Source of the DNA: Bacilli bacterium
GTDB taxonomy: Bacteria > Bacillota_I > Bacilli_A > RFN20 > CAG-826
NCBI GenBank assembly: GCA_017442875.1
Contig: JAFSPN010000030.1
Location: forward strand, 1-52,049
Reading direction: 5' to 3'
DNA length: 52,049 nt
Positions within the stretch are counted from its first letter, which is position 1. Each line of letters opens with the position of its first letter. A program made the position numbers and the translations under genes. Below the pieces are notes generated by a model that made no database searches, had not been told where the DNA came from, and was given only the letters and a program-made list of their open reading frames with translations. This document shows, piece after piece, positions 1 through 52,049 of this stretch.

Positions 1-246
1 ATAGATGTTGAATAGTTCTAATTCATCCGCTACTAAACCTGTTTCTTCAAACAATTCTCTTTTCGCAGTTACTATGACCTCTTCCGCCATATCAACTGTG
101 CCACCTGGAAAGTCTAGATAACCGTCATCCGCTCTTTCTTCAATAAGAATCTCGTTTTGTTCATTAAAAAGGATGACCACAGCGTGGGCCAATAACATTG
201 GTTCATGGCCAATTACTTTTCTCACTTTTTTAATGTAATCTTCCAT
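1..246 (-). CDS. NUDIX hydrolase (3' end outside window)
   Basis: Manual translation from ATG at 246: MEDYIKKVRKVIGHEPMLLAHAVVILFNEQNEILIEERADDGYLDFPGGTVDMAEEVIVTAKRELFEETGL, which contains a Nudix box G-x5-E-x7-RE-x2-EE-x-G. Confidence 0.9.
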   Translation of the reverse strand, partial: MEDYIKKVRKVIGHEPMLLAHAVVILFNEQNEILIEERADDGYLDFPGGTVDMAEEVIVTAKRELFEETGLVADELELFNIY

Positions 247-247
247 A

Positions 248-1153
248 TTATCGAACCGAAGATATAACTACCTTACCCTTGCCTTTAATGACGCATTTCT
301 TTTGATAAGGTAAAAAGAATGTATCGTATTGCGTAAATGAAATATCGTTAACTGTTCCATCCCCTTCTAAGAAAGTAAAAGATATAAATGATTTCTCATT
401 CGCGGATATTTCTAGTTCATTTTCAAAGCTTATTTCTTTAACGGTAAAATATTGGTTATCCGCTAATAACGATGAACCGCTTTTAACCATTTGATAACGA
501 TGATAATTGATTACTTCCAAGGCTTTTTTGATATGTAGTTCTCTTGGATGACCATATTGATCAACACGATTATAGTCATATAAACGATAAGTTAAATTAG
601 AGTTTTGTTGGATTTCAATGAGTCTAACGCCCTTACCAATCGCATGTATTGTACCAGGATTAATGATGAACGTATCGCCTGGTTTGACTTTAAAGAAGTT
701 AAGACAATCAAGAATTGTGCCTTCTTTAAGTGCTTTTTCAATATCTTGTTTTTGATAGTCTTTATTTAAACCAACATAAAGTCCACTACCTTCATCCGCG
801 GAAATGATATGCCACATTTCACTTTTGCCAAATGAGTTTTCGTATTTTAAAGCGTATTCATCACTCGGGTGAACTTGGACCGATAGATTTTCTTTCGCGT
901 CAATTAATTTGATAAGCAACGGAAAATATGGGAATCTTTCCATCACTGGTCCGATATCTTTATTTGTAATAGCTTGGTTAAGTAGTTTACCTTCATCTTT
1001 TCCAGAAGCGATAATTGAAGAATCGTTATCTCTTAAAGAAAGTTCCCAGCACTCACTAACTCTAGCAAGTCCTAGTCCTTTATTAAATTTCTGAAAGTAA
1101 TTACCACCCCAGATATAATCTTTAACCGCTGGTTTTAATTTAACTAATTCCAT
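248..1153 (-). CDS. manA: Class I mannose-6-phosphate isomerase
   Basis: YIWGG, ECW, LSVQVHP, KSEMW, PGTIHAI and EIQQNS motifs of type I PMI. Confidence 0.93.
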   Translation of the reverse strand: MELVKLKPAVKDYIWGGNYFQKFNKGLGLARVSECWELSLRDNDSSIIASGKDEGKLLNQAITNKDIGPVMERFPYFPLLIKLIDAKENLSVQVHPSDEYALKYENSFGKSEMWHIISADEGSGLYVGLNKDYQKQDIEKALKEGTILDCLNFFKVKPGDTFIINPGTIHAIGKGVRLIEIQQNSNLTYRLYDYNRVDQYGHPRELHIKKALEVINYHRYQMVKSGSSLLADNQYFTVKEISFENELEISANEKSFISFTFLEGDGTVNDISFTQYDTFFLPYQKKCVIKGKGKVVISSVR

Positions 1154-1155
1154 AT

Positions 1156-2835
1156 TTATTTAATAAAACTATTGAATAGTTCCTTCAATTCATCAATTCT
1201 ATTTTGTCCATTAGCGAAGAAATAGATCTTTAGTTTTGGTTCGGTACCACTTGGCCTAATCGTTATCGTGGAATGATCGTTTAAGAAGAACTTCACGACA
1301 TCGCTCTTTGGAAGATTAGTGGCTTCTTTTCTATCGCTATAATGAATATAGCCTTCTTTATAATCGCCAATATGGTCGATACCTTTAATTTCTTTTTTAA
1401 TGTCTTCGCTTCTAAACTTTGCCATTAAGTCTTTGATCCTTTGCATACCTTCAACACCCGGGAATTCAAATGTTAATAGGAGCGTTTTAAAATCACCATA
1501 TTTTTTATATAAAGCATTTAATCTATCTAACAAAGTTAAACCTTGTTTCTTTAAATGATTAGCCACTTCACAAACAAGCATCACTGCGTTAACCGCGTCT
1601 TTGTCTCTAACATCGGTATTAGTGAGATAACCACAAGACTCCTCAAAACCTAATAAATAGTCGTTTTGAGCGTTTTTCTCTTCTAAGAAGAGTATTTGTT
1701 CACCGATGTATTTAAAACCCGTTAAAACGTCGATTACACGCACATTAAAGTCTTTAGCCATAATAGAGGCCATATCGCTAGAAACAATTGTTTTTACTAA
1801 GACGGGATTGTTTGGTAATTTGCCTTGTTCTTTTTTAGCGTGATAGACCGCATCAAATAATAATATTCCTACTTCATTACCCGTTAAGATTCTGGCGTTG
1901 CCATTATCATTAACAACCACACCACATCGATCGCTATCTGGATCGGTCGCTACGAGAATATCGGCGTTTTCCCTTAGCAAGTTATCAATACCTAGTTTTA
2001 ACGCTTCGTGGATTTCAGGGTTTGGATATGGACAGGTTGGAAAATTACCATCAGGCATTTCTTGTTCTTTGACCAATTTAACATTTTTAAAACCATCTTT
2101 TTCTAATATGGTTGTCACGCATCTACGACCCGCGCCATTGAGAGGGGTATAAATCACATTTAATGTTTTTTCTTCTTGATAGATTGATTGCTTTAAAGTG
2201 CTATTCATATAAGCATCAAAACAATCTTGTCCAATAATGATGATGTCACCTTTTTTAACCAGTTCGTCATAATTGCCCACTTTGACATCATTGAACATGT
2301 CTAAAGCAAGTATTTCGTTTAAGATAGCGCCCGCTAGAGCGTCAGTGCATTGACAGCCATCGGGGCCATAGACTTTATAACCGTTATAAATCTTTGGATT
2401 ATGGCTAGCGGTAACCACTACGCCTGCTTGACATTTATAGTAACGGGTAGCAAAAGAGAGGGAGGGTGTAGGCATTAATTCCGAAAACAGGTATACTTTA
2501 ATGCCATTACTCGCCAATGTAGAAGCGGTTTCCTTAGCGAATTCATCGCTGTGGTTACGACTATCATACGCAATAGCGACACTCGCACCTTTTTGCCTTT
2601 TGTTTAAAAAGTTAGCTAAACCTTGCGTGGCCCTTCTAATAATGAAGCGGTTCATTCTATTTGTGCCCACTTCTATAACACCACGTAAGCCACCAGTGCC
2701 GAATTCTAAATCACGATAAAATCGATCTTTAATTTTGTTATCGTCATCTTTAATTAATAACAGCTCGTCTTTTTCTTCTTTGGATAGAAGAGAAGAATTT
2801 AGCCATTCTTGATATATGCTGTAATAATCTCTCAT
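1156..2835 (-). CDS. pgm: Phosphoglucomutase/phosphomannomutase
   Basis: FGTGGLRG, TASHNP catalytic Ser, DPDSDR metal loop, GFEES, RPSGTEPKLK. Confidence 0.93.
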   Translation of the reverse strand: MRDYYSIYQEWLNSSLLSKEEKDELLLIKDDDNKIKDRFYRDLEFGTGGLRGVIEVGTNRMNRFIIRRATQGLANFLNKRQKGASVAIAYDSRNHSDEFAKETASTLASNGIKVYLFSELMPTPSLSFATRYYKCQAGVVVTASHNPKIYNGYKVYGPDGCQCTDALAGAILNEILALDMFNDVKVGNYDELVKKGDIIIIGQDCFDAYMNSTLKQSIYQEEKTLNVIYTPLNGAGRRCVTTILEKDGFKNVKLVKEQEMPDGNFPTCPYPNPEIHEALKLGIDNLLRENADILVATDPDSDRCGVVVNDNGNARILTGNEVGILLFDAVYHAKKEQGKLPNNPVLVKTIVSSDMASIMAKDFNVRVIDVLTGFKYIGEQILFLEEKNAQNDYLLGFEESCGYLTNTDVRDKDAVNAVMLVCEVANHLKKQGLTLLDRLNALYKKYGDFKTLLLTFEFPGVEGMQRIKDLMAKFRSEDIKKEIKGIDHIGDYKEGYIHYSDRKEATNLPKSDVVKFFLNDHSTITIRPSGTEPKLKIYFFANGQNRIDELKELFNSFIK

Positions 2836-2849
2836 CTTTATTACCTCAA

Positions 2850-4736
2850 TTACTTAATTGATTTTAATTCAAAAGCCTCTCTTGGTACATATAATTCAAA
2901 CTTAGGCATTTTATAAACTGAGAAGTTATTGCCAATGACAAATGAACAATACTTTTCAAAGTTTCCAACTTGGACATATGCTAATAATTTATTACCTAGA
3001 ACATCTTCGTCATAAGCGGATACTTTGATTTTATTAGATGGGATATCCATTACTGGATTTTCTAACTTATCGTTTTTCTTAAGCATCTTATTTGGGAATA
3101 ATGGCAACAATTTATCTTGTTTAAAAACGATTTCATATTCACCGTTTTCTAAGCCTTCTTCAGGATACGTTAATGTAAAGCCACTCACTTTAACTTTCAT
3201 TTGTCCTTTAACGGTATTAACACTAGCAATACCTTTATTTGGATACACGACTTCACGGGAATTGGTTTTGTTATGGTCTTTATCATAGATATTGATTCTT
3301 TGATATGGGAAATATAAAGCGACTTCTTTACCAAGTTTAACTTCTTCGTCGTTTTTCACTTTCATCGCAAAGTATCCTTCGACACCTTTAAGGGAGAAAT
3401 AAACGGCTTGGTAATCAGTCTTTTGCTCGACGAATTCAAATTTCGCCATCACCGTTAAAGCGTTAGGCGTTTCTTCTTCGCTAATGTAGTCTGGTTTAAT
3501 CGCTAAATAGACTTCATTATTAAATGAAGCGTCTAATAAATGGCTAGCGTATTCTTCATCAAGAGATAATTCTTGTTGACCCATTGATATAACGCCATCT
3601 TTAATAACAACAGGAATTTCATCTTCTGAAGGAATACCCATAATGGCTTTATGTGTCATAGCATCAAATAGATAGACATGATTCATATCAAAGTCTAATT
3701 TGGTTTCCTCGTTAGCGTGAATCTTGCTATTAAATGGAATCTTAATAATGAATTGTTCTTTTCTATTTTCCATCTTGCAGTAAAGGATTGATTCATCACC
3801 TAAATGTTCCACAACATCAATAAAGGCTTTTAAATTACCTGCGTTTGGATGGACGTGTTCAGGTCTAATACCTAACAAGACCTTCTCACCGATATATTTT
3901 TTGTTCGCTAATTGTTTGGCTTTGATATCTGGGAAAGAAACGATCATATCGTCGCGATCATTTAATTTTGCTTTTAAAGTTTTACCGTCCATAAATAACT
4001 CTGCATCGACGATGTTCATCTGTGGAGAACCTAAGAATGTGGCGACAAATAAGTTACACGGATCTTCAAATAAGGTGATAGGTGTATCAGCTTGTTGGAT
4101 AAAACCATCTTTCATAACAACAATTCGATTGCCCATGGTCATAGCTTCAGTTTGGTCGTGAGTAACGTAGATAAAGGTTGTTTCTAATTTTTCATGGAGT
4201 TTAGTAATTTCACTACGCATGGAAACACGTAATTTAGCGTCTAAGTTAGATAAAGGTTCGTCTAAAAGGAAGACTTTAGGATGTCTAACGATTGTTCTAC
4301 CTAAGGCCACTCTTTGTCTTTGACCACCAGAAAGGGCTTTTGGTTTACGCGATAATAATTCTGAGATCTCAAGAATTTCCGCTGCGGCCTTCACTCTTTT
4401 ATCAATTTCATCTTTTGGAGTATGTCTAAGTTTTAAGCCAAAAGCCATGTTCTCATACACAGTCATATGCGGGTAAAGAGCATAGCTTTGGAAAACCATC
4501 GCGATATCTCTATTCTTTGGTTCAACTTCATTCATGAGCTCACCATCGATATAAAGTTGGCCAGCGGTAATATCTTCTAAGCCGGCAATCATTCTTAATG
4601 TCGTGGATTTACCACATCCAGAAGGACCAACGAAAACAACGAATTCCTTATCTCTGATATTCAAATCAAAATCGTTAACCGCACGTACGCTTCCTTCATA
4701 AACCTTATAAACGTGTCTGAGTGTTACATCTGCCAT
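2850..4736 (-). CDS. msmX: Sugar ABC transporter ATPase (MsmX/MalK type) with ~250-aa C-terminal extension
   Basis: GPSGCGKST, LSGGQRQR, LLDEPLSNLDAKLR, YVTHDQ; TOBE-like region followed by extra sequence (628 aa total). Confidence 0.88.
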   Translation of the reverse strand: MADVTLRHVYKVYEGSVRAVNDFDLNIRDKEFVVFVGPSGCGKSTTLRMIAGLEDITAGQLYIDGELMNEVEPKNRDIAMVFQSYALYPHMTVYENMAFGLKLRHTPKDEIDKRVKAAAEILEISELLSRKPKALSGGQRQRVALGRTIVRHPKVFLLDEPLSNLDAKLRVSMRSEITKLHEKLETTFIYVTHDQTEAMTMGNRIVVMKDGFIQQADTPITLFEDPCNLFVATFLGSPQMNIVDAELFMDGKTLKAKLNDRDDMIVSFPDIKAKQLANKKYIGEKVLLGIRPEHVHPNAGNLKAFIDVVEHLGDESILYCKMENRKEQFIIKIPFNSKIHANEETKLDFDMNHVYLFDAMTHKAIMGIPSEDEIPVVIKDGVISMGQQELSLDEEYASHLLDASFNNEVYLAIKPDYISEEETPNALTVMAKFEFVEQKTDYQAVYFSLKGVEGYFAMKVKNDEEVKLGKEVALYFPYQRINIYDKDHNKTNSREVVYPNKGIASVNTVKGQMKVKVSGFTLTYPEEGLENGEYEIVFKQDKLLPLFPNKMLKKNDKLENPVMDIPSNKIKVSAYDEDVLGNKLLAYVQVGNFEKYCSFVIGNNFSVYKMPKFELYVPREAFELKSIK

Positions 4737-4740
4737 AAAA

Positions 4741-5598
4741 TTAGGCCTCCTTATCCTCTAACTTTTTATATAAACCCTTACCGACCATGTCAGGGTAATG
4801 TTCTTTGTTAATATATTTATCAAACGCTGAATGAGATATCAGTGTATATAAAATGATGACTACACTATTTAAGATAGCAAATAAGAACATGCCAATCGCT
4901 AATGTAATCATATTGAAACAACAAAGCGTGAAGACCGCTCCTGTTGAAAGAATGAATAAAACAATCACTTTCCAATTTAATAATCCTAAGAAACAAAATG
5001 AATTTTTTAATGTGGCAAATATGCCATTCGAATAATAAACATCTTGTGTAAGGTTTAACGCGACGACCATACCAAACACCAAGAATAAAAGAATCAAAGC
5101 GCCGATACCGACACCGCACCAAATAGGAGAAGCAGGCGAATAAATATATAGATAACTACCACCCACCACTAATCCGAATAAGAATAAGCCGAATAACAAG
5201 CCGTTTAAAACAGCGCGTTTCCAGTTATCTTTGATGCCGTTGAAGAAATCAACCGCAACAGAGATACCATCTTGCCACACCATCTTTTTAGCGACATAGA
5301 AGGCACCGGCAAAACCAAGGAAGCCAATCATCATACAAGGCACCATAATGGCCATTGAATAAAAGACCCAAGAAAACAAATCTTCGCTCTTACCACTAGC
5401 GATAGCCATCGATTCTAAATAGTTGAATAAGAATAAATCAACCGCTAATGGGATGAAAAACATAAAAACATAACAAGATAAAACAAACATCGTCATCTTG
5501 CGATTTTTAAGCAAATCAAAGAAGGCTTCCTTTCGATTGTGAGGAAGGTTTCTAATCGCTTCGCTATCGGTGATATGTTTTTCTGTTCTTTTAAACAT
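4741..5598 (-). CDS. Polytopic membrane protein, YesL/DUF624-like accessory of sugar ABC loci
   Basis: About 5-6 hydrophobic segments, DFFNGIKDNWKRA motif; start taken at MFKRTEK (5598), coupled to the upstream stop. Confidence 0.55.
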   Translation of the reverse strand: MFKRTEKHITDSEAIRNLPHNRKEAFFDLLKNRKMTMFVLSCYVFMFFIPLAVDLFLFNYLESMAIASGKSEDLFSWVFYSMAIMVPCMMIGFLGFAGAFYVAKKMVWQDGISVAVDFFNGIKDNWKRAVLNGLLFGLFLFGLVVGGSYLYIYSPASPIWCGVGIGALILLFLVFGMVVALNLTQDVYYSNGIFATLKNSFCFLGLLNWKVIVLFILSTGAVFTLCCFNMITLAIGMFLFAILNSVVIILYTLISHSAFDKYINKEHYPDMVGKGLYKKLEDKEA

Positions 5599-6197
5599 TA
5601 GATCCCCCATTCTTTGACTAGAGTTAAGGCGTTATCGTGTTCAGCGTTTTGTTTTTTGGAATATTGACCGATATTTTCGCTTCTGAAATTAAATAACATA
5701 TAGCAATCTTCTTCTGGTAAGGTCATATACTCTTTAACTTTTTCCTTATCCACTTTAATGCCGTATTTGACATCGTCTTGCTGATATAGCGTATAGCCTT
5801 GATATGATGTTGCAATTAATTCGTCAGATAAACCTAACGCGAATGATGATAATTTGAGATTATCTAACTTACTAGTATTGATAATCAGTACATCAGCGGA
5901 ATTATAGCCCGCTGTGGTGAGTTTGGTATAGAAGCTACCTTCATTTGGATTAGCGGATATGCAAGAGACGCTTTTTAACTCTTTATCTTTATATTTATCC
6001 AACATATCATCGCTCAATTTACTTGCGTCTGTGTACTCGCCCGCGATAAAGAAAGTAAATGTTTTATAAGCGGGTGTACGATGAGCGACACCGAAGATGA
6101 AATTAAGGGCAAACACCGCGATGACTCCTGTTACTAAATATATCGGCCACGTGTATTTGATAACCGTTTTAATTCTCGTTTTCTTAACGGCGTTCAT
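5598..6197 (-). CDS. Hypothetical membrane-anchored protein (possible partial solute-binding-like fold)
   Basis: One N-terminal TM helix then a soluble domain; overlaps neighbours in operon fashion. Confidence 0.6.
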   Translation of the reverse strand: MNAVKKTRIKTVIKYTWPIYLVTGVIAVFALNFIFGVAHRTPAYKTFTFFIAGEYTDASKLSDDMLDKYKDKELKSVSCISANPNEGSFYTKLTTAGYNSADVLIINTSKLDNLKLSSFALGLSDELIATSYQGYTLYQQDDVKYGIKVDKEKVKEYMTLPEEDCYMLFNFRSENIGQYSKKQNAEHDNALTLVKEWGI

Positions 6198-6682
6198 GCG
6201 TGCTTCTCCGCTTTAATGATGATGCGTTGATAAGTTGTAATTGTTAGCTTATCTTCTTCTTGATAATTGAGGTCGTCAAGCGTGTAAATGATTTTGTCTC
6301 TTTCTCCAAGAGTGGATAAATATCTCACAAAAACGGGATAGACATATAAACCGTTAACATAACACAGTTCATCACTCTTTCTAATGAAGATGACTTCATC
6401 AGTTGGTTGAATACCACTTTGATAACCTCTGAAATACTGATATCGAGCGTTTATATCGCTATAGACATTACTGATGAAGAATATCATGAACCAGATAAAT
6501 AGCACTGTTATAATACTGGAAATGATGAAATTAACAATATATTCTTCTCCCGCTAGAGCGACTAATAAAACATCGGCGATAATCACGGCTGTGAGGATAA
6601 GGGAGAACAATAAAGACGATCTAAAGATTTTAGACTTAGCTTTTATGTACTCCCCATTAACATCGACACAGTAATTATTCAT
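6194..6682 (-). CDS. Hypothetical membrane protein (2 TM)
   Basis: Two hydrophobic helices; start/stop overlaps with neighbours. Confidence 0.6.
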   Translation of the reverse strand: MNNYCVDVNGEYIKAKSKIFRSSLLFSLILTAVIIADVLLVALAGEEYIVNFIISSIITVLFIWFMIFFISNVYSDINARYQYFRGYQSGIQPTDEVIFIRKSDELCYVNGLYVYPVFVRYLSTLGERDKIIYTLDDLNYQEEDKLTITTYQRIIIKAEKHA

Positions 6683-7959
6683 TATTGATTTTCTAATCCT
6701 TTGACAATTGATTCCCTAATAATGCCACCCCAGATGACATAGCCATAATGCGATAAGTGTAAACCATCTGTTCTAAAGTAAGCGGCATTTGGTTCGCCAT
6801 TTTCTTTAAGTAAAGCGGTACCTGGATTGATGAGAGTTAACCATTGGTTGTTCTTTTGATATTCCACCACGTTTGCATTTACCGTATTAATAGTGTTGAA
6901 ATAGCCTTTAAAACCTGGAATAAGGTTCATCATGATATATTGCACCTTTGTATCTGGTAAAGCTTCATGAGTGTGATCAAAGAAATTCTTTAAGTTGTTC
7001 CAAATTGTACCAGCGTCTTGTTTAGAGTTAATAACGTTATTGATGCCAACATAATAGACCACCATTTTTGGTTTATATGGGAACACTAATCTTTGATTGA
7101 GTTTGGTGTCCCATTCTTCGATGGTCGTGCCACCGATACCATGATTATAAGAAACGATTGGATTTAAATCTTGTTTTGAAGATTCCCAGAATTCAATCGA
7201 AGATGAACCCGCTAACATGACGTGATGAATATCTTCTTCAAGGGCTTTATCTTCGTATTTCTTAGCCTTTGATTCATAATTTGTATTACCAACGACATAG
7301 TCACCAGAAGCATCAAGAACGGTAATTGTTTGGACGTTATCACCACATGTCACTGTAATCTTATTAGAAGCATATGTAGCGGTAATGCTCTTACTAGCTT
7401 TGACTTTATATTCCATCAAAGGAAGAACATTATCTTTATTAGCGTCTAATTTAAGAAGAGCGCTTCTTGTTACTCTTACAACGTTAGAGGTGATCTTAAA
7501 ATACATCACTGAATTAATAACGTAATCCGTTGTAGCGCTTTCTTCTAAGACAGTTGATGGAGGTGTATAAGGTGGTTCTGGTTCCACTTCGGCTGCAGTA
7601 ACACCCCACTTAGCGAAAAGTCTAAGGTTATCAGAAACTTTATCGCTTTCAAAATTCCAAACGGTTTCGCATTCTTCTTCTAAATACCAACCTTGGAATT
7701 CATAGTTCTTTCTAACTGGATCAACTGGTTTATTAACCAAAGCATCTTTTTCAACGAGAACAGTTTGATAGAGTAAATTATTACCTCTACCTTTTGTGCC
7801 GTTAGAAAGAGTAAAATCTTCTCTTAAATAATTGTTAAAGAAGTCAACGCGGTAACCAAGAAAACCCTCATCATTTTTAATGGGAGCGATAGTCGCACTT
7901 ATGCATGATAAGGATAAGGCCACAAGACCTAATAATTTGATGTTTTTCATACACGGCAT
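6682..7959 (-). CDS. Secreted SGNH/GDSL esterase with InlB B-repeat (Flg_new) domain
   Basis: Signal peptide; P-x-R-x-x-Y-x-F-x-GWY...L-x-AKW repeat; GSSS, GIGG, GINN and DGLH SGNH blocks. Start may be 7950 (MKNIK). Confidence 0.8.
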   Translation of the reverse strand: MPCMKNIKLLGLVALSLSCISATIAPIKNDEGFLGYRVDFFNNYLREDFTLSNGTKGRGNNLLYQTVLVEKDALVNKPVDPVRKNYEFQGWYLEEECETVWNFESDKVSDNLRLFAKWGVTAAEVEPEPPYTPPSTVLEESATTDYVINSVMYFKITSNVVRVTRSALLKLDANKDNVLPLMEYKVKASKSITATYASNKITVTCGDNVQTITVLDASGDYVVGNTNYESKAKKYEDKALEEDIHHVMLAGSSSIEFWESSKQDLNPIVSYNHGIGGTTIEEWDTKLNQRLVFPYKPKMVVYYVGINNVINSKQDAGTIWNNLKNFFDHTHEALPDTKVQYIMMNLIPGFKGYFNTINTVNANVVEYQKNNQWLTLINPGTALLKENGEPNAAYFRTDGLHLSHYGYVIWGGIIRESIVKGLENQ

Positions 7960-8963
7960 TCCTCCTTTAAATAATTAAGAAGCTCATTTTCATCACATGT
8001 AGCGAGGCAGACAACTTTGTCTCCCGCACCATAATAGATGTATAAGGTGCCATCTTTAGGAACAACTGCGGTTGGGAAAACGCAACCATTGTAATAACCA
8101 TTAGTTTCGTATTCTTCTTCAGGTTCCATTAAGAAATCTTTGGTTCTAGCGATAATCATATAGGGGTTATTTAAATCTAATAGGATAGCGCCAACTCGAT
8201 AGGCATCATCTTTCGTGGATACACCATGATATAAGACAAGCCAACCATCTTTGGTTTTGATTGGAGGGGTACCCGCACCAATCTTTTTATCTTCCCAAGA
8301 TGTTTCACCTTGCATTAATAATTTGTAATTATCCCAGTGTAATAAGTCATCACTTTCGCTTAACCAAATCGCTGGATTTTTATTTGAATAACCTTTGCCA
8401 CATCTTTCCATCGCTCTAGAAAGCATATAGAACTTGCCGTTTATCGTTTCAGGGAAGATGAAGACATCGCGGTCATCAAAATGCGAATCAGTCATTGGTC
8501 CAAGTTTTTTCCAATTTCTTAAATCTTTAGAAATCGCAAGATGGGTCAAAGTGTTGTTATACACTAAAACTTTTGGGCCAAATTCTGGTTGGAAACCATA
8601 ATATTCTTTATCTTCTCTCCAATATTGGCCTGGAGGGAATGGACGTGATGCATAGGTGAGGTAGAAATAACTACCCATCTTCACTAATCTTGGGTCTTCA
8701 CAACCACCGGCATCCAAACCATTTGGATCTGGATCAATTAATGGTTTATCTGATACACGGGTAAAGTTAATACCATCTTTAGAAGTGGCTAAACCTAAAT
8801 GAATGATGTGTGTTTTATCATTGCCAGCAGCACGATAAATCATATAGAAGGTTTGATCTTCTTCGTTATAGATCGCCGCGGGATTTAAAACGCATAATTC
8901 TTCCCATTGATTTTGGGGGTTAGGTTTTAAAATCGGATTATTTTTATATTTAACAAATTTCAT
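7947..8963 (-). CDS. GH130 glycoside phosphorylase/mannosidase (not the GH130_2 type)
   Basis: NPIL, LNPAA, EDPR, KKIGAG, YHG, YRVGAILLD, YYGAGD five-blade propeller motifs. Confidence 0.85.
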   Translation of the reverse strand: MKFVKYKNNPILKPNPQNQWEELCVLNPAAIYNEEDQTFYMIYRAAGNDKTHIIHLGLATSKDGINFTRVSDKPLIDPDPNGLDAGGCEDPRLVKMGSYFYLTYASRPFPPGQYWREDKEYYGFQPEFGPKVLVYNNTLTHLAISKDLRNWKKLGPMTDSHFDDRDVFIFPETINGKFYMLSRAMERCGKGYSNKNPAIWLSESDDLLHWDNYKLLMQGETSWEDKKIGAGTPPIKTKDGWLVLYHGVSTKDDAYRVGAILLDLNNPYMIIARTKDFLMEPEEEYETNGYYNGCVFPTAVVPKDGTLYIYYGAGDKVVCLATCDENELLNYLKEECRV

Positions 8964-8974
8964 AACGCTCCCTC

Positions 8975-11701
8975 CTATTCAATGGCTGTTCTCGTATCAG
9001 TGGTATAGCTAATATTCTTGAGTAATCTCATATTATCGATATAAATATCGCTCGCAGAGTAATCATTATTAACAATACCAAATGATACGGACTCAATATT
9101 CTTCGCGTAGTTCGCACTGATGGTCTTAGAGCTACCGTTAACATCTTTGAATAGTTCAAAGCCAATCTCATAATGCGTCCATGTTGTTGGAAGATTGCTT
9201 AATGTATAGCGCATCTTGAGAAGTGAGGATCCAGTTCTCCAGTTGAGGTTGAGGTAAACAGTAGCCTTACCATCACCTTTAATATCAATTGAGAAACCTT
9301 TAGCGGTAATAGTATTAGCAAACTGCGTTGCTCTACTATAAGAAACTGACTCATAACCCTTATAGTGCATTCTGAGTGATTTAGCACCACCGATACTTGA
9401 GACATCAGTGGCTAAAGCCATTTCGTTATAATCACGCTCTGTCACATAAGACCAGTAATCAAAGATTTGGTTATTGTTAGCGTAATCTTCCATCGTTTCA
9501 ACGGTAATTCTATTTGGATTATCTTCGTCTTCTTTAATTGTCCCGCTGATTTCAGTTATTGTTGTTTCACTAGCGGTCTTAAAGTAGATTTCATCGATAT
9601 AAACAGGATTAGCGATCGCGTATGTTGGATGATGATTACCTTGTTGGTCGTAATATAAATATTTGAAACCAAAAGCCATATGAACAATGTGCTCAGAGCT
9701 TAATGGATTTGGATCGTTATATAAAGCATCACCGTTATTTAAAACGAAGTCATTGAATGAAATTGTGTAGTTATGCCATTCTTTTTCCACTTTATCAATG
9801 ACATAGCGGTACCATTCGCCACTATCCATCGTTAATTGAATAGTCATTTCTGCAGCGACATCTTTTTCATCGAGATAAGCAACCGCTGGATCATCGAATT
9901 TAACAGATGCATCCTTTAACCAAATTGAGAAGGCGTTCTTACCCACCACGGCTTTGGTATCCATATATAGCTGATAAGTGGCCATTTCCATATCGGCTTT
10001 ATAGTCAAATTCTGCGCAGTAGCTATTGGAACTACCACCAGCTTTATGAATGGTATCGAGTTTCATCGCTTCGTCTTTGTTAACGACGCTTTGTTCCCAG
10101 TAGTAATACATTTCGGTGTAGATGTTGTAGTTATTGAAGTTATCAATACAGCCATCTTCACCAATTGTGCGTCTTACTAAACCGACATTATCAACGATAA
10201 TTGGATCTTCACCTTCCGCTGGTTCTGGGAATAAATCTTTAATGCTAATGACTTCTAAATCTTTAATAGAGAGAGTGCCAGTAGCGTAGTTATCCGCTAA
10301 ACCGATATTAAACTTTTGAATGAAGTAGAACTGTTTCGTACCATCACCTGTCATATAGTCCGTTCTTTGGAACGCCTTTAAAGGAATGATGAGTTCTTTA
10401 TAATCGTCTTTTGTAAAGTATGTAAACGGTGTCTTAAACTGCCACCTATCGTTATCTTCTTCAAGAATTCTGAAGTAGAACATCGCATTAGTGGATGAGC
10501 CAGTATATTTGACTTTCATCTTAAGAGCGTCACCCTTTACAAAATACTTATAAATATTGATGTTTTGGAAACCATAACCATTGAAACCATTAGGATTTGT
10601 TTCCGCGTTACGAGCGTTATAAACCAAAGTGATTTCACTACCATCTTCAGAAATAATCATGTCTTTTCTAAAGTCATAATTTTCAAATGTCCAATCTTTT
10701 GGATCGCTCATTCTAAAGTCCATCTTATCGACAAACATATCTTTGTAGTCGTCGTATTTGACCGCTTTAATGTTGGAAAAAAGACACACGCCATCGCCAA
10801 ACGTTCTTTCAAAGACGATTTCAAAGTATCTAATATGTTCCCAGTCAAACTTGCGGTTAAAAATATTAGTGCCTGCTGTTCTTAATTCAAATTCGTCATA
10901 GCGCATCAAAATAGTTTGTTTTGAGTTATTAGCGATTTGTACTTGCTTATGCCAGTATTCACCATCATAGTCAAGAACACGGACTAAAACGGTCGCGTCA
11001 TGACCAGAATAGTAGAAATTAAAGAAGAATGCGTCTGTACCATATAGTTCGCGATCTTCTGCTTTAGTGACAACAATCCAACCATTACTACTAGCGTGTT
11101 GTTCGGCTGGTTCTTGCATCGTATGCTCTTTATCAAAGACGATAGCTAATGAGTTTTCTCCATTACCAAAGAAGTTACTTCTATCAATTGATATATCAGC
11201 GTAGCTACCTTCTTTATGAAGGACCCAGTCTTGCGCGTCTTCAATCTTAATTGGAATTTCGTCAACCTTCACCGATTCATAAAAGAAGTTACCGACTTCA
11301 TTACACTTTTTAGTGTGGTCCTTATTAATCGCGGTCACTCGCCAGTAATAAAGGATACCTTTTTTATCTAAAGAATAAGATAAGGAGAATTTCGTATCGG
11401 TAATATTACTTTCTCTAACATAGACATCTTCTGTTTCGTCTTCGTTAACAAAGTTAATGTTATTAGCGATTTCTAGTTGATAATAATCACAGTTGGAGGC
11501 TTCTTCCCATGTGAATACAAAGTCAGAAGAGCCGCTATAGCCATTTTCAGGCGTTAGGAGCGAGAAACTGCCGATCTCCCCAATATGTCTTGGTTCGACA
11601 ATAGAACGTTCGTTAAAACTGCCGCTATCATCTTCAACATTTTGTCCACATCCAATAAGTAAGAATGGGACGAATAATAAAGTAAGGAATCTTTTTTTCA
11701 T
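8975..11701 (-). CDS. Large lipoprotein: FN3/SusE-like N-domain plus tandem CBM11/CIA30-like jelly-roll domains
   Basis: Lipobox LIGC; repeated units ending YIDEIYF, YIDNMRL, FSNIKAV, IKDLEV; no catalytic motif recognised. Confidence 0.6.
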   Translation of the reverse strand: MKKRFLTLLFVPFLLIGCGQNVEDDSGSFNERSIVEPRHIGEIGSFSLLTPENGYSGSSDFVFTWEEASNCDYYQLEIANNINFVNEDETEDVYVRESNITDTKFSLSYSLDKKGILYYWRVTAINKDHTKKCNEVGNFFYESVKVDEIPIKIEDAQDWVLHKEGSYADISIDRSNFFGNGENSLAIVFDKEHTMQEPAEQHASSNGWIVVTKAEDRELYGTDAFFFNFYYSGHDATVLVRVLDYDGEYWHKQVQIANNSKQTILMRYDEFELRTAGTNIFNRKFDWEHIRYFEIVFERTFGDGVCLFSNIKAVKYDDYKDMFVDKMDFRMSDPKDWTFENYDFRKDMIISEDGSEITLVYNARNAETNPNGFNGYGFQNINIYKYFVKGDALKMKVKYTGSSTNAMFYFRILEEDNDRWQFKTPFTYFTKDDYKELIIPLKAFQRTDYMTGDGTKQFYFIQKFNIGLADNYATGTLSIKDLEVISIKDLFPEPAEGEDPIIVDNVGLVRRTIGEDGCIDNFNNYNIYTEMYYYWEQSVVNKDEAMKLDTIHKAGGSSNSYCAEFDYKADMEMATYQLYMDTKAVVGKNAFSIWLKDASVKFDDPAVAYLDEKDVAAEMTIQLTMDSGEWYRYVIDKVEKEWHNYTISFNDFVLNNGDALYNDPNPLSSEHIVHMAFGFKYLYYDQQGNHHPTYAIANPVYIDEIYFKTASETTITEISGTIKEDEDNPNRITVETMEDYANNNQIFDYWSYVTERDYNEMALATDVSSIGGAKSLRMHYKGYESVSYSRATQFANTITAKGFSIDIKGDGKATVYLNLNWRTGSSLLKMRYTLSNLPTTWTHYEIGFELFKDVNGSSKTISANYAKNIESVSFGIVNNDYSASDIYIDNMRLLKNISYTTDTRTAIE

Positions 11702-11704
11702 AAC

Positions 11705-13240
11705 TTATAACTCCTTACTAGAAAGAATAACCATTGAGTTCGCTGGTACTTCGAATTCAATTTGATCTTTTAAGCTTAATTCTAAAACATCGTTTTCTTT
11801 AACAAAGCCATCTTCACCAATTTTTAATTGGGCTTCGTTATAGATATAGATATAAACCTTGCCAGAATCATTAAATTCATTAGCCATTCTAAATGTTTTA
11901 GTAACTGGTAAAATGCCTCTATTGATAGCGACCACGCCAGCGTATTCTTGTTCAGGTCCCACAATACCCATGCTTCTAAAGCTATTATCAATTTCTGGAT
12001 CATTAACACCAGAATCGATAACTTGGCTACCCTTACGCATGAGGTTTGTTAATAAGACAGAAGAATGGTACCAAGGTCTTAATCTTTGCTTATAAGCAGT
12101 ATCAGTACCTAAAGACGAGAACATACCCCAACCTTTGGAGTTGGTGGAACCATCAGCGTGGTACATAAAGTGCATGCCATCATCAAAGTCCCAATAAACA
12201 ATGGAACTTACACCCGCGATTGCGCATTGTAAGGTGTAATCCGCCATTCTAAGACCATATGAGAAGTTAGCGATATAAGCATTGGAGTCTGTTTCGGCGT
12301 TTTTGCCATCGTATAAACCAGCTTCCCAAACGTGTGGCATTCTGGTGACGCCTAATTGTTTATCGTTTTTCTTAGTTTTATCATACATCTCTTTGATACG
12401 GACCGCTAAATCGCCAGTATCGATAATCATATTTGGACAATAGACATGGAAACCATAGTCACCAACTTGTTCTCTTAATGTTTTATCGGTAGAAATACCA
12501 GTGAAATATTCATCTGTGCCTTCAAAACCAGTAGTATCACCGCCAACGATTTTGATATCGTTATAACCGCGTTCATCGAGGGCTTTTCTAACGTTTTTAA
12601 CGCCTTGTGCCCATTTTGAGAAGTTGTTTTTCGCGTTTTTGCTCTTGCCTTCAATACCTGTATAGTTTGGTTCATTAGAATTAACGAAATATTTGATGCA
12701 TTTGATACCTTGTTTTTTAATGAGATATTCAATAATATCAACGGTCATCGTGGCCCATCTTGGATCGCTTGTGACATCATCAAACATCTGATATTGGTCA
12801 GCTCCTAAATTACCAGGGACGTTCCAACAACCAAAGGCGACATCAATATTATGATCATCGCAGTAACGGAGAACATCGACGGTATTATCCATTAATTTGT
12901 TTGAGAAATTGTATTCCCAAGTATCATCGCTTTTATCATCGTTGTTTTGATCTTTGAAATTGGTAATAAACCAGTCATAGTTGAGCATGCATCTAGTGAC
13001 CGAAGGATTTAAACGATCCATAATTTTCAAAGATCTTTCCCACGCACCAGAAGATAGTTTATCAGGGTCTTCATAAGTACCCCACTCAACGCCTAAGCCT
13101 TCAAAGTTGTTTAAAACGACATTCTTGTTTCTGAAAACGAGGTTCGTTTTATCGACTGGCTTGTTATTATTACAGCCCATAACAATGGCAAGGCAACAAG
13201 ATAATAGCGACAAAGAAATAATTTTATTTGTCTTGCTCAT
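11705..13240 (-). CDS. Lipoprotein glycoside hydrolase, clan GH-A (GH5/GH30/GH39-like)
   Basis: Lipobox VMGC; NEP acid/base motif (NSNEPN), FHVY, candidate nucleophile VWEAG, C-terminal beta-sandwich ending VPANSMVIL. Confidence 0.7.
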   Translation of the reverse strand: MSKTNKIISLSLLSCCLAIVMGCNNNKPVDKTNLVFRNKNVVLNNFEGLGVEWGTYEDPDKLSSGAWERSLKIMDRLNPSVTRCMLNYDWFITNFKDQNNDDKSDDTWEYNFSNKLMDNTVDVLRYCDDHNIDVAFGCWNVPGNLGADQYQMFDDVTSDPRWATMTVDIIEYLIKKQGIKCIKYFVNSNEPNYTGIEGKSKNAKNNFSKWAQGVKNVRKALDERGYNDIKIVGGDTTGFEGTDEYFTGISTDKTLREQVGDYGFHVYCPNMIIDTGDLAVRIKEMYDKTKKNDKQLGVTRMPHVWEAGLYDGKNAETDSNAYIANFSYGLRMADYTLQCAIAGVSSIVYWDFDDGMHFMYHADGSTNSKGWGMFSSLGTDTAYKQRLRPWYHSSVLLTNLMRKGSQVIDSGVNDPEIDNSFRSMGIVGPEQEYAGVVAINRGILPVTKTFRMANEFNDSGKVYIYIYNEAQLKIGEDGFVKENDVLELSLKDQIEFEVPANSMVILSSKEL

Positions 13241-13243
13241 AGT

Positions 13244-14902
13244 TTATTTTCCTAACTTTTTATTGATTTCGTTTAGTGAATTCTTCCAGCCACCATCTTT
13301 ATCAAATTCACTCTTATAAGCATCTATGGTTTTAATTGTGTCAAAGCAATATTTTGAAGCATATGAATTAGCGAGTTGTAACAAGCCCTGTGTTTGTTCG
13401 TTTTTTGTTGGTGTAGACATCCAAGCGATATCATCTGGTTCTTGAACAACACGGATTTGGCCATTTGCTCTAGCAACTTTCATTTCTTCTTGCCAGGCGT
13501 TAACAATATCAAAAGCTTCTTGATCCGCTTCGGTATATGGGTCATAAGCTTTATAGTCATTGCCTAATGTGACCATATATCTTAGTGACTTAGCACCGTT
13601 AATCTTTTGGATATAGTTTCCTTTTTGGTCTTTTTCCCAACCAGTTTCAGAAAGGACGACTTGACCATCAACAATTGTGTAGTCATAGCCTTCTTGGCCA
13701 TACACCGCTAACATGGTGCCTTCTTCTGATAATAAATAATCAAGGATATCTAAAATCTTATTCATTTTCTTATCAGAGATATCATAATTAAACATCGTCA
13801 TCGCGAACCAGTTTTCAATACCTTCAATCGCGTATTTACCATCTGGTCCCTTAATTTTTAAGAAAGCAACACCATCATCGACATTGACATCTTTGTTGTT
13901 TGTTTTGAATGATTTTCTGAGTTTAGCGTAGTTAGTGAAACCAAGGTTATCATAAAAGACACCCGCCAAACCGGCTTTATATTTGTCATAAGCACGACCA
14001 TTTTCTTCTGTAAAGAGGTATTGGTCTGGTGAATAGTAGCCCTTTTCTTTAACGAAATCTTTAGCCACTTCTAAACCTTGGATATATTCATCACTTGTGA
14101 AATTATTAATGGCTTTCCCAGTAGAATCTTTAGCAAAACAGTGAGGTGCTGTTTTGTAGAAATTAGTAACTGATGGGAAACCCCAAGGTTGGTCAACCAA
14201 AACGACATCGCTATTGATTTGGCTATCATCGACGTATTTTTTGAAAGCCTTTAATAGGTTATTAAATTCATCCCATGTATAAACATCACCTTCTCTATAG
14301 ATAGGTTGATATCCGCTTAAGTTTTTATTAGCCTCATCAATAGCCTTTGCCCAGTCTCTTCTATAAACATAGGTGAAGTTTGAATAGTCTTTAGATGGAT
14401 TATTAATGTCATTAGCGATTGGAATGCCATATAATTTGCCGTTTATTTTTAAAGAATCAAGATTTGTGGTGTTATCAAGCATCTTTTTGATGTTTGGCCA
14501 TTTGGACATATCATCTGGCAAGGCCTTAACGACATATTTTTGCACCCACTTTTCGTATGATGCACCAAAGTTATACGCTTTTAAGTTATAGTGAATGACA
14601 TCAGGAAGAGTTTGGCTAGTAACTGAAATATTAACATCATCATCCCATGTGCCATATGAATAGCTTGATGGTTTAATTTTGACATCGAATTTCTTATTTA
14701 AAAATTCAGTGTATGTATCCCCTCCATCATATTCAGGTAACCCGTTATCTGGATCACCAGCGAAATAGACGTTTTTAAGATTTAAGATAAGACGTCCGTC
14801 TTTATCATACTTATCAGCGCCTGAAGTATGCCCGCATCCCGTTAGAGCACTAACGGCTAAAATGGTTGTAAATAGGCTAATAAATAATGGTTTTGCGTTC
14901 AT
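13244..14902 (-). CDS. Carbohydrate ABC transporter solute-binding lipoprotein (LplA-like)
   Basis: GGAGGT SD at 14911-14916 before ATG 14902; lipobox LTGC; GKLYGIP, YRRDW, TWDEF, YGQEGYDY motifs. Confidence 0.85.
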   Translation of the reverse strand: MNAKPLFISLFTTILAVSALTGCGHTSGADKYDKDGRLILNLKNVYFAGDPDNGLPEYDGGDTYTEFLNKKFDVKIKPSSYSYGTWDDDVNISVTSQTLPDVIHYNLKAYNFGASYEKWVQKYVVKALPDDMSKWPNIKKMLDNTTNLDSLKINGKLYGIPIANDINNPSKDYSNFTYVYRRDWAKAIDEANKNLSGYQPIYREGDVYTWDEFNNLLKAFKKYVDDSQINSDVVLVDQPWGFPSVTNFYKTAPHCFAKDSTGKAINNFTSDEYIQGLEVAKDFVKEKGYYSPDQYLFTEENGRAYDKYKAGLAGVFYDNLGFTNYAKLRKSFKTNNKDVNVDDGVAFLKIKGPDGKYAIEGIENWFAMTMFNYDISDKKMNKILDILDYLLSEEGTMLAVYGQEGYDYTIVDGQVVLSETGWEKDQKGNYIQKINGAKSLRYMVTLGNDYKAYDPYTEADQEAFDIVNAWQEEMKVARANGQIRVVQEPDDIAWMSTPTKNEQTQGLLQLANSYASKYCFDTIKTIDAYKSEFDKDGGWKNSLNEINKKLGK

Positions 14903-14919
14903 AGATAAATACCTCCTTT

Positions 14920-15828
14920 TTATCCTTTGATAGCGCCGACTACAATACCTTTCACAAAGAATCTTTGTAAGAAAGGATAGAAGCACATCATTGGCACAAT
15001 AGTGAAGAAAATAGACGCCATTGTTAAACCTTCTGAGAAGTCTTCGGTAACCGTACCTGTCTCAATGGTTGATGATACTTTTGTAATCATTGTTTTTAAG
15101 ACCATTTGTAATGGCCAAATTTTCTTATTATCTGGAATAAAGAGCATCGCGTTATACCAAGAGTTCCAGTTACCAACAGCAAAGAATAAACCAACTGTCG
15201 CTAACATTGGTAAGGAAAGTGGTAAGAACACTTTAACGAAGATAATGATATCGTTTGCCCCATCAATTTTCGCGCTTTCTTCCATTTCCGCTGGTAAGGA
15301 AGCGAAATAGTTACGCATCAATAACATATTAAATGTATCAATCGCACCTGGGATAATCATGACCCAGATGGTGTTCATCATGCCTAAATCTCTAATTAAG
15401 CAGTAATATGGCACCATACCACCGCCGAAGAACATGGTGACTAAAATCATATTCATGACTAAGTTTTTACCAGTCCAATTCTTTCTAGATAAGGCATAGC
15501 CTGTAATAACAGTAAAGAATAATTGATAAATCGTACCACCGATTAAAAGAATCATGGTGATACCAAAGCCTGACCAAAGTTGATTGTTGTTAAACACTCT
15601 TTGATAAGCGGAGAAATCAATTTCAGTTGGCCATAATAATAAATTGGAATGCAAATAAGCATGTTCTGTAGAAATCGAAATCACAAATGCATTCCAGAAC
15701 GGGAAGATGATTAAGAAAGCATAGACAATTAAAATTGCGACAATAATAATATCTAAGCTTTGAATTCTTGTGTCCCTATTTGAGCGTCTCGCACGAAGTG
15801 GGAGTCTCTCTAATTGTTGTTTTTTCAT
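14920..15828 (-). CDS. Carbohydrate ABC transporter permease (LplC/MalG type)
   Basis: EAA loop EMEESAKIDGA, FGGGMVP, WNSWY; start at MKKQQ (15828). Confidence 0.92.
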   Translation of the reverse strand: MKKQQLERLPLRARRSNRDTRIQSLDIIIVAILIVYAFLIIFPFWNAFVISISTEHAYLHSNLLLWPTEIDFSAYQRVFNNNQLWSGFGITMILLIGGTIYQLFFTVITGYALSRKNWTGKNLVMNMILVTMFFGGGMVPYYCLIRDLGMMNTIWVMIIPGAIDTFNMLLMRNYFASLPAEMEESAKIDGANDIIIFVKVFLPLSLPMLATVGLFFAVGNWNSWYNAMLFIPDNKKIWPLQMVLKTMITKVSSTIETGTVTEDFSEGLTMASIFFTIVPMMCFYPFLQRFFVKGIVVGAIKG

Positions 15829-15829
15829 A

Positions 15830-16774
15830 TTAGATAATGCCTCTTTCACCACATGCTTTCGCGATCCTATCGACAATAATGACTAAAGTAAAGCTAATGA
15901 CTGATTTAAATAAACCAATCGCTGTACCGATACCTTCATTACCGGATTTAGTGATTGCGTGATAGTAAATATACGTATCAATAATATTGACGTCCTCACG
16001 AATGAGGTCGTTATTGCCTAAGTTAAGAACTTGGTCAAAGCCCGCGGATAAAACACCACCAACGGACATGATTAAGAGTAAGATGGCAACTGGCTTAATA
16101 CCAGGTAAGGTAATATGCCATATTTTTTGTAAACGCGTTGCCCCATCAATATCCGCAGCTTCATATTGATCTTGGGGGATGCCCGCCATTGTGGCAAGGT
16201 AGATAATGCTACCCCATCCTGCTTCTTTCCATATATCAGAAGCAAAAATCATGCCAAAGAAGAAATACTTATCGCCTAAGAAATTAGAACGGCTCCCACC
16301 CATGATTTCGGCTAAAGAGTTAATTGCGCCATTATAGGAGAACAATGAGAAGACAAAGCCAGAAACAACGACCCATGATAAGAAGTGTGGGAAGGTCACG
16401 ATTGTTTGGATTGTTTTCTTTGCTCTTCTCATTCTTAATTCATTGAGTAACAAAGCAATTGTCACCGCTCCTAAGAAGGAAATCACAATTTTGATAGAAC
16501 TAATAAAGATAGTGTTTCTAAACGCCAACCAGAATCTTGGTTCTTTAAAGACGGTGGCAAAGTTATCAAAGCCAATCCATGGTGAACCAAAAACACCAAA
16601 TCTAGGAATGTAATCCTGGAAGGCCATCAATATGCCATACATTGGCACGTAACAGAAAAGAGCATAGAAAATGACTGCCGGAACAATCATCATAATCAGA
16701 TATTTACTTCTGAAAATCTTTCCGCCTAATTTCCTAAATGGATTGTTACGTCTGGCAATTGTCGTTAATTCCAT
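15830..16774 (-). CDS. Carbohydrate ABC transporter permease (LplB/MalF type)
   Basis: PHFLSWVVV, WKEAGW, YEAADIDGA. Confidence 0.92.
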   Translation of the reverse strand: MELTTIARRNNPFRKLGGKIFRSKYLIMMIVPAVIFYALFCYVPMYGILMAFQDYIPRFGVFGSPWIGFDNFATVFKEPRFWLAFRNTIFISSIKIVISFLGAVTIALLLNELRMRRAKKTIQTIVTFPHFLSWVVVSGFVFSLFSYNGAINSLAEIMGGSRSNFLGDKYFFFGMIFASDIWKEAGWGSIIYLATMAGIPQDQYEAADIDGATRLQKIWHITLPGIKPVAILLLIMSVGGVLSAGFDQVLNLGNNDLIREDVNIIDTYIYYHAITKSGNEGIGTAIGLFKSVISFTLVIIVDRIAKACGERGII

Positions 16775-16779
16775 AATCT

Positions 16780-17763
16780 TTATCTTTCGTATTTAAGAAT
16801 GTAGTCAATCACTGTATCAACATCAGTGAATAATAACTCTGTGACAGTGTCCGCTCCACCAGCGTAAATCGCGATACGACCAGTTTTGCTATCTGTTAAG
16901 CATGAAACAGGGAATAAAACATTAGGCACGTACCCACTGGTTTCATAAATCTTTTCTGGCGCTAAGAGGAAGTTACCGCATCTATGTAGCACTTTACTTG
17001 GATCATCTCTATCAACAATCGCCGCACCAATTGAATAAACTAAACCAGAGCATGTTAAATTAGCGCCATGGAAGAACACTAACCAGCCTAAATCTGTTTC
17101 AATAGGGGTTGGTCCTGCACCGATTTTAGTGCCACACCACCATTCATAGCCTCTTTCCATAACGTGTCTATGCTTGCCCCAATATTCCAAATCATTTGAA
17201 TATGATAAGAAGATATCACCAAACTGCGTGTGTCCGGAATCGCTTGGGCGGGAGAACATCGCATATTGGCCGTTAATCTTTCTTGGGAATAAGACACCAT
17301 TTCTATTAAATGGGAGGAATGGGTTATCAATTAATTCAAAATCCTTGAAGTCTTTTGTTTTACCAATGCCCAATGTTGGACCATGGTTTGAGGTACAAAA
17401 GATAATGTAATAAAAACCTTCTAATTCCACGAGGCGTGGATCATATGCGTATTCCAATTTAGTTGGTTTTCCATTTTTATCGTGGAAAACAATTGGATTA
17501 TTTTCAAATTCAAAATTGATGCCGTCTTTGGAGTGACCGACAAAGAGGAATGGAATACCATTCTTTGTGTCCGCTCTAAAGACACCGATGAACGCACCTT
17601 TATAAGCCATGACTGCACTGTTGAACACTCTAGAAGCATTCGGGAATGGGTTCATTTTGATAATGGGGTTTTGTGAATATCTCCATAATGGGGAATCACA
17701 GCCTTCTGGACGTGGCTCATAAGGCATATTAGCTAATTCATTACCATAGATTTTGTGTTTCAT
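16780..17763 (-). CDS. GH130 subfamily 2-type beta-1,4-mannoside phosphorylase
   Basis: FNSAV, YDPR, NRNGVLFPRKI, SRPSDSGHT, KIGAGPTPIET motifs typical of mannooligosaccharide / Man-GlcNAc phosphorylases. Confidence 0.88.
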   Translation of the reverse strand: MKHKIYGNELANMPYEPRPEGCDSPLWRYSQNPIIKMNPFPNASRVFNSAVMAYKGAFIGVFRADTKNGIPFLFVGHSKDGINFEFENNPIVFHDKNGKPTKLEYAYDPRLVELEGFYYIIFCTSNHGPTLGIGKTKDFKDFELIDNPFLPFNRNGVLFPRKINGQYAMFSRPSDSGHTQFGDIFLSYSNDLEYWGKHRHVMERGYEWWCGTKIGAGPTPIETDLGWLVFFHGANLTCSGLVYSIGAAIVDRDDPSKVLHRCGNFLLAPEKIYETSGYVPNVLFPVSCLTDSKTGRIAIYAGGADTVTELLFTDVDTVIDYILKYER

Positions 17764-17772
17764 AATATCTAC

Positions 17773-18780
17773 CTACTTAGTAATTTCTTTGTTAGATTCT
17801 CTTTCGATAAAGTCGCACCTAATAACAATTTGCGAATAAGCGATTTGATGTGACTTAATCGAATTAGCGACGTATTTAGCAACTTCCTCACCAATTTCTT
17901 GACGAGGAATGTTAAATGTCGAAAGTTTAGGGGAAGTAAATTCTCCCGCACGAATATTGTCAAAGCCGATGACGGAAATATCATCAGGCACTTTTTTGTT
18001 TAATCTATTGATGACTTTAATCGCATTTAAAGCGATGATGTCGTTCGCGCAGACAATCGCGGTAATTGGATGAGTATTTAAAGCATTAGTCAGCATTTCT
18101 TCGTCTGAATAATATTTCTTATCGTTATTAAAGATGATAGAACAAGGTGTGACTTCACCTTTATGATTTTCCATACACGCCATGTATCCTTCGTGTCTTT
18201 CTCTAAATGATTGACTATGCGAATCACTACCATAGAAAGCGATGTAACGGTGCCCTTGTTCAATTAAACGACGGACCGCTAAATAGGATGAGTCGTAATT
18301 GGAAAACTTAAACTGTGTGGCTTCTGAATGGAATGTTTTAGGATCAACAATTACGATTGGTTTATTCTTACTTACTAAAGCATCAATAATTACTTGAGGC
18401 GCAACATGAATGATAATAAACGCACTACAAGATGATTCTTTGAGTTTTTTAAGCAAAACGTCATCGATCTTGTCTTCTTCAAAAGCGAAGTATTCCACGA
18501 TCAAATTACTTCTAGATAATGTTGAAGATATCGCGGTAATAATTGGTTGCCAGAAATCTTCCTTAAAAAGGATGCGGCTAGAACCAATTAAAAGAACGCG
18601 ATTAGAAGATACTTTGTGTACTTTTAATTTAGAAGTATCATAACCAAGTTCAGTGGCTTTCCTAATAATCTTTTCTCTAGTAGCATCAGAAACATTGTTC
18701 TTACCGCCTAAAGCACGAGATACTAAACCTTTAGTTACGCCACATTCTTTAGCAATTTGATCGAGTGTTGTCTTTTTCAT
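17773..18780 (-). CDS. LacI-family transcriptional regulator
   Basis: TLDQIAKECGVTKGLVSRAL HTH; CANDIIA, VPDDISVIGFDN, P-x-LST. Confidence 0.92.
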   Translation of the reverse strand: MKKTTLDQIAKECGVTKGLVSRALGGKNNVSDATREKIIRKATELGYDTSKLKVHKVSSNRVLLIGSSRILFKEDFWQPIITAISSTLSRSNLIVEYFAFEEDKIDDVLLKKLKESSCSAFIIIHVAPQVIIDALVSKNKPIVIVDPKTFHSEATQFKFSNYDSSYLAVRRLIEQGHRYIAFYGSDSHSQSFRERHEGYMACMENHKGEVTPCSIIFNNDKKYYSDEEMLTNALNTHPITAIVCANDIIALNAIKVINRLNKKVPDDISVIGFDNIRAGEFTSPKLSTFNIPRQEIGEEVAKYVANSIKSHQIAYSQIVIRCDFIERESNKEITK

Positions 18781-18813
18781 AATATTCTATTTTTTAAAGA
18801 TTATACGAGTATA

Positions 18814-18837
18814 GGAGGGGTAATTAGATACCCCTCC
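18814..18837. terminator. Strong stem-loop after the 1147-aa lipoprotein gene (terminator or mRNA stabiliser)
   Basis: GGAGGGGTA-6 nt-TACCCCTCC perfect 9-bp stem; weak U tract on the minus strand; TATAAT just downstream, before lacI. Confidence 0.6.
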
Positions 18838-18864
18838 AAATACACGTTGTACGCATTTAGCGCA

Positions 18865-21800
18865 TTATTGGTTTGAAAATACTGTGTCAACAGGAATAGC
18901 GGCGGCATAATCACCAGTCACTTCGCTAACAGTAAATGTTGCTTTGCCATTAGGTGCTACTGCATAAACACCTTTGATAACATTACCTCCAACGGTAATT
19001 GTCATTTCTTGGTTAGCACCATTCATAGCTGTTGTGTAAGAACATTGAACGTTATCTAATTCAGCACCAGCACATGTGAAGTAGGCCTTACCACCTTCGT
19101 CAAACTTGACGCTTGCGGCGCCTAAAGCGATTGTGCCGTTTAATGTTAAATCCTTCTTGGCGTAGTAATTCAATGATGGATCGTTATCAACGTTGCTGAA
19201 GCACATTCCATCTGCACCAACATAGTAGTCTTTACCAGAACTGCTACCTTTAGTATTGTTCAAAATGGCAAATCCGTAGTATGTCTTAGTGGCATCTAAT
19301 GCGACAGTATATTTGGTCCAATCTTGACCAGCTTCTAATGTCACTTCAAGTTCTGATCTATAGCTAGCACCTTGTGTAGAACTTTCGACTTTTTGAACTT
19401 TGTAAGCCATAATTTTGACTTTTTGAGTAACATCGGCACTATAGTTCTTCAAATAGAGGGAGAAACTTGTCATACCTGTCATTGGTTTGGCGGTACCTTT
19501 ATAAAGATCCCATTGAATGTATCTCATATTGCCCCATTGGCTATTTAAGAGCTTTAAGGATTGAGAACCTTCAGCAGCGTCTTCTTTATTTAAAGCGGCA
19601 CCAGCGCCAGAACCTGTTAATGCCCAACCAGATCCACCAACTGGGGATGATGTGGATGTTCCACCTTTGTACATATCAATGTAGAATGCACCGCTTGAAC
19701 CTGAGTTCTTGGTTTCATCTTCATCACCATTCTTAATGGTTCTACCAGTTTCGGTATAAGATTCAACGTTTTCGCCACGGACGATATCAAAGCTTAAGTT
19801 GTTGAGAGCACCAGCGACTTGACCTTCGCCTGTAACTGAAACGAATGAGAGTTTATCTAAGTCTTCGGAAATTGTTGCTTTATATGTTGCGCCACCGACG
19901 ACCATTGTTAATTCATCTTCCGCAATGGTATATGTTCCGTCAAGTTTCATTGTCATACCAGGAGCAGCTAATGATACTTCTGTATCACTCTTGATTCTAA
20001 GAGTAGCGTTGATTAATCCGCCGATTTTGCCTAAATAAGCGTTACCAGGAATTAATGCTTTATCTTCAACTGGTGGCACTGGTGGAACATATGTTGCGTA
20101 TGGATTAGCGGTATAGACTTCAACATCATCGATGAATAAGTATGAAGCTGAACTTGCACCATTCTTTTCCATAAAGACTAAGAAGCCATAGTATGTAAGA
20201 GCAGGATTGAGATCGATTTCGAAGTGTGTCCATTGACCAATAGCTGCTGTTTGTGTGAATGTTTCTTGTTTGACGTAGTTGTCTTTTGTGGCGTTTCTTG
20301 GTTTTGTTTGTGAGTACATCGCAACCTTGAATGCTGGGACTTTACCATTTGTTTTGGCCCAGAAACTTAATTTGCTACCACGGAAGTTATTTTGTTCGGA
20401 TGTGCCATCGAATAAACCAAATTGCATATATCTCATGGCATTACCATTGGAATTCTTTAAGGAGAGGTAATTACTACCTGAATGGCCACCATCTTTCATA
20501 AGTGAGACTTGGTCACCATTACCGGCCATGAGAACCCAGCCGTTACCACCGAATGTTTCATATTCGTGTGAACCACCGGAATAGAATTCACCATAATAGG
20601 CACCACGAGCACCACTTCTAGCATTCATATCCATGTTGCTTTGGTAGTACATCTTGCCACTTTCTGCATATTGTTCGTAGTTGTCAACGACTTGAACAGC
20701 ATTGAGATTAACACCAGTGACTGCTGATGCTAATGCACCACCAGCTTCAACGAACTTCATGGATTGACCACCGTTCTTAAGAGCGGCTTTATAAACTAAC
20801 GTGGCACCATTATCAGCAGATGTGAATGTCATGTTCTTATTAGCATCAATTGCAACGTTACCTGGAATTTGTTGTGGTGTTTCCATATCGATAACTGTGG
20901 CTGTTGCAGTATTGTTAGCGCCTAATTCGACTTTAACGGTATGACCATCATTTAATAAGCCTGTGTACTTTGTGTATTGCCCCATTGATTCGTTTTGAGC
21001 GTTTGCTGGATTGTCTAAAGTGACAAATCTAATAGAATCTAAGAAAGCGAAATATGGTTGACCACCAATACCGTCGTCACCTTGCACATAGAATTCGATT
21101 CTAGTCAACATTGGGACAAAATCATCTTCATGGATACCAGCCATACCAGCAGCAACTGGAATTGTCTTGGTAGCTTCGCCCCATAACGCCCAACCCGGAT
21201 CGGCGATTGGAATAATATACTCAGCATATTCGCTAGTTGTTGGTTGGAATGTATATGTGAACGATGGAGTCTTCCTTCCAAGGACTGGGATATCAATTTC
21301 ACTACCAACCAAAATCACTTTAACAGTATTGATTGATGGAACTTGTAATCTGAACTTAAGAGCATTAGCACATTTTGCTAATTCGGTTGATCCGATGTCT
21401 TTTGCAAACTTATAGCCAACATTATTTTCCCAAGCATCAAATCTAAGGGCTTTTTTGCCTTCGACTGATTTGCTACCTAGTGAGACAGCGGCTTTTGTAT
21501 CTTCTGTCCATGTTTTGGTTTCGTTACTATAGCCTAAAGCTTTCCAACCAGCGTCTGCTAAATCGCCGTTGCTTGTATATGATTCGAAATCATCAATTGA
21601 TTGTTGATAGGCATAAGCGGCAAATTGAGCGGTAAATGTAGTGTCCGCAGTAATTGCTTGATTGAGATCTTTATCCCAGCCTGTGAATCTGTACTTAACA
21701 GCGTCAGCGTCGCCGTCTTTGGTTGGTGTTTCGCCTGTGTAAGATGCCTTTTGTCCTTTTTCGACTTGGCTTGTTTGCACTTCAGTACCATTAACAACAA

Positions 21801-22260
21801 ACTTAACTGTGAACTTCTGATTAGCAACATTGATTTTGAAAGTATCTGTTTTGCCTTCATAAGTGACAGTAACTGTCTTTTCACCAGCGCTTGAGAAATC
21901 AACCGTGCTAACAGTGTAACCTGTGGTAATCACTTGAGTTGTTTGATCGCTGTAATTAGCTGTGACAACCATGCCCGCTAAATCTAAAGCGGTATCAGCG
22001 GTTGTGTAGGCTGTCTTAGTTGGAGCAGTAACTTTGATAGAAACTAGTGTTACCACCGGCGCAACTGAAGAAGAAGATGGATTCGCACTACTGTCTTGAC
22101 TACTAGGTGCGGATGAATCTTCGCTTGATGGAGTAATAGAAGATGCTTCAGGTTCTGAATTTGATCCGCTTGAAGGATTAGCTTTTGGAGTACATGCACC
22201 AAAAACCATGCCTGCAGCAAGAACAAGAGAAAGTAAAGCTAATTTTTTCTTATTGTTCAT
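18865..22260 (-). CDS. Large surface lipoprotein: Ser-rich linker, Big_3 Ig-like domain, B-repeat, three CBM-like jelly-roll modules
   Basis: SD AAGGAAGG before ATG 22260; lipobox FGAC; PTKTAY...GMVVTANYSD Big_3 motif; repeated ESY/EQY...GW...MRY.Q..L units. Confidence 0.7.
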   Translation of the reverse strand: MNNKKKLALLSLVLAAGMVFGACTPKANPSSGSNSEPEASSITPSSEDSSAPSSQDSSANPSSSSVAPVVTLVSIKVTAPTKTAYTTADTALDLAGMVVTANYSDQTTQVITTGYTVSTVDFSSAGEKTVTVTYEGKTDTFKINVANQKFTVKFVVNGTEVQTSQVEKGQKASYTGETPTKDGDADAVKYRFTGWDKDLNQAITADTTFTAQFAAYAYQQSIDDFESYTSNGDLADAGWKALGYSNETKTWTEDTKAAVSLGSKSVEGKKALRFDAWENNVGYKFAKDIGSTELAKCANALKFRLQVPSINTVKVILVGSEIDIPVLGRKTPSFTYTFQPTTSEYAEYIIPIADPGWALWGEATKTIPVAAGMAGIHEDDFVPMLTRIEFYVQGDDGIGGQPYFAFLDSIRFVTLDNPANAQNESMGQYTKYTGLLNDGHTVKVELGANNTATATVIDMETPQQIPGNVAIDANKNMTFTSADNGATLVYKAALKNGGQSMKFVEAGGALASAVTGVNLNAVQVVDNYEQYAESGKMYYQSNMDMNARSGARGAYYGEFYSGGSHEYETFGGNGWVLMAGNGDQVSLMKDGGHSGSNYLSLKNSNGNAMRYMQFGLFDGTSEQNNFRGSKLSFWAKTNGKVPAFKVAMYSQTKPRNATKDNYVKQETFTQTAAIGQWTHFEIDLNPALTYYGFLVFMEKNGASSASYLFIDDVEVYTANPYATYVPPVPPVEDKALIPGNAYLGKIGGLINATLRIKSDTEVSLAAPGMTMKLDGTYTIAEDELTMVVGGATYKATISEDLDKLSFVSVTGEGQVAGALNNLSFDIVRGENVESYTETGRTIKNGDEDETKNSGSSGAFYIDMYKGGTSTSSPVGGSGWALTGSGAGAALNKEDAAEGSQSLKLLNSQWGNMRYIQWDLYKGTAKPMTGMTSFSLYLKNYSADVTQKVKIMAYKVQKVESSTQGASYRSELEVTLEAGQDWTKYTVALDATKTYYGFAILNNTKGSSSGKDYYVGADGMCFSNVDNDPSLNYYAKKDLTLNGTIALGAASVKFDEGGKAYFTCAGAELDNVQCSYTTAMNGANQEMTITVGGNVIKGVYAVAPNGKATFTVSEVTGDYAAAIPVDTVFSNQ

Positions 22261-22319
22261 AAGATTTTCCTTCCTTGCATTATGCATTATGTAAAGAGAG
22301 TTTTTCACTCTTTGACAAT

Positions 22320-22411
22320 TGCATTATAATGCACCAATAAATCATCTTAAAAGTATAAACTAATAAACTTTTCGCTGTTTTTTGTAAACATTTTAAAAAA
22401 GTTTACTAAAA
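22320..22411 (-). promoter_or_regulatory. Promoter/operator region of the main operon
   Basis: Perfect palindrome TGCATTATAATGCA (22320-22333) containing a -10 TATAAT; inverted GTAAAC-11-GTTTAC (22384-22406). Confidence 0.5.
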
Positions 22412-22520
22412 TTGATAAACAAATATCGCTAAATACGCGTATTACACGCTTTCCTCTTTAATTTTTATTAATAAAAGTACGAAAATACGAAATAAAGTTA
22501 GTAAACATTTTATTTTTTGT

Positions 22521-23519
22521 TTACTGAAGGATGGTTTTTATGACGTTTTTAAGCTCTTCGCTCATCGTTTCGTGAGCGGTGACATAAGCATGATTGGATA
22601 TCGCGGTATTATCACCATCAAACTTATGAATATATAAATTTTTATATATTGGTTTTAAATACTCATAGGCTTTTTCATAGAGGTAATACGCTGTTTCTTC
22701 TTTTAAGGTACCATACACCATTAAAATTTTAAGATCTTTATTTAGTCTCGCTTCTTCATCAATTAGCTGTTGATATTTACTAATGAATTTCTTAACAAGT
22801 TCTTCTTTTAGATTGATGTTTTCCTGGATATAAGAATTATCATTGCAGCCCAAAGAGATGATTAATAAATCACATGGCTTGTTATTGTTCCACGGGGTAC
22901 GTGTGCTAACCGCAATGTTATTTATATAGTCAATAACACCAATGTTTTTAGGGCACGTATAAGCGGAAAACACTAATCCATAGCCAGAAGCGGACACTAT
23001 TTCCATTTCCATATTTAATTCGTATAACGCTTTAAAACAAAAGTCTTTAACACTATCAGATGTATGAATAGAAGCATCGCCTTCATGACTTAAAATGCCA
23101 AATCCCGCAATTGTGGAATCGCCATATACTTTTACTTTTTTATCATACTGATAATCAAACGGAAGAATTTCTCCATCAACGGATAAATCCACTAGTTCAA
23201 AAGTATTATCATTAGCCTCATTAGCTTTAATAATATCGATATAGTGTTCACAATCATCTTTTAAAGAGCAACGATAAGGGGAATCACTAGTGATAACCTT
23301 TACTTTGTTAAAATAATTATGGTCTAAAATGATATAAAAATAGCCTTCTATAGGTTTTGATTTTAAGTTGACGATAAAACTATTGCCTTTAACTTTAAAA
23401 GAAAAGCCAGAACCACCATTATAGAAATAATAGTGATTATTTAGATAATATCTTCCTAATGGTTTGATATTTTTAAGATCCATCATTTGTGTTCTAACAT
23501 TTATATAATCAATTATCAA
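22521..23519 (-). CDS. CE2-like SGNH acetylesterase
   Basis: N-terminal beta domain, YGDS, SGYG, LGCND, C-terminal His without an adjacent Asp (CE2-type dyad). True start may be ATG 23486. Confidence 0.75.
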   Translation of the reverse strand: MIIDYINVRTQMMDLKNIKPLGRYYLNNHYYFYNGGSGFSFKVKGNSFIVNLKSKPIEGYFYIILDHNYFNKVKVITSDSPYRCSLKDDCEHYIDIIKANEANDNTFELVDLSVDGEILPFDYQYDKKVKVYGDSTIAGFGILSHEGDASIHTSDSVKDFCFKALYELNMEMEIVSASGYGLVFSAYTCPKNIGVIDYINNIAVSTRTPWNNNKPCDLLIISLGCNDNSYIQENINLKEELVKKFISKYQQLIDEEARLNKDLKILMVYGTLKEETAYYLYEKAYEYLKPIYKNLYIHKFDGDNTAISNHAYVTAHETMSEELKNVIKTILQ

Positions 23520-23580
23520 ATCAAAACGCTATTGTTTACAAATTATTATAAAAGTTTACTAAAACATTGGTATATTATGA

Positions 23581-24504
23581 ATGTGTATGAAAAACGTTAT
23601 TAAATTACTACTTTTATCCCCGATTGCTTTTACTAGTGTCGGATGTAACAAACCTGAACCAAAACCCGTAGATGTCGTTCTTATTTCTGGTCAAAGTAAC
23701 GCTGTTGGTTGCACACGTGCCAGCGCTATTAAAGATTGGCCAAACGGAACCTCTAAATTTTATGAATACTGTGAAGGCTTCCCAGATATTCAAATCGCTT
23801 TTGATTCATGGACAAAAGATGTCCAAAATGATGGGAGCCCTATCTTCTATTCGCAAAACAAATCTAAAGATGAAACGTTCTTTAAAGTCATGCTCGGACA
23901 AGGTAATTCCACTTCTAACTTTGGTCCAGAAATCGGTATTGCCGAAGAATTACACGAGAAATACGCTAATAAGTTGTTCCTCATTAAATATGCCTGTGGT
24001 GCCTCTAATTTAAAGGATGACTGGACTAAAAGAGATTCACCAATGTATGGACGCTTTATTAACTATGTTAAAAAGCAAATACAAAATCTTAAAGATATGG
24101 GTTATATCCCCACCATTAAAGCGTTCTGCTGGATGCAAGGCGAAGGCGATTCATATGATGGATACTATCAAGTTTATTACGATAATCTTAAAGAATTTGT
24201 CACCAACGTAAGAAGCGACTTAAAAGAATTATCTGGTAATGTTGATATGCCGTTTATTGACGCTGGAATTAATAATTCTCCGCAATGGCAATACTATAGG
24301 AAAGTCAACGAAGCAAAACAACAATTTGCCGAAGAAAGTCCAAACAATTTCTATATTGATACCATTGGAGCGGGGCTTCATACCAATCAAGAACCAAAGG
24401 GAGATGTTGATACCGCTCACTACGATTCAGAATCTCAACTCCTATTAGGTAAGTTGTTTGCTAGACAGTTCGAACAGTTCTTAACAAAACCAGAAGAAAA
24501 ATAA
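23581..24504 (+). CDS. Lipoprotein SASA/CE6-like O-acetylesterase
   Basis: Lipobox SVGC; GQSNA, FGPE, WMQGEGD, DTAH motifs. Confidence 0.82.
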   Translation: MCMKNVIKLLLLSPIAFTSVGCNKPEPKPVDVVLISGQSNAVGCTRASAIKDWPNGTSKFYEYCEGFPDIQIAFDSWTKDVQNDGSPIFYSQNKSKDETFFKVMLGQGNSTSNFGPEIGIAEELHEKYANKLFLIKYACGASNLKDDWTKRDSPMYGRFINYVKKQIQNLKDMGYIPTIKAFCWMQGEGDSYDGYYQVYYDNLKEFVTNVRSDLKELSGNVDMPFIDAGINNSPQWQYYRKVNEAKQQFAEESPNNFYIDTIGAGLHTNQEPKGDVDTAHYDSESQLLLGKLFARQFEQFLTKPEEK

Positions 24505-24563
24505 AATTAAAACGACCAAGTTAATAATGAACTAGTCAAGCGAAAGTAGACAGTTTAAAAAAT

Positions 24564-25370
24564 CTAATACCCCATGTCAGATTTGTACTGATGTGGGGTT
24601 TTATATTGCAATGCATATGCTGGACGTTCGTGATTGAACCAATGTATGTATGCCTTGATAAACTTGTTTATATCATCACAATGTTTTAAATCAAAATCAT
24701 AAAACATCTCATCTTTCATCCAGCCATTGATTGATTCCATAATTGGGTTATCTGTTGGAGTTCCTGCTCGAGACATTGAATGTTTCATGTTAATATTAGT
24801 TAGAAGCTCGTTATAGCTTCTGGAAGAATAAACCGAACCTTGGTCTGTGTGAAGAATGGTAACCTGGTCAGTTTGTTCTTTTTTAATTAGTTTTATTACT
24901 TCTTTAAGTCCATCATGATATGTTCTTGGATCACCCTCTCTTGAACTTAAACCATACGCAACGATTTCATTATTGAATGTATCTAGATATAACGTTAATT
25001 CATGATGAACACCTTTGTAATAGAACATTGTCATGTCTGATACGATAATTTCATATGGTCTAGATGCGTTCCAATTTCCACAGATAAGATTAGGAAATCC
25101 TATTTTTTCTTCTTTAGGTCGTCTCCATTTAATTCGAGGCGCTTGAGATTTTATTCCTGCATATTTGCAACAAACATGAACATAATTTGGTTTTAGAATT
25201 ATGCCATGTTTTCTCTTAAGAAACGCTGAGATCCATCGATATCCATGCGATTTATGCTTTTCGTGAATCTCTTGAATTAACTTAAGATTGTCTTCTCGTC
25301 TTTTAATCCATTTAGGTTTTACTATTTGACGATGCTTCCATTTGTAATATCCACTGCGATTAACATCCAT
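24564..25370 (-). CDS. IS3 transposase OrfB (DDE integrase domain), reached by -1 frameshift
   Basis: SDMT, LHTDQGSVY, DNPIMES, YIHWFNHER; the -1 frame is open from the A7 run at 25487-25493 into this ORF. Confidence 0.92.
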   Translation of the reverse strand: MDVNRSGYYKWKHRQIVKPKWIKRREDNLKLIQEIHEKHKSHGYRWISAFLKRKHGIILKPNYVHVCCKYAGIKSQAPRIKWRRPKEEKIGFPNLICGNWNASRPYEIIVSDMTMFYYKGVHHELTLYLDTFNNEIVAYGLSSREGDPRTYHDGLKEVIKLIKKEQTDQVTILHTDQGSVYSSRSYNELLTNINMKHSMSRAGTPTDNPIMESINGWMKDEMFYDFDLKHCDDINKFIKAYIHWFNHERPAYALQYKTPHQYKSDMGY

Positions 25371-25417
25371 TATTGAACATAGGAATTTAATTGGATATTT
25401 ACTAGATAAGAGTTCAA

Positions 25418-25810
25418 TTATTTCGAATTCTTTTTGTTGATAATAACGTATTCTTTTCTTCGACCAACTCCTTTCACTGAGTAACCTTTTTTTAATCGTT
25501 CACACTCAACTTCCTTTTTTGCTAGTTCAAGTCTTAATTTTTCAACTTCTGTAAGCTCTTTTTTGGTATGTAACGCTGCATACGGGTTCCCAGATCCACA
25601 TTTACCTGTTTTAGATTTTAAGCCATCAATACCATCTTTTTCATATACACGAACCCATCTTTTAAAAGGGCTCATTGCTATTCCTCGAGATTTTGCAAAT
25701 CCATCCATAGGCATATTTGTTTTTCTCCATTCAAGAACCAATCGTTCTTTTTCTTCTGGAGAACGCATAATATTTTTTCTACCAGTTTTCATAACAACCT
25801 CCTTATTCAA
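25418..25810 (-). CDS. IS3 transposase OrfA (HTH)
   Basis: HTH-like WVRVY...GLK region, coiled coil, LKKG at the slippery site; probable start MKTGRK at 25792 after SD AAGGAGG. Confidence 0.88.
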   Translation of the reverse strand: MNKEVVMKTGRKNIMRSPEEKERLVLEWRKTNMPMDGFAKSRGIAMSPFKRWVRVYEKDGIDGLKSKTGKCGSGNPYAALHTKKELTEVEKLRLELAKKEVECERLKKGYSVKGVGRRKEYVIINKKNSK

Positions 25811-25915
25811 ATCATACTAAAAGAAAAAGTAGACCGCACTTTTTTACGTGTCTACTTTTATCTTACCGGTTCAGTTAATAACCGGTCGTTTTTTGTTGCC
25901 TAAATTTGGATTATC

Positions 25916-26596
25916 TTAGATAACACCACATGGTATTAAGACCGCTAATAAGATAGCGACAAGGCCCCATTCAGCAATCAAGAAAATATTTCTTGTTTTT
26001 GGCTTCATATCTGGAACGTAATTACTAGCTAAGAAGAACGGGATATAGGTGGTAAAGAATACTGGAATAACACCCCACCATGGATAAACCCAAATAAATG
26101 AACCATTAATCGTGCCAGCTAAGAAGGATTCAAATAAAGCGAATAATAAGGCCATCTCAATAGCGACCATCAGTTTGCAACTAATACCTTTGAACTTGCC
26201 TCTAGCAAAATATCTCTTTGTTCTATCTTGTGGCATCATCTTAAATGAGATAATACCCGCTAAAGAGAACATCATGGATAATTCCCAAGAAACACCCACT
26301 AAGAGGATGAATGTTGTGGAATTATTGCTGACTGCCCATAAAGGCGCACCACTAGCTTTACCAATGATTGCGTTAGCGATTTCATAAAGCCAGTGCACAC
26401 CATATAGGGCTAAACCTGCTTGTACCGCGGGATAGTTCTTTTTATGGATTTCTGACCAATAAACATAGAAGACAACCGCTAAGATAAAAATGAAAGTCCA
26501 GTTGAAATTACCAGTATCTCTAACTTTTATTAAATCAACAAGACTTTGGTTATCGGGGTTACCCCAAAACTTAAAACCAACACTAGAAAATGTCAT
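25916..26596 (-). CDS. Hypothetical polytopic membrane protein
   Basis: About 6 TM, Trp-rich; SD GAGGT and TATAAT upstream. Confidence 0.7.
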   Translation of the reverse strand: MTFSSVGFKFWGNPDNQSLVDLIKVRDTGNFNWTFIFILAVVFYVYWSEIHKKNYPAVQAGLALYGVHWLYEIANAIIGKASGAPLWAVSNNSTTFILLVGVSWELSMMFSLAGIISFKMMPQDRTKRYFARGKFKGISCKLMVAIEMALLFALFESFLAGTINGSFIWVYPWWGVIPVFFTTYIPFFLASNYVPDMKPKTRNIFLIAEWGLVAILLAVLIPCGVI

Positions 26597-26645
26597 ATGC
26601 TTATACCTCTACCTATAATTATACATAACATAGTAGAGCATAACG

Positions 26646-27569
26646 CTATCTTAATGGCCTGTAGCATTTTTCCTTTAGGAAATTAACTATTTCTGCTTTT
26701 TCATCGTTCTCATAATAATGAATAAGCAGTTTCTTATATTCGTCCACTCTTTCTGCAGGAATGACAATTAGACCAGCGGCGTTTTTAATCAAAATATGGT
26801 TAGCAAAAATAACTGCTGTTCGTTTATTTCCGTCTAAAAAGAGCTGCTTTTTCTTAACATATAGTAACGCTTCGATCGCTCTATCCAAAGGAGCTTGATC
26901 AGATTCGGCAATATTCCTAATATCTTCTCTGACTTGATCTTCGAATGGTAAAGGTGGAATATATGAGCTGCCTCCGATAGTGACAGGAATATTTCTAATC
27001 CTTCCAGCATTAAAAGATAAGCCTTCTTCCACTATAGCGTTTATCTGAGACACAATTGCATAATTGCTTGGATATTGAATAACTCCAGGAGAAAGAACGA
27101 ACTCCCACGCATGTTTAAGATTGACGACTTTTTGAACATCTTCTGCAGTCATATCATTTACTCTGCCACCATTAACAAGCGTCTCGGTATCTGAATATGT
27201 TGTAGCGACGCCTTCTAACATCGCTTGTTTATAAATAGAATCAACCAAGTTTCTTCTAGCCAAATCAATGTTGGTCGCGACATCACCATCAATCCCTTCC
27301 TCAACATAATTACCTTTGCCTAATTCTTTCTTGATTTCTCTAAGGCGCTTTTTATATGCTCTGGCGGTATTGTTGTTTTCAACAATTAATTCATATAGTT
27401 CTTTTGAATATTCACCAACATATTTACTACATTGTCTGCCTTGGTCTCTAAAGTGGACATATATTAACTTTTTGCCGTTTTGTTCTCTAATTTCGATAGA
27501 GCCAAAAATTAGTTTCTCTAATCTAGCCTCAATAACTTTTTTTTCTTCTAATATTTTTGCAATTTCCAT
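26646..27569 (-). CDS. Fic/Doc family protein with degenerate motif and N-terminal extra domain
   Basis: KQLFLDGNKRTA in place of HPFxDGNGR; SD GGAGGT. Confidence 0.85.
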   Translation of the reverse strand: MEIAKILEEKKVIEARLEKLIFGSIEIREQNGKKLIYVHFRDQGRQCSKYVGEYSKELYELIVENNNTARAYKKRLREIKKELGKGNYVEEGIDGDVATNIDLARRNLVDSIYKQAMLEGVATTYSDTETLVNGGRVNDMTAEDVQKVVNLKHAWEFVLSPGVIQYPSNYAIVSQINAIVEEGLSFNAGRIRNIPVTIGGSSYIPPLPFEDQVREDIRNIAESDQAPLDRAIEALLYVKKKQLFLDGNKRTAVIFANHILIKNAAGLIVIPAERVDEYKKLLIHYYENDEKAEIVNFLKEKCYRPLR

Positions 27570-27729
27570 GTGAAACCTCCATGTGAAACATTTCTGCTAT
27601 TATTGTAGCATTTTGTTTCACATTTTTTCAATATCTTTGTGTGAAACTTTTTATAGTAAAAAGACATATTTTGTTTCACATTTATATGTCAAAAGGCATG
27701 TTCGCATCACATAATGTATTATGTTTCAC
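27568..27729. repeat. Six copies of the (T)GTGAAAC(A) motif in both orientations; candidate operator array
   Basis: Copies at 27568, 27581 and 27640 (forward) and 27614, 27672 and 27722 (reverse). Confidence 0.7.
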
Positions 27730-27752
27730 TTCTTTTACTTATAATTTATAAC

Positions 27753-29006
27753 GTGAGCAAAAAAGATAAGAAGCATCCCCAAATAGAGACCACTCTTCCG
27801 ATTAAAAGAATATGGACCATATTTTATATAGTTATATTAATCATTGGTCTCATTAATAAGATTACTTATAAAGTTAAAATCAGAAAGCATGGTAAGTTAC
27901 CAAAACCACCATATATTTTGATATCTACACATGCTTCAATGCTTGATTTTTATATCGCTCTTTGTATCACTTTCCCACATAAGCCATATTGGATATCTAC
28001 AGTGGAAGAATTCATTCCTCGCTTCTTTATCTTTAGAAGAATTGGTGTCTTAGCGAAAAGAAAGTTCACTAATGACCCACAAGCGGCCTTAAAATACTTG
28101 GAAGTTCTCAAAAGAAAAAAGATCTTAATTATCTATCCAGAGGCTAGATATTCTTTTGATGGTGAAAACGAAAGAATCGATAAGAGTATTGGTCGATTTG
28201 CCAAACAGGCTAATGTCCCTGTGGTTATGATTAAAGGACACGGCCACTACTTATGGTGTCCGCAGTGGAGCGATCGTAAAGTTAGAAAGTTACGTCCAAT
28301 TCAAGATGATGTCTACACTATTGTCGATAGAAACGAATTAGATTATTTAAGTGCTGATGAAATCCAGGAAAGAATCGAAGATAACTATGATATGAGCGAA
28401 GAAAACTGGATGAAAGAGAATGAAATATTGAATAAATACCCTAACCGTGCAGTCGGTTTAGAAAGAATTTTATATAAATGTCCACACTGTGGTACCGAAT
28501 TTGAAATGTCTTCAGAAGGCGAGCATATAAAATGTAACCACTGTGGTGCGACTTATGAATATTTAGAAAACGGACAGCTTAAGTGTCTAAATAAAGAAAC
28601 AATCTTTGATTATCCAAGCAAATGGTATAAATGGGAAAAAGAACAAGTCAAAAAAGAAGTATTAGATGGTACATATCATTTTGAAGATGAAGTACGAGTT
28701 GAAAAACTACTAGGCGCGGGTATTGGTTTTGTTCCTCAAGAAGGCCACTACCACTTAACACACGACATCAAAGAAGGTATTACTATTAAAGGCACCGATA
28801 ATGACTTTAAATTCCATCGTTCATCATTACAAAGCTACGCTATCCATATTGAATATAATTACGAAGATAGAGGTGCATTCCTAGAATTAGCGGACTCTCA
28901 TGATACATATTTCATCTATCCATTAAATAAAGCTAGTCACTTAACTAAAATCCATTTCGCAGTGGAACATATTTACGATTACCTCAAAGAACAACTCAAG
29001 AAATAG
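27753..29006 (+). CDS. PlsC-like lysophospholipid acyltransferase with Zn-ribbon C-terminal region
   Basis: HASMLD (HxxxxD), YPEAR, CPHC...CNHC; start uncertain (27714 or GTG 27753). Confidence 0.82.
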   Translation: MSKKDKKHPQIETTLPIKRIWTIFYIVILIIGLINKITYKVKIRKHGKLPKPPYILISTHASMLDFYIALCITFPHKPYWISTVEEFIPRFFIFRRIGVLAKRKFTNDPQAALKYLEVLKRKKILIIYPEARYSFDGENERIDKSIGRFAKQANVPVVMIKGHGHYLWCPQWSDRKVRKLRPIQDDVYTIVDRNELDYLSADEIQERIEDNYDMSEENWMKENEILNKYPNRAVGLERILYKCPHCGTEFEMSSEGEHIKCNHCGATYEYLENGQLKCLNKETIFDYPSKWYKWEKEQVKKEVLDGTYHFEDEVRVEKLLGAGIGFVPQEGHYHLTHDIKEGITIKGTDNDFKFHRSSLQSYAIHIEYNYEDRGAFLELADSHDTYFIYPLNKASHLTKIHFAVEHIYDYLKEQLKK

Positions 29007-29060
29007 TCGTTATTTATAACTAGATATTTATATCTCTATGTGCAATACTTGATAAGTATT

Positions 29061-31013
29061 ATGAAAAAAGAAAACATCCCTCTTTATATTAAAGAAAGGT
29101 TTTCTTTGTTATCAAAAGCAGAGCAAAACTTAAAATCGATATTTGAAACGATACACGATCAAGATGATCGTATTTTTTGCGAATATATGGATGCATTCAC
29201 CATTAAGAATGTTCCATATGAATCTTTTAAAAGTTATATCAAGAAGACCGCTGCATATTTAAGAAACAATAAGATGTCATTTAATCATGACTATGTCGGT
29301 TTATTGATGGATAACTCTTTAAACTGGGTTTCTATGTTTTGGGCTATTCTTATGAATAACGGTAAACCCGTTTTACTAAATAAGAAATTACCATTATCCG
29401 TTAACGAAGAAATCGCTAAAACATTAAACATTCAATATGTCATTAGTGACATCCATGTCGAAGACTCTTTTAAGAAAGTCTTATATTTTGAAAACGTTAA
29501 TAAATTAGTTTCTGAAATAGAAGAGTTGGAAGAAGTATCTAACGAAGAGTGGGAAGATGAGATTGTTCTTAACACTACCGCTACAACACTTAATTACAAG
29601 ATATGCATCTATCAAGGAAAAGATATTTATAATGCGATTATGAACGCTAAATGCGTTCTAAAAAGAAGCAAGATGGTGAAAGAACATTATGAAGGTAGAT
29701 TAAAAGTCTTAGCCTTCTTACCTTTCTATCATATCTTTGGTCTTATGGCGGCTTATTTCTGGTTCTCCATCTTTGGCAGAACTTTTGTCTTCTTAAAAGA
29801 TTATTCTCCTGAAACAATACTTAGAACAGTCCAAAGACATAAAGTCACTCACGTTTTCGCTGTGCCACTACTTTGGAACACTATCGCTAAAGAACTAAAA
29901 AACAAGATTGCTAAACTACCAATCAAAGATCAAAAGAGGGCTAATAAAGGTCTTAAATTATCTTATAAACTACAAAATATCTTTCCAAATTATGGAAGAC
30001 GTGTCGCTAATAAGTTATTAAAAGAAATCCAAAGCCAGGTCTTTGGGGATTCAATTAAATTCTGCATTTCTGGAGGGGGATCTATACCAAAAGAAACACT
30101 CTATCTAATCAATGCGATTGGCTATCCTTTGTATAACGGTTATGGTTCCACTGAAATGGGTATCACTTCTGTCGAACTTAGAAGTAGACCTAAATACCGC
30201 GTTTTAGGCACTGTTGGTTTACCTTTAGATAGTGTTACATACCAAATCGATAATGATGAGTTGTTAATCAAAGGAACATCCACATGTTCCAAAATCATCT
30301 ATAAAGATGGTAAGGAAGAATTAGTTAATAAGGATGATTGGTATCATACCGGTGATAGTTTTAAAAAAGATAAACATGGTTATTACTACGCTTTAGGCAG
30401 AAATGACGATGTTTATGTTGGTGAAAACGGAGAAAAAATCAATCCTGATGAGATTGAAAATAAAGTTTTCTTAACAAGTGTAGTTCGTTATTCTTTCACC
30501 ACTTATAACGGGAAGCTATCATTGATTCTACAGTTATCAAAGCAAAACTACGCAATAAGAGCGAAGTCCATAATTAATGAAGTAAAAACGTGCTTTGAAT
30601 CATTAAAGAAACAAGGTTATCAAATTGAAAAAGTCTATTACACTCTTGATGATATCGCTAACAAAGAAGCAATTAAGGTATCAAGAAGGTATCTAGAAAG
30701 ACTTATAAAAGATAATAAAGTTGAGCTCAAAGACTTTTCAACCTTTACGAATCTTGTCGAAAGTAACAAAGAAAAGCTAGATGAGGAAATAATTAATCGT
30801 ATTAAGAAAGTATTTAGTGATATTCTTTGTAAGAACATAAACGAAATAGGTGATGATAGCGACTTCTTCTTAGAACTAGGAGGAACGAGCCTTGACTATA
30901 TGTCATTATTATTGAAACTAGAACAAGAATTTGAAACTGTCATTAATCTGAAAGAAAAGAGCTATTCCACAGTAAGGGAATTTTATAATTATTTAATCAA
31001 CAAGGAGAACTAA
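29061..31013 (+). CDS. Acyl-AMP-forming adenylation domain fused to a C-terminal acyl carrier domain
   Basis: FLPFYHIFG, GYGSTE, WYHTGD, GEKINPDEIE; carrier motif FFLELGGTSLD; degenerate P-loop NTTATT; start 29040 or 29061. Confidence 0.82.
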   Translation: MKKENIPLYIKERFSLLSKAEQNLKSIFETIHDQDDRIFCEYMDAFTIKNVPYESFKSYIKKTAAYLRNNKMSFNHDYVGLLMDNSLNWVSMFWAILMNNGKPVLLNKKLPLSVNEEIAKTLNIQYVISDIHVEDSFKKVLYFENVNKLVSEIEELEEVSNEEWEDEIVLNTTATTLNYKICIYQGKDIYNAIMNAKCVLKRSKMVKEHYEGRLKVLAFLPFYHIFGLMAAYFWFSIFGRTFVFLKDYSPETILRTVQRHKVTHVFAVPLLWNTIAKELKNKIAKLPIKDQKRANKGLKLSYKLQNIFPNYGRRVANKLLKEIQSQVFGDSIKFCISGGGSIPKETLYLINAIGYPLYNGYGSTEMGITSVELRSRPKYRVLGTVGLPLDSVTYQIDNDELLIKGTSTCSKIIYKDGKEELVNKDDWYHTGDSFKKDKHGYYYALGRNDDVYVGENGEKINPDEIENKVFLTSVVRYSFTTYNGKLSLILQLSKQNYAIRAKSIINEVKTCFESLKKQGYQIEKVYYTLDDIANKEAIKVSRRYLERLIKDNKVELKDFSTFTNLVESNKEKLDEEIINRIKKVFSDILCKNINEIGDDSDFFLELGGTSLDYMSLLLKLEQEFETVINLKEKSYSTVREFYNYLINKEN

Positions 31014-31016
31014 TTC

Positions 31017-32927
31017 ATGAAAAGGTTCAGAAATCTTAATAGCATAGGCAAAGAAATCCTATATGCGGCTTCTGGTTTTGGCGCAAACCTAATGATGATT
31101 ATCATGGGTGCCTATTTTACCGATGCAGTTAACCCAGCGGCTTTACTAGGTTCTAACGCTAGCGCTATATATCAAACAATCAATGGCGCTTGTCTAATTG
31201 TTCCAGCCCTTTTTGCCGTATTAGGCATTATTGGTAAAGTGTTTGATGGTTTAATTGATATTCCCTTTGCCTCTATTACCGATAACTTGAAAACTAAATG
31301 GGGTAGAAGAAGACTTCCTATCGCAATTTGCATTATTCCAATGATCGTTTCCTTCATTCTTTGTTGGATTCCAGTATTTGGCGATAACCAATTAGCCAAT
31401 ACTATTTGGATTTTTGCTTGGCAAATCATTTTCTTTGCTACATATACGATGAACTTAATTGCTTTCTATGGTAGTTTATCCACTGTTTGTGCCGATGAAA
31501 AACAAAGATTAAGAGTGTCTTCATTTAAGTCGTTTTTCGATACCATCTGCTATGTTTTGACATATGCTCTTGTACCAATTCTTTTAAAATCATTCTCTAT
31601 TCATATTGATAAATTTGTTTTAATTCTTTCTCCAATCATGCTCACTATGCTTATTCCATTATTCATGATTAAAGAAGGTGAAAAATGGGAAAAGAAAGCT
31701 CTTGCTGAAGGCTATGATATCACCCCATTAGCGGAAGAAAAACAAGTTGGTTTAGGCAAATCATTTGCCGGTACATTTAGAAACAAACCATTTATGGCTT
31801 GGACTATTGTTAACTGCTGTAGTTTCTTTGGCTTACAAATGTTCTTAGTGGCGATGAATGCTTTGATTTTGGGTGGTATGGGATTAGATTCGTTAGGCAT
31901 GACTATTTTAAATACATGCGCATTTGCTCCCGTTCCATTAATGCTTTACTTATTTAATAAATTAAAAGCGAGGAAAGGCATTAGATTTGCCTATCAAATC
32001 GCTTTATTATCTTTCGCTATTTCCATCATGTCGTTTTTAGTGGGTTCGCGTTTAGTAATGGGCGAAAACACCACTATTAAAATCGTTGTTGGTTGTATCG
32101 GTGGCATTACTGGTTCATTTGGTATTGGCGCTTTCTTTATGATGCCGTATATGATTCCAGCGCAAATCTCTTCCGTTGAAGAAAAATTAAAGAAAGAGAA
32201 TAAATCCGCGATGTATTTTGCCGTTCAAGCGTTCACCACTTCGGTCGTTGGTGCTCTTGCTAGTTATGGTGTTTACGAAGTTATTAAAAACTTCTTCTTT
32301 TCCACGAAAGCTAGTGGCTTAACATATGCGATTGGTGAATCTGCGGAAAGAACAGCTTATGTCGTGGCCGCAGAAAAATTAGGCGTTGATGCCGCGAATG
32401 TATATAATTTGGGAACAACGCTTGTGCCAATTGTCGTATGTGTAATGTGTATTGTTGGTTTTATCTTCTCTTTTAAAATGCTTAAAAACTATTCGCCAAA
32501 AGAAGTATCTTATGGCTTAGGTTTAGGCGAACAATATGAGGCTAATAGAAAGTTATTCCCAGAAGAAAAGAATTATGCCTTTGAAAGCAGCTCCTTAATC
32601 GTTTTGAACGCCTTATGGGTTTTAACCGGTTCAATTATGGGCTGGGTTTGGGAATATCAAATGGTAAGTGAAGTTAATACATTTGGTAAAAAGATTTCCA
32701 AATGGTTAGTTTTGCCGTGCGTTGTATTACCACCATTCCAAGCAATTCTTGTTTTCTTATTAAATAAAGAAGTGGAAAAGAAATGCGATGAACTCGGCAT
32801 TAAATATCAAAAGAATGGTATTCTAGCCTCTATCGCATCCTTCTTCTTGCTCTCTTGTGTTGGTTTATCTTTAGTGCAACACAAGTTAAATAAAATCGCC
32901 AAAGAATTAAATAAGTCTGATGAGTAA
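31017..32927 (+). CDS. MFS transporter (GPH/MelB-like) with C-terminal DUF4234-like extension
   Basis: FDGLIDIPFASITDNLKTKWGRRR GPH signature, 12 TM, extra ~120-aa tail with LTG..GWVW. Confidence 0.8.
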   Translation: MKRFRNLNSIGKEILYAASGFGANLMMIIMGAYFTDAVNPAALLGSNASAIYQTINGACLIVPALFAVLGIIGKVFDGLIDIPFASITDNLKTKWGRRRLPIAICIIPMIVSFILCWIPVFGDNQLANTIWIFAWQIIFFATYTMNLIAFYGSLSTVCADEKQRLRVSSFKSFFDTICYVLTYALVPILLKSFSIHIDKFVLILSPIMLTMLIPLFMIKEGEKWEKKALAEGYDITPLAEEKQVGLGKSFAGTFRNKPFMAWTIVNCCSFFGLQMFLVAMNALILGGMGLDSLGMTILNTCAFAPVPLMLYLFNKLKARKGIRFAYQIALLSFAISIMSFLVGSRLVMGENTTIKIVVGCIGGITGSFGIGAFFMMPYMIPAQISSVEEKLKKENKSAMYFAVQAFTTSVVGALASYGVYEVIKNFFFSTKASGLTYAIGESAERTAYVVAAEKLGVDAANVYNLGTTLVPIVVCVMCIVGFIFSFKMLKNYSPKEVSYGLGLGEQYEANRKLFPEEKNYAFESSSLIVLNALWVLTGSIMGWVWEYQMVSEVNTFGKKISKWLVLPCVVLPPFQAILVFLLNKEVEKKCDELGIKYQKNGILASIASFFLLSCVGLSLVQHKLNKIAKELNKSDE

Positions 32928-33573
32928 GATTTTTTCGTGGTTTGTAAAAATTACTGGCTACCCGCTGGAATTTTTCTTCTATCGTAAAAAGATCTATTAT
33001 GAAGATAAAAAACATACTAATAGGAACATCAAAGGCGCGGCGATGATTATCTCTAATCACACCGATATCTATGATTATCCGTTAATGATGTATGTCTTTC
33101 CTAAAAGAAACTTGCACTGTTTAGTGGCCGAAGTCACTTATGATAAGAACAAACCTTTAACGAATCTTCTTAAAGGATTAGGGGCGATACGTGTAGATAG
33201 AAACAACCATGACTTTTCTTTCATGGGCCAAACTTCAGAATTACTAAGAAAAAATAAAGTTGTTTTAATCTATCCCGAATCTAGACTACCTTTAGAAAAC
33301 GAAGTGGGCACTTTGCTTGAATTCAAACCAAGTTATATTTATTCCGCTTTAGAAACTGGGGCCCCTATTATTCCAATTTACACTAACGGGATATATGGAA
33401 AACTCAAAAAGAAATATAAAGACCGCGCTAGAGTCATCATAGGTAAAAAGATCTATGTTCAAGATCTATATGACTCAAATAAGAGCGAAAAAGAAAACAT
33501 CGAATACATCAATGGCTATGTCAAAAATAGAATTATTAAACTAAAAGAATTATTAAAAAAGGCCAAAAAATGA
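32920..33573 (+). CDS. plsC: 1-acyl-sn-glycerol-3-phosphate acyltransferase family protein
   Basis: SNHTDIYD, GAIRVDR, IYPESR, APIIPI. Confidence 0.8.
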   Translation: MSKIFSWFVKITGYPLEFFFYRKKIYYEDKKHTNRNIKGAAMIISNHTDIYDYPLMMYVFPKRNLHCLVAEVTYDKNKPLTNLLKGLGAIRVDRNNHDFSFMGQTSELLRKNKVVLIYPESRLPLENEVGTLLEFKPSYIYSALETGAPIIPIYTNGIYGKLKKKYKDRARVIIGKKIYVQDLYDSNKSEKENIEYINGYVKNRIIKLKELLKKAKK

Positions 33574-33599
33574 TGATTGGTACCCAGTTTCATAGACAC
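33574..33599 (+). mobile_element. Possible orphan IS3-family terminal inverted repeat
   Basis: TGATTGGTACCCAGTTTCATAGACAC has the TG...ACCC...AGACA pattern of IS3 ends; no transposase adjacent. Confidence 0.4.
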
Positions 33600-33625
33600 T
33601 AAACTTGTAAATGGATCAGTCAGCG

Positions 33626-33976
33626 TTAGATTAGATGTTTTGCGTAACTATCTGCAACTATGGCGTATGCTTTCTTTAAGTCTGCAATTTCTTCGTCCAA
33701 ATTAGCACCATCATCATTTCTTGTTGCTTCCGTAATTTTAGATGCTAATTCATATAGTGGTGTCAAAGCTAAATTGCCAGTTACTCCTTTGAATGCGTGA
33801 GCGCTAAAAAATAAATTACGATAATCTTTCTTTTCATAAAAGGAAAGTATTTCGTTAAAAGAATTGTTGCTCATAAATTTAGCAATCATTTTGATAATTA
33901 AATCATCGTTTATCATAACTGATAAAGCGCTTTCATAACTACCGTTTATCGTATGATAAAATTCTTTAACATTCAT
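33626..33976 (-). CDS. Hpt phosphotransfer protein
   Basis: AHAFKGVTGNL Hpt motif; start MNVKEF at 33976. Confidence 0.88.
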   Translation of the reverse strand: MNVKEFYHTINGSYESALSVMINDDLIIKMIAKFMSNNSFNEILSFYEKKDYRNLFFSAHAFKGVTGNLALTPLYELASKITEATRNDDGANLDEEIADLKKAYAIVADSYAKHLI

Positions 33977-33977
33977 T

Positions 33978-35672
33978 TTAAAACAGTTCCTCTTTGATCT
34001 TTTTTTCAAATTCATCAAGGGCTAATGGCTTAGAAAAATAATAGCCTTGAATAATATCGCATCCACTGTTCTTCAAAAAGAGGTATTGCTCTTCGTTTTC
34101 CACCCCTTCCGCGACTGTTAGGGCATTCATCGTCTTAGATAAATCAATAATCATTTTGATAATATCTTTAACTTTCGGGTTTTTATCCATGGAGCGTATA
34201 AACTGCATATCTATTTTTAAAACATCAAACGGTAAATCAGCCAGCGCAGCAAAAGAAGAATAGCCACTGCCGAAGTCATCAATTTCTATTTTAAAGCCAC
34301 GTTCTCTTATTTGCTTGATGATAGGGACAACTATTTTAGCGTTTTCCACAAAAGCGGATTCTGTTATCTCTAGCATGTATTTATCACGAGGAATAATGTT
34401 TTCTTCAACGAAACGGATAATATCGTCCACTAAATTCGGTCTAAAAACATCGACGCGAGATAGATTAATAGATAATGGGACATATAAACCATATTTTTGT
34501 TTCCAAACATTCATGTATTGCGCCGCTTTTTGCAAAATGAACATGTCCAATTTACTAATCAAACCATTTTTTTCAAATAAGCTAATAAACTCTCCTGGAG
34601 AAACGAAACCAAATTTTGGACTAACCCATCTAATCAAGACTTCAGCACTGCTAAAGACCGGTTTATCGCCCTGAACATTATATTTTGGTTGGAAATATAA
34701 TTGGAACTCTTCATCTAATAAAGCTTGAGGGAAAGCGTTAACCAATTCTTCTTCGTGAAGGGTAGTAGCTTGTTTATCTTGATCGTATATAGCGATATTC
34801 TGGTTATAATCATTGGTTAAAGTGTCAGCGGTAGCTTTACTTCTACCAATCGCTATTTCTTTATCCAAAGATGAATCAACAAAAGGATAAACACCGATGC
34901 TAAAAGAAATATTTATGCCTTGCTCCACTTTGTTGATTGCTTCGCGAATTTTATAAGAGAGAGTATCGTAATCATCATGATGCTCGCAATAAATTAAAAA
35001 GGCATTGCTCTCATATTTTCCGATAAGCCCATTACAATTACTAATGCATTCCTTTAATTGATTTGCAACGCTTAAAAGAATAGCGTCACCGATGCTTTTT
35101 CCATATAACTCATTAATCAAACGAAACCTGTTGATGGAAATGGCCAACATATCTTTCTTGACATCGGGGAAAGTAACATCAAATTGTTGCGCGTATTTTT
35201 TAAAGAAATCAATGTTATATAAATCGGTTAAAGAGTCCTTTTCCACTTCTTTGAGAATGGACCTATCTTCATATAATTCAATCATTCGTTTAATTCGCGC
35301 GATAATAATATCTTTATTTTCATAAGGCTTTTTGATAAAGTCATTTGCCCCAAGAAGGAAACACTCTTTTTCAATATTTTTATCGCTTGTACAAACGATA
35401 AAAGGAATGCTTTTTAAAAAGGGGATAGTTTGTCTTGTTTTCAAAACTTCACGACCATCCATTGGCATAAATACATCTAATAAAACTAAATCAATTTTTT
35501 GTTCTTTCTTTAAAAGAATATCCAACGCTACTTTACCGTCATCCGCTTTTAAAACATTAAAATCGTCACCTAATATGGATGCCATGATGTCTAAATTAAT
35601 ATCTTCATCATCCACTGCTAGAATTGTTTTTTTAATATGGAAGAGGCTGTTCTTTTTATTTTCTTTGTTCAT
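33978..35672 (-). CDS. REC - degenerate GGDEF - EAL c-di-GMP phosphodiesterase response regulator
   Basis: VDD...LLDVFMP...KP receiver; GGDEF replaced by ESNAF; EVLIRW, LEITE, DDFGSGYSS, EGVE, QGYYFSKP. Confidence 0.9.
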   Translation of the reverse strand: MNKENKKNSLFHIKKTILAVDDEDINLDIMASILGDDFNVLKADDGKVALDILLKKEQKIDLVLLDVFMPMDGREVLKTRQTIPFLKSIPFIVCTSDKNIEKECFLLGANDFIKKPYENKDIIIARIKRMIELYEDRSILKEVEKDSLTDLYNIDFFKKYAQQFDVTFPDVKKDMLAISINRFRLINELYGKSIGDAILLSVANQLKECISNCNGLIGKYESNAFLIYCEHHDDYDTLSYKIREAINKVEQGINISFSIGVYPFVDSSLDKEIAIGRSKATADTLTNDYNQNIAIYDQDKQATTLHEEELVNAFPQALLDEEFQLYFQPKYNVQGDKPVFSSAEVLIRWVSPKFGFVSPGEFISLFEKNGLISKLDMFILQKAAQYMNVWKQKYGLYVPLSINLSRVDVFRPNLVDDIIRFVEENIIPRDKYMLEITESAFVENAKIVVPIIKQIRERGFKIEIDDFGSGYSSFAALADLPFDVLKIDMQFIRSMDKNPKVKDIIKMIIDLSKTMNALTVAEGVENEEQYLFLKNSGCDIIQGYYFSKPLALDEFEKKIKEELF

Positions 35673-35685
35673 AATGATTCACCTA

Positions 35686-38600
35686 TTATTTAATCAGACG
35701 CTTAAGTGTCTCGAATAATAATTTTGTTTGAATTGGTTTGGTTAGATGGGCATCTAAACCGGCTTGCAAGCTTCTTTGAACGTCTTCGTCAAAAGCGTTA
35801 GCGGTAAGCGCAATGATTGGTAGTTTAGCATCTTTTCTATTTGTTTTTCTAATTATTCTAGTCGCTTCTAGACCATCCATTTCAGGCATTCTTACGTCCA
35901 TCAAAATAGCGGAATAATAGCCTTCTTCGCTATTGATAAATTTTTCGACAGCAATCTTGCCATTTTCTGCTAAGTCGACAACAATGCCTTTATCTTCTAA
36001 GATGGTTTGCATAATTTCAGCGTTTATTTCAATGTCTTCAGCCACTAAAATGTGTTTACCTTGTAAGTCAATAGTTGTTTCTTTGCTGACTCTGATACCT
36101 TTCCTAATAAGGGCGTTTTTAAACTCCTCAATAACACTACTAGCAAATAGTGGCTTAGCAATAAAGCTATCAACGCCTGCTTTAACAGCATCGTCTAAAA
36201 CTTCATCCCACTTGTAAGCAGTTAAGATAATAATCGCGGATTCATTACCAATAACGCTTCTAATGGCTTTAGTGGTTTCAACCCCGTCCATCTCAGGCAT
36301 TTTCCAGTCGACAAGAATGAGATTGTATGGGGTTTGTCGAGCGTGATGGAGCTTAACTTTTTCAATGGCTTCTAATCCGGAATTAGCAAGTTCAACACTA
36401 ACGCCAATTTCCGATAATGCCAGTTTTGCGTGCTCTAAAGCCACTTGATCATCATCCACAATTAAGACTGATAAATTATTAACATCAACATCCTCATCAT
36501 GAGATTGATTGCTATCTGATTTTTTCAAGGTAATGACAACTGTGAAAGTAGAGCCTTTGTTCTTTTCACTTTCCACTACGATTGTTCCATTCATCATTTC
36601 AACAATATTTTTAGTGATGGCTAAGCCTAATCCAGAAGAGCCGAATTTGTTTGCCACAGAAGCGTTTTCTTGGCTGAAAGAATCAAAGATTTTCGGTAAG
36701 AATTCTTTGCTCATACCAATGCCAGTGTCTTTAACAACAAACTGTAGAGCCGCTTTATCTTCAAATTCCGCTTTTTTAGAAACTATAAAGCTAATTTTTC
36801 CACCTCTATTTGTAAACTTGACAGCGTTACCTAAAATATTGATTAAAATTTGTCTTAATCTCATATTGTCACCAATATAGAAATCATCGATTAGACCTTC
36901 GATTTGACAGCTATATTCTAGGCCGTTAATTTGGCATTGTTCGCTGAACATTGAGTTGATATATTCCAATAATTTAGAGAAGGAAAACTCTTCGTTTTTT
37001 AAAACCATTCTTCCTGATTCAATTCTAGACATATCCAATATGTCATTGATTAAATTAAGCAAATGTTCCGCTGAGGCACCAATTTTAGTTAAATAATCTC
37101 TTGTTTTTAGTGAGATAGAAGCGTCATTTAAAGCGATATTATTTAAACCAATAATCGCATTCATTGGTGTTCTGATTTCATGAGACATATTAGACAAGAA
37201 AATCGTCTTTGCTTTATTGGCTTGTTCAGCGGAAGCTAAAGCATCACTAAGCATTTCTTTCTGAGCAATTGAAGTTCTTGTTTCTTCATCGATATTGCTA
37301 AAGCATGCGCCAACAGCGTGAACAATATGGTCATCACGGTCTTCAGGGTGACGAACACCAGCAAATCTAATCATTTCATAAGTTTCTCGATCATGACGAG
37401 ATACGACATATCTAAACGAGATAACATAGTTATTTTTTAAGCCATTTTTAATATTTTCGGGTTGAATAAATTTAATAAATTCTTCGCGATATTTTTCGAT
37501 GACATATTTATTAGCGTAGTCATTAAAAGTTTTTAAATAATCAAACTTTTCTCCCACTTTTAATCTTTCATCTAAATCAGCGTGTTCTTGATAACAAACA
37601 CCACTATTTTTATCTAGTTCAATATAATAAACACTCCAATAGTCACTTGATAAAGCAGTAATAAGTTTTGATTGTTGACCTTTTTCTTTATCTTGTTCAA
37701 GTAATTGTTCTTGCAAAGATAATCTTTGTTCTAATTCGTTTTGTTTAACCGCAATTGTTTCATTTTCTAAGCGCATTTTAGCGTTCTTATTCAATTGACG
37801 AATAATGAAAATGAACATCATAATCAAAACTATTGTAGTTACAATAGAAACAATTAAACTATTGATCAAAATCACAGTAGATGTGGAATTGATTAAGTTA
37901 CCGACTCGTTCATCACGAATCAAATATGTCAAAATCCAATTCGTCCCTTCAATGGGCGAATAGGCTAATGTTTCACCGATGTTATTAAACGTAAAAGAGA
38001 CGATGCCGTTTTTTCCGCTATGAAAATCATCATAAATCGAAGCATAAGAATAACCTTGTCCGTATTTAGCGGTTTTTAAAGCATCAAACAGGTTTTTATC
38101 AGATGATAGCCCGCCTAGAACAGTATCGGTTAAAGCGACACCATCACTAGTGTAAATGTTGCAGAAAGTCATTGCTTTTTCAGGATTATCAGATGTAACA
38201 GAGACACCTCTCAACATTTCATCCATATTGATTTCCATAAAGCAAACCGTTAGATGGTTGGAACCAAACATCTTACTAGTTGGAGATGCTATGACCACTT
38301 TCTTTTCAGAAGAAGTAATGTTAAAAATCGATACTTGAACATCTGTTAAGGTGTGATCAAATTGGTATTCCGAAATATTGCTCTGCTGGCCCTGAGATGT
38401 ATAAATGGTGTCCGCTTCATCCACGAAAGCAAATTTTTCTAATGTATATAATGTTTTGATGCGCCTCTGGTATTCTTGAAAATTTTCAAGACTAGACAAA
38501 TCTTCATCACTCATGATGCTTAGCGCGGTTTCTAGATTTTCTTTCCGATCATTTAAGTTGTTAATGACAACTTCTCCACGTCTTGAAACTAGTTCTGTCA

Positions 38601-38760
38601 AATAGAACTGACTGACATTTTGAGCGGCGGTTTCGGCATTTTTAGTAGCGCTTATGCCTGAGATAACAGTGCCGACAACCAAAATAACTAAAGTGATGAT
38701 TCCGCCTATCAAAGCCAATAATCTAATTCTTCTATTATTATTGCGTGTTTTCATAACCAT
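35686..38760 (-). CDS. Hybrid sensor histidine kinase (2 TM, Cache-like, HisKA, HATPase, two REC)
   Basis: SHEIRTPMN, NAVKFT, DTGIG, GLGLAI, DWKMP and DVRMP receivers. Confidence 0.93.
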   Translation of the reverse strand: MVMKTRNNNRRIRLLALIGGIITLVILVVGTVISGISATKNAETAAQNVSQFYLTELVSRRGEVVINNLNDRKENLETALSIMSDEDLSSLENFQEYQRRIKTLYTLEKFAFVDEADTIYTSQGQQSNISEYQFDHTLTDVQVSIFNITSSEKKVVIASPTSKMFGSNHLTVCFMEINMDEMLRGVSVTSDNPEKAMTFCNIYTSDGVALTDTVLGGLSSDKNLFDALKTAKYGQGYSYASIYDDFHSGKNGIVSFTFNNIGETLAYSPIEGTNWILTYLIRDERVGNLINSTSTVILINSLIVSIVTTIVLIMMFIFIIRQLNKNAKMRLENETIAVKQNELEQRLSLQEQLLEQDKEKGQQSKLITALSSDYWSVYYIELDKNSGVCYQEHADLDERLKVGEKFDYLKTFNDYANKYVIEKYREEFIKFIQPENIKNGLKNNYVISFRYVVSRHDRETYEMIRFAGVRHPEDRDDHIVHAVGACFSNIDEETRTSIAQKEMLSDALASAEQANKAKTIFLSNMSHEIRTPMNAIIGLNNIALNDASISLKTRDYLTKIGASAEHLLNLINDILDMSRIESGRMVLKNEEFSFSKLLEYINSMFSEQCQINGLEYSCQIEGLIDDFYIGDNMRLRQILINILGNAVKFTNRGGKISFIVSKKAEFEDKAALQFVVKDTGIGMSKEFLPKIFDSFSQENASVANKFGSSGLGLAITKNIVEMMNGTIVVESEKNKGSTFTVVITLKKSDSNQSHDEDVDVNNLSVLIVDDDQVALEHAKLALSEIGVSVELANSGLEAIEKVKLHHARQTPYNLILVDWKMPEMDGVETTKAIRSVIGNESAIIILTAYKWDEVLDDAVKAGVDSFIAKPLFASSVIEEFKNALIRKGIRVSKETTIDLQGKHILVAEDIEINAEIMQTILEDKGIVVDLAENGKIAVEKFINSEEGYYSAILMDVRMPEMDGLEATRIIRKTNRKDAKLPIIALTANAFDEDVQRSLQAGLDAHLTKPIQTKLLFETLKRLIK

Positions 38761-38791
38761 TATTATTTTTATTATAATAATAGAATCATAC

Positions 38792-38837
38792 TTTCACAAT
38801 TGCCCCAGTAAAAATCAATACTAATTTTCACAATTGC
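38792..38837. promoter_or_regulatory. Direct repeat TTTCACAATTGC x2 (34-bp period) in a divergent promoter
   Basis: Exact 12-mers at 38792 and 38826, each preceded by AATCA(A)TAC; TATAAT on minus strand at 38771-38776. Confidence 0.5.
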
Positions 38838-38927
38838 ACCAACAATATTTAAAATAACCATCAATCAATACTTGCCGATGTGGGGGGCTTCTTGCTAAAA
38901 TGCGTTAAAAATAGATGGGGAAAATAC

Positions 38928-39629
38928 ATGGAACAGGAGACTAAAAAGATTAAAAGATTAAAAGTTGGAGATTGGCTTCTAATTACCTTTGTCTTTGGCT
39001 TAATTTTTACTTGTGGACTTATTATCGTTAGTGAAATCACCTGGGATGCGATATGGAATAACGTTGTCAGTCGAGATCAAACCTTAACTAGAGAGATAGT
39101 AGAATCGTTCTTTAGAGCGGCATTATTAGAAGAAACTTTTAAATTCTTAGGTTTCTTTATCGCTTATAAATTAAAAAAGATTAACCATCAAGCCATAGCG
39201 ATGTATGCTTGTGCGGTTATTGGTCTAATGTATGGTATCGTTGAAAACATCTTTAGATTTAATCCAATTTCATTCGTGGTCGCTTTCTCGATACCGATGC
39301 ATGTTTTATGGCAGCTAAATTCAGGCCGCCATTTCCAAGCTTTTATAGAAGCAAAAGAAGAAGGCAATAAAGGAAAAGCATTTAAAGAGTTCTTTTTAGC
39401 CTTACCATTTGTCTTTTTATTCCATGGAATATGGGACGCTGTTTTAAGCGTTGGTATCCATTTCATGGAAGATCCAAACTATGGATATATTTCCCCAATT
39501 TGTTTTATCTTTATTTTCGCCATCGGTATTGCATATGTCATATTCACCATCATAAAAACTATTAAAACAACAAATAAATATAGACGTGATATAAGAGAAG
39601 AGGATTTGGAGAACCATCAAGAAAAGTAG
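38928..39629 (+). CDS. PrsW-family intramembrane metalloprotease
   Basis: LEETFK, G..EN, PMH..W, HGIWD motifs; start MEQET at 38928. Confidence 0.8.
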   Translation: MEQETKKIKRLKVGDWLLITFVFGLIFTCGLIIVSEITWDAIWNNVVSRDQTLTREIVESFFRAALLEETFKFLGFFIAYKLKKINHQAIAMYACAVIGLMYGIVENIFRFNPISFVVAFSIPMHVLWQLNSGRHFQAFIEAKEEGNKGKAFKEFFLALPFVFLFHGIWDAVLSVGIHFMEDPNYGYISPICFIFIFAIGIAYVIFTIIKTIKTTNKYRRDIREEDLENHQEK

Positions 39630-39752
39630 GCGTCAAATTATTTAAAGCTGATAATTTCTTTGATGATGAAGCAATTGCTAACTATTTAACTACCACTAAT
39701 TAAACAAAAACATATTATATTTATTAACATTTGTTTGCGTGCTATGCTCACA

Positions 39753-39784
39753 AAAAAAGATGTCCATAAAAATGGCATCTTTTT
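39753..39784. terminator. Intrinsic terminator
   Basis: AAAAAAGATG(T)CCA...TGGCATCTTTTT hairpin. Confidence 0.6.
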
Positions 39785-39823
39785 ACATTGAAATAAAAGC
39801 AATGTTTGTTAAAATACTCTTGA

Positions 39824-41761
39824 ATGAACCAAACACCATTTAAGCCTTTTTCGGCCACTCTACACTGCAATTATTTCTTAGAAGTCTGTGCCCTCATCTT
39901 CCTGGTCGCTATTACTATCGCCTATTTTACTCGTAAGAAATATCCAGTTGCCACTGCTAGGCTATTTGGTGTTGGATTATTGATATTAATACTCAATGTT
40001 TCTTTAGACATTTTATTTTGTTTTTTATTAGATCGTTCTAACGTCGTTCCTCTTTATTGGATAGAGTTTGTAGCAGAACTATTCTTTAGCACACAATTTG
40101 CTATTTCTTATTCTTTATTTGCCTATGTTTTTTATGCCGTTGGTAAATCGCTTAAATATTCACCAATATATCTACTAACCATAATTCCTAGTGCACTAGG
40201 TGCGGTGTTGTTTTTCACAAACTGTCTCCACCACTGGAACTTTAGTTTTGTTTTTAATAATGAGACGAGTTTATATGACTTTGTTCCTGGTCCGACATTT
40301 ATGTCGCTATATGTTATCAACTGGGGTCTTAATCTTTCGGCAACAGTGGCCTACACAATAGCCTTTAGGAAAAAATTACCAAAAGAAATATTAAAGATTC
40401 TATTTTCCTTTTTGTTTATCGTTGCCATTGCCGCGACCATTCAAACCATTCAGCCTCAATACCTATTATCGGGCACAGCCTTTACTTTATGCGCGATGCT
40501 CGCAGTGGCCACGGTGTGCGATCCTGATATCAAAGTGGACCGCGTCTCCAAAGCTTTTAATGATTATGCTTTTATTGACTATGTCAATACACAAAGATAT
40601 GAAAAGCAAAGAAAACACTATATTATCTTTGATATTGAAAGTTTTGGGATGTTTTCCGAAAAGTTTGGTGTCGCTACCGCAAACGAACTCATTTATAACA
40701 TTAGAAAATTCATTGAAAGCGTTAATAAAAAATCCTATATCTTTAGAGTGCAGCAAGCGCGTTTTATCATCTTGCTCAGAAACAAAGAAGAACAACTGCA
40801 AATGATTGAAGCTATTAACAACCGCTTCAATGAATCCTTTGGCATCAAAGGCAATGTTCTTAACATCACTCTCCATATTCTCTATTTTGTAAATGACAAT
40901 GTCTTCACTAATAGTGACATGTATAACAACTTCATCAACAGAACATTATCTGTGATTAATTTTAAAGAAAGCGGTTGTGTCGAATTAGATCAAGATTTCT
41001 TAAAACAAATTAATCGCGACCGCCGCATTAAGGAAATCTTAGAAGAATGTTTGAAAACCGGTAAAGGCTTATATATGGTCTATCAGCCAATCTATGATTT
41101 AAAGGCCGAAAAATTCAATCATTTCGAATCGTTGATTAGGCTTTCTAATGAAGAATTAGGCCACATCGGACCAGCCGAATTTATTCCAATCGCTGAAATC
41201 TTTGGTTTGGCCAATGATATCGATTTCTTTGTTTTAAATGAAACATGCGCTTTTTTACAAAGAAATCCAGAAATCAATAATTTAGAAATCAATATTTCTT
41301 GTGCGGAGTTTTTTAATAACCCGAGCGAAAGATTTATGAAAATTATTAATAAATACGGTGTTGATCCTTCAAGAATTATTCTAGAAATCACTGAAACAAT
41401 CGCTGTTAAATATCCAAGCAAAACAAAAGACTTTATGGCGGATTTAGGTCAATATGGTGTGAAATTTGCCATGGATGACTTCGGCAGTGGCTATTCTAAT
41501 ATCGCTAGATTTATCACTCTTCCGTTCAGTGTCGCTAAGCTTGATAAATCATTGTTAGAAGAGCAAGAAAATGTCGCCATCTTCTTTGATGCGGCTATTA
41601 ATTTATTTAAGAATTTAAACATCCCAATTGTTGTGGAAGGTGTGGAAGTTGAAAAGCAATTAGAGCTCGCTAAAAAGAAACAGATTGATTATGTGCAAGG
41701 CTACTACTTCTCTGAGCCATTAAGAGAAAAAGATTTGTTAGAATTCCTTGCCAAAAATTAA
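39824..41761 (+). CDS. Membrane-bound (about 7 TM) degenerate-GGDEF / EAL phosphodiesterase
   Basis: Hydrophobic N-terminus; GGDEF replaced by QQARF; ESLIRL, LEITE, DDFGSGYSN, EGVE, QGYYFS. Confidence 0.88.
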   Translation: MNQTPFKPFSATLHCNYFLEVCALIFLVAITIAYFTRKKYPVATARLFGVGLLILILNVSLDILFCFLLDRSNVVPLYWIEFVAELFFSTQFAISYSLFAYVFYAVGKSLKYSPIYLLTIIPSALGAVLFFTNCLHHWNFSFVFNNETSLYDFVPGPTFMSLYVINWGLNLSATVAYTIAFRKKLPKEILKILFSFLFIVAIAATIQTIQPQYLLSGTAFTLCAMLAVATVCDPDIKVDRVSKAFNDYAFIDYVNTQRYEKQRKHYIIFDIESFGMFSEKFGVATANELIYNIRKFIESVNKKSYIFRVQQARFIILLRNKEEQLQMIEAINNRFNESFGIKGNVLNITLHILYFVNDNVFTNSDMYNNFINRTLSVINFKESGCVELDQDFLKQINRDRRIKEILEECLKTGKGLYMVYQPIYDLKAEKFNHFESLIRLSNEELGHIGPAEFIPIAEIFGLANDIDFFVLNETCAFLQRNPEINNLEINISCAEFFNNPSERFMKIINKYGVDPSRIILEITETIAVKYPSKTKDFMADLGQYGVKFAMDDFGSGYSNIARFITLPFSVAKLDKSLLEEQENVAIFFDAAINLFKNLNIPIVVEGVEVEKQLELAKKKQIDYVQGYYFSEPLREKDLLEFLAKN

Positions 41762-41781
41762 AAATGTTGTATTTAGTTTTT

Positions 41782-42822
41782 TTATTTGCGGTAATACATC
41801 GCGTCTTTATATGAACCTATTTTAATAATGATATCGGCTTTTAAAAGTTTAGATAACTCCATTTCAATCAAACGTTCGCTGACATCCGGTAGTTGATCTT
41901 GAATAGTTTTCTTAGAAACTGGGACAAAAGCGTTAAGCAAAAGGTTTTTGATTCTTTCTGATTTCGACATTTTTTTATCAATCTGTGAAAACACGTTTTC
42001 ATCTAATTTGGTATAGCATTCATACAAGATTTGAATCATATAGATGATAAATGGCTCATAATCGTTTTTGTTTTCATGCCACCTATAAGAAGAGGCCTGA
42101 AGCGTTCTATAATATTCGCCTTTGTTTTCGTTAATCATATTTTCAATTGATATAAATCTTCCGATATCAAAACCAGATTTATAAAGAAGTAACAAAGTCA
42201 ATAATCTAGACATTCTTCCATTGCCATCATCGAAAGGGTGAATACAAAGAAAATCTAAAATAAAACATGGTATTAATAGCAAAGGGTTAATGTTTTGATT
42301 GTTTAAAGCGGAGGAAAACGCCAAAAGAGCTTGGTCTAGCGATTCTTCAACTTCTTTAGGAGGAGTAGGAACAAAAACAACAGATTGCTTACCATTCTTT
42401 CTTTCGCTAATAACATTAGGTTCTGTTTTAAATTTACCTCTACTATCTTCTTTTGCTATATCTAGTAGTTGTCTATGTAATGACAAAATAGACGTCTTAT
42501 CAAAAATAATTGTATCGTGATAGGTGTGTATATCATTTAAGACATTTCTGTAGCCGATAATCTCTTCTTCGGAATGGGTAATGGCGTTATTATCGCCAGA
42601 AGCGATTTCATCAATACGTTTTTCTGTAGTATGGATGTTTTCAATGGCGTTACTACCTCTGATTGAATCGCGAATAGCCCTGTTTTTTAGCTTGTTGAAA
42701 AGATTGGGGTTATTCGCTAACCTAACACTTTCTTTGCCTTTAATATCATAAATACTCGAGACGAAGTTTAAGATTTTAGATGACACTTTATCTTCTAAAA
42801 ACGAATAATCAAATTTTCTCAT
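41782..42822 (-). CDS. Fic family protein with canonical motif and C-terminal wHTH
   Basis: SNAIEN, HPFDDGNGRMSR; start MRKFDY at 42822. Confidence 0.9.
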   Translation of the reverse strand: MRKFDYSFLEDKVSSKILNFVSSIYDIKGKESVRLANNPNLFNKLKNRAIRDSIRGSNAIENIHTTEKRIDEIASGDNNAITHSEEEIIGYRNVLNDIHTYHDTIIFDKTSILSLHRQLLDIAKEDSRGKFKTEPNVISERKNGKQSVVFVPTPPKEVEESLDQALLAFSSALNNQNINPLLLIPCFILDFLCIHPFDDGNGRMSRLLTLLLLYKSGFDIGRFISIENMINENKGEYYRTLQASSYRWHENKNDYEPFIIYMIQILYECYTKLDENVFSQIDKKMSKSERIKNLLLNAFVPVSKKTIQDQLPDVSERLIEMELSKLLKADIIIKIGSYKDAMYYRK

Positions 42823-42900
42823 CAAACATTTTCCTTTACTACACAAATTATACTATGTTTTGTGCAGTATTTGAAGAAGATTGTGCAGTAAAATGTTATT

Positions 42901-44136
42901 TTATTCTTTGTCAGGATTATATAGTTTGAATAGTTCCTCGCACGCTAAAGACATCTTAGTAACGGAGAACTTTTCACACTTAGGATAAACATAGAATGTA
43001 TCGTTTAAAGTATTTAAATCTACACAGTCACCAAATTTATGGAGGTATTCATATTCAATATGAACACTATAATGGTCTTTGGCTAATAGCACTACTTCAT
43101 AATCTTCATCTTTATATCGACCAGTTAGTTTAAAACCATTCATATCGTGTACTAGTTTGCCCATCCCTAAATCAATATATCCTTTAGCGTTAGGTAAAGC
43201 ATCCACTCTAACTGGACATTCAAAATGGTATTTGCCACTTTCGACTTCTTTTCTGACATTACTTCTTTCCCATTCATACCAATCTGGGATATGTGGGAAT
43301 TCAGTTTCACCTTCTAAAGCATGCAGTTCACAGTGTTCATCCATTTCATATGTCTTACCACAGTGATTGCATTTTAAATAAATACCATTAGAGGACATTT
43401 CATATTCTGTTCCACAGTGTGGGCATTGATATAAGACTTTATGTAATCCTTCTGCACGATATGTTTCTTTAACTAAAATACCTTTTTCTTTAATCCAAGC
43501 ATAGTCATCATATTCTAAAGCTTCTTGAAGTCTCCTGTTTAATTCTTCAACAGGTAACTTCTCCACTTCTTCTTTAGTGGCGATACACTTTAAAGTGGCT
43601 TCTAAGCCTTTAATCTTTTTTCTTCTCGTATTATAAAATGGTTCCACAATGTGATCACCATGTGTAGTTAAAGTTACTAAAGGCACTTTAAACATTTTCG
43701 CTAGAGCAGCATTGCTCTTAGGGATAATCGATTTAGTGCCACATAAGGAATATCTAGCCTCTGGATAGATAACCATGATATCCCCGTTTTTAATCACGGT
43801 TTTAATTTGTCTTAATAAATTAACATCGTTAGTGAATTTTCTTTTGCAGATGCCCCCTATGGAGCGGAGTAACCATTCTCTACCGATAAAGCCATCTATG
43901 GCTACAACATAATTACATCTATTAGGCAAAATCGCTTGTTCAAGCACCATTAAATCGTAATAGGAATTATGATTCCCCATTAAGATGTATGGAGGTTTGA
44001 TACCTTCCATATTTTCTTTATGAATAATCTGCCCTTGCTTGCGCGTTGTTAAAGGGGCAATGATTTTCATCAAGAAACGAAGTTTCTGCCTCGTAGGAGG
44101 CTTTTTCATATCAAAACGCTTAACGTTATCAAGCAT
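42901..44136 (-). CDS. PlsC-like lysophospholipid acyltransferase, paralogue of 27753-29006
   Basis: NHNSYYD, KRKFTND, YPEARYS, LYQCPHCGTE, HIEY motifs shared with the other copy. Confidence 0.82.
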   Translation of the reverse strand: MLDNVKRFDMKKPPTRQKLRFLMKIIAPLTTRKQGQIIHKENMEGIKPPYILMGNHNSYYDLMVLEQAILPNRCNYVVAIDGFIGREWLLRSIGGICKRKFTNDVNLLRQIKTVIKNGDIMVIYPEARYSLCGTKSIIPKSNAALAKMFKVPLVTLTTHGDHIVEPFYNTRRKKIKGLEATLKCIATKEEVEKLPVEELNRRLQEALEYDDYAWIKEKGILVKETYRAEGLHKVLYQCPHCGTEYEMSSNGIYLKCNHCGKTYEMDEHCELHALEGETEFPHIPDWYEWERSNVRKEVESGKYHFECPVRVDALPNAKGYIDLGMGKLVHDMNGFKLTGRYKDEDYEVVLLAKDHYSVHIEYEYLHKFGDCVDLNTLNDTFYVYPKCEKFSVTKMSLACEELFKLYNPDKE

Positions 44137-44144
44137 AGTAAAGG

Positions 44145-44249
44145 TTACGGAACGTCATCATTGATCTCATCAATATCGGTGGACCCAGTAATGATGTCTT
44201 CATTATCCAATATAATAATAATTAATTCAGGTGCTTCGAATTTTTTCAT
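44145..44249 (-). CDS. Unannotated 34-aa acidic micropeptide MKKFEAPELIIIILDNEDIITGSTDIDEINDDVP
   Basis: Fills the gap 18 nt after the nuclease stop; homologous to the 47073-47204 peptide. Confidence 0.8.
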   Translation of the reverse strand: MKKFEAPELIIIILDNEDIITGSTDIDEINDDVP

Positions 44250-44267
44250 ATCTCTAATATTTTCTCA

Positions 44268-46973
44268 CTAGTGAGGCGTAGATAAAAGAGTTAATGCTTT
44301 GTTTGACAAGGTGGAACCACCATTAGTGAGATAATCACTCGCCAAAGAATTAACAGAGAAAACAATGTCATCTAAGAAATAGTATTCATCATCCACGACA
44401 ATGAATGGGGCTGCATGATAAACGACATCATAGTTACTTTCGCTTGTCATGTTCATCTTAACGGTGAACGCATAATTATCTTCATCAATAGAAGCAGGAT
44501 CCCTATATGTATTAACTCTAGAAATCTTTAGTGTCTTATCTGCTCTATAGGCATCTTCGACAGAAGAAACGCCATATGTATTAATTAGTGTATTTTCTTT
44601 AACAATCATCGTTCCGTAATCAGAAATACCGTATTCATCACGAATACCGTTCCAATCAGTCTTAGGAATAGACATACCAAACCTAACAGCGGGACTAATT
44701 ACAGAAGATACTGTTATTGTAATAGCGGTAAATCTAATTTGTGTGTTATCGCTATTGGAATTAGTAAATTTAATTGAATAAGCATTACCTGTCCAAACAC
44801 CATTAGATAATGTACCAGTAGATGCGGTTAATCCACTAGCGTAATTATTGGTATAAGATATCTCAATTCTAGTAATCACTTTTGTGGATGCGATTGTAAG
44901 TGAATTAGCTTTGTATAAACGAGCATTTTTACCATTGTTGTAGTATTTTGGCTGGTTAGATCCCGTCTCTTTGGAGAATGTCAGAGAGCTATATGCCAAA
45001 TCAATTGTCGTTAATTCGGACGCATCTGCTAAACCTGCGTTAGCAAAAACAATTGTGTCCTCATCATCTCTTGTATCAGTGCCTTCCGCTGCCAAAAGTT
45101 CGGTATATGGTAAAGCATTATCGAGACAATCATCAAGATTTGGCCCTGGTACTACTGGTTCTGTAACGGATTTAATAACTGGTGATATGTTATTAGCTTT
45201 AGCTATTTCATATTTAGTGTTGTTATAGTACATGCCATAGCCATAAGCCACTACTTCTTTACCAACCATTGAATTAGCGGTACCGTATGCGTTTTTAATA
45301 TCATTACTCGCGATAATTCTAAATAACTGTAAGGCTTGTGATGTACTTCCATTATTATTTTGTAGCCAAATGTCGTCATAGTTGTTGTATGTTGTGTTAT
45401 AAGCACTATTGCTAGTAACAATGCCTTTGACATACATTTGTTCTGCGGTAGCATTTGAACCAGTAATAGATATCAAATCAATAGCATCATCCACGGTTAA
45501 TGGGTTTTCTAATGTCCCATAATTCAATGGTTCGGTAACAGTAATTAAACAAGTAAGGCTATCACCACCACTTGTCGCTGTAATGGTTGCTGACCCACCC
45601 TTTAAAGCGGTAATAGTTACCACATCGTTATTATCAGTGCTGTTCTTATCTAAACTAGCGACTGTATTATCATCAATAGACCAAGTAATGTTGCTAGTAG
45701 CGTTACTACCATATATTTCCGCTGTATCACCAACCTCAAGTTCAAATGAACTTTGTGAAATAGAAAAAGTATCAGCGGCAAATGTATTAATTGGATCTGT
45801 TGCTGGAGAAGCGCTCTTTGTAGGAGTTGGATTATAGTTACCATTCTCTGATGTTCCCCATATAGCGTCAGCCCAACTCGGGAAATCAATAAATGGATTT
45901 CTATTACCTGTAAAGTTGTTATAGCAAAGATTATTTCTATGAATTTCAAATTGATCTGGTGGATCAAGTCTATTCCATTCAAGTAAGTCTTGGAGAATAC
46001 CTATCTTTCCTGTTTTAGTGGTTGTTGAATCATAACCAGTACCTGTATATGACGATAAGTTGTTGACTAGTTCTAGATTTGGATTGTCTTGATCGATACC
46101 ATCACTATCACTTCCCGAAAGATAGTTATATCTAGCAACCATATAGAAACATGCTCTAGCGATATCGCCTTTATCACAGTCCTGTGGTTCAAATACTTTT
46201 GTAGTTCCCCCTAGTGTTTTAGAAAGACCTAAAAGATTACCAGCGCATTCAACTGTATCAGTTACTTCATCATCATATGATTTGGTTTTATCAACATAAC
46301 CATAATAAAAATCTTTGTGCTTGTTGTTGGTGTGACCATGTGCCGCCCAGAGATGCATAATATCTCCTCTAGCGCCACCACCACCAGGTTCAGTATTAAA
46401 ACCAGAACCCTTAGGCCAAATATGTTCTCTATTTATACCTGTAGGATTATTGATGCTATTACCATGATCACCATATGCTTGAGCAACAGGTTCTCTGTTT
46501 CTATTGTAATAAAGTGCATGTAAATATGGGTTTTCGTATTTAGCTGAATTACCACCCCATTTATAGTTCTCTATCTTATTTGTGGATTGATTATATGTTC
46601 CCGCGGCTGCTGGCAAAGCAGTTACTGGAGACTTAACCCAATCTCTATCGACAATGCAATAGACATCCCAAATGTCTTTTCCATTATTGGAATCGTAAGA
46701 TAAATATTTTTGGCCATTCTTAAGAATAGATTTTAAGTTCTTTAAAAGATTAGTACCTTGTCTTTCAGAAGCATCGTAAGAATTAAGAGAGGAATAATAA
46801 TTCCTAATTTGCTCAGGAGTATTATCATTTAAGTCAATTGTGCTTGGTAAAGCAGTTGTGCTATATGCATTAACTTCACTAGCTCTTTTATTGAGCACAG
46901 TATATAAACTTGCATTCAACGCAAAAACAGATGATAAAGCAACTATTTTGAATAAAACACTCTTCTTGCTCAT
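44268..46973 (-). CDS. Secreted endonuclease I (EndA/Bsn His-Me finger) with Big_2, OB-like, jelly-roll and conserved C-terminal domains
   Basis: Signal peptide; NREHIWP, KGDIARACFYMVARY, WNRLDPP, GNRNPFIDFP. Confidence 0.88.
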   Translation of the reverse strand: MSKKSVLFKIVALSSVFALNASLYTVLNKRASEVNAYSTTALPSTIDLNDNTPEQIRNYYSSLNSYDASERQGTNLLKNLKSILKNGQKYLSYDSNNGKDIWDVYCIVDRDWVKSPVTALPAAAGTYNQSTNKIENYKWGGNSAKYENPYLHALYYNRNREPVAQAYGDHGNSINNPTGINREHIWPKGSGFNTEPGGGGARGDIMHLWAAHGHTNNKHKDFYYGYVDKTKSYDDEVTDTVECAGNLLGLSKTLGGTTKVFEPQDCDKGDIARACFYMVARYNYLSGSDSDGIDQDNPNLELVNNLSSYTGTGYDSTTTKTGKIGILQDLLEWNRLDPPDQFEIHRNNLCYNNFTGNRNPFIDFPSWADAIWGTSENGNYNPTPTKSASPATDPINTFAADTFSISQSSFELEVGDTAEIYGSNATSNITWSIDDNTVASLDKNSTDNNDVVTITALKGGSATITATSGGDSLTCLITVTEPLNYGTLENPLTVDDAIDLISITGSNATAEQMYVKGIVTSNSAYNTTYNNYDDIWLQNNNGSTSQALQLFRIIASNDIKNAYGTANSMVGKEVVAYGYGMYYNNTKYEIAKANNISPVIKSVTEPVVPGPNLDDCLDNALPYTELLAAEGTDTRDDEDTIVFANAGLADASELTTIDLAYSSLTFSKETGSNQPKYYNNGKNARLYKANSLTIASTKVITRIEISYTNNYASGLTASTGTLSNGVWTGNAYSIKFTNSNSDNTQIRFTAITITVSSVISPAVRFGMSIPKTDWNGIRDEYGISDYGTMIVKENTLINTYGVSSVEDAYRADKTLKISRVNTYRDPASIDEDNYAFTVKMNMTSESNYDVVYHAAPFIVVDDEYYFLDDIVFSVNSLASDYLTNGGSTLSNKALTLLSTPH

Positions 46974-46981
46974 GCTAAATA

Positions 46982-47010
46982 ATAATATTAGTTTTATTTA
47001 AATAATTCAA
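46982..47010 (-). promoter_or_regulatory. Sigma-A-like promoter of the nuclease gene (probably leaderless)
   Basis: TTGAAT-17-TATTAT, 8 nt before the ATG, no SD. Confidence 0.5.
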
Positions 47011-47013
47011 TTT

Positions 47014-47040
47014 AAAAAAGGCGGTATGAAAACCGCCTTT
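47014..47040 (-). terminator. Intrinsic terminator after the micropeptide
   Basis: AAAGGCGGT-tttcat-ACCGCCTTTTTT on the minus strand. Confidence 0.85.
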
Positions 47041-47072
47041 GATAATAAAATGGATGCAATTAATGGACGATT

Positions 47073-47204
47073 CTAGAGAATACCGCCTGGATATTCAACA
47101 TCCTCGCCTTCGATATCGCCTTCACCACTTGTGAGGATAATTTCATCATCAAGGAATTCGACGATGATTAATTCTGGTTTTAAAAATTTCTTTTCGTTAC
47201 TCAT
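47073..47204 (-). CDS. Unannotated 43-aa acidic micropeptide MSNEKKFLKPELIIVEFLDDEIILTSGEGDIEGEDVEYPGGIL
   Basis: Perfect SD AAGGAGGT (47211-47218) overlapping the upstream stop; followed by a terminator; paralogue at 44145. Confidence 0.88.
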   Translation of the reverse strand: MSNEKKFLKPELIIVEFLDDEIILTSGEGDIEGEDVEYPGGIL

Positions 47205-47216
47205 ATAGATACCTCC

Positions 47217-49829
47217 TTAATGAGCGGTTTTCAAGTAGTCCAAAGCATCGTTTGATAAATTTGAACCACCATTAGCGCGATAATATGTGGCTAAAGAATT
47301 AACGGATTCGTGTTTTTCTTCACCCAAGAAATAATATGTATCGTTAACTACGATGAAAGGAGCGGCACAAATAACGTCGCCATAGTAACCTGCTGGAATA
47401 CTAACTTTAATTGTGAATAAATAATTATCACCATCAAGATATGGAGCATCTCCAGAGCCTTTATGCTTAATTGTGACTGGTTTTGATGGATTGGATTCAA
47501 AAGCCGCTTTAACCGAGGAAACACCATAACCATTCAATGTTTCTTCCTTAAGGAACATCACACCATAATCAGTAATTTCCCAATCTGGATGTTCAATGTT
47601 GTTGTTAATTGCGTCCCAATCGGATTTTGCTATGGAGGCACCGAATCTAAGAACCACTCCATCTACTGAGCATGAACCTTCTGTGTAATCGACAGAAATG
47701 GCAGTGATTTTAATTTGACCATTTCCATCATTGCTGCTGTTCATTGTAATAGTCTGACTACTAGCATTGACAGACAATGCTGTATCACTAGTAATTGATG
47801 GCGTGAATGTAGGATTTTTGCTTGTACTAAAGGTCAATGTAATAGAATTGATAGTTACTCCAGCTCCGCCAGTAAATGTTATTGAGGCATCGCTTTCGTT
47901 TTTTGTTCCATAAACACGTATATCAGAACCATTCGACCAATAACTGGCTGTATTTCCGATTCCACTAAAACTAACAGTTATATTTGAATCAAGATTAAAA
48001 TTATCAAACACTGTGCCAATGCTTGATCCAGCAGACGCTGTCCAACCATTTGCTGTTGCCAACTCTGCTGAAGTCTTGGTGACTGTTACTTCATTAGCAA
48101 GATGTTCAGTTCCATGAATTGTTGCAACAGATGTAGCATGAGTTAAATATGAACCTGGGTTTGTAATTGCTTCAGATGTATATTTTGCATAAAGATTTAG
48201 ATTACTTGTGACTGGATCAGAATCATCAAATTCATCCGTTAAGTCTTGATTTGTATACCATCCTTCAAATGTATATGTATAAGAGGCATCGGCTGGCTTT
48301 GATGGATTAGCCGGCATTAAAACAGTATCGCCTTCATCAACTTCTTGGCTAGCAATAGAGTTGCCACCGTTGGTGTTAAATGTGACGATATAGTAATTTG
48401 TTTCATTATACTTTGCATAAACAGTTATGTTGCCATTAACAGGAGTAGATGATGTAAATCTATTTCCTTCTTCAAAGACAATATTGTTTGGATCGTCAAC
48501 TGTATACCATCCAGCGAATTCAAATTTCTTTTGGTTCACTGTATCCTTAACTTTTGTTGTTGTTGGTAATGTTTCAATGCATGTGCCTTTTTTGACATTA
48601 CCAATTGGACTTACTTCTGATCCGCCCAAACTATCAAAAGTAACAGTATATCTAGGTGCAGGAGTATATGTAACTAATTGGTTATCTTGTGCAAATTCGT
48701 ATGTTGAATTATATTTTGTGAGATTACCATGGACAACAACGGTTGCGCCAACTTCAATATCATCCTCGCTAGTGAATGCTTCGCCATTGAAACTCTTTCC
48801 TCTGTAAGCCTGGAATTGTTCTGATTCTGTTGAACCGTCTGAACTAATATTATAAGAAATGTTGCCATATTCGGAATTGTATGGAGTGACAATTTCAGAA
48901 ACAATACCTGTCACATATTTATCCGATAAATCGCTTCCTAAATCAATTTTATCCTTAGCTTCTTCAACCGTGTATGGGCTGGCTTTTGTTCCGGTGTGTT
49001 GAATATCAACTACTTGAATAGAAATATGAACATCGGCCGCAGTTGAGTAAGATGCGGTAATTGTTGCAGTTCCTCTTCCTTCGCCAGTTGCAGTAATTGA
49101 AGTTCCGGTTTCGGCACTAATAGAGACAACGTCGGAATCGCTTGTTGTCCAAGAAACGCTTCCGCTTCCACCGTTAGCTGTCGCGGTTAATAACTGCGTG
49201 CCATTCTTTGCAATCTTTGCGGATGTTGGACTAACGCTTAAAGATGGACCACTGTTTTGATAGTAGTAATCAATCTTAGAAACTTGAACAATCCCGTTTT
49301 TAGTATATGAGGCGCAATCAAATTCGGCTTTGTAATACTTATTTGCCGTTGGCGATGATATTGTGGCCGCTTGAGCGCCGGTTGCAACGGTGAAAGAACT
49401 TTCTAAGGCCCAAGAAGAGCCGTTAGTAGATGAATAGAGTTTGATAGAATTGACTTTTGAAGTGTCTAAAATGCTATCAATAGTCACAGCGACTTTTGTA
49501 ACTGCTACATCGATTGCGGCCGAAGTTGTTATCGTTGCAACTGAAGCGTTATTCTTTCTACCACACTTGATGTAATCCCATGCCTTAGCATAGTTATTAA
49601 AATTTGAAGTAGCAACAGAAAAGCCGTTAGCTGTATAGGTTGCAGGATCGGTGTAACTATTTACCGAATCTTCTGTGTTCGATGCCAAAAAAGTAATTGA
49701 CTTATAAACTTCTTCGCCAGCGCTTAATCCCGTCGCCGCTCTATTATTCGCAGCAACGCCAACACCTACACCTACAGCCATTGCTAAGCCAAGTGTTACG
49801 CCAATAAGTTTTGTGAATATTTTTTTCAT
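47217..49829 (-). CDS. Secreted multidomain surface protein (jelly-roll, Big_2, OB-like, two InlB B-repeats, jelly-roll, conserved C-terminal domain)
   Basis: Signal peptide, SD AAGGAG; GTKASPYTVEEA...YVTGIV OB-like start; two VTF...GG...F.GWY...YAKY repeats; C-terminus homologous to the nuclease. Confidence 0.8.
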   Translation of the reverse strand: MKKIFTKLIGVTLGLAMAVGVGVGVAANNRAATGLSAGEEVYKSITFLASNTEDSVNSYTDPATYTANGFSVATSNFNNYAKAWDYIKCGRKNNASVATITTSAAIDVAVTKVAVTIDSILDTSKVNSIKLYSSTNGSSWALESSFTVATGAQAATISSPTANKYYKAEFDCASYTKNGIVQVSKIDYYYQNSGPSLSVSPTSAKIAKNGTQLLTATANGGSGSVSWTTSDSDVVSISAETGTSITATGEGRGTATITASYSTAADVHISIQVVDIQHTGTKASPYTVEEAKDKIDLGSDLSDKYVTGIVSEIVTPYNSEYGNISYNISSDGSTESEQFQAYRGKSFNGEAFTSEDDIEVGATVVVHGNLTKYNSTYEFAQDNQLVTYTPAPRYTVTFDSLGGSEVSPIGNVKKGTCIETLPTTTKVKDTVNQKKFEFAGWYTVDDPNNIVFEEGNRFTSSTPVNGNITVYAKYNETNYYIVTFNTNGGNSIASQEVDEGDTVLMPANPSKPADASYTYTFEGWYTNQDLTDEFDDSDPVTSNLNLYAKYTSEAITNPGSYLTHATSVATIHGTEHLANEVTVTKTSAELATANGWTASAGSSIGTVFDNFNLDSNITVSFSGIGNTASYWSNGSDIRVYGTKNESDASITFTGGAGVTINSITLTFSTSKNPTFTPSITSDTALSVNASSQTITMNSSNDGNGQIKITAISVDYTEGSCSVDGVVLRFGASIAKSDWDAINNNIEHPDWEITDYGVMFLKEETLNGYGVSSVKAAFESNPSKPVTIKHKGSGDAPYLDGDNYLFTIKVSIPAGYYGDVICAAPFIVVNDTYYFLGEEKHESVNSLATYYRANGGSNLSNDALDYLKTAH

Positions 49830-49864
49830 AAATATTTCTCCTTATTTTTCTTTTCCTTTCTTTA

Positions 49865-49913
49865 AAAATTAGAAATGGGTATGAAGTCTTTGTTTGTTAC
49901 TTTCCATACCCAC
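49865..49913 (-). terminator. Riboswitch expression-platform terminator
   Basis: GUGGGUAUG...CAUACCCAU followed by UUCUAAUUUUU; the 5' arm GUGGGUA is complementary to the aptamer P1 3' strand UACUCAC. Confidence 0.8.
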
Positions 49914-49946
49914 CGAATAATAATTAAATACTAATTTATTATTTTG

Positions 49947-50009
49947 TGAGTAGTATAGCGGTAATGGGGCTATGTAGAGACGGCCAACCATACTATGACC
50001 ATATACTCA
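49947..50009 (-). ncRNA. Purine riboswitch aptamer, guanine-type core (U47/U51/C74)
   Basis: P1 UGAGUA/UACUCA; P2 GGUCA/UGGCC with loop UAGUAUGGU; J2/3 GUCUCUAC; P3 AUAGC/GCUAU with loop CCCAUUACC (UGG-CCA kissing); J3/1 AC. Confidence 0.85.
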
Positions 50010-50021
50010 ATTTCTTTGAAA

Positions 50022-50050
50022 ATTATAGTTGATTTACTTTTATATATCAA
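50022..50050 (-). promoter_or_regulatory. Sigma-A promoter upstream of the riboswitch
   Basis: TTGATA (50050-50045) - 17 bp - TATAAT (50027-50022). Confidence 0.8.
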
Positions 50051-50102
50051 TATAAATAAAAGAATTAACTAGATAAACTTACATATGTAAGAAGTTTGTT
50101 AT

Positions 50103-50134
50103 AAAAAAAGACCAAGATTGTTAGTCCTGGTCTT
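50103..50134 (-). terminator. Intrinsic terminator of the DUF2971 gene
   Basis: AAGACCAGGA...TCTTGGTCTTTTTTT on the minus strand. Confidence 0.7.
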
Positions 50135-51059
50135 ATATTTTTTCAGGAGTCAATCCGTACTCTCCATCTTTCTTCTTCATCTTGTATGTAGGAGCATCGG
50201 TCATCCTCTTGATTTTGTTCGTAAATGCGTCTGTAGCATTACATCCAACATACACCGCCTTAATTGGCGGCATCTCTAAAAGAAGCTTCTTTTTCCACTT
50301 TTTACCCACTTTCTTAATTTTAGGATCTAACTTTTTAATCGAATATACACATCTAATTTCTCCCTCGTATATCCAATCTTCAGATTTGGTCAGCAACGGT
50401 TTGTTCATGAAATCATATTCTTCGTTGTTGAAATCAATTTCTTCTCCAACAAATTCGTGCCCAAATAATATTTCTAGAGTGTCGTGTAATCTAAAATCAG
50501 GCATCTGTTTGCTATACTCAACAGTTTTAAAATCCTTGTCTTCTATTTCAAATTCTATACAAACTCCTTTGTGCATATTGGCATAGTGAGACCACATAAG
50601 AATTGAATCAAACGATGAGCCAAAACAAGAAATTACAACCCGCTTTCTAAGTTTGCTAAAAGAATCCTTCATAACTTGTTTGAACTCTTTCTTTAAAACA
50701 GGCATAGTTTTTCCAAGGTGTTTACATATCAATGGGCGACATGGTTTTAAATATGCTTGTAAAATGTACTTTTTAGTCTTTTTAATTTCAGAACCAGCCA
50801 CTGGTAAGTATTTTTTAAAAGTTTCAGCCAAAGACTTGAACCTCTTTGCTTTTAAATCGTGTCTTACAAAATAATCATACATTCCTTTAAACAATTGATA
50901 GTTTAAGAAAAGTTCAAATGAACGGCTGCTTTCTTCATCACTAACATTTCCCTCGCAGTCAAAAGGATCGTTGTATTTTAAAGGAATGTTTAGAAGAACA
51001 GAATTGTTTTTAATGGTGGCTAGCCCACCTTTTTCGTCTAGATATTTGTAAATAATCAT
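50133..51059 (-). CDS. DUF2971 domain protein
   Basis: IYKY, YNDPFD, SCF...LMWSHYANMHKGVCIEF, KSEDWIYEGEIR. Confidence 0.82.
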   Translation of the reverse strand: MIIYKYLDEKGGLATIKNNSVLLNIPLKYNDPFDCEGNVSDEESSRSFELFLNYQLFKGMYDYFVRHDLKAKRFKSLAETFKKYLPVAGSEIKKTKKYILQAYLKPCRPLICKHLGKTMPVLKKEFKQVMKDSFSKLRKRVVISCFGSSFDSILMWSHYANMHKGVCIEFEIEDKDFKTVEYSKQMPDFRLHDTLEILFGHEFVGEEIDFNNEEYDFMNKPLLTKSEDWIYEGEIRCVYSIKKLDPKIKKVGKKWKKKLLLEMPPIKAVYVGCNATDAFTNKIKRMTDAPTYKMKKKDGEYGLTPEKI

Positions 51060-51068
51060 ATTTTTAAA

Positions 51069-51110
51069 TCAGCAAAAACAGCAGATGCATGTATCGCTTT
51101 TTCTACCCAT
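51069..51110 (-). pseudogene. Possible 5' stub of a deleted HEPN (DUF86) toxin gene
   Basis: ATG overlapping the MNT stop gives MGRKSDTCICCFC*, at the position a HEPN partner normally occupies. Confidence 0.3.
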
Positions 51111-51675
51111 AGATCTTGATCCCATCTTTTAGAATCTCATTAACTAATTCAATGTTGCTTTCTAGTTCACTACTTCTAAGAAGGTCTACTTTTTTATGTA
51201 AGGTCTGCCTTATTTTTTCTATGAGGCCCACAAATCGCAAACCAGTTAAAGATGATGAGATATATAAATCTACATCACTGTTTTCTTTCGCTAACCCTTT
51301 AGCGTAACTACCAAACAAATAGCAAAAATCGATTGAATCAGAATATTCATTATCAAATAGTTCGGTTAATGTTTGCTTTATCCTTTCAATAGTGAGCAAA
51401 CCCTTTTCTTCAGTAATCTCATATTTGTCTTTCAATAGATTGATGAACATTGCGCGTTTAAAACCACTACCATATTGTTCATCTAGTTCATACCTTCTAA
51501 ATGTACGAACAGGAACGCCCACTATTGAAGCGGCTTCACTTTGCGATAGACCATAACAAATTCTAATTTCTTTCAGAGACATGGTATTTATCCTTGTCAA
51601 TATCCTATCATTTTTGTCCTCTTTAGTAAAGATATTGAGGCCATTTTGTCCTCTTATAATTTGTTCTAAGGTCAT
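51103..51675 (-). CDS. XRE-HTH fused to a minimal nucleotidyltransferase (MNT antitoxin-like)
   Basis: LKEIR...LSQSEAASIVGVPVRTFRRYE HTH; FGSYAKG...SDVDL and VDLL MNT motifs; start 51675 or 51582. Confidence 0.85.
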   Translation of the reverse strand: MTLEQIIRGQNGLNIFTKEDKNDRILTRINTMSLKEIRICYGLSQSEAASIVGVPVRTFRRYELDEQYGSGFKRAMFINLLKDKYEITEEKGLLTIERIKQTLTELFDNEYSDSIDFCYLFGSYAKGLAKENSDVDLYISSSLTGLRFVGLIEKIRQTLHKKVDLLRSSELESNIELVNEILKDGIKIYG

Positions 51676-51909
51676 TTTATTATTACCTCCTTTGGAAAAG
51701 TCCTTATACTTACTAACCGACGCTTTTGATAAATTGGCGAAATTGATGTCACACTACTATTCCTCGGACATCTCTTGCATTAATAATCATTATTTAATTA
51801 AATAATATTAGCGGAACAGTAGATGAAGAACGGACATAATTGCCGGCGCCACGTTCCGCTTTTTGTTTTTAAAAGAATCATTACAGAAATATAAAAACCC
51901 ATCTTTTCA

Positions 51910-52049
51910 TGAACTGAACCCATTTTAGTTCGCAGGGCAAAAAAGCCTCTTAGCGTAAAATAAACGTTAGGAGGTTTTTTGTATGGCTAAGAAAGGTCAA
52001 AAATTTAAGAAATATCCACCAGAAGTAAAAAAGATGATTGTTGATGAAT
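51910..52049 (+). mobile_element. Left end of a second IS3/IS150-type element (truncated by window)
   Basis: TGAACTGAACCCATTTT IR-like end; hairpin 51939-51980 sequestering the GGAGG SD. Confidence 0.75.
51983..52049 (+). CDS. IS3 transposase OrfA N-terminus (partial)
   Basis: MAKKGQKFKKYPPEVKKMIVDE after SD AGGAGG. Confidence 0.75.
   Translation, partial: MAKKGQKFKKYPPEVKKMIVDE

What the first reader, a model, noticed from the sequence alone, without database searches (positions are those of the whole stretch)
44145..49829. Repeated two-gene module: secreted protein with a shared C-terminal domain plus its own downstream acidic micropeptide
Seen: two otherwise different secreted proteins (901-aa endonuclease I, 870-aa non-catalytic protein) end in a clearly homologous ~140-aa domain. 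Each is immediately followed by a homologous small ORF missed by the ORF track: MKKFEAPELIIIILDNEDIITGS-acidic tail (44145-44249) and MSNEKKFLKPELIIVEFLDDEIILTS-acidic tail (47073-47204, perfect SD, terminator right after). The 1:1 pairing occurs twice, and neither peptide type nor domain appears with the lipoproteins elsewhere in the window. Inference: peptide and C-terminal domain form one system. The peptide could supply a beta-strand that completes or chaperones the domain, or act as an anchoring/sorting partner, since neither protein has LPxTG, SLH, a lipobox or a C-terminal TM helix. I know of no described system matching this.
Basis: partly seen in the sequence, partly recalled or inferred. 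Interest (0 to 1): 0.85.

Follow-up and report, generated by a model that had tools for sequence, protein, structure and literature searches.

The report
Phosphopeptide precursors paired with surface proteins
The two small ORFs are precursor peptides of a recently described phosphorylated-peptide (LPP) pathway, and throughout an order of apparently wall-less gut and rumen bacteria such a peptide gene sits directly behind a secreted protein whose tail domain is predicted to grip the peptide's end, which gives a testable clue to what these peptides are for.

Summary
Two secreted proteins (901 and 870 aa) share a C-terminal domain (CTD), and each is followed 13-19 nt later by a homologous small ORF.

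The system is not undescribed. The small ORFs have the make-up of LppA precursors of Linear Polyphosphorylated Peptides, a RiPP family published in May 2026. The rest of the pathway lies on another contig of the same genome, in the published order: kinase-like protein, PqqD/RRE, SipW-type peptidase, ABC exporter, NTP transferase. In 11 of 12 sister species with the cassette it lies directly downstream of the same [CTD protein + peptide] arrays.

What is new is the pairing. A family peptide follows:
- 20 of 31 CTD genes in close relatives,
- 11 of 11 in metagenome contigs,
- 18 of 21 in other families of the order.

15 of 16 CTD-bearing genomes carry the kinase-like gene, against 13 of 135 others, usually on another contig.

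One complex prediction supports binding (0.65, best control 0.02). It places the variable C-terminal end of the peptide on the CTD, not the conserved leader.

My reading is that exported LPP cores are ligands of this domain. Binding, phosphorylation and biological role are all untested.

The parts
50022..50050 (-). Promoter-like site upstream of gene B (11 of 12 consensus positions). A terminator-like hairpin at 50134-50108 precedes it.
   Evidence: Consensus match only.
47217..49829 (-). Gene B: an 870-aa secreted protein. It has an N-terminal hydrophobic segment, no lipobox and no LPxTG. It carries Flg_new repeats, a middle region shared with A, and a shared C-terminal region of about 300 aa.
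47220..47702 (-). C-terminal domain (CTD) of B: an Ig/FnIII-like sandwich with helices, in no Pfam family. It is the predicted docking site for the C-terminal end of pepB.
   Evidence: Profile match 1.8e-56. Complex prediction. The fold comes from the models of A's domain.
47073..47204 (-). pepB: a 43-aa LppA-type precursor. It has a leader with an FxxP motif, the family's invariant Ser at residue 26, and a 17-residue acidic core behind it that ends in hydrophobic residues.
47017..47040 (-). Intrinsic-terminator-like hairpin plus T run, ending the B-pepB unit.
46982..47010 (-). Promoter-like site (9 of 12) upstream of gene A.
   Evidence: Weak consensus match only.
44268..46973 (-). Gene A: a 901-aa secreted protein with Endonuclease_1, Big_2 and the shared C-terminal region.
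44271..44714 (-). C-terminal domain (CTD) of A.
   Evidence: Profile match 1.0e-53. AlphaFold2 models with pLDDT 90.7 and 88.0.
44145..44249 (-). pepA: a 34-aa LppA-type precursor. It has FxxP, the invariant Ser at residue 23 and an 11-residue acidic core. It has no SD-like motif. Its stop lies 8 nt before the start of the next gene, an acyltransferase at 42901-44136.

Best explanation
pepA and pepB are ribosomal precursor peptides of the LPP (Linear Polyphosphorylated Peptide) RiPP pathway.

Inferred by analogy with the published system:
- The conserved N-terminal leader, with its (F/Y)xxP motif, is bound by the discrete PqqD-type RRE.
- The invariant Ser, 19 residues after the aromatic residue, is phosphorylated by the P-loop kinase-like protein.
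- The leader is removed by the SipW-type peptidase.
- The short acidic core is exported by the ABC pump.

In this genome these genes lie on contig C17. In sister species they lie directly behind the same modules.

Inferred from adjacency, co-occurrence and one structure prediction: outside the cell, the core docks by its last ~10 residues onto the Ig-like C-terminal domain of the secreted protein encoded just upstream. Each [secreted protein + peptide] pair would then be a receptor-ligand pair. The most likely purpose is to hold or regulate secreted nucleases and adhesin-like proteins at the surface of a cell that has no wall, no sortase and no other visible anchor for them. That purpose is the least certain step.
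For: Cassette.
- This is the A-K-B-S-D-N order of the lpp cluster in PMC13381572 (sections 6 and 7 read).
- No B2 protease was found. The only Asn-synthase-like ORFs are 347 and 349 aa and lie 57 kb away.

Leader.
- Pro and Ser are invariant in 22 of 22 peptides. The aromatic residue is F in 18 and Y in 4.
- The Ser lies at aromatic+19. The published motif places the phosphorylated Ser3 at Tyr+18 (sections 6-8).

Linkage.
- In 11 of the 12 same-genus genomes that have the kinase-like gene, it lies on the same contig just downstream of the CTD-peptide array.

Pairing.
- 20 of 31 CTD matches are followed by a peptide hit, and 22 of 37 peptide hits lie within 350 nt behind a CTD match.
- 11 of 11 metagenome loci are followed by a peptide. 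Two pairs of those loci carry identical peptides.
- 18 of 21 CTD ORFs in other families of the order are followed by a peptide.

Co-occurrence.
- In 151 genomes of the order, 15 of 16 with the CTD have the kinase-like gene, against 13 of 135 without it. Fisher p = 3e-12, but related genomes are not independent.
- The two are mostly on different contigs. The one exception is a genome that is 65% complete.

Binding.
- The complex prediction scored 0.65 (runs 0.65, 0.67, 0.63); the best of 3 controls scored 0.02.
- That mark was reached by 58 of 80 solved complexes and 2 of 110 mismatched pairs. These counts hold only roughly, because my own alignments were used.
- The runs agree in at least 30% of contacts. 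The partner's pLDDT is at least 46.
- The contacts involve peptide residues 33-39 and 41-43.

Core constraint.
- In 9 close homologues of pepB, 12 of the 17 residues behind the invariant Ser never change. The leader varies at residues 13-24 and takes a 2-residue insertion.

No wall.
- No PBP transpeptidase and no sortase were found in the 95%-complete genome.
Against: - The kinase assignment is weak by sequence. Hpr_kinase_C scores 12.6 bits against a cut-off of 33.3. PDB HprK chains score only E 0.018-0.18, behind generic P-loop hits.
- Beyond aromatic-xxP and the Ser, the published leader consensus is not matched. The genus mostly has Phe where the published RRE fixes a Tyr by a hydrogen bond (section 8).
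- Phosphorylation, cleavage and export are not shown for any of these peptides.
- Binding rests on one prediction. It used my own unpaired alignments, and the peptide's pLDDT was 46-47. It could not model phosphate. No cognate-versus-non-cognate comparison was possible.
- The CTD is net acidic (11 K+R against 19-20 D+E), like the peptides.
- None of the predicted interface positions is invariant or nearly invariant in the CTD alignment.
- 11 of 31 CTD matches have no peptide of their own.
- Peptides also occur between lipoprotein genes that show no CTD: hhalign probability 0.8%.
- Adjacency alone would also follow from simple co-transcription.
Confidence: 0.5

Rival explanations
1. The peptides are LppA-type precursors, but the neighbourhood is only regulatory. 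They ride on the transcripts of abundant surface-protein genes. The mature LPP acts elsewhere, for example as an antimicrobial, a signal or a matrix component, and never touches the C-terminal domain.
For: - The LPP assignment rests and the paper.
- 11 of 31 CTD genes lack a peptide, and 15 of 37 peptide hits are not behind a CTD match.
- The peptides also occur between lipoprotein genes that have no detectable CTD.
- The paper suggests a link to capsule or biofilm and names no protein partner (section 12).
Against: - The complex prediction passes clearly (0.65, best control 0.02).
- The CTD is nearly confined to genomes with the cassette even where the two are on different contigs (15 of 16).
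- The pairing persists across several families of the order (18 of 21). Over that range gene order is otherwise not expected to hold.
- The core is conserved within an orthologous group but differs between paralogues.
Confidence: 0.3
2. The acidic, polyphosphorylated core mimics nucleic acid. It keeps the secreted endonuclease and its DNA-binding partner inactive or protected until they are released, acting as an inhibitor or immunity ligand rather than a tether.
For: - A is an Endonuclease I protein. 4 of 9 CTD representatives scanned carry Endonuclease_1.
- The cores are rich in Asp and Glu and would carry phosphate.
- A and B share a middle region with a faint OB-fold match (E 0.095).
Against: - The predicted contacts are on the CTD, not on the nuclease domain. 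However, only the last 300 aa were given to the model.
- B and many other CTD proteins have no nuclease domain.
Confidence: 0.07
3. One reading: the conserved N-terminal strand of the peptide completes or chaperones the fold of the C-terminal domain.
For: - The conserved stretch is strand-like.
- The two genes are adjacent.
Against: - The CTD folds confidently on its own (pLDDT 88.0 and 90.7).
- None of the confident predicted contacts (expected error under 8 A) involves peptide residues 1-32; a residue that is not listed is uncertain, not shown to be free.
- That stretch fits the RRE-binding leader, which the published pathway removes (sections 7, 8 and 11 of PMC13381572).
- The same leader occurs on peptides with no CTD gene nearby.
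Confidence: 0.05
4. The peptides are lasso-peptide precursors of the paeninodin type.
For: - The leader type is similar, and some members have Thr two residues before a Gly.
- A kinase and an NTP transferase are typical of Bacillota lasso clusters (PMC7533575, passages read).
Against: - No B2 protease was found in the genome.
- No full-length cyclase was found. The only Asn-synthase-like ORFs are 347 and 349 aa and lie 57 kb away.
- The cores lack a consistent Gly1 with Asp or Glu at positions 7-9. Several are only 11-13 residues long.
Confidence: 0.02

Closest known systems
LPP (Linear Polyphosphorylated Peptide) RiPP clusters, lppA-K-B-S-D-N, of Paenibacillus alginolyticus and other Bacillota (Popov et al., Nat Commun 2026, PMC13381572; sections 6, 7, 8, 11 and 12 read)
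   Same: - Same gene set and gene order.
- Discrete PqqD-type RRE, SipW-type leader peptidase, MsbA-like pump and PF14907 NTP transferase.
- No cyclase.
- Several precursors per cluster, each with a conserved leader carrying aromatic-xxP, a Ser about 18-19 residues further on, and a variable C-terminus.
   Different: - The leader consensus differs beyond aromatic-xxP and the Ser. In this genus it is mostly Phe, not Tyr.
- The cores are much shorter (about 11-27 residues, against 45).
- The host has a reduced genome and is apparently wall-less.
- Each precursor gene sits behind a secreted protein with a dedicated C-terminal domain, or between lipoprotein genes.
- The paper's main text does not contain the words secreted, surface or lipoprotein. 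It reports capsule loci and lasso clusters as the neighbours. Its supplementary tables could not be seen.
Paeninodin / pseudomycoidin-type lasso peptide clusters of Bacillota
   Same: - RRE-dependent leader recognition through (Y/W)xxP.
- An HprK-like kinase and an NTP transferase act as tailoring enzymes (PMC7533575 passages; PMC13381572 section 6).
   Different: - No cyclase and no B2 protease were found here.
- The cores do not fit a macrolactam ring.
Non-covalent surface-anchoring modules of Gram-positive proteins, such as SLH, CWB2, choline-binding and GW modules, and tail-binding domains such as PDZ (recalled, not tested here)
   Same: - Works alike in one respect. A C-terminal module shared by otherwise different secreted proteins would hold them through a separately made anionic ligand.
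- The ligand is predicted to be gripped by its C-terminal tail.
   Different: - No sequence or fold membership. Pfam gives no hit, and the best PDB fold match has E 0.02 to FnIII domains.
- The ligand here would be a ribosomal peptide, not a wall polymer.

Membership tests
LPP RiPP cluster | Archaeal-type (SipW-like) signal peptidase I in the cluster | tested here: met
   The 143-aa ORF at L031 7511-7942 scores 56.3 bits with TIGR02228 (cut-off 51.85) and also matches Peptidase_S24.
LPP RiPP cluster | Discrete RRE (PqqD-like) gene | tested here: met
   The 96-aa ORF scores 45.8 bits with PF05402 (cut-off 23.4). It has no sequence match in the PDB copy. I recognised none of the chains of the paper's 9x8z and 9x90 entries among the hits.
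LPP RiPP cluster | HprK-like kinase | tested here: inconclusive
   - A 239-aa P-loop protein sits in the kinase position. Its P-loop residues are invariant in 10 orthologues.
- Hpr_kinase_C scores only 12.6 bits against a cut-off of 33.3.
- PDB HprK chains score E 0.018-0.18, behind generic P-loop hits.
- The nearest named Atlas clusters are ScmC (score 0.98). I recall ScmC being described as HprK-related.
LPP RiPP cluster | Uncharacterised NTP transferase and MsbA-like exporter | tested here: met
   PF14907 scores 137.4 bits. The exporter has ABC_membrane plus ABC_tran. MsbA-related NCBIfam models match at E 1e-47 to 1e-51 but below their equivalog cut-offs.
LPP RiPP cluster | Gene order A-K-B-S-D-N, without cyclase or B2 protease | tested here: met
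   The order holds in G000 contig C17 and in the six clusters of related genomes laid out. There is no PF13471 match. The Asn-synthase-like ORFs are 347 and 349 aa and lie 57 kb away.
LPP RiPP cluster | Precursor with a conserved leader carrying (Y/W)xxP, a Ser acceptor shortly after the cleavage site, and a variable C-terminus | tested here: met
   Pro and Ser are invariant in 22 of 22. The aromatic residue is F in 18 and Y in 4. The Ser lies at aromatic+19, against Tyr+18 in the published motif. The C-termini cannot be aligned with each other. The leaders in other families of the order are mostly Y-type.
LPP RiPP cluster | Full published leader consensus YxxPxVLxHQxIxFETxxS | tested here: not met
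   Only the aromatic residue, the Pro and the Ser correspond. The stretch between them differs (against section 6 of the paper). So this is a divergent branch, not the published subgroup.
LPP RiPP cluster | Polyphosphorylation of the core Ser and RRE-dependent leader cleavage | not testable with these tools
   This needs expression and mass spectrometry.
Lasso peptides | Macrolactam cyclase, B2 protease and a core with Gly/Ala/Ser/Cys at position 1 and Asp/Glu at positions 7-9 | tested here: not met
Sortase / LPXTG or lipoprotein anchoring of A and B | LPxTG motif with a sortase, or a lipobox Cys | tested here: not met
   A and B have no LPxTG and no Cys before residue 89. The genome has no sortase match.

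The most novel reading that the evidence does not exclude
LPP peptides are not antibiotics or free signals. They are made-to-measure ligands for a dedicated receptor domain. In wall-less Bacilli of gut and rumen, each secreted nuclease or adhesin-like protein carries an Ig-like C-terminal domain that grips the C-terminal tail of its own exported, polyphosphorylated peptide. The same domain may also grip the similar tails of small Ser-rich lipoproteins encoded next door. Together these would form a ribosomally encoded tethering or release system for surface proteins. This would be the first function for the LPP family, and the first RiPP acting as a structural adaptor.
Probability: 0.22. Interest if true: 0.85.

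Novelty: new variant of a known kind. Interest (0 to 1): 0.65.

Why it matters
The LPP family was described only in 2026, and its authors state that its biological role is unknown. In the bacteria studied here the precursors are bound into a conserved module with a specific, uncharacterised domain on secreted proteins. That module co-occurs with the pathway even where the genes are unlinked. A structure prediction also names a concrete interface.

This turns 'what are LPPs for?' into a bench experiment: a CTD, a synthetic core peptide, and a tail truncation. It also bears on how bacteria with no wall, no sortase and no lipid anchor on these proteins keep nucleases and adhesin-like proteins at their surface.

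If the binding is not confirmed, two results still stand. The finding extends the LPP family to a divergent, Phe-type leader branch with several precursors encoded away from the cassette. It also defines a new C-terminal domain family of at least 777 representative proteins.

Tried and rejected
- Pfam and NCBIfam gave no family for the peptides or the CTD.
- Lasso peptide precursors were considered first, because of the leader, and rejected.
- Foldseek against the PDB gave only generic sandwich matches, both for the two-domain model and for the CTD alone. The best CTD match was E 0.02 with TM 0.38 to an FnIII domain.
- PDB sequence searches with the PqqD protein and with the peptide profile gave only chance-level hits.
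- A profile-profile comparison of the CTD with the 587-aa lipoprotein family next to the third peptide gave probability 0.8%.
- The protein atlas gave only unnamed Bacillota clusters for the CTD.
- The search for related loci in genome contigs found nothing with the CTD of A.
- A search of the 5.8-billion protein set with pepB gave 9 hits, all 76-100% identical and unnamed.
- Earlier notes of this scan showed nothing for this place or sequence. One look-up failed on a word limit.
- Expression: no RNA holder was listed for window 44000-50000.
- A by-eye look for co-variation between CTD interface residues and core tails was only suggestive. B and its nearest paralogue group share interface residues and a similar core. 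Shared descent cannot be excluded, so no claim is made.
- Not done: a cognate-versus-non-cognate complex matrix, because only one job was allowed.
- Not seen: the supplementary tables of PMC13381572. They may list these taxa or their gene neighbours.
Full report
**What is in the window**

On the minus strand lie gene B (47217-49829, 870 aa) and gene A (44268-46973, 901 aa). Each is followed by a small ORF: pepB (47073-47204, 43 aa) and pepA (44145-44249, 34 aa).

- A carries Endonuclease_1 and Big_2. B carries Flg_new repeats.
- The two proteins align over about 300 C-terminal residues (35% identity, E 4e-32) and over a further 172-residue stretch.
- The last ~140 residues are the part conserved in relatives.
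- The peptides share 16 of 28 residues.
- Consensus scans suggest two units. The first is a promoter-like site, B, pepB and a terminator-like hairpin at 47040-47017. The second is a weaker promoter-like site, A and pepA, running on into an acyltransferase gene.
- Neither protein has LPxTG, a lipobox Cys or a second hydrophobic segment.
- Within the window and the rest of the genome, a tblastn search finds no further copy of the domain.

**The small ORFs are genes**

I collected 22 members from relatives.

- Pro and one Ser are invariant.
- The Ser is written with AGT or AGC 13 times and with TCN 9 times. That is hard to explain without selection on the amino acid.
- F, D and K at conserved positions use both of their synonymous codons.
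- 19 of 22 have an SD-like motif.

**What the peptides are**

Pfam and NCBIfam give nothing for them. A search for RiPP machinery in the laid genome found a PqqD gene on contig C17. Around it, all in one direction, lie:

- a third peptide of the family
- a 239-aa P-loop protein
- PqqD
- an ABC exporter
- an NTP_transf_5 protein

A literature search led to PMC13381572, of which I read sections 6, 7, 8, 11 and 12. It describes Linear Polyphosphorylated Peptides (LPPs).

- The clusters are lppA-K-B-S-D-N and have no cyclase.
- The precursors have a conserved leader with a YxxP motif that the RRE binds.
- The kinase polyphosphorylates Ser3 of the core.
- A SipW-like peptidase removes the leader.
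- The role is unknown.

Gene set and gene order match. The invariant Ser here lies 19 residues after the aromatic residue, against 18 in the published motif.

Three things do not match. The kinase is only weakly HprK-like by sequence. The rest of the leader consensus differs. This genus mostly has Phe in place of Tyr. I therefore file the peptides as a divergent branch of LppA precursors. Lasso peptides are excluded.

**The window module is a detached part of one cluster**

In 41 relatives, the kinase-like gene is present in 12 of 22 genomes of the same genus. In 11 of these it lies on the same contig, directly behind an array of one to three [CTD protein + peptide] genes. In the window's genome and in one other, the array and the cassette are on different contigs.

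**How strong the pairing is**

- In the 41 relatives, 20 of 31 CTD matches are followed by a peptide hit, and 22 of 37 peptide hits lie within 350 nt behind a CTD match.
- Four more peptide hits turn out to be behind CTD genes once the CTD profile is used.
- The CTD genes without a peptide are mostly the second and third genes of arrays with a more divergent CTD type.
- In metagenome contigs, 11 of 11 CTD loci have the peptide. Two pairs of those loci carry identical peptides. The cassette follows in 6 of the 11 loci.
- In a separate sample of 151 genomes of the order, the CTD profile hits 16 genomes in six families.
- I fetched 20 of these places. 21 CTD ORFs were found in them, and 18 have a family peptide directly downstream. 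The script counted 19, but one of those was a spurious hit with E 0.48 in L073.
- In the same 151 genomes, the kinase-like gene is present in 15 of the 16 CTD-bearing genomes and in 13 of the other 135. It is usually on another contig.
- The single exception is 65% complete.
- Related genomes are not independent, so the p-value of 3e-12 overstates the case. Even so, the pattern does not depend on physical linkage.

**Peptides also occur without the CTD**

A second recurrent setting is [128-aa lipoprotein, peptide, 400-590-aa lipoprotein]. It occurs in five genomes, including contig C17 of this one. A few peptides follow other secreted proteins. The peptide family is therefore wider than the CTD. 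The CTD is nearly confined to genomes that have the pathway.

**The domain**

- AlphaFold2 gives confident models (pLDDT 90.7 for the last 300 aa, 88.0 for the last 160). They show a sandwich domain followed by the CTD, which is an Ig/FnIII-like sandwich with inserted helices.
- Neither model has a specific match in the PDB.
- The CTD has no Pfam family, and its nearest Atlas clusters are unnamed.
- A profile search of 1.84 billion representatives finds 777 proteins. In the 150 listed, the match lies almost always at the very C-terminus, and most of them are 600-1300 aa long.
- Of 9 scanned, 4 carry Endonuclease_1, and the others carry Big_2, Big_3 or Flg_new.

**Does the peptide bind the domain?**

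I had one complex job. I gave it the last 300 aa of B with pepB, each with its own alignment.

- Score 0.65 (runs 0.65, 0.67, 0.63); best of three controls 0.02.
- The mark was reached by 58 of 80 solved complexes and 2 of 110 mismatched pairs. These counts hold only roughly, because my own alignments were used.
- The runs agree in at least 30% of contacts.
- The peptide's pLDDT is only 46-47.
- No similar solved complex is known to me, so a pass from memory is unlikely.

The confident contacts join CTD residues with peptide residues 33-39 and 41-43. That is the end of the variable core, not the leader. This fits a scheme in which the leader is removed inside the cell and the exported core meets the secreted protein outside.

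In 9 close homologues of pepB, 12 of the 17 residues behind the invariant Ser never change, while leader residues 13-24 vary. The core is therefore constrained within a lineage and different between paralogues, as expected of a specific ligand.

Several points count against binding:

- The CTD is net acidic, like the peptides.
- None of the predicted interface positions is invariant or nearly invariant in the CTD alignment.
- Phosphate could not be modelled.
- No non-cognate pair could be tested.

**Why it might matter to the cell**

The 95%-complete, 1.32-Mb genome shows no PBP transpeptidase and no sortase. Record titles of relatives name only uncultured Bacilli, Bacillales or Erysipelotrichaceae from rumen-type samples. 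Secreted proteins without a lipid anchor would need some other way to stay at the surface.

A lead noticed late bears on this. In seven places in other families, a small Ser-rich lipoprotein follows the peptide gene or, in one place that has no peptide, the CTD gene. It ends in a conserved tail of hydrophobic residue, Pro, then aromatic or hydrophobic residues. That tail resembles the ends of many cores. It could be a membrane tether for the same domain. This is untested.

**Verdict**

- The claim that no described system matches is superseded.
- The link between an LPP precursor and a dedicated domain on secreted proteins is real, conserved across an order, and does not appear in the main text of the one paper on the family.
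- My confidence in the LppA assignment is about 0.85.
- My confidence that the core binds the CTD is about 0.5.
- My confidence in a tethering role is about 0.2.

Noticed in passing
L067 533-799, L068 592-813, L076 927-1157, L078 654-926, L079 743-979, L080 about 722-997, L033 5552-5788: In other families of the order, a small (73-91 aa) Ser/Thr/Glu-rich lipoprotein follows the peptide gene or, in L076, where no peptide was found, the CTD gene. It ends in a conserved tail: acidic or hydrophobic residue, L/F, P, then an aromatic or hydrophobic residue. The tail resembles many core ends. It may be a membrane tether for the same domain.
   Followed up: partly
Own genome contig C17, locus L031 8978-12026 (minus strand): A third family peptide (10680-10817) lies between a 128-aa Flg_new-like lipoprotein and a 587-aa lipoprotein, directly upstream of the K-B-S-D-N cassette. 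A membrane-anchored C39-like peptidase (221 aa) lies just upstream. The same lipoprotein-peptide-lipoprotein trio recurs in four other genomes.
   Followed up: partly
G006 contig C25 (locus L041): A 94%-complete genome of the genus has the lipoprotein-peptide-lipoprotein trio, but no kinase-like gene and no CTD were found with these queries. It may be an orphan precursor or an assembly gap.
   Followed up: no
Whole genome G000: No PBP transpeptidase (PF00905) and no sortase (PF04203) were found in a 95%-complete, 1.32-Mb genome of 36.5% G+C. This is consistent with a wall-less, Mollicutes-like lifestyle that uses genetic code 11.
   Followed up: partly
window 33978-41761: A dense c-di-GMP and two-component block for so small a genome. 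It holds a response regulator with GGDEF and EAL, a 1024-aa hybrid histidine kinase with two receiver domains, and a membrane protein with GGDEF and EAL.
   Followed up: no
window 41782-42846 and 50133-51675: The module is flanked by a Fic/DOC protein on one side. On the other side lie a DUF2971 protein and a Polbeta-type nucleotidyltransferase of the kind found in toxin-antitoxin or defence contexts. Such flanks may mark the place where the array was separated from its cassette.
   Followed up: no
Own genome contig C17 19242-21352 (locus L084 743-2853): Two tandem 347- and 349-aa proteins have only the synthetase half of asparagine synthase (46-47 bits, far below the AsnB cut-off). They lie 57 kb from the cassette, and their role is unknown.
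   Followed up: partly
G034 contig C95 and G128 contig C37: The kinase-like genes here carry one in-frame stop each (TGA and TAA). They may be decaying cassettes or sequencing errors.
   Followed up: no
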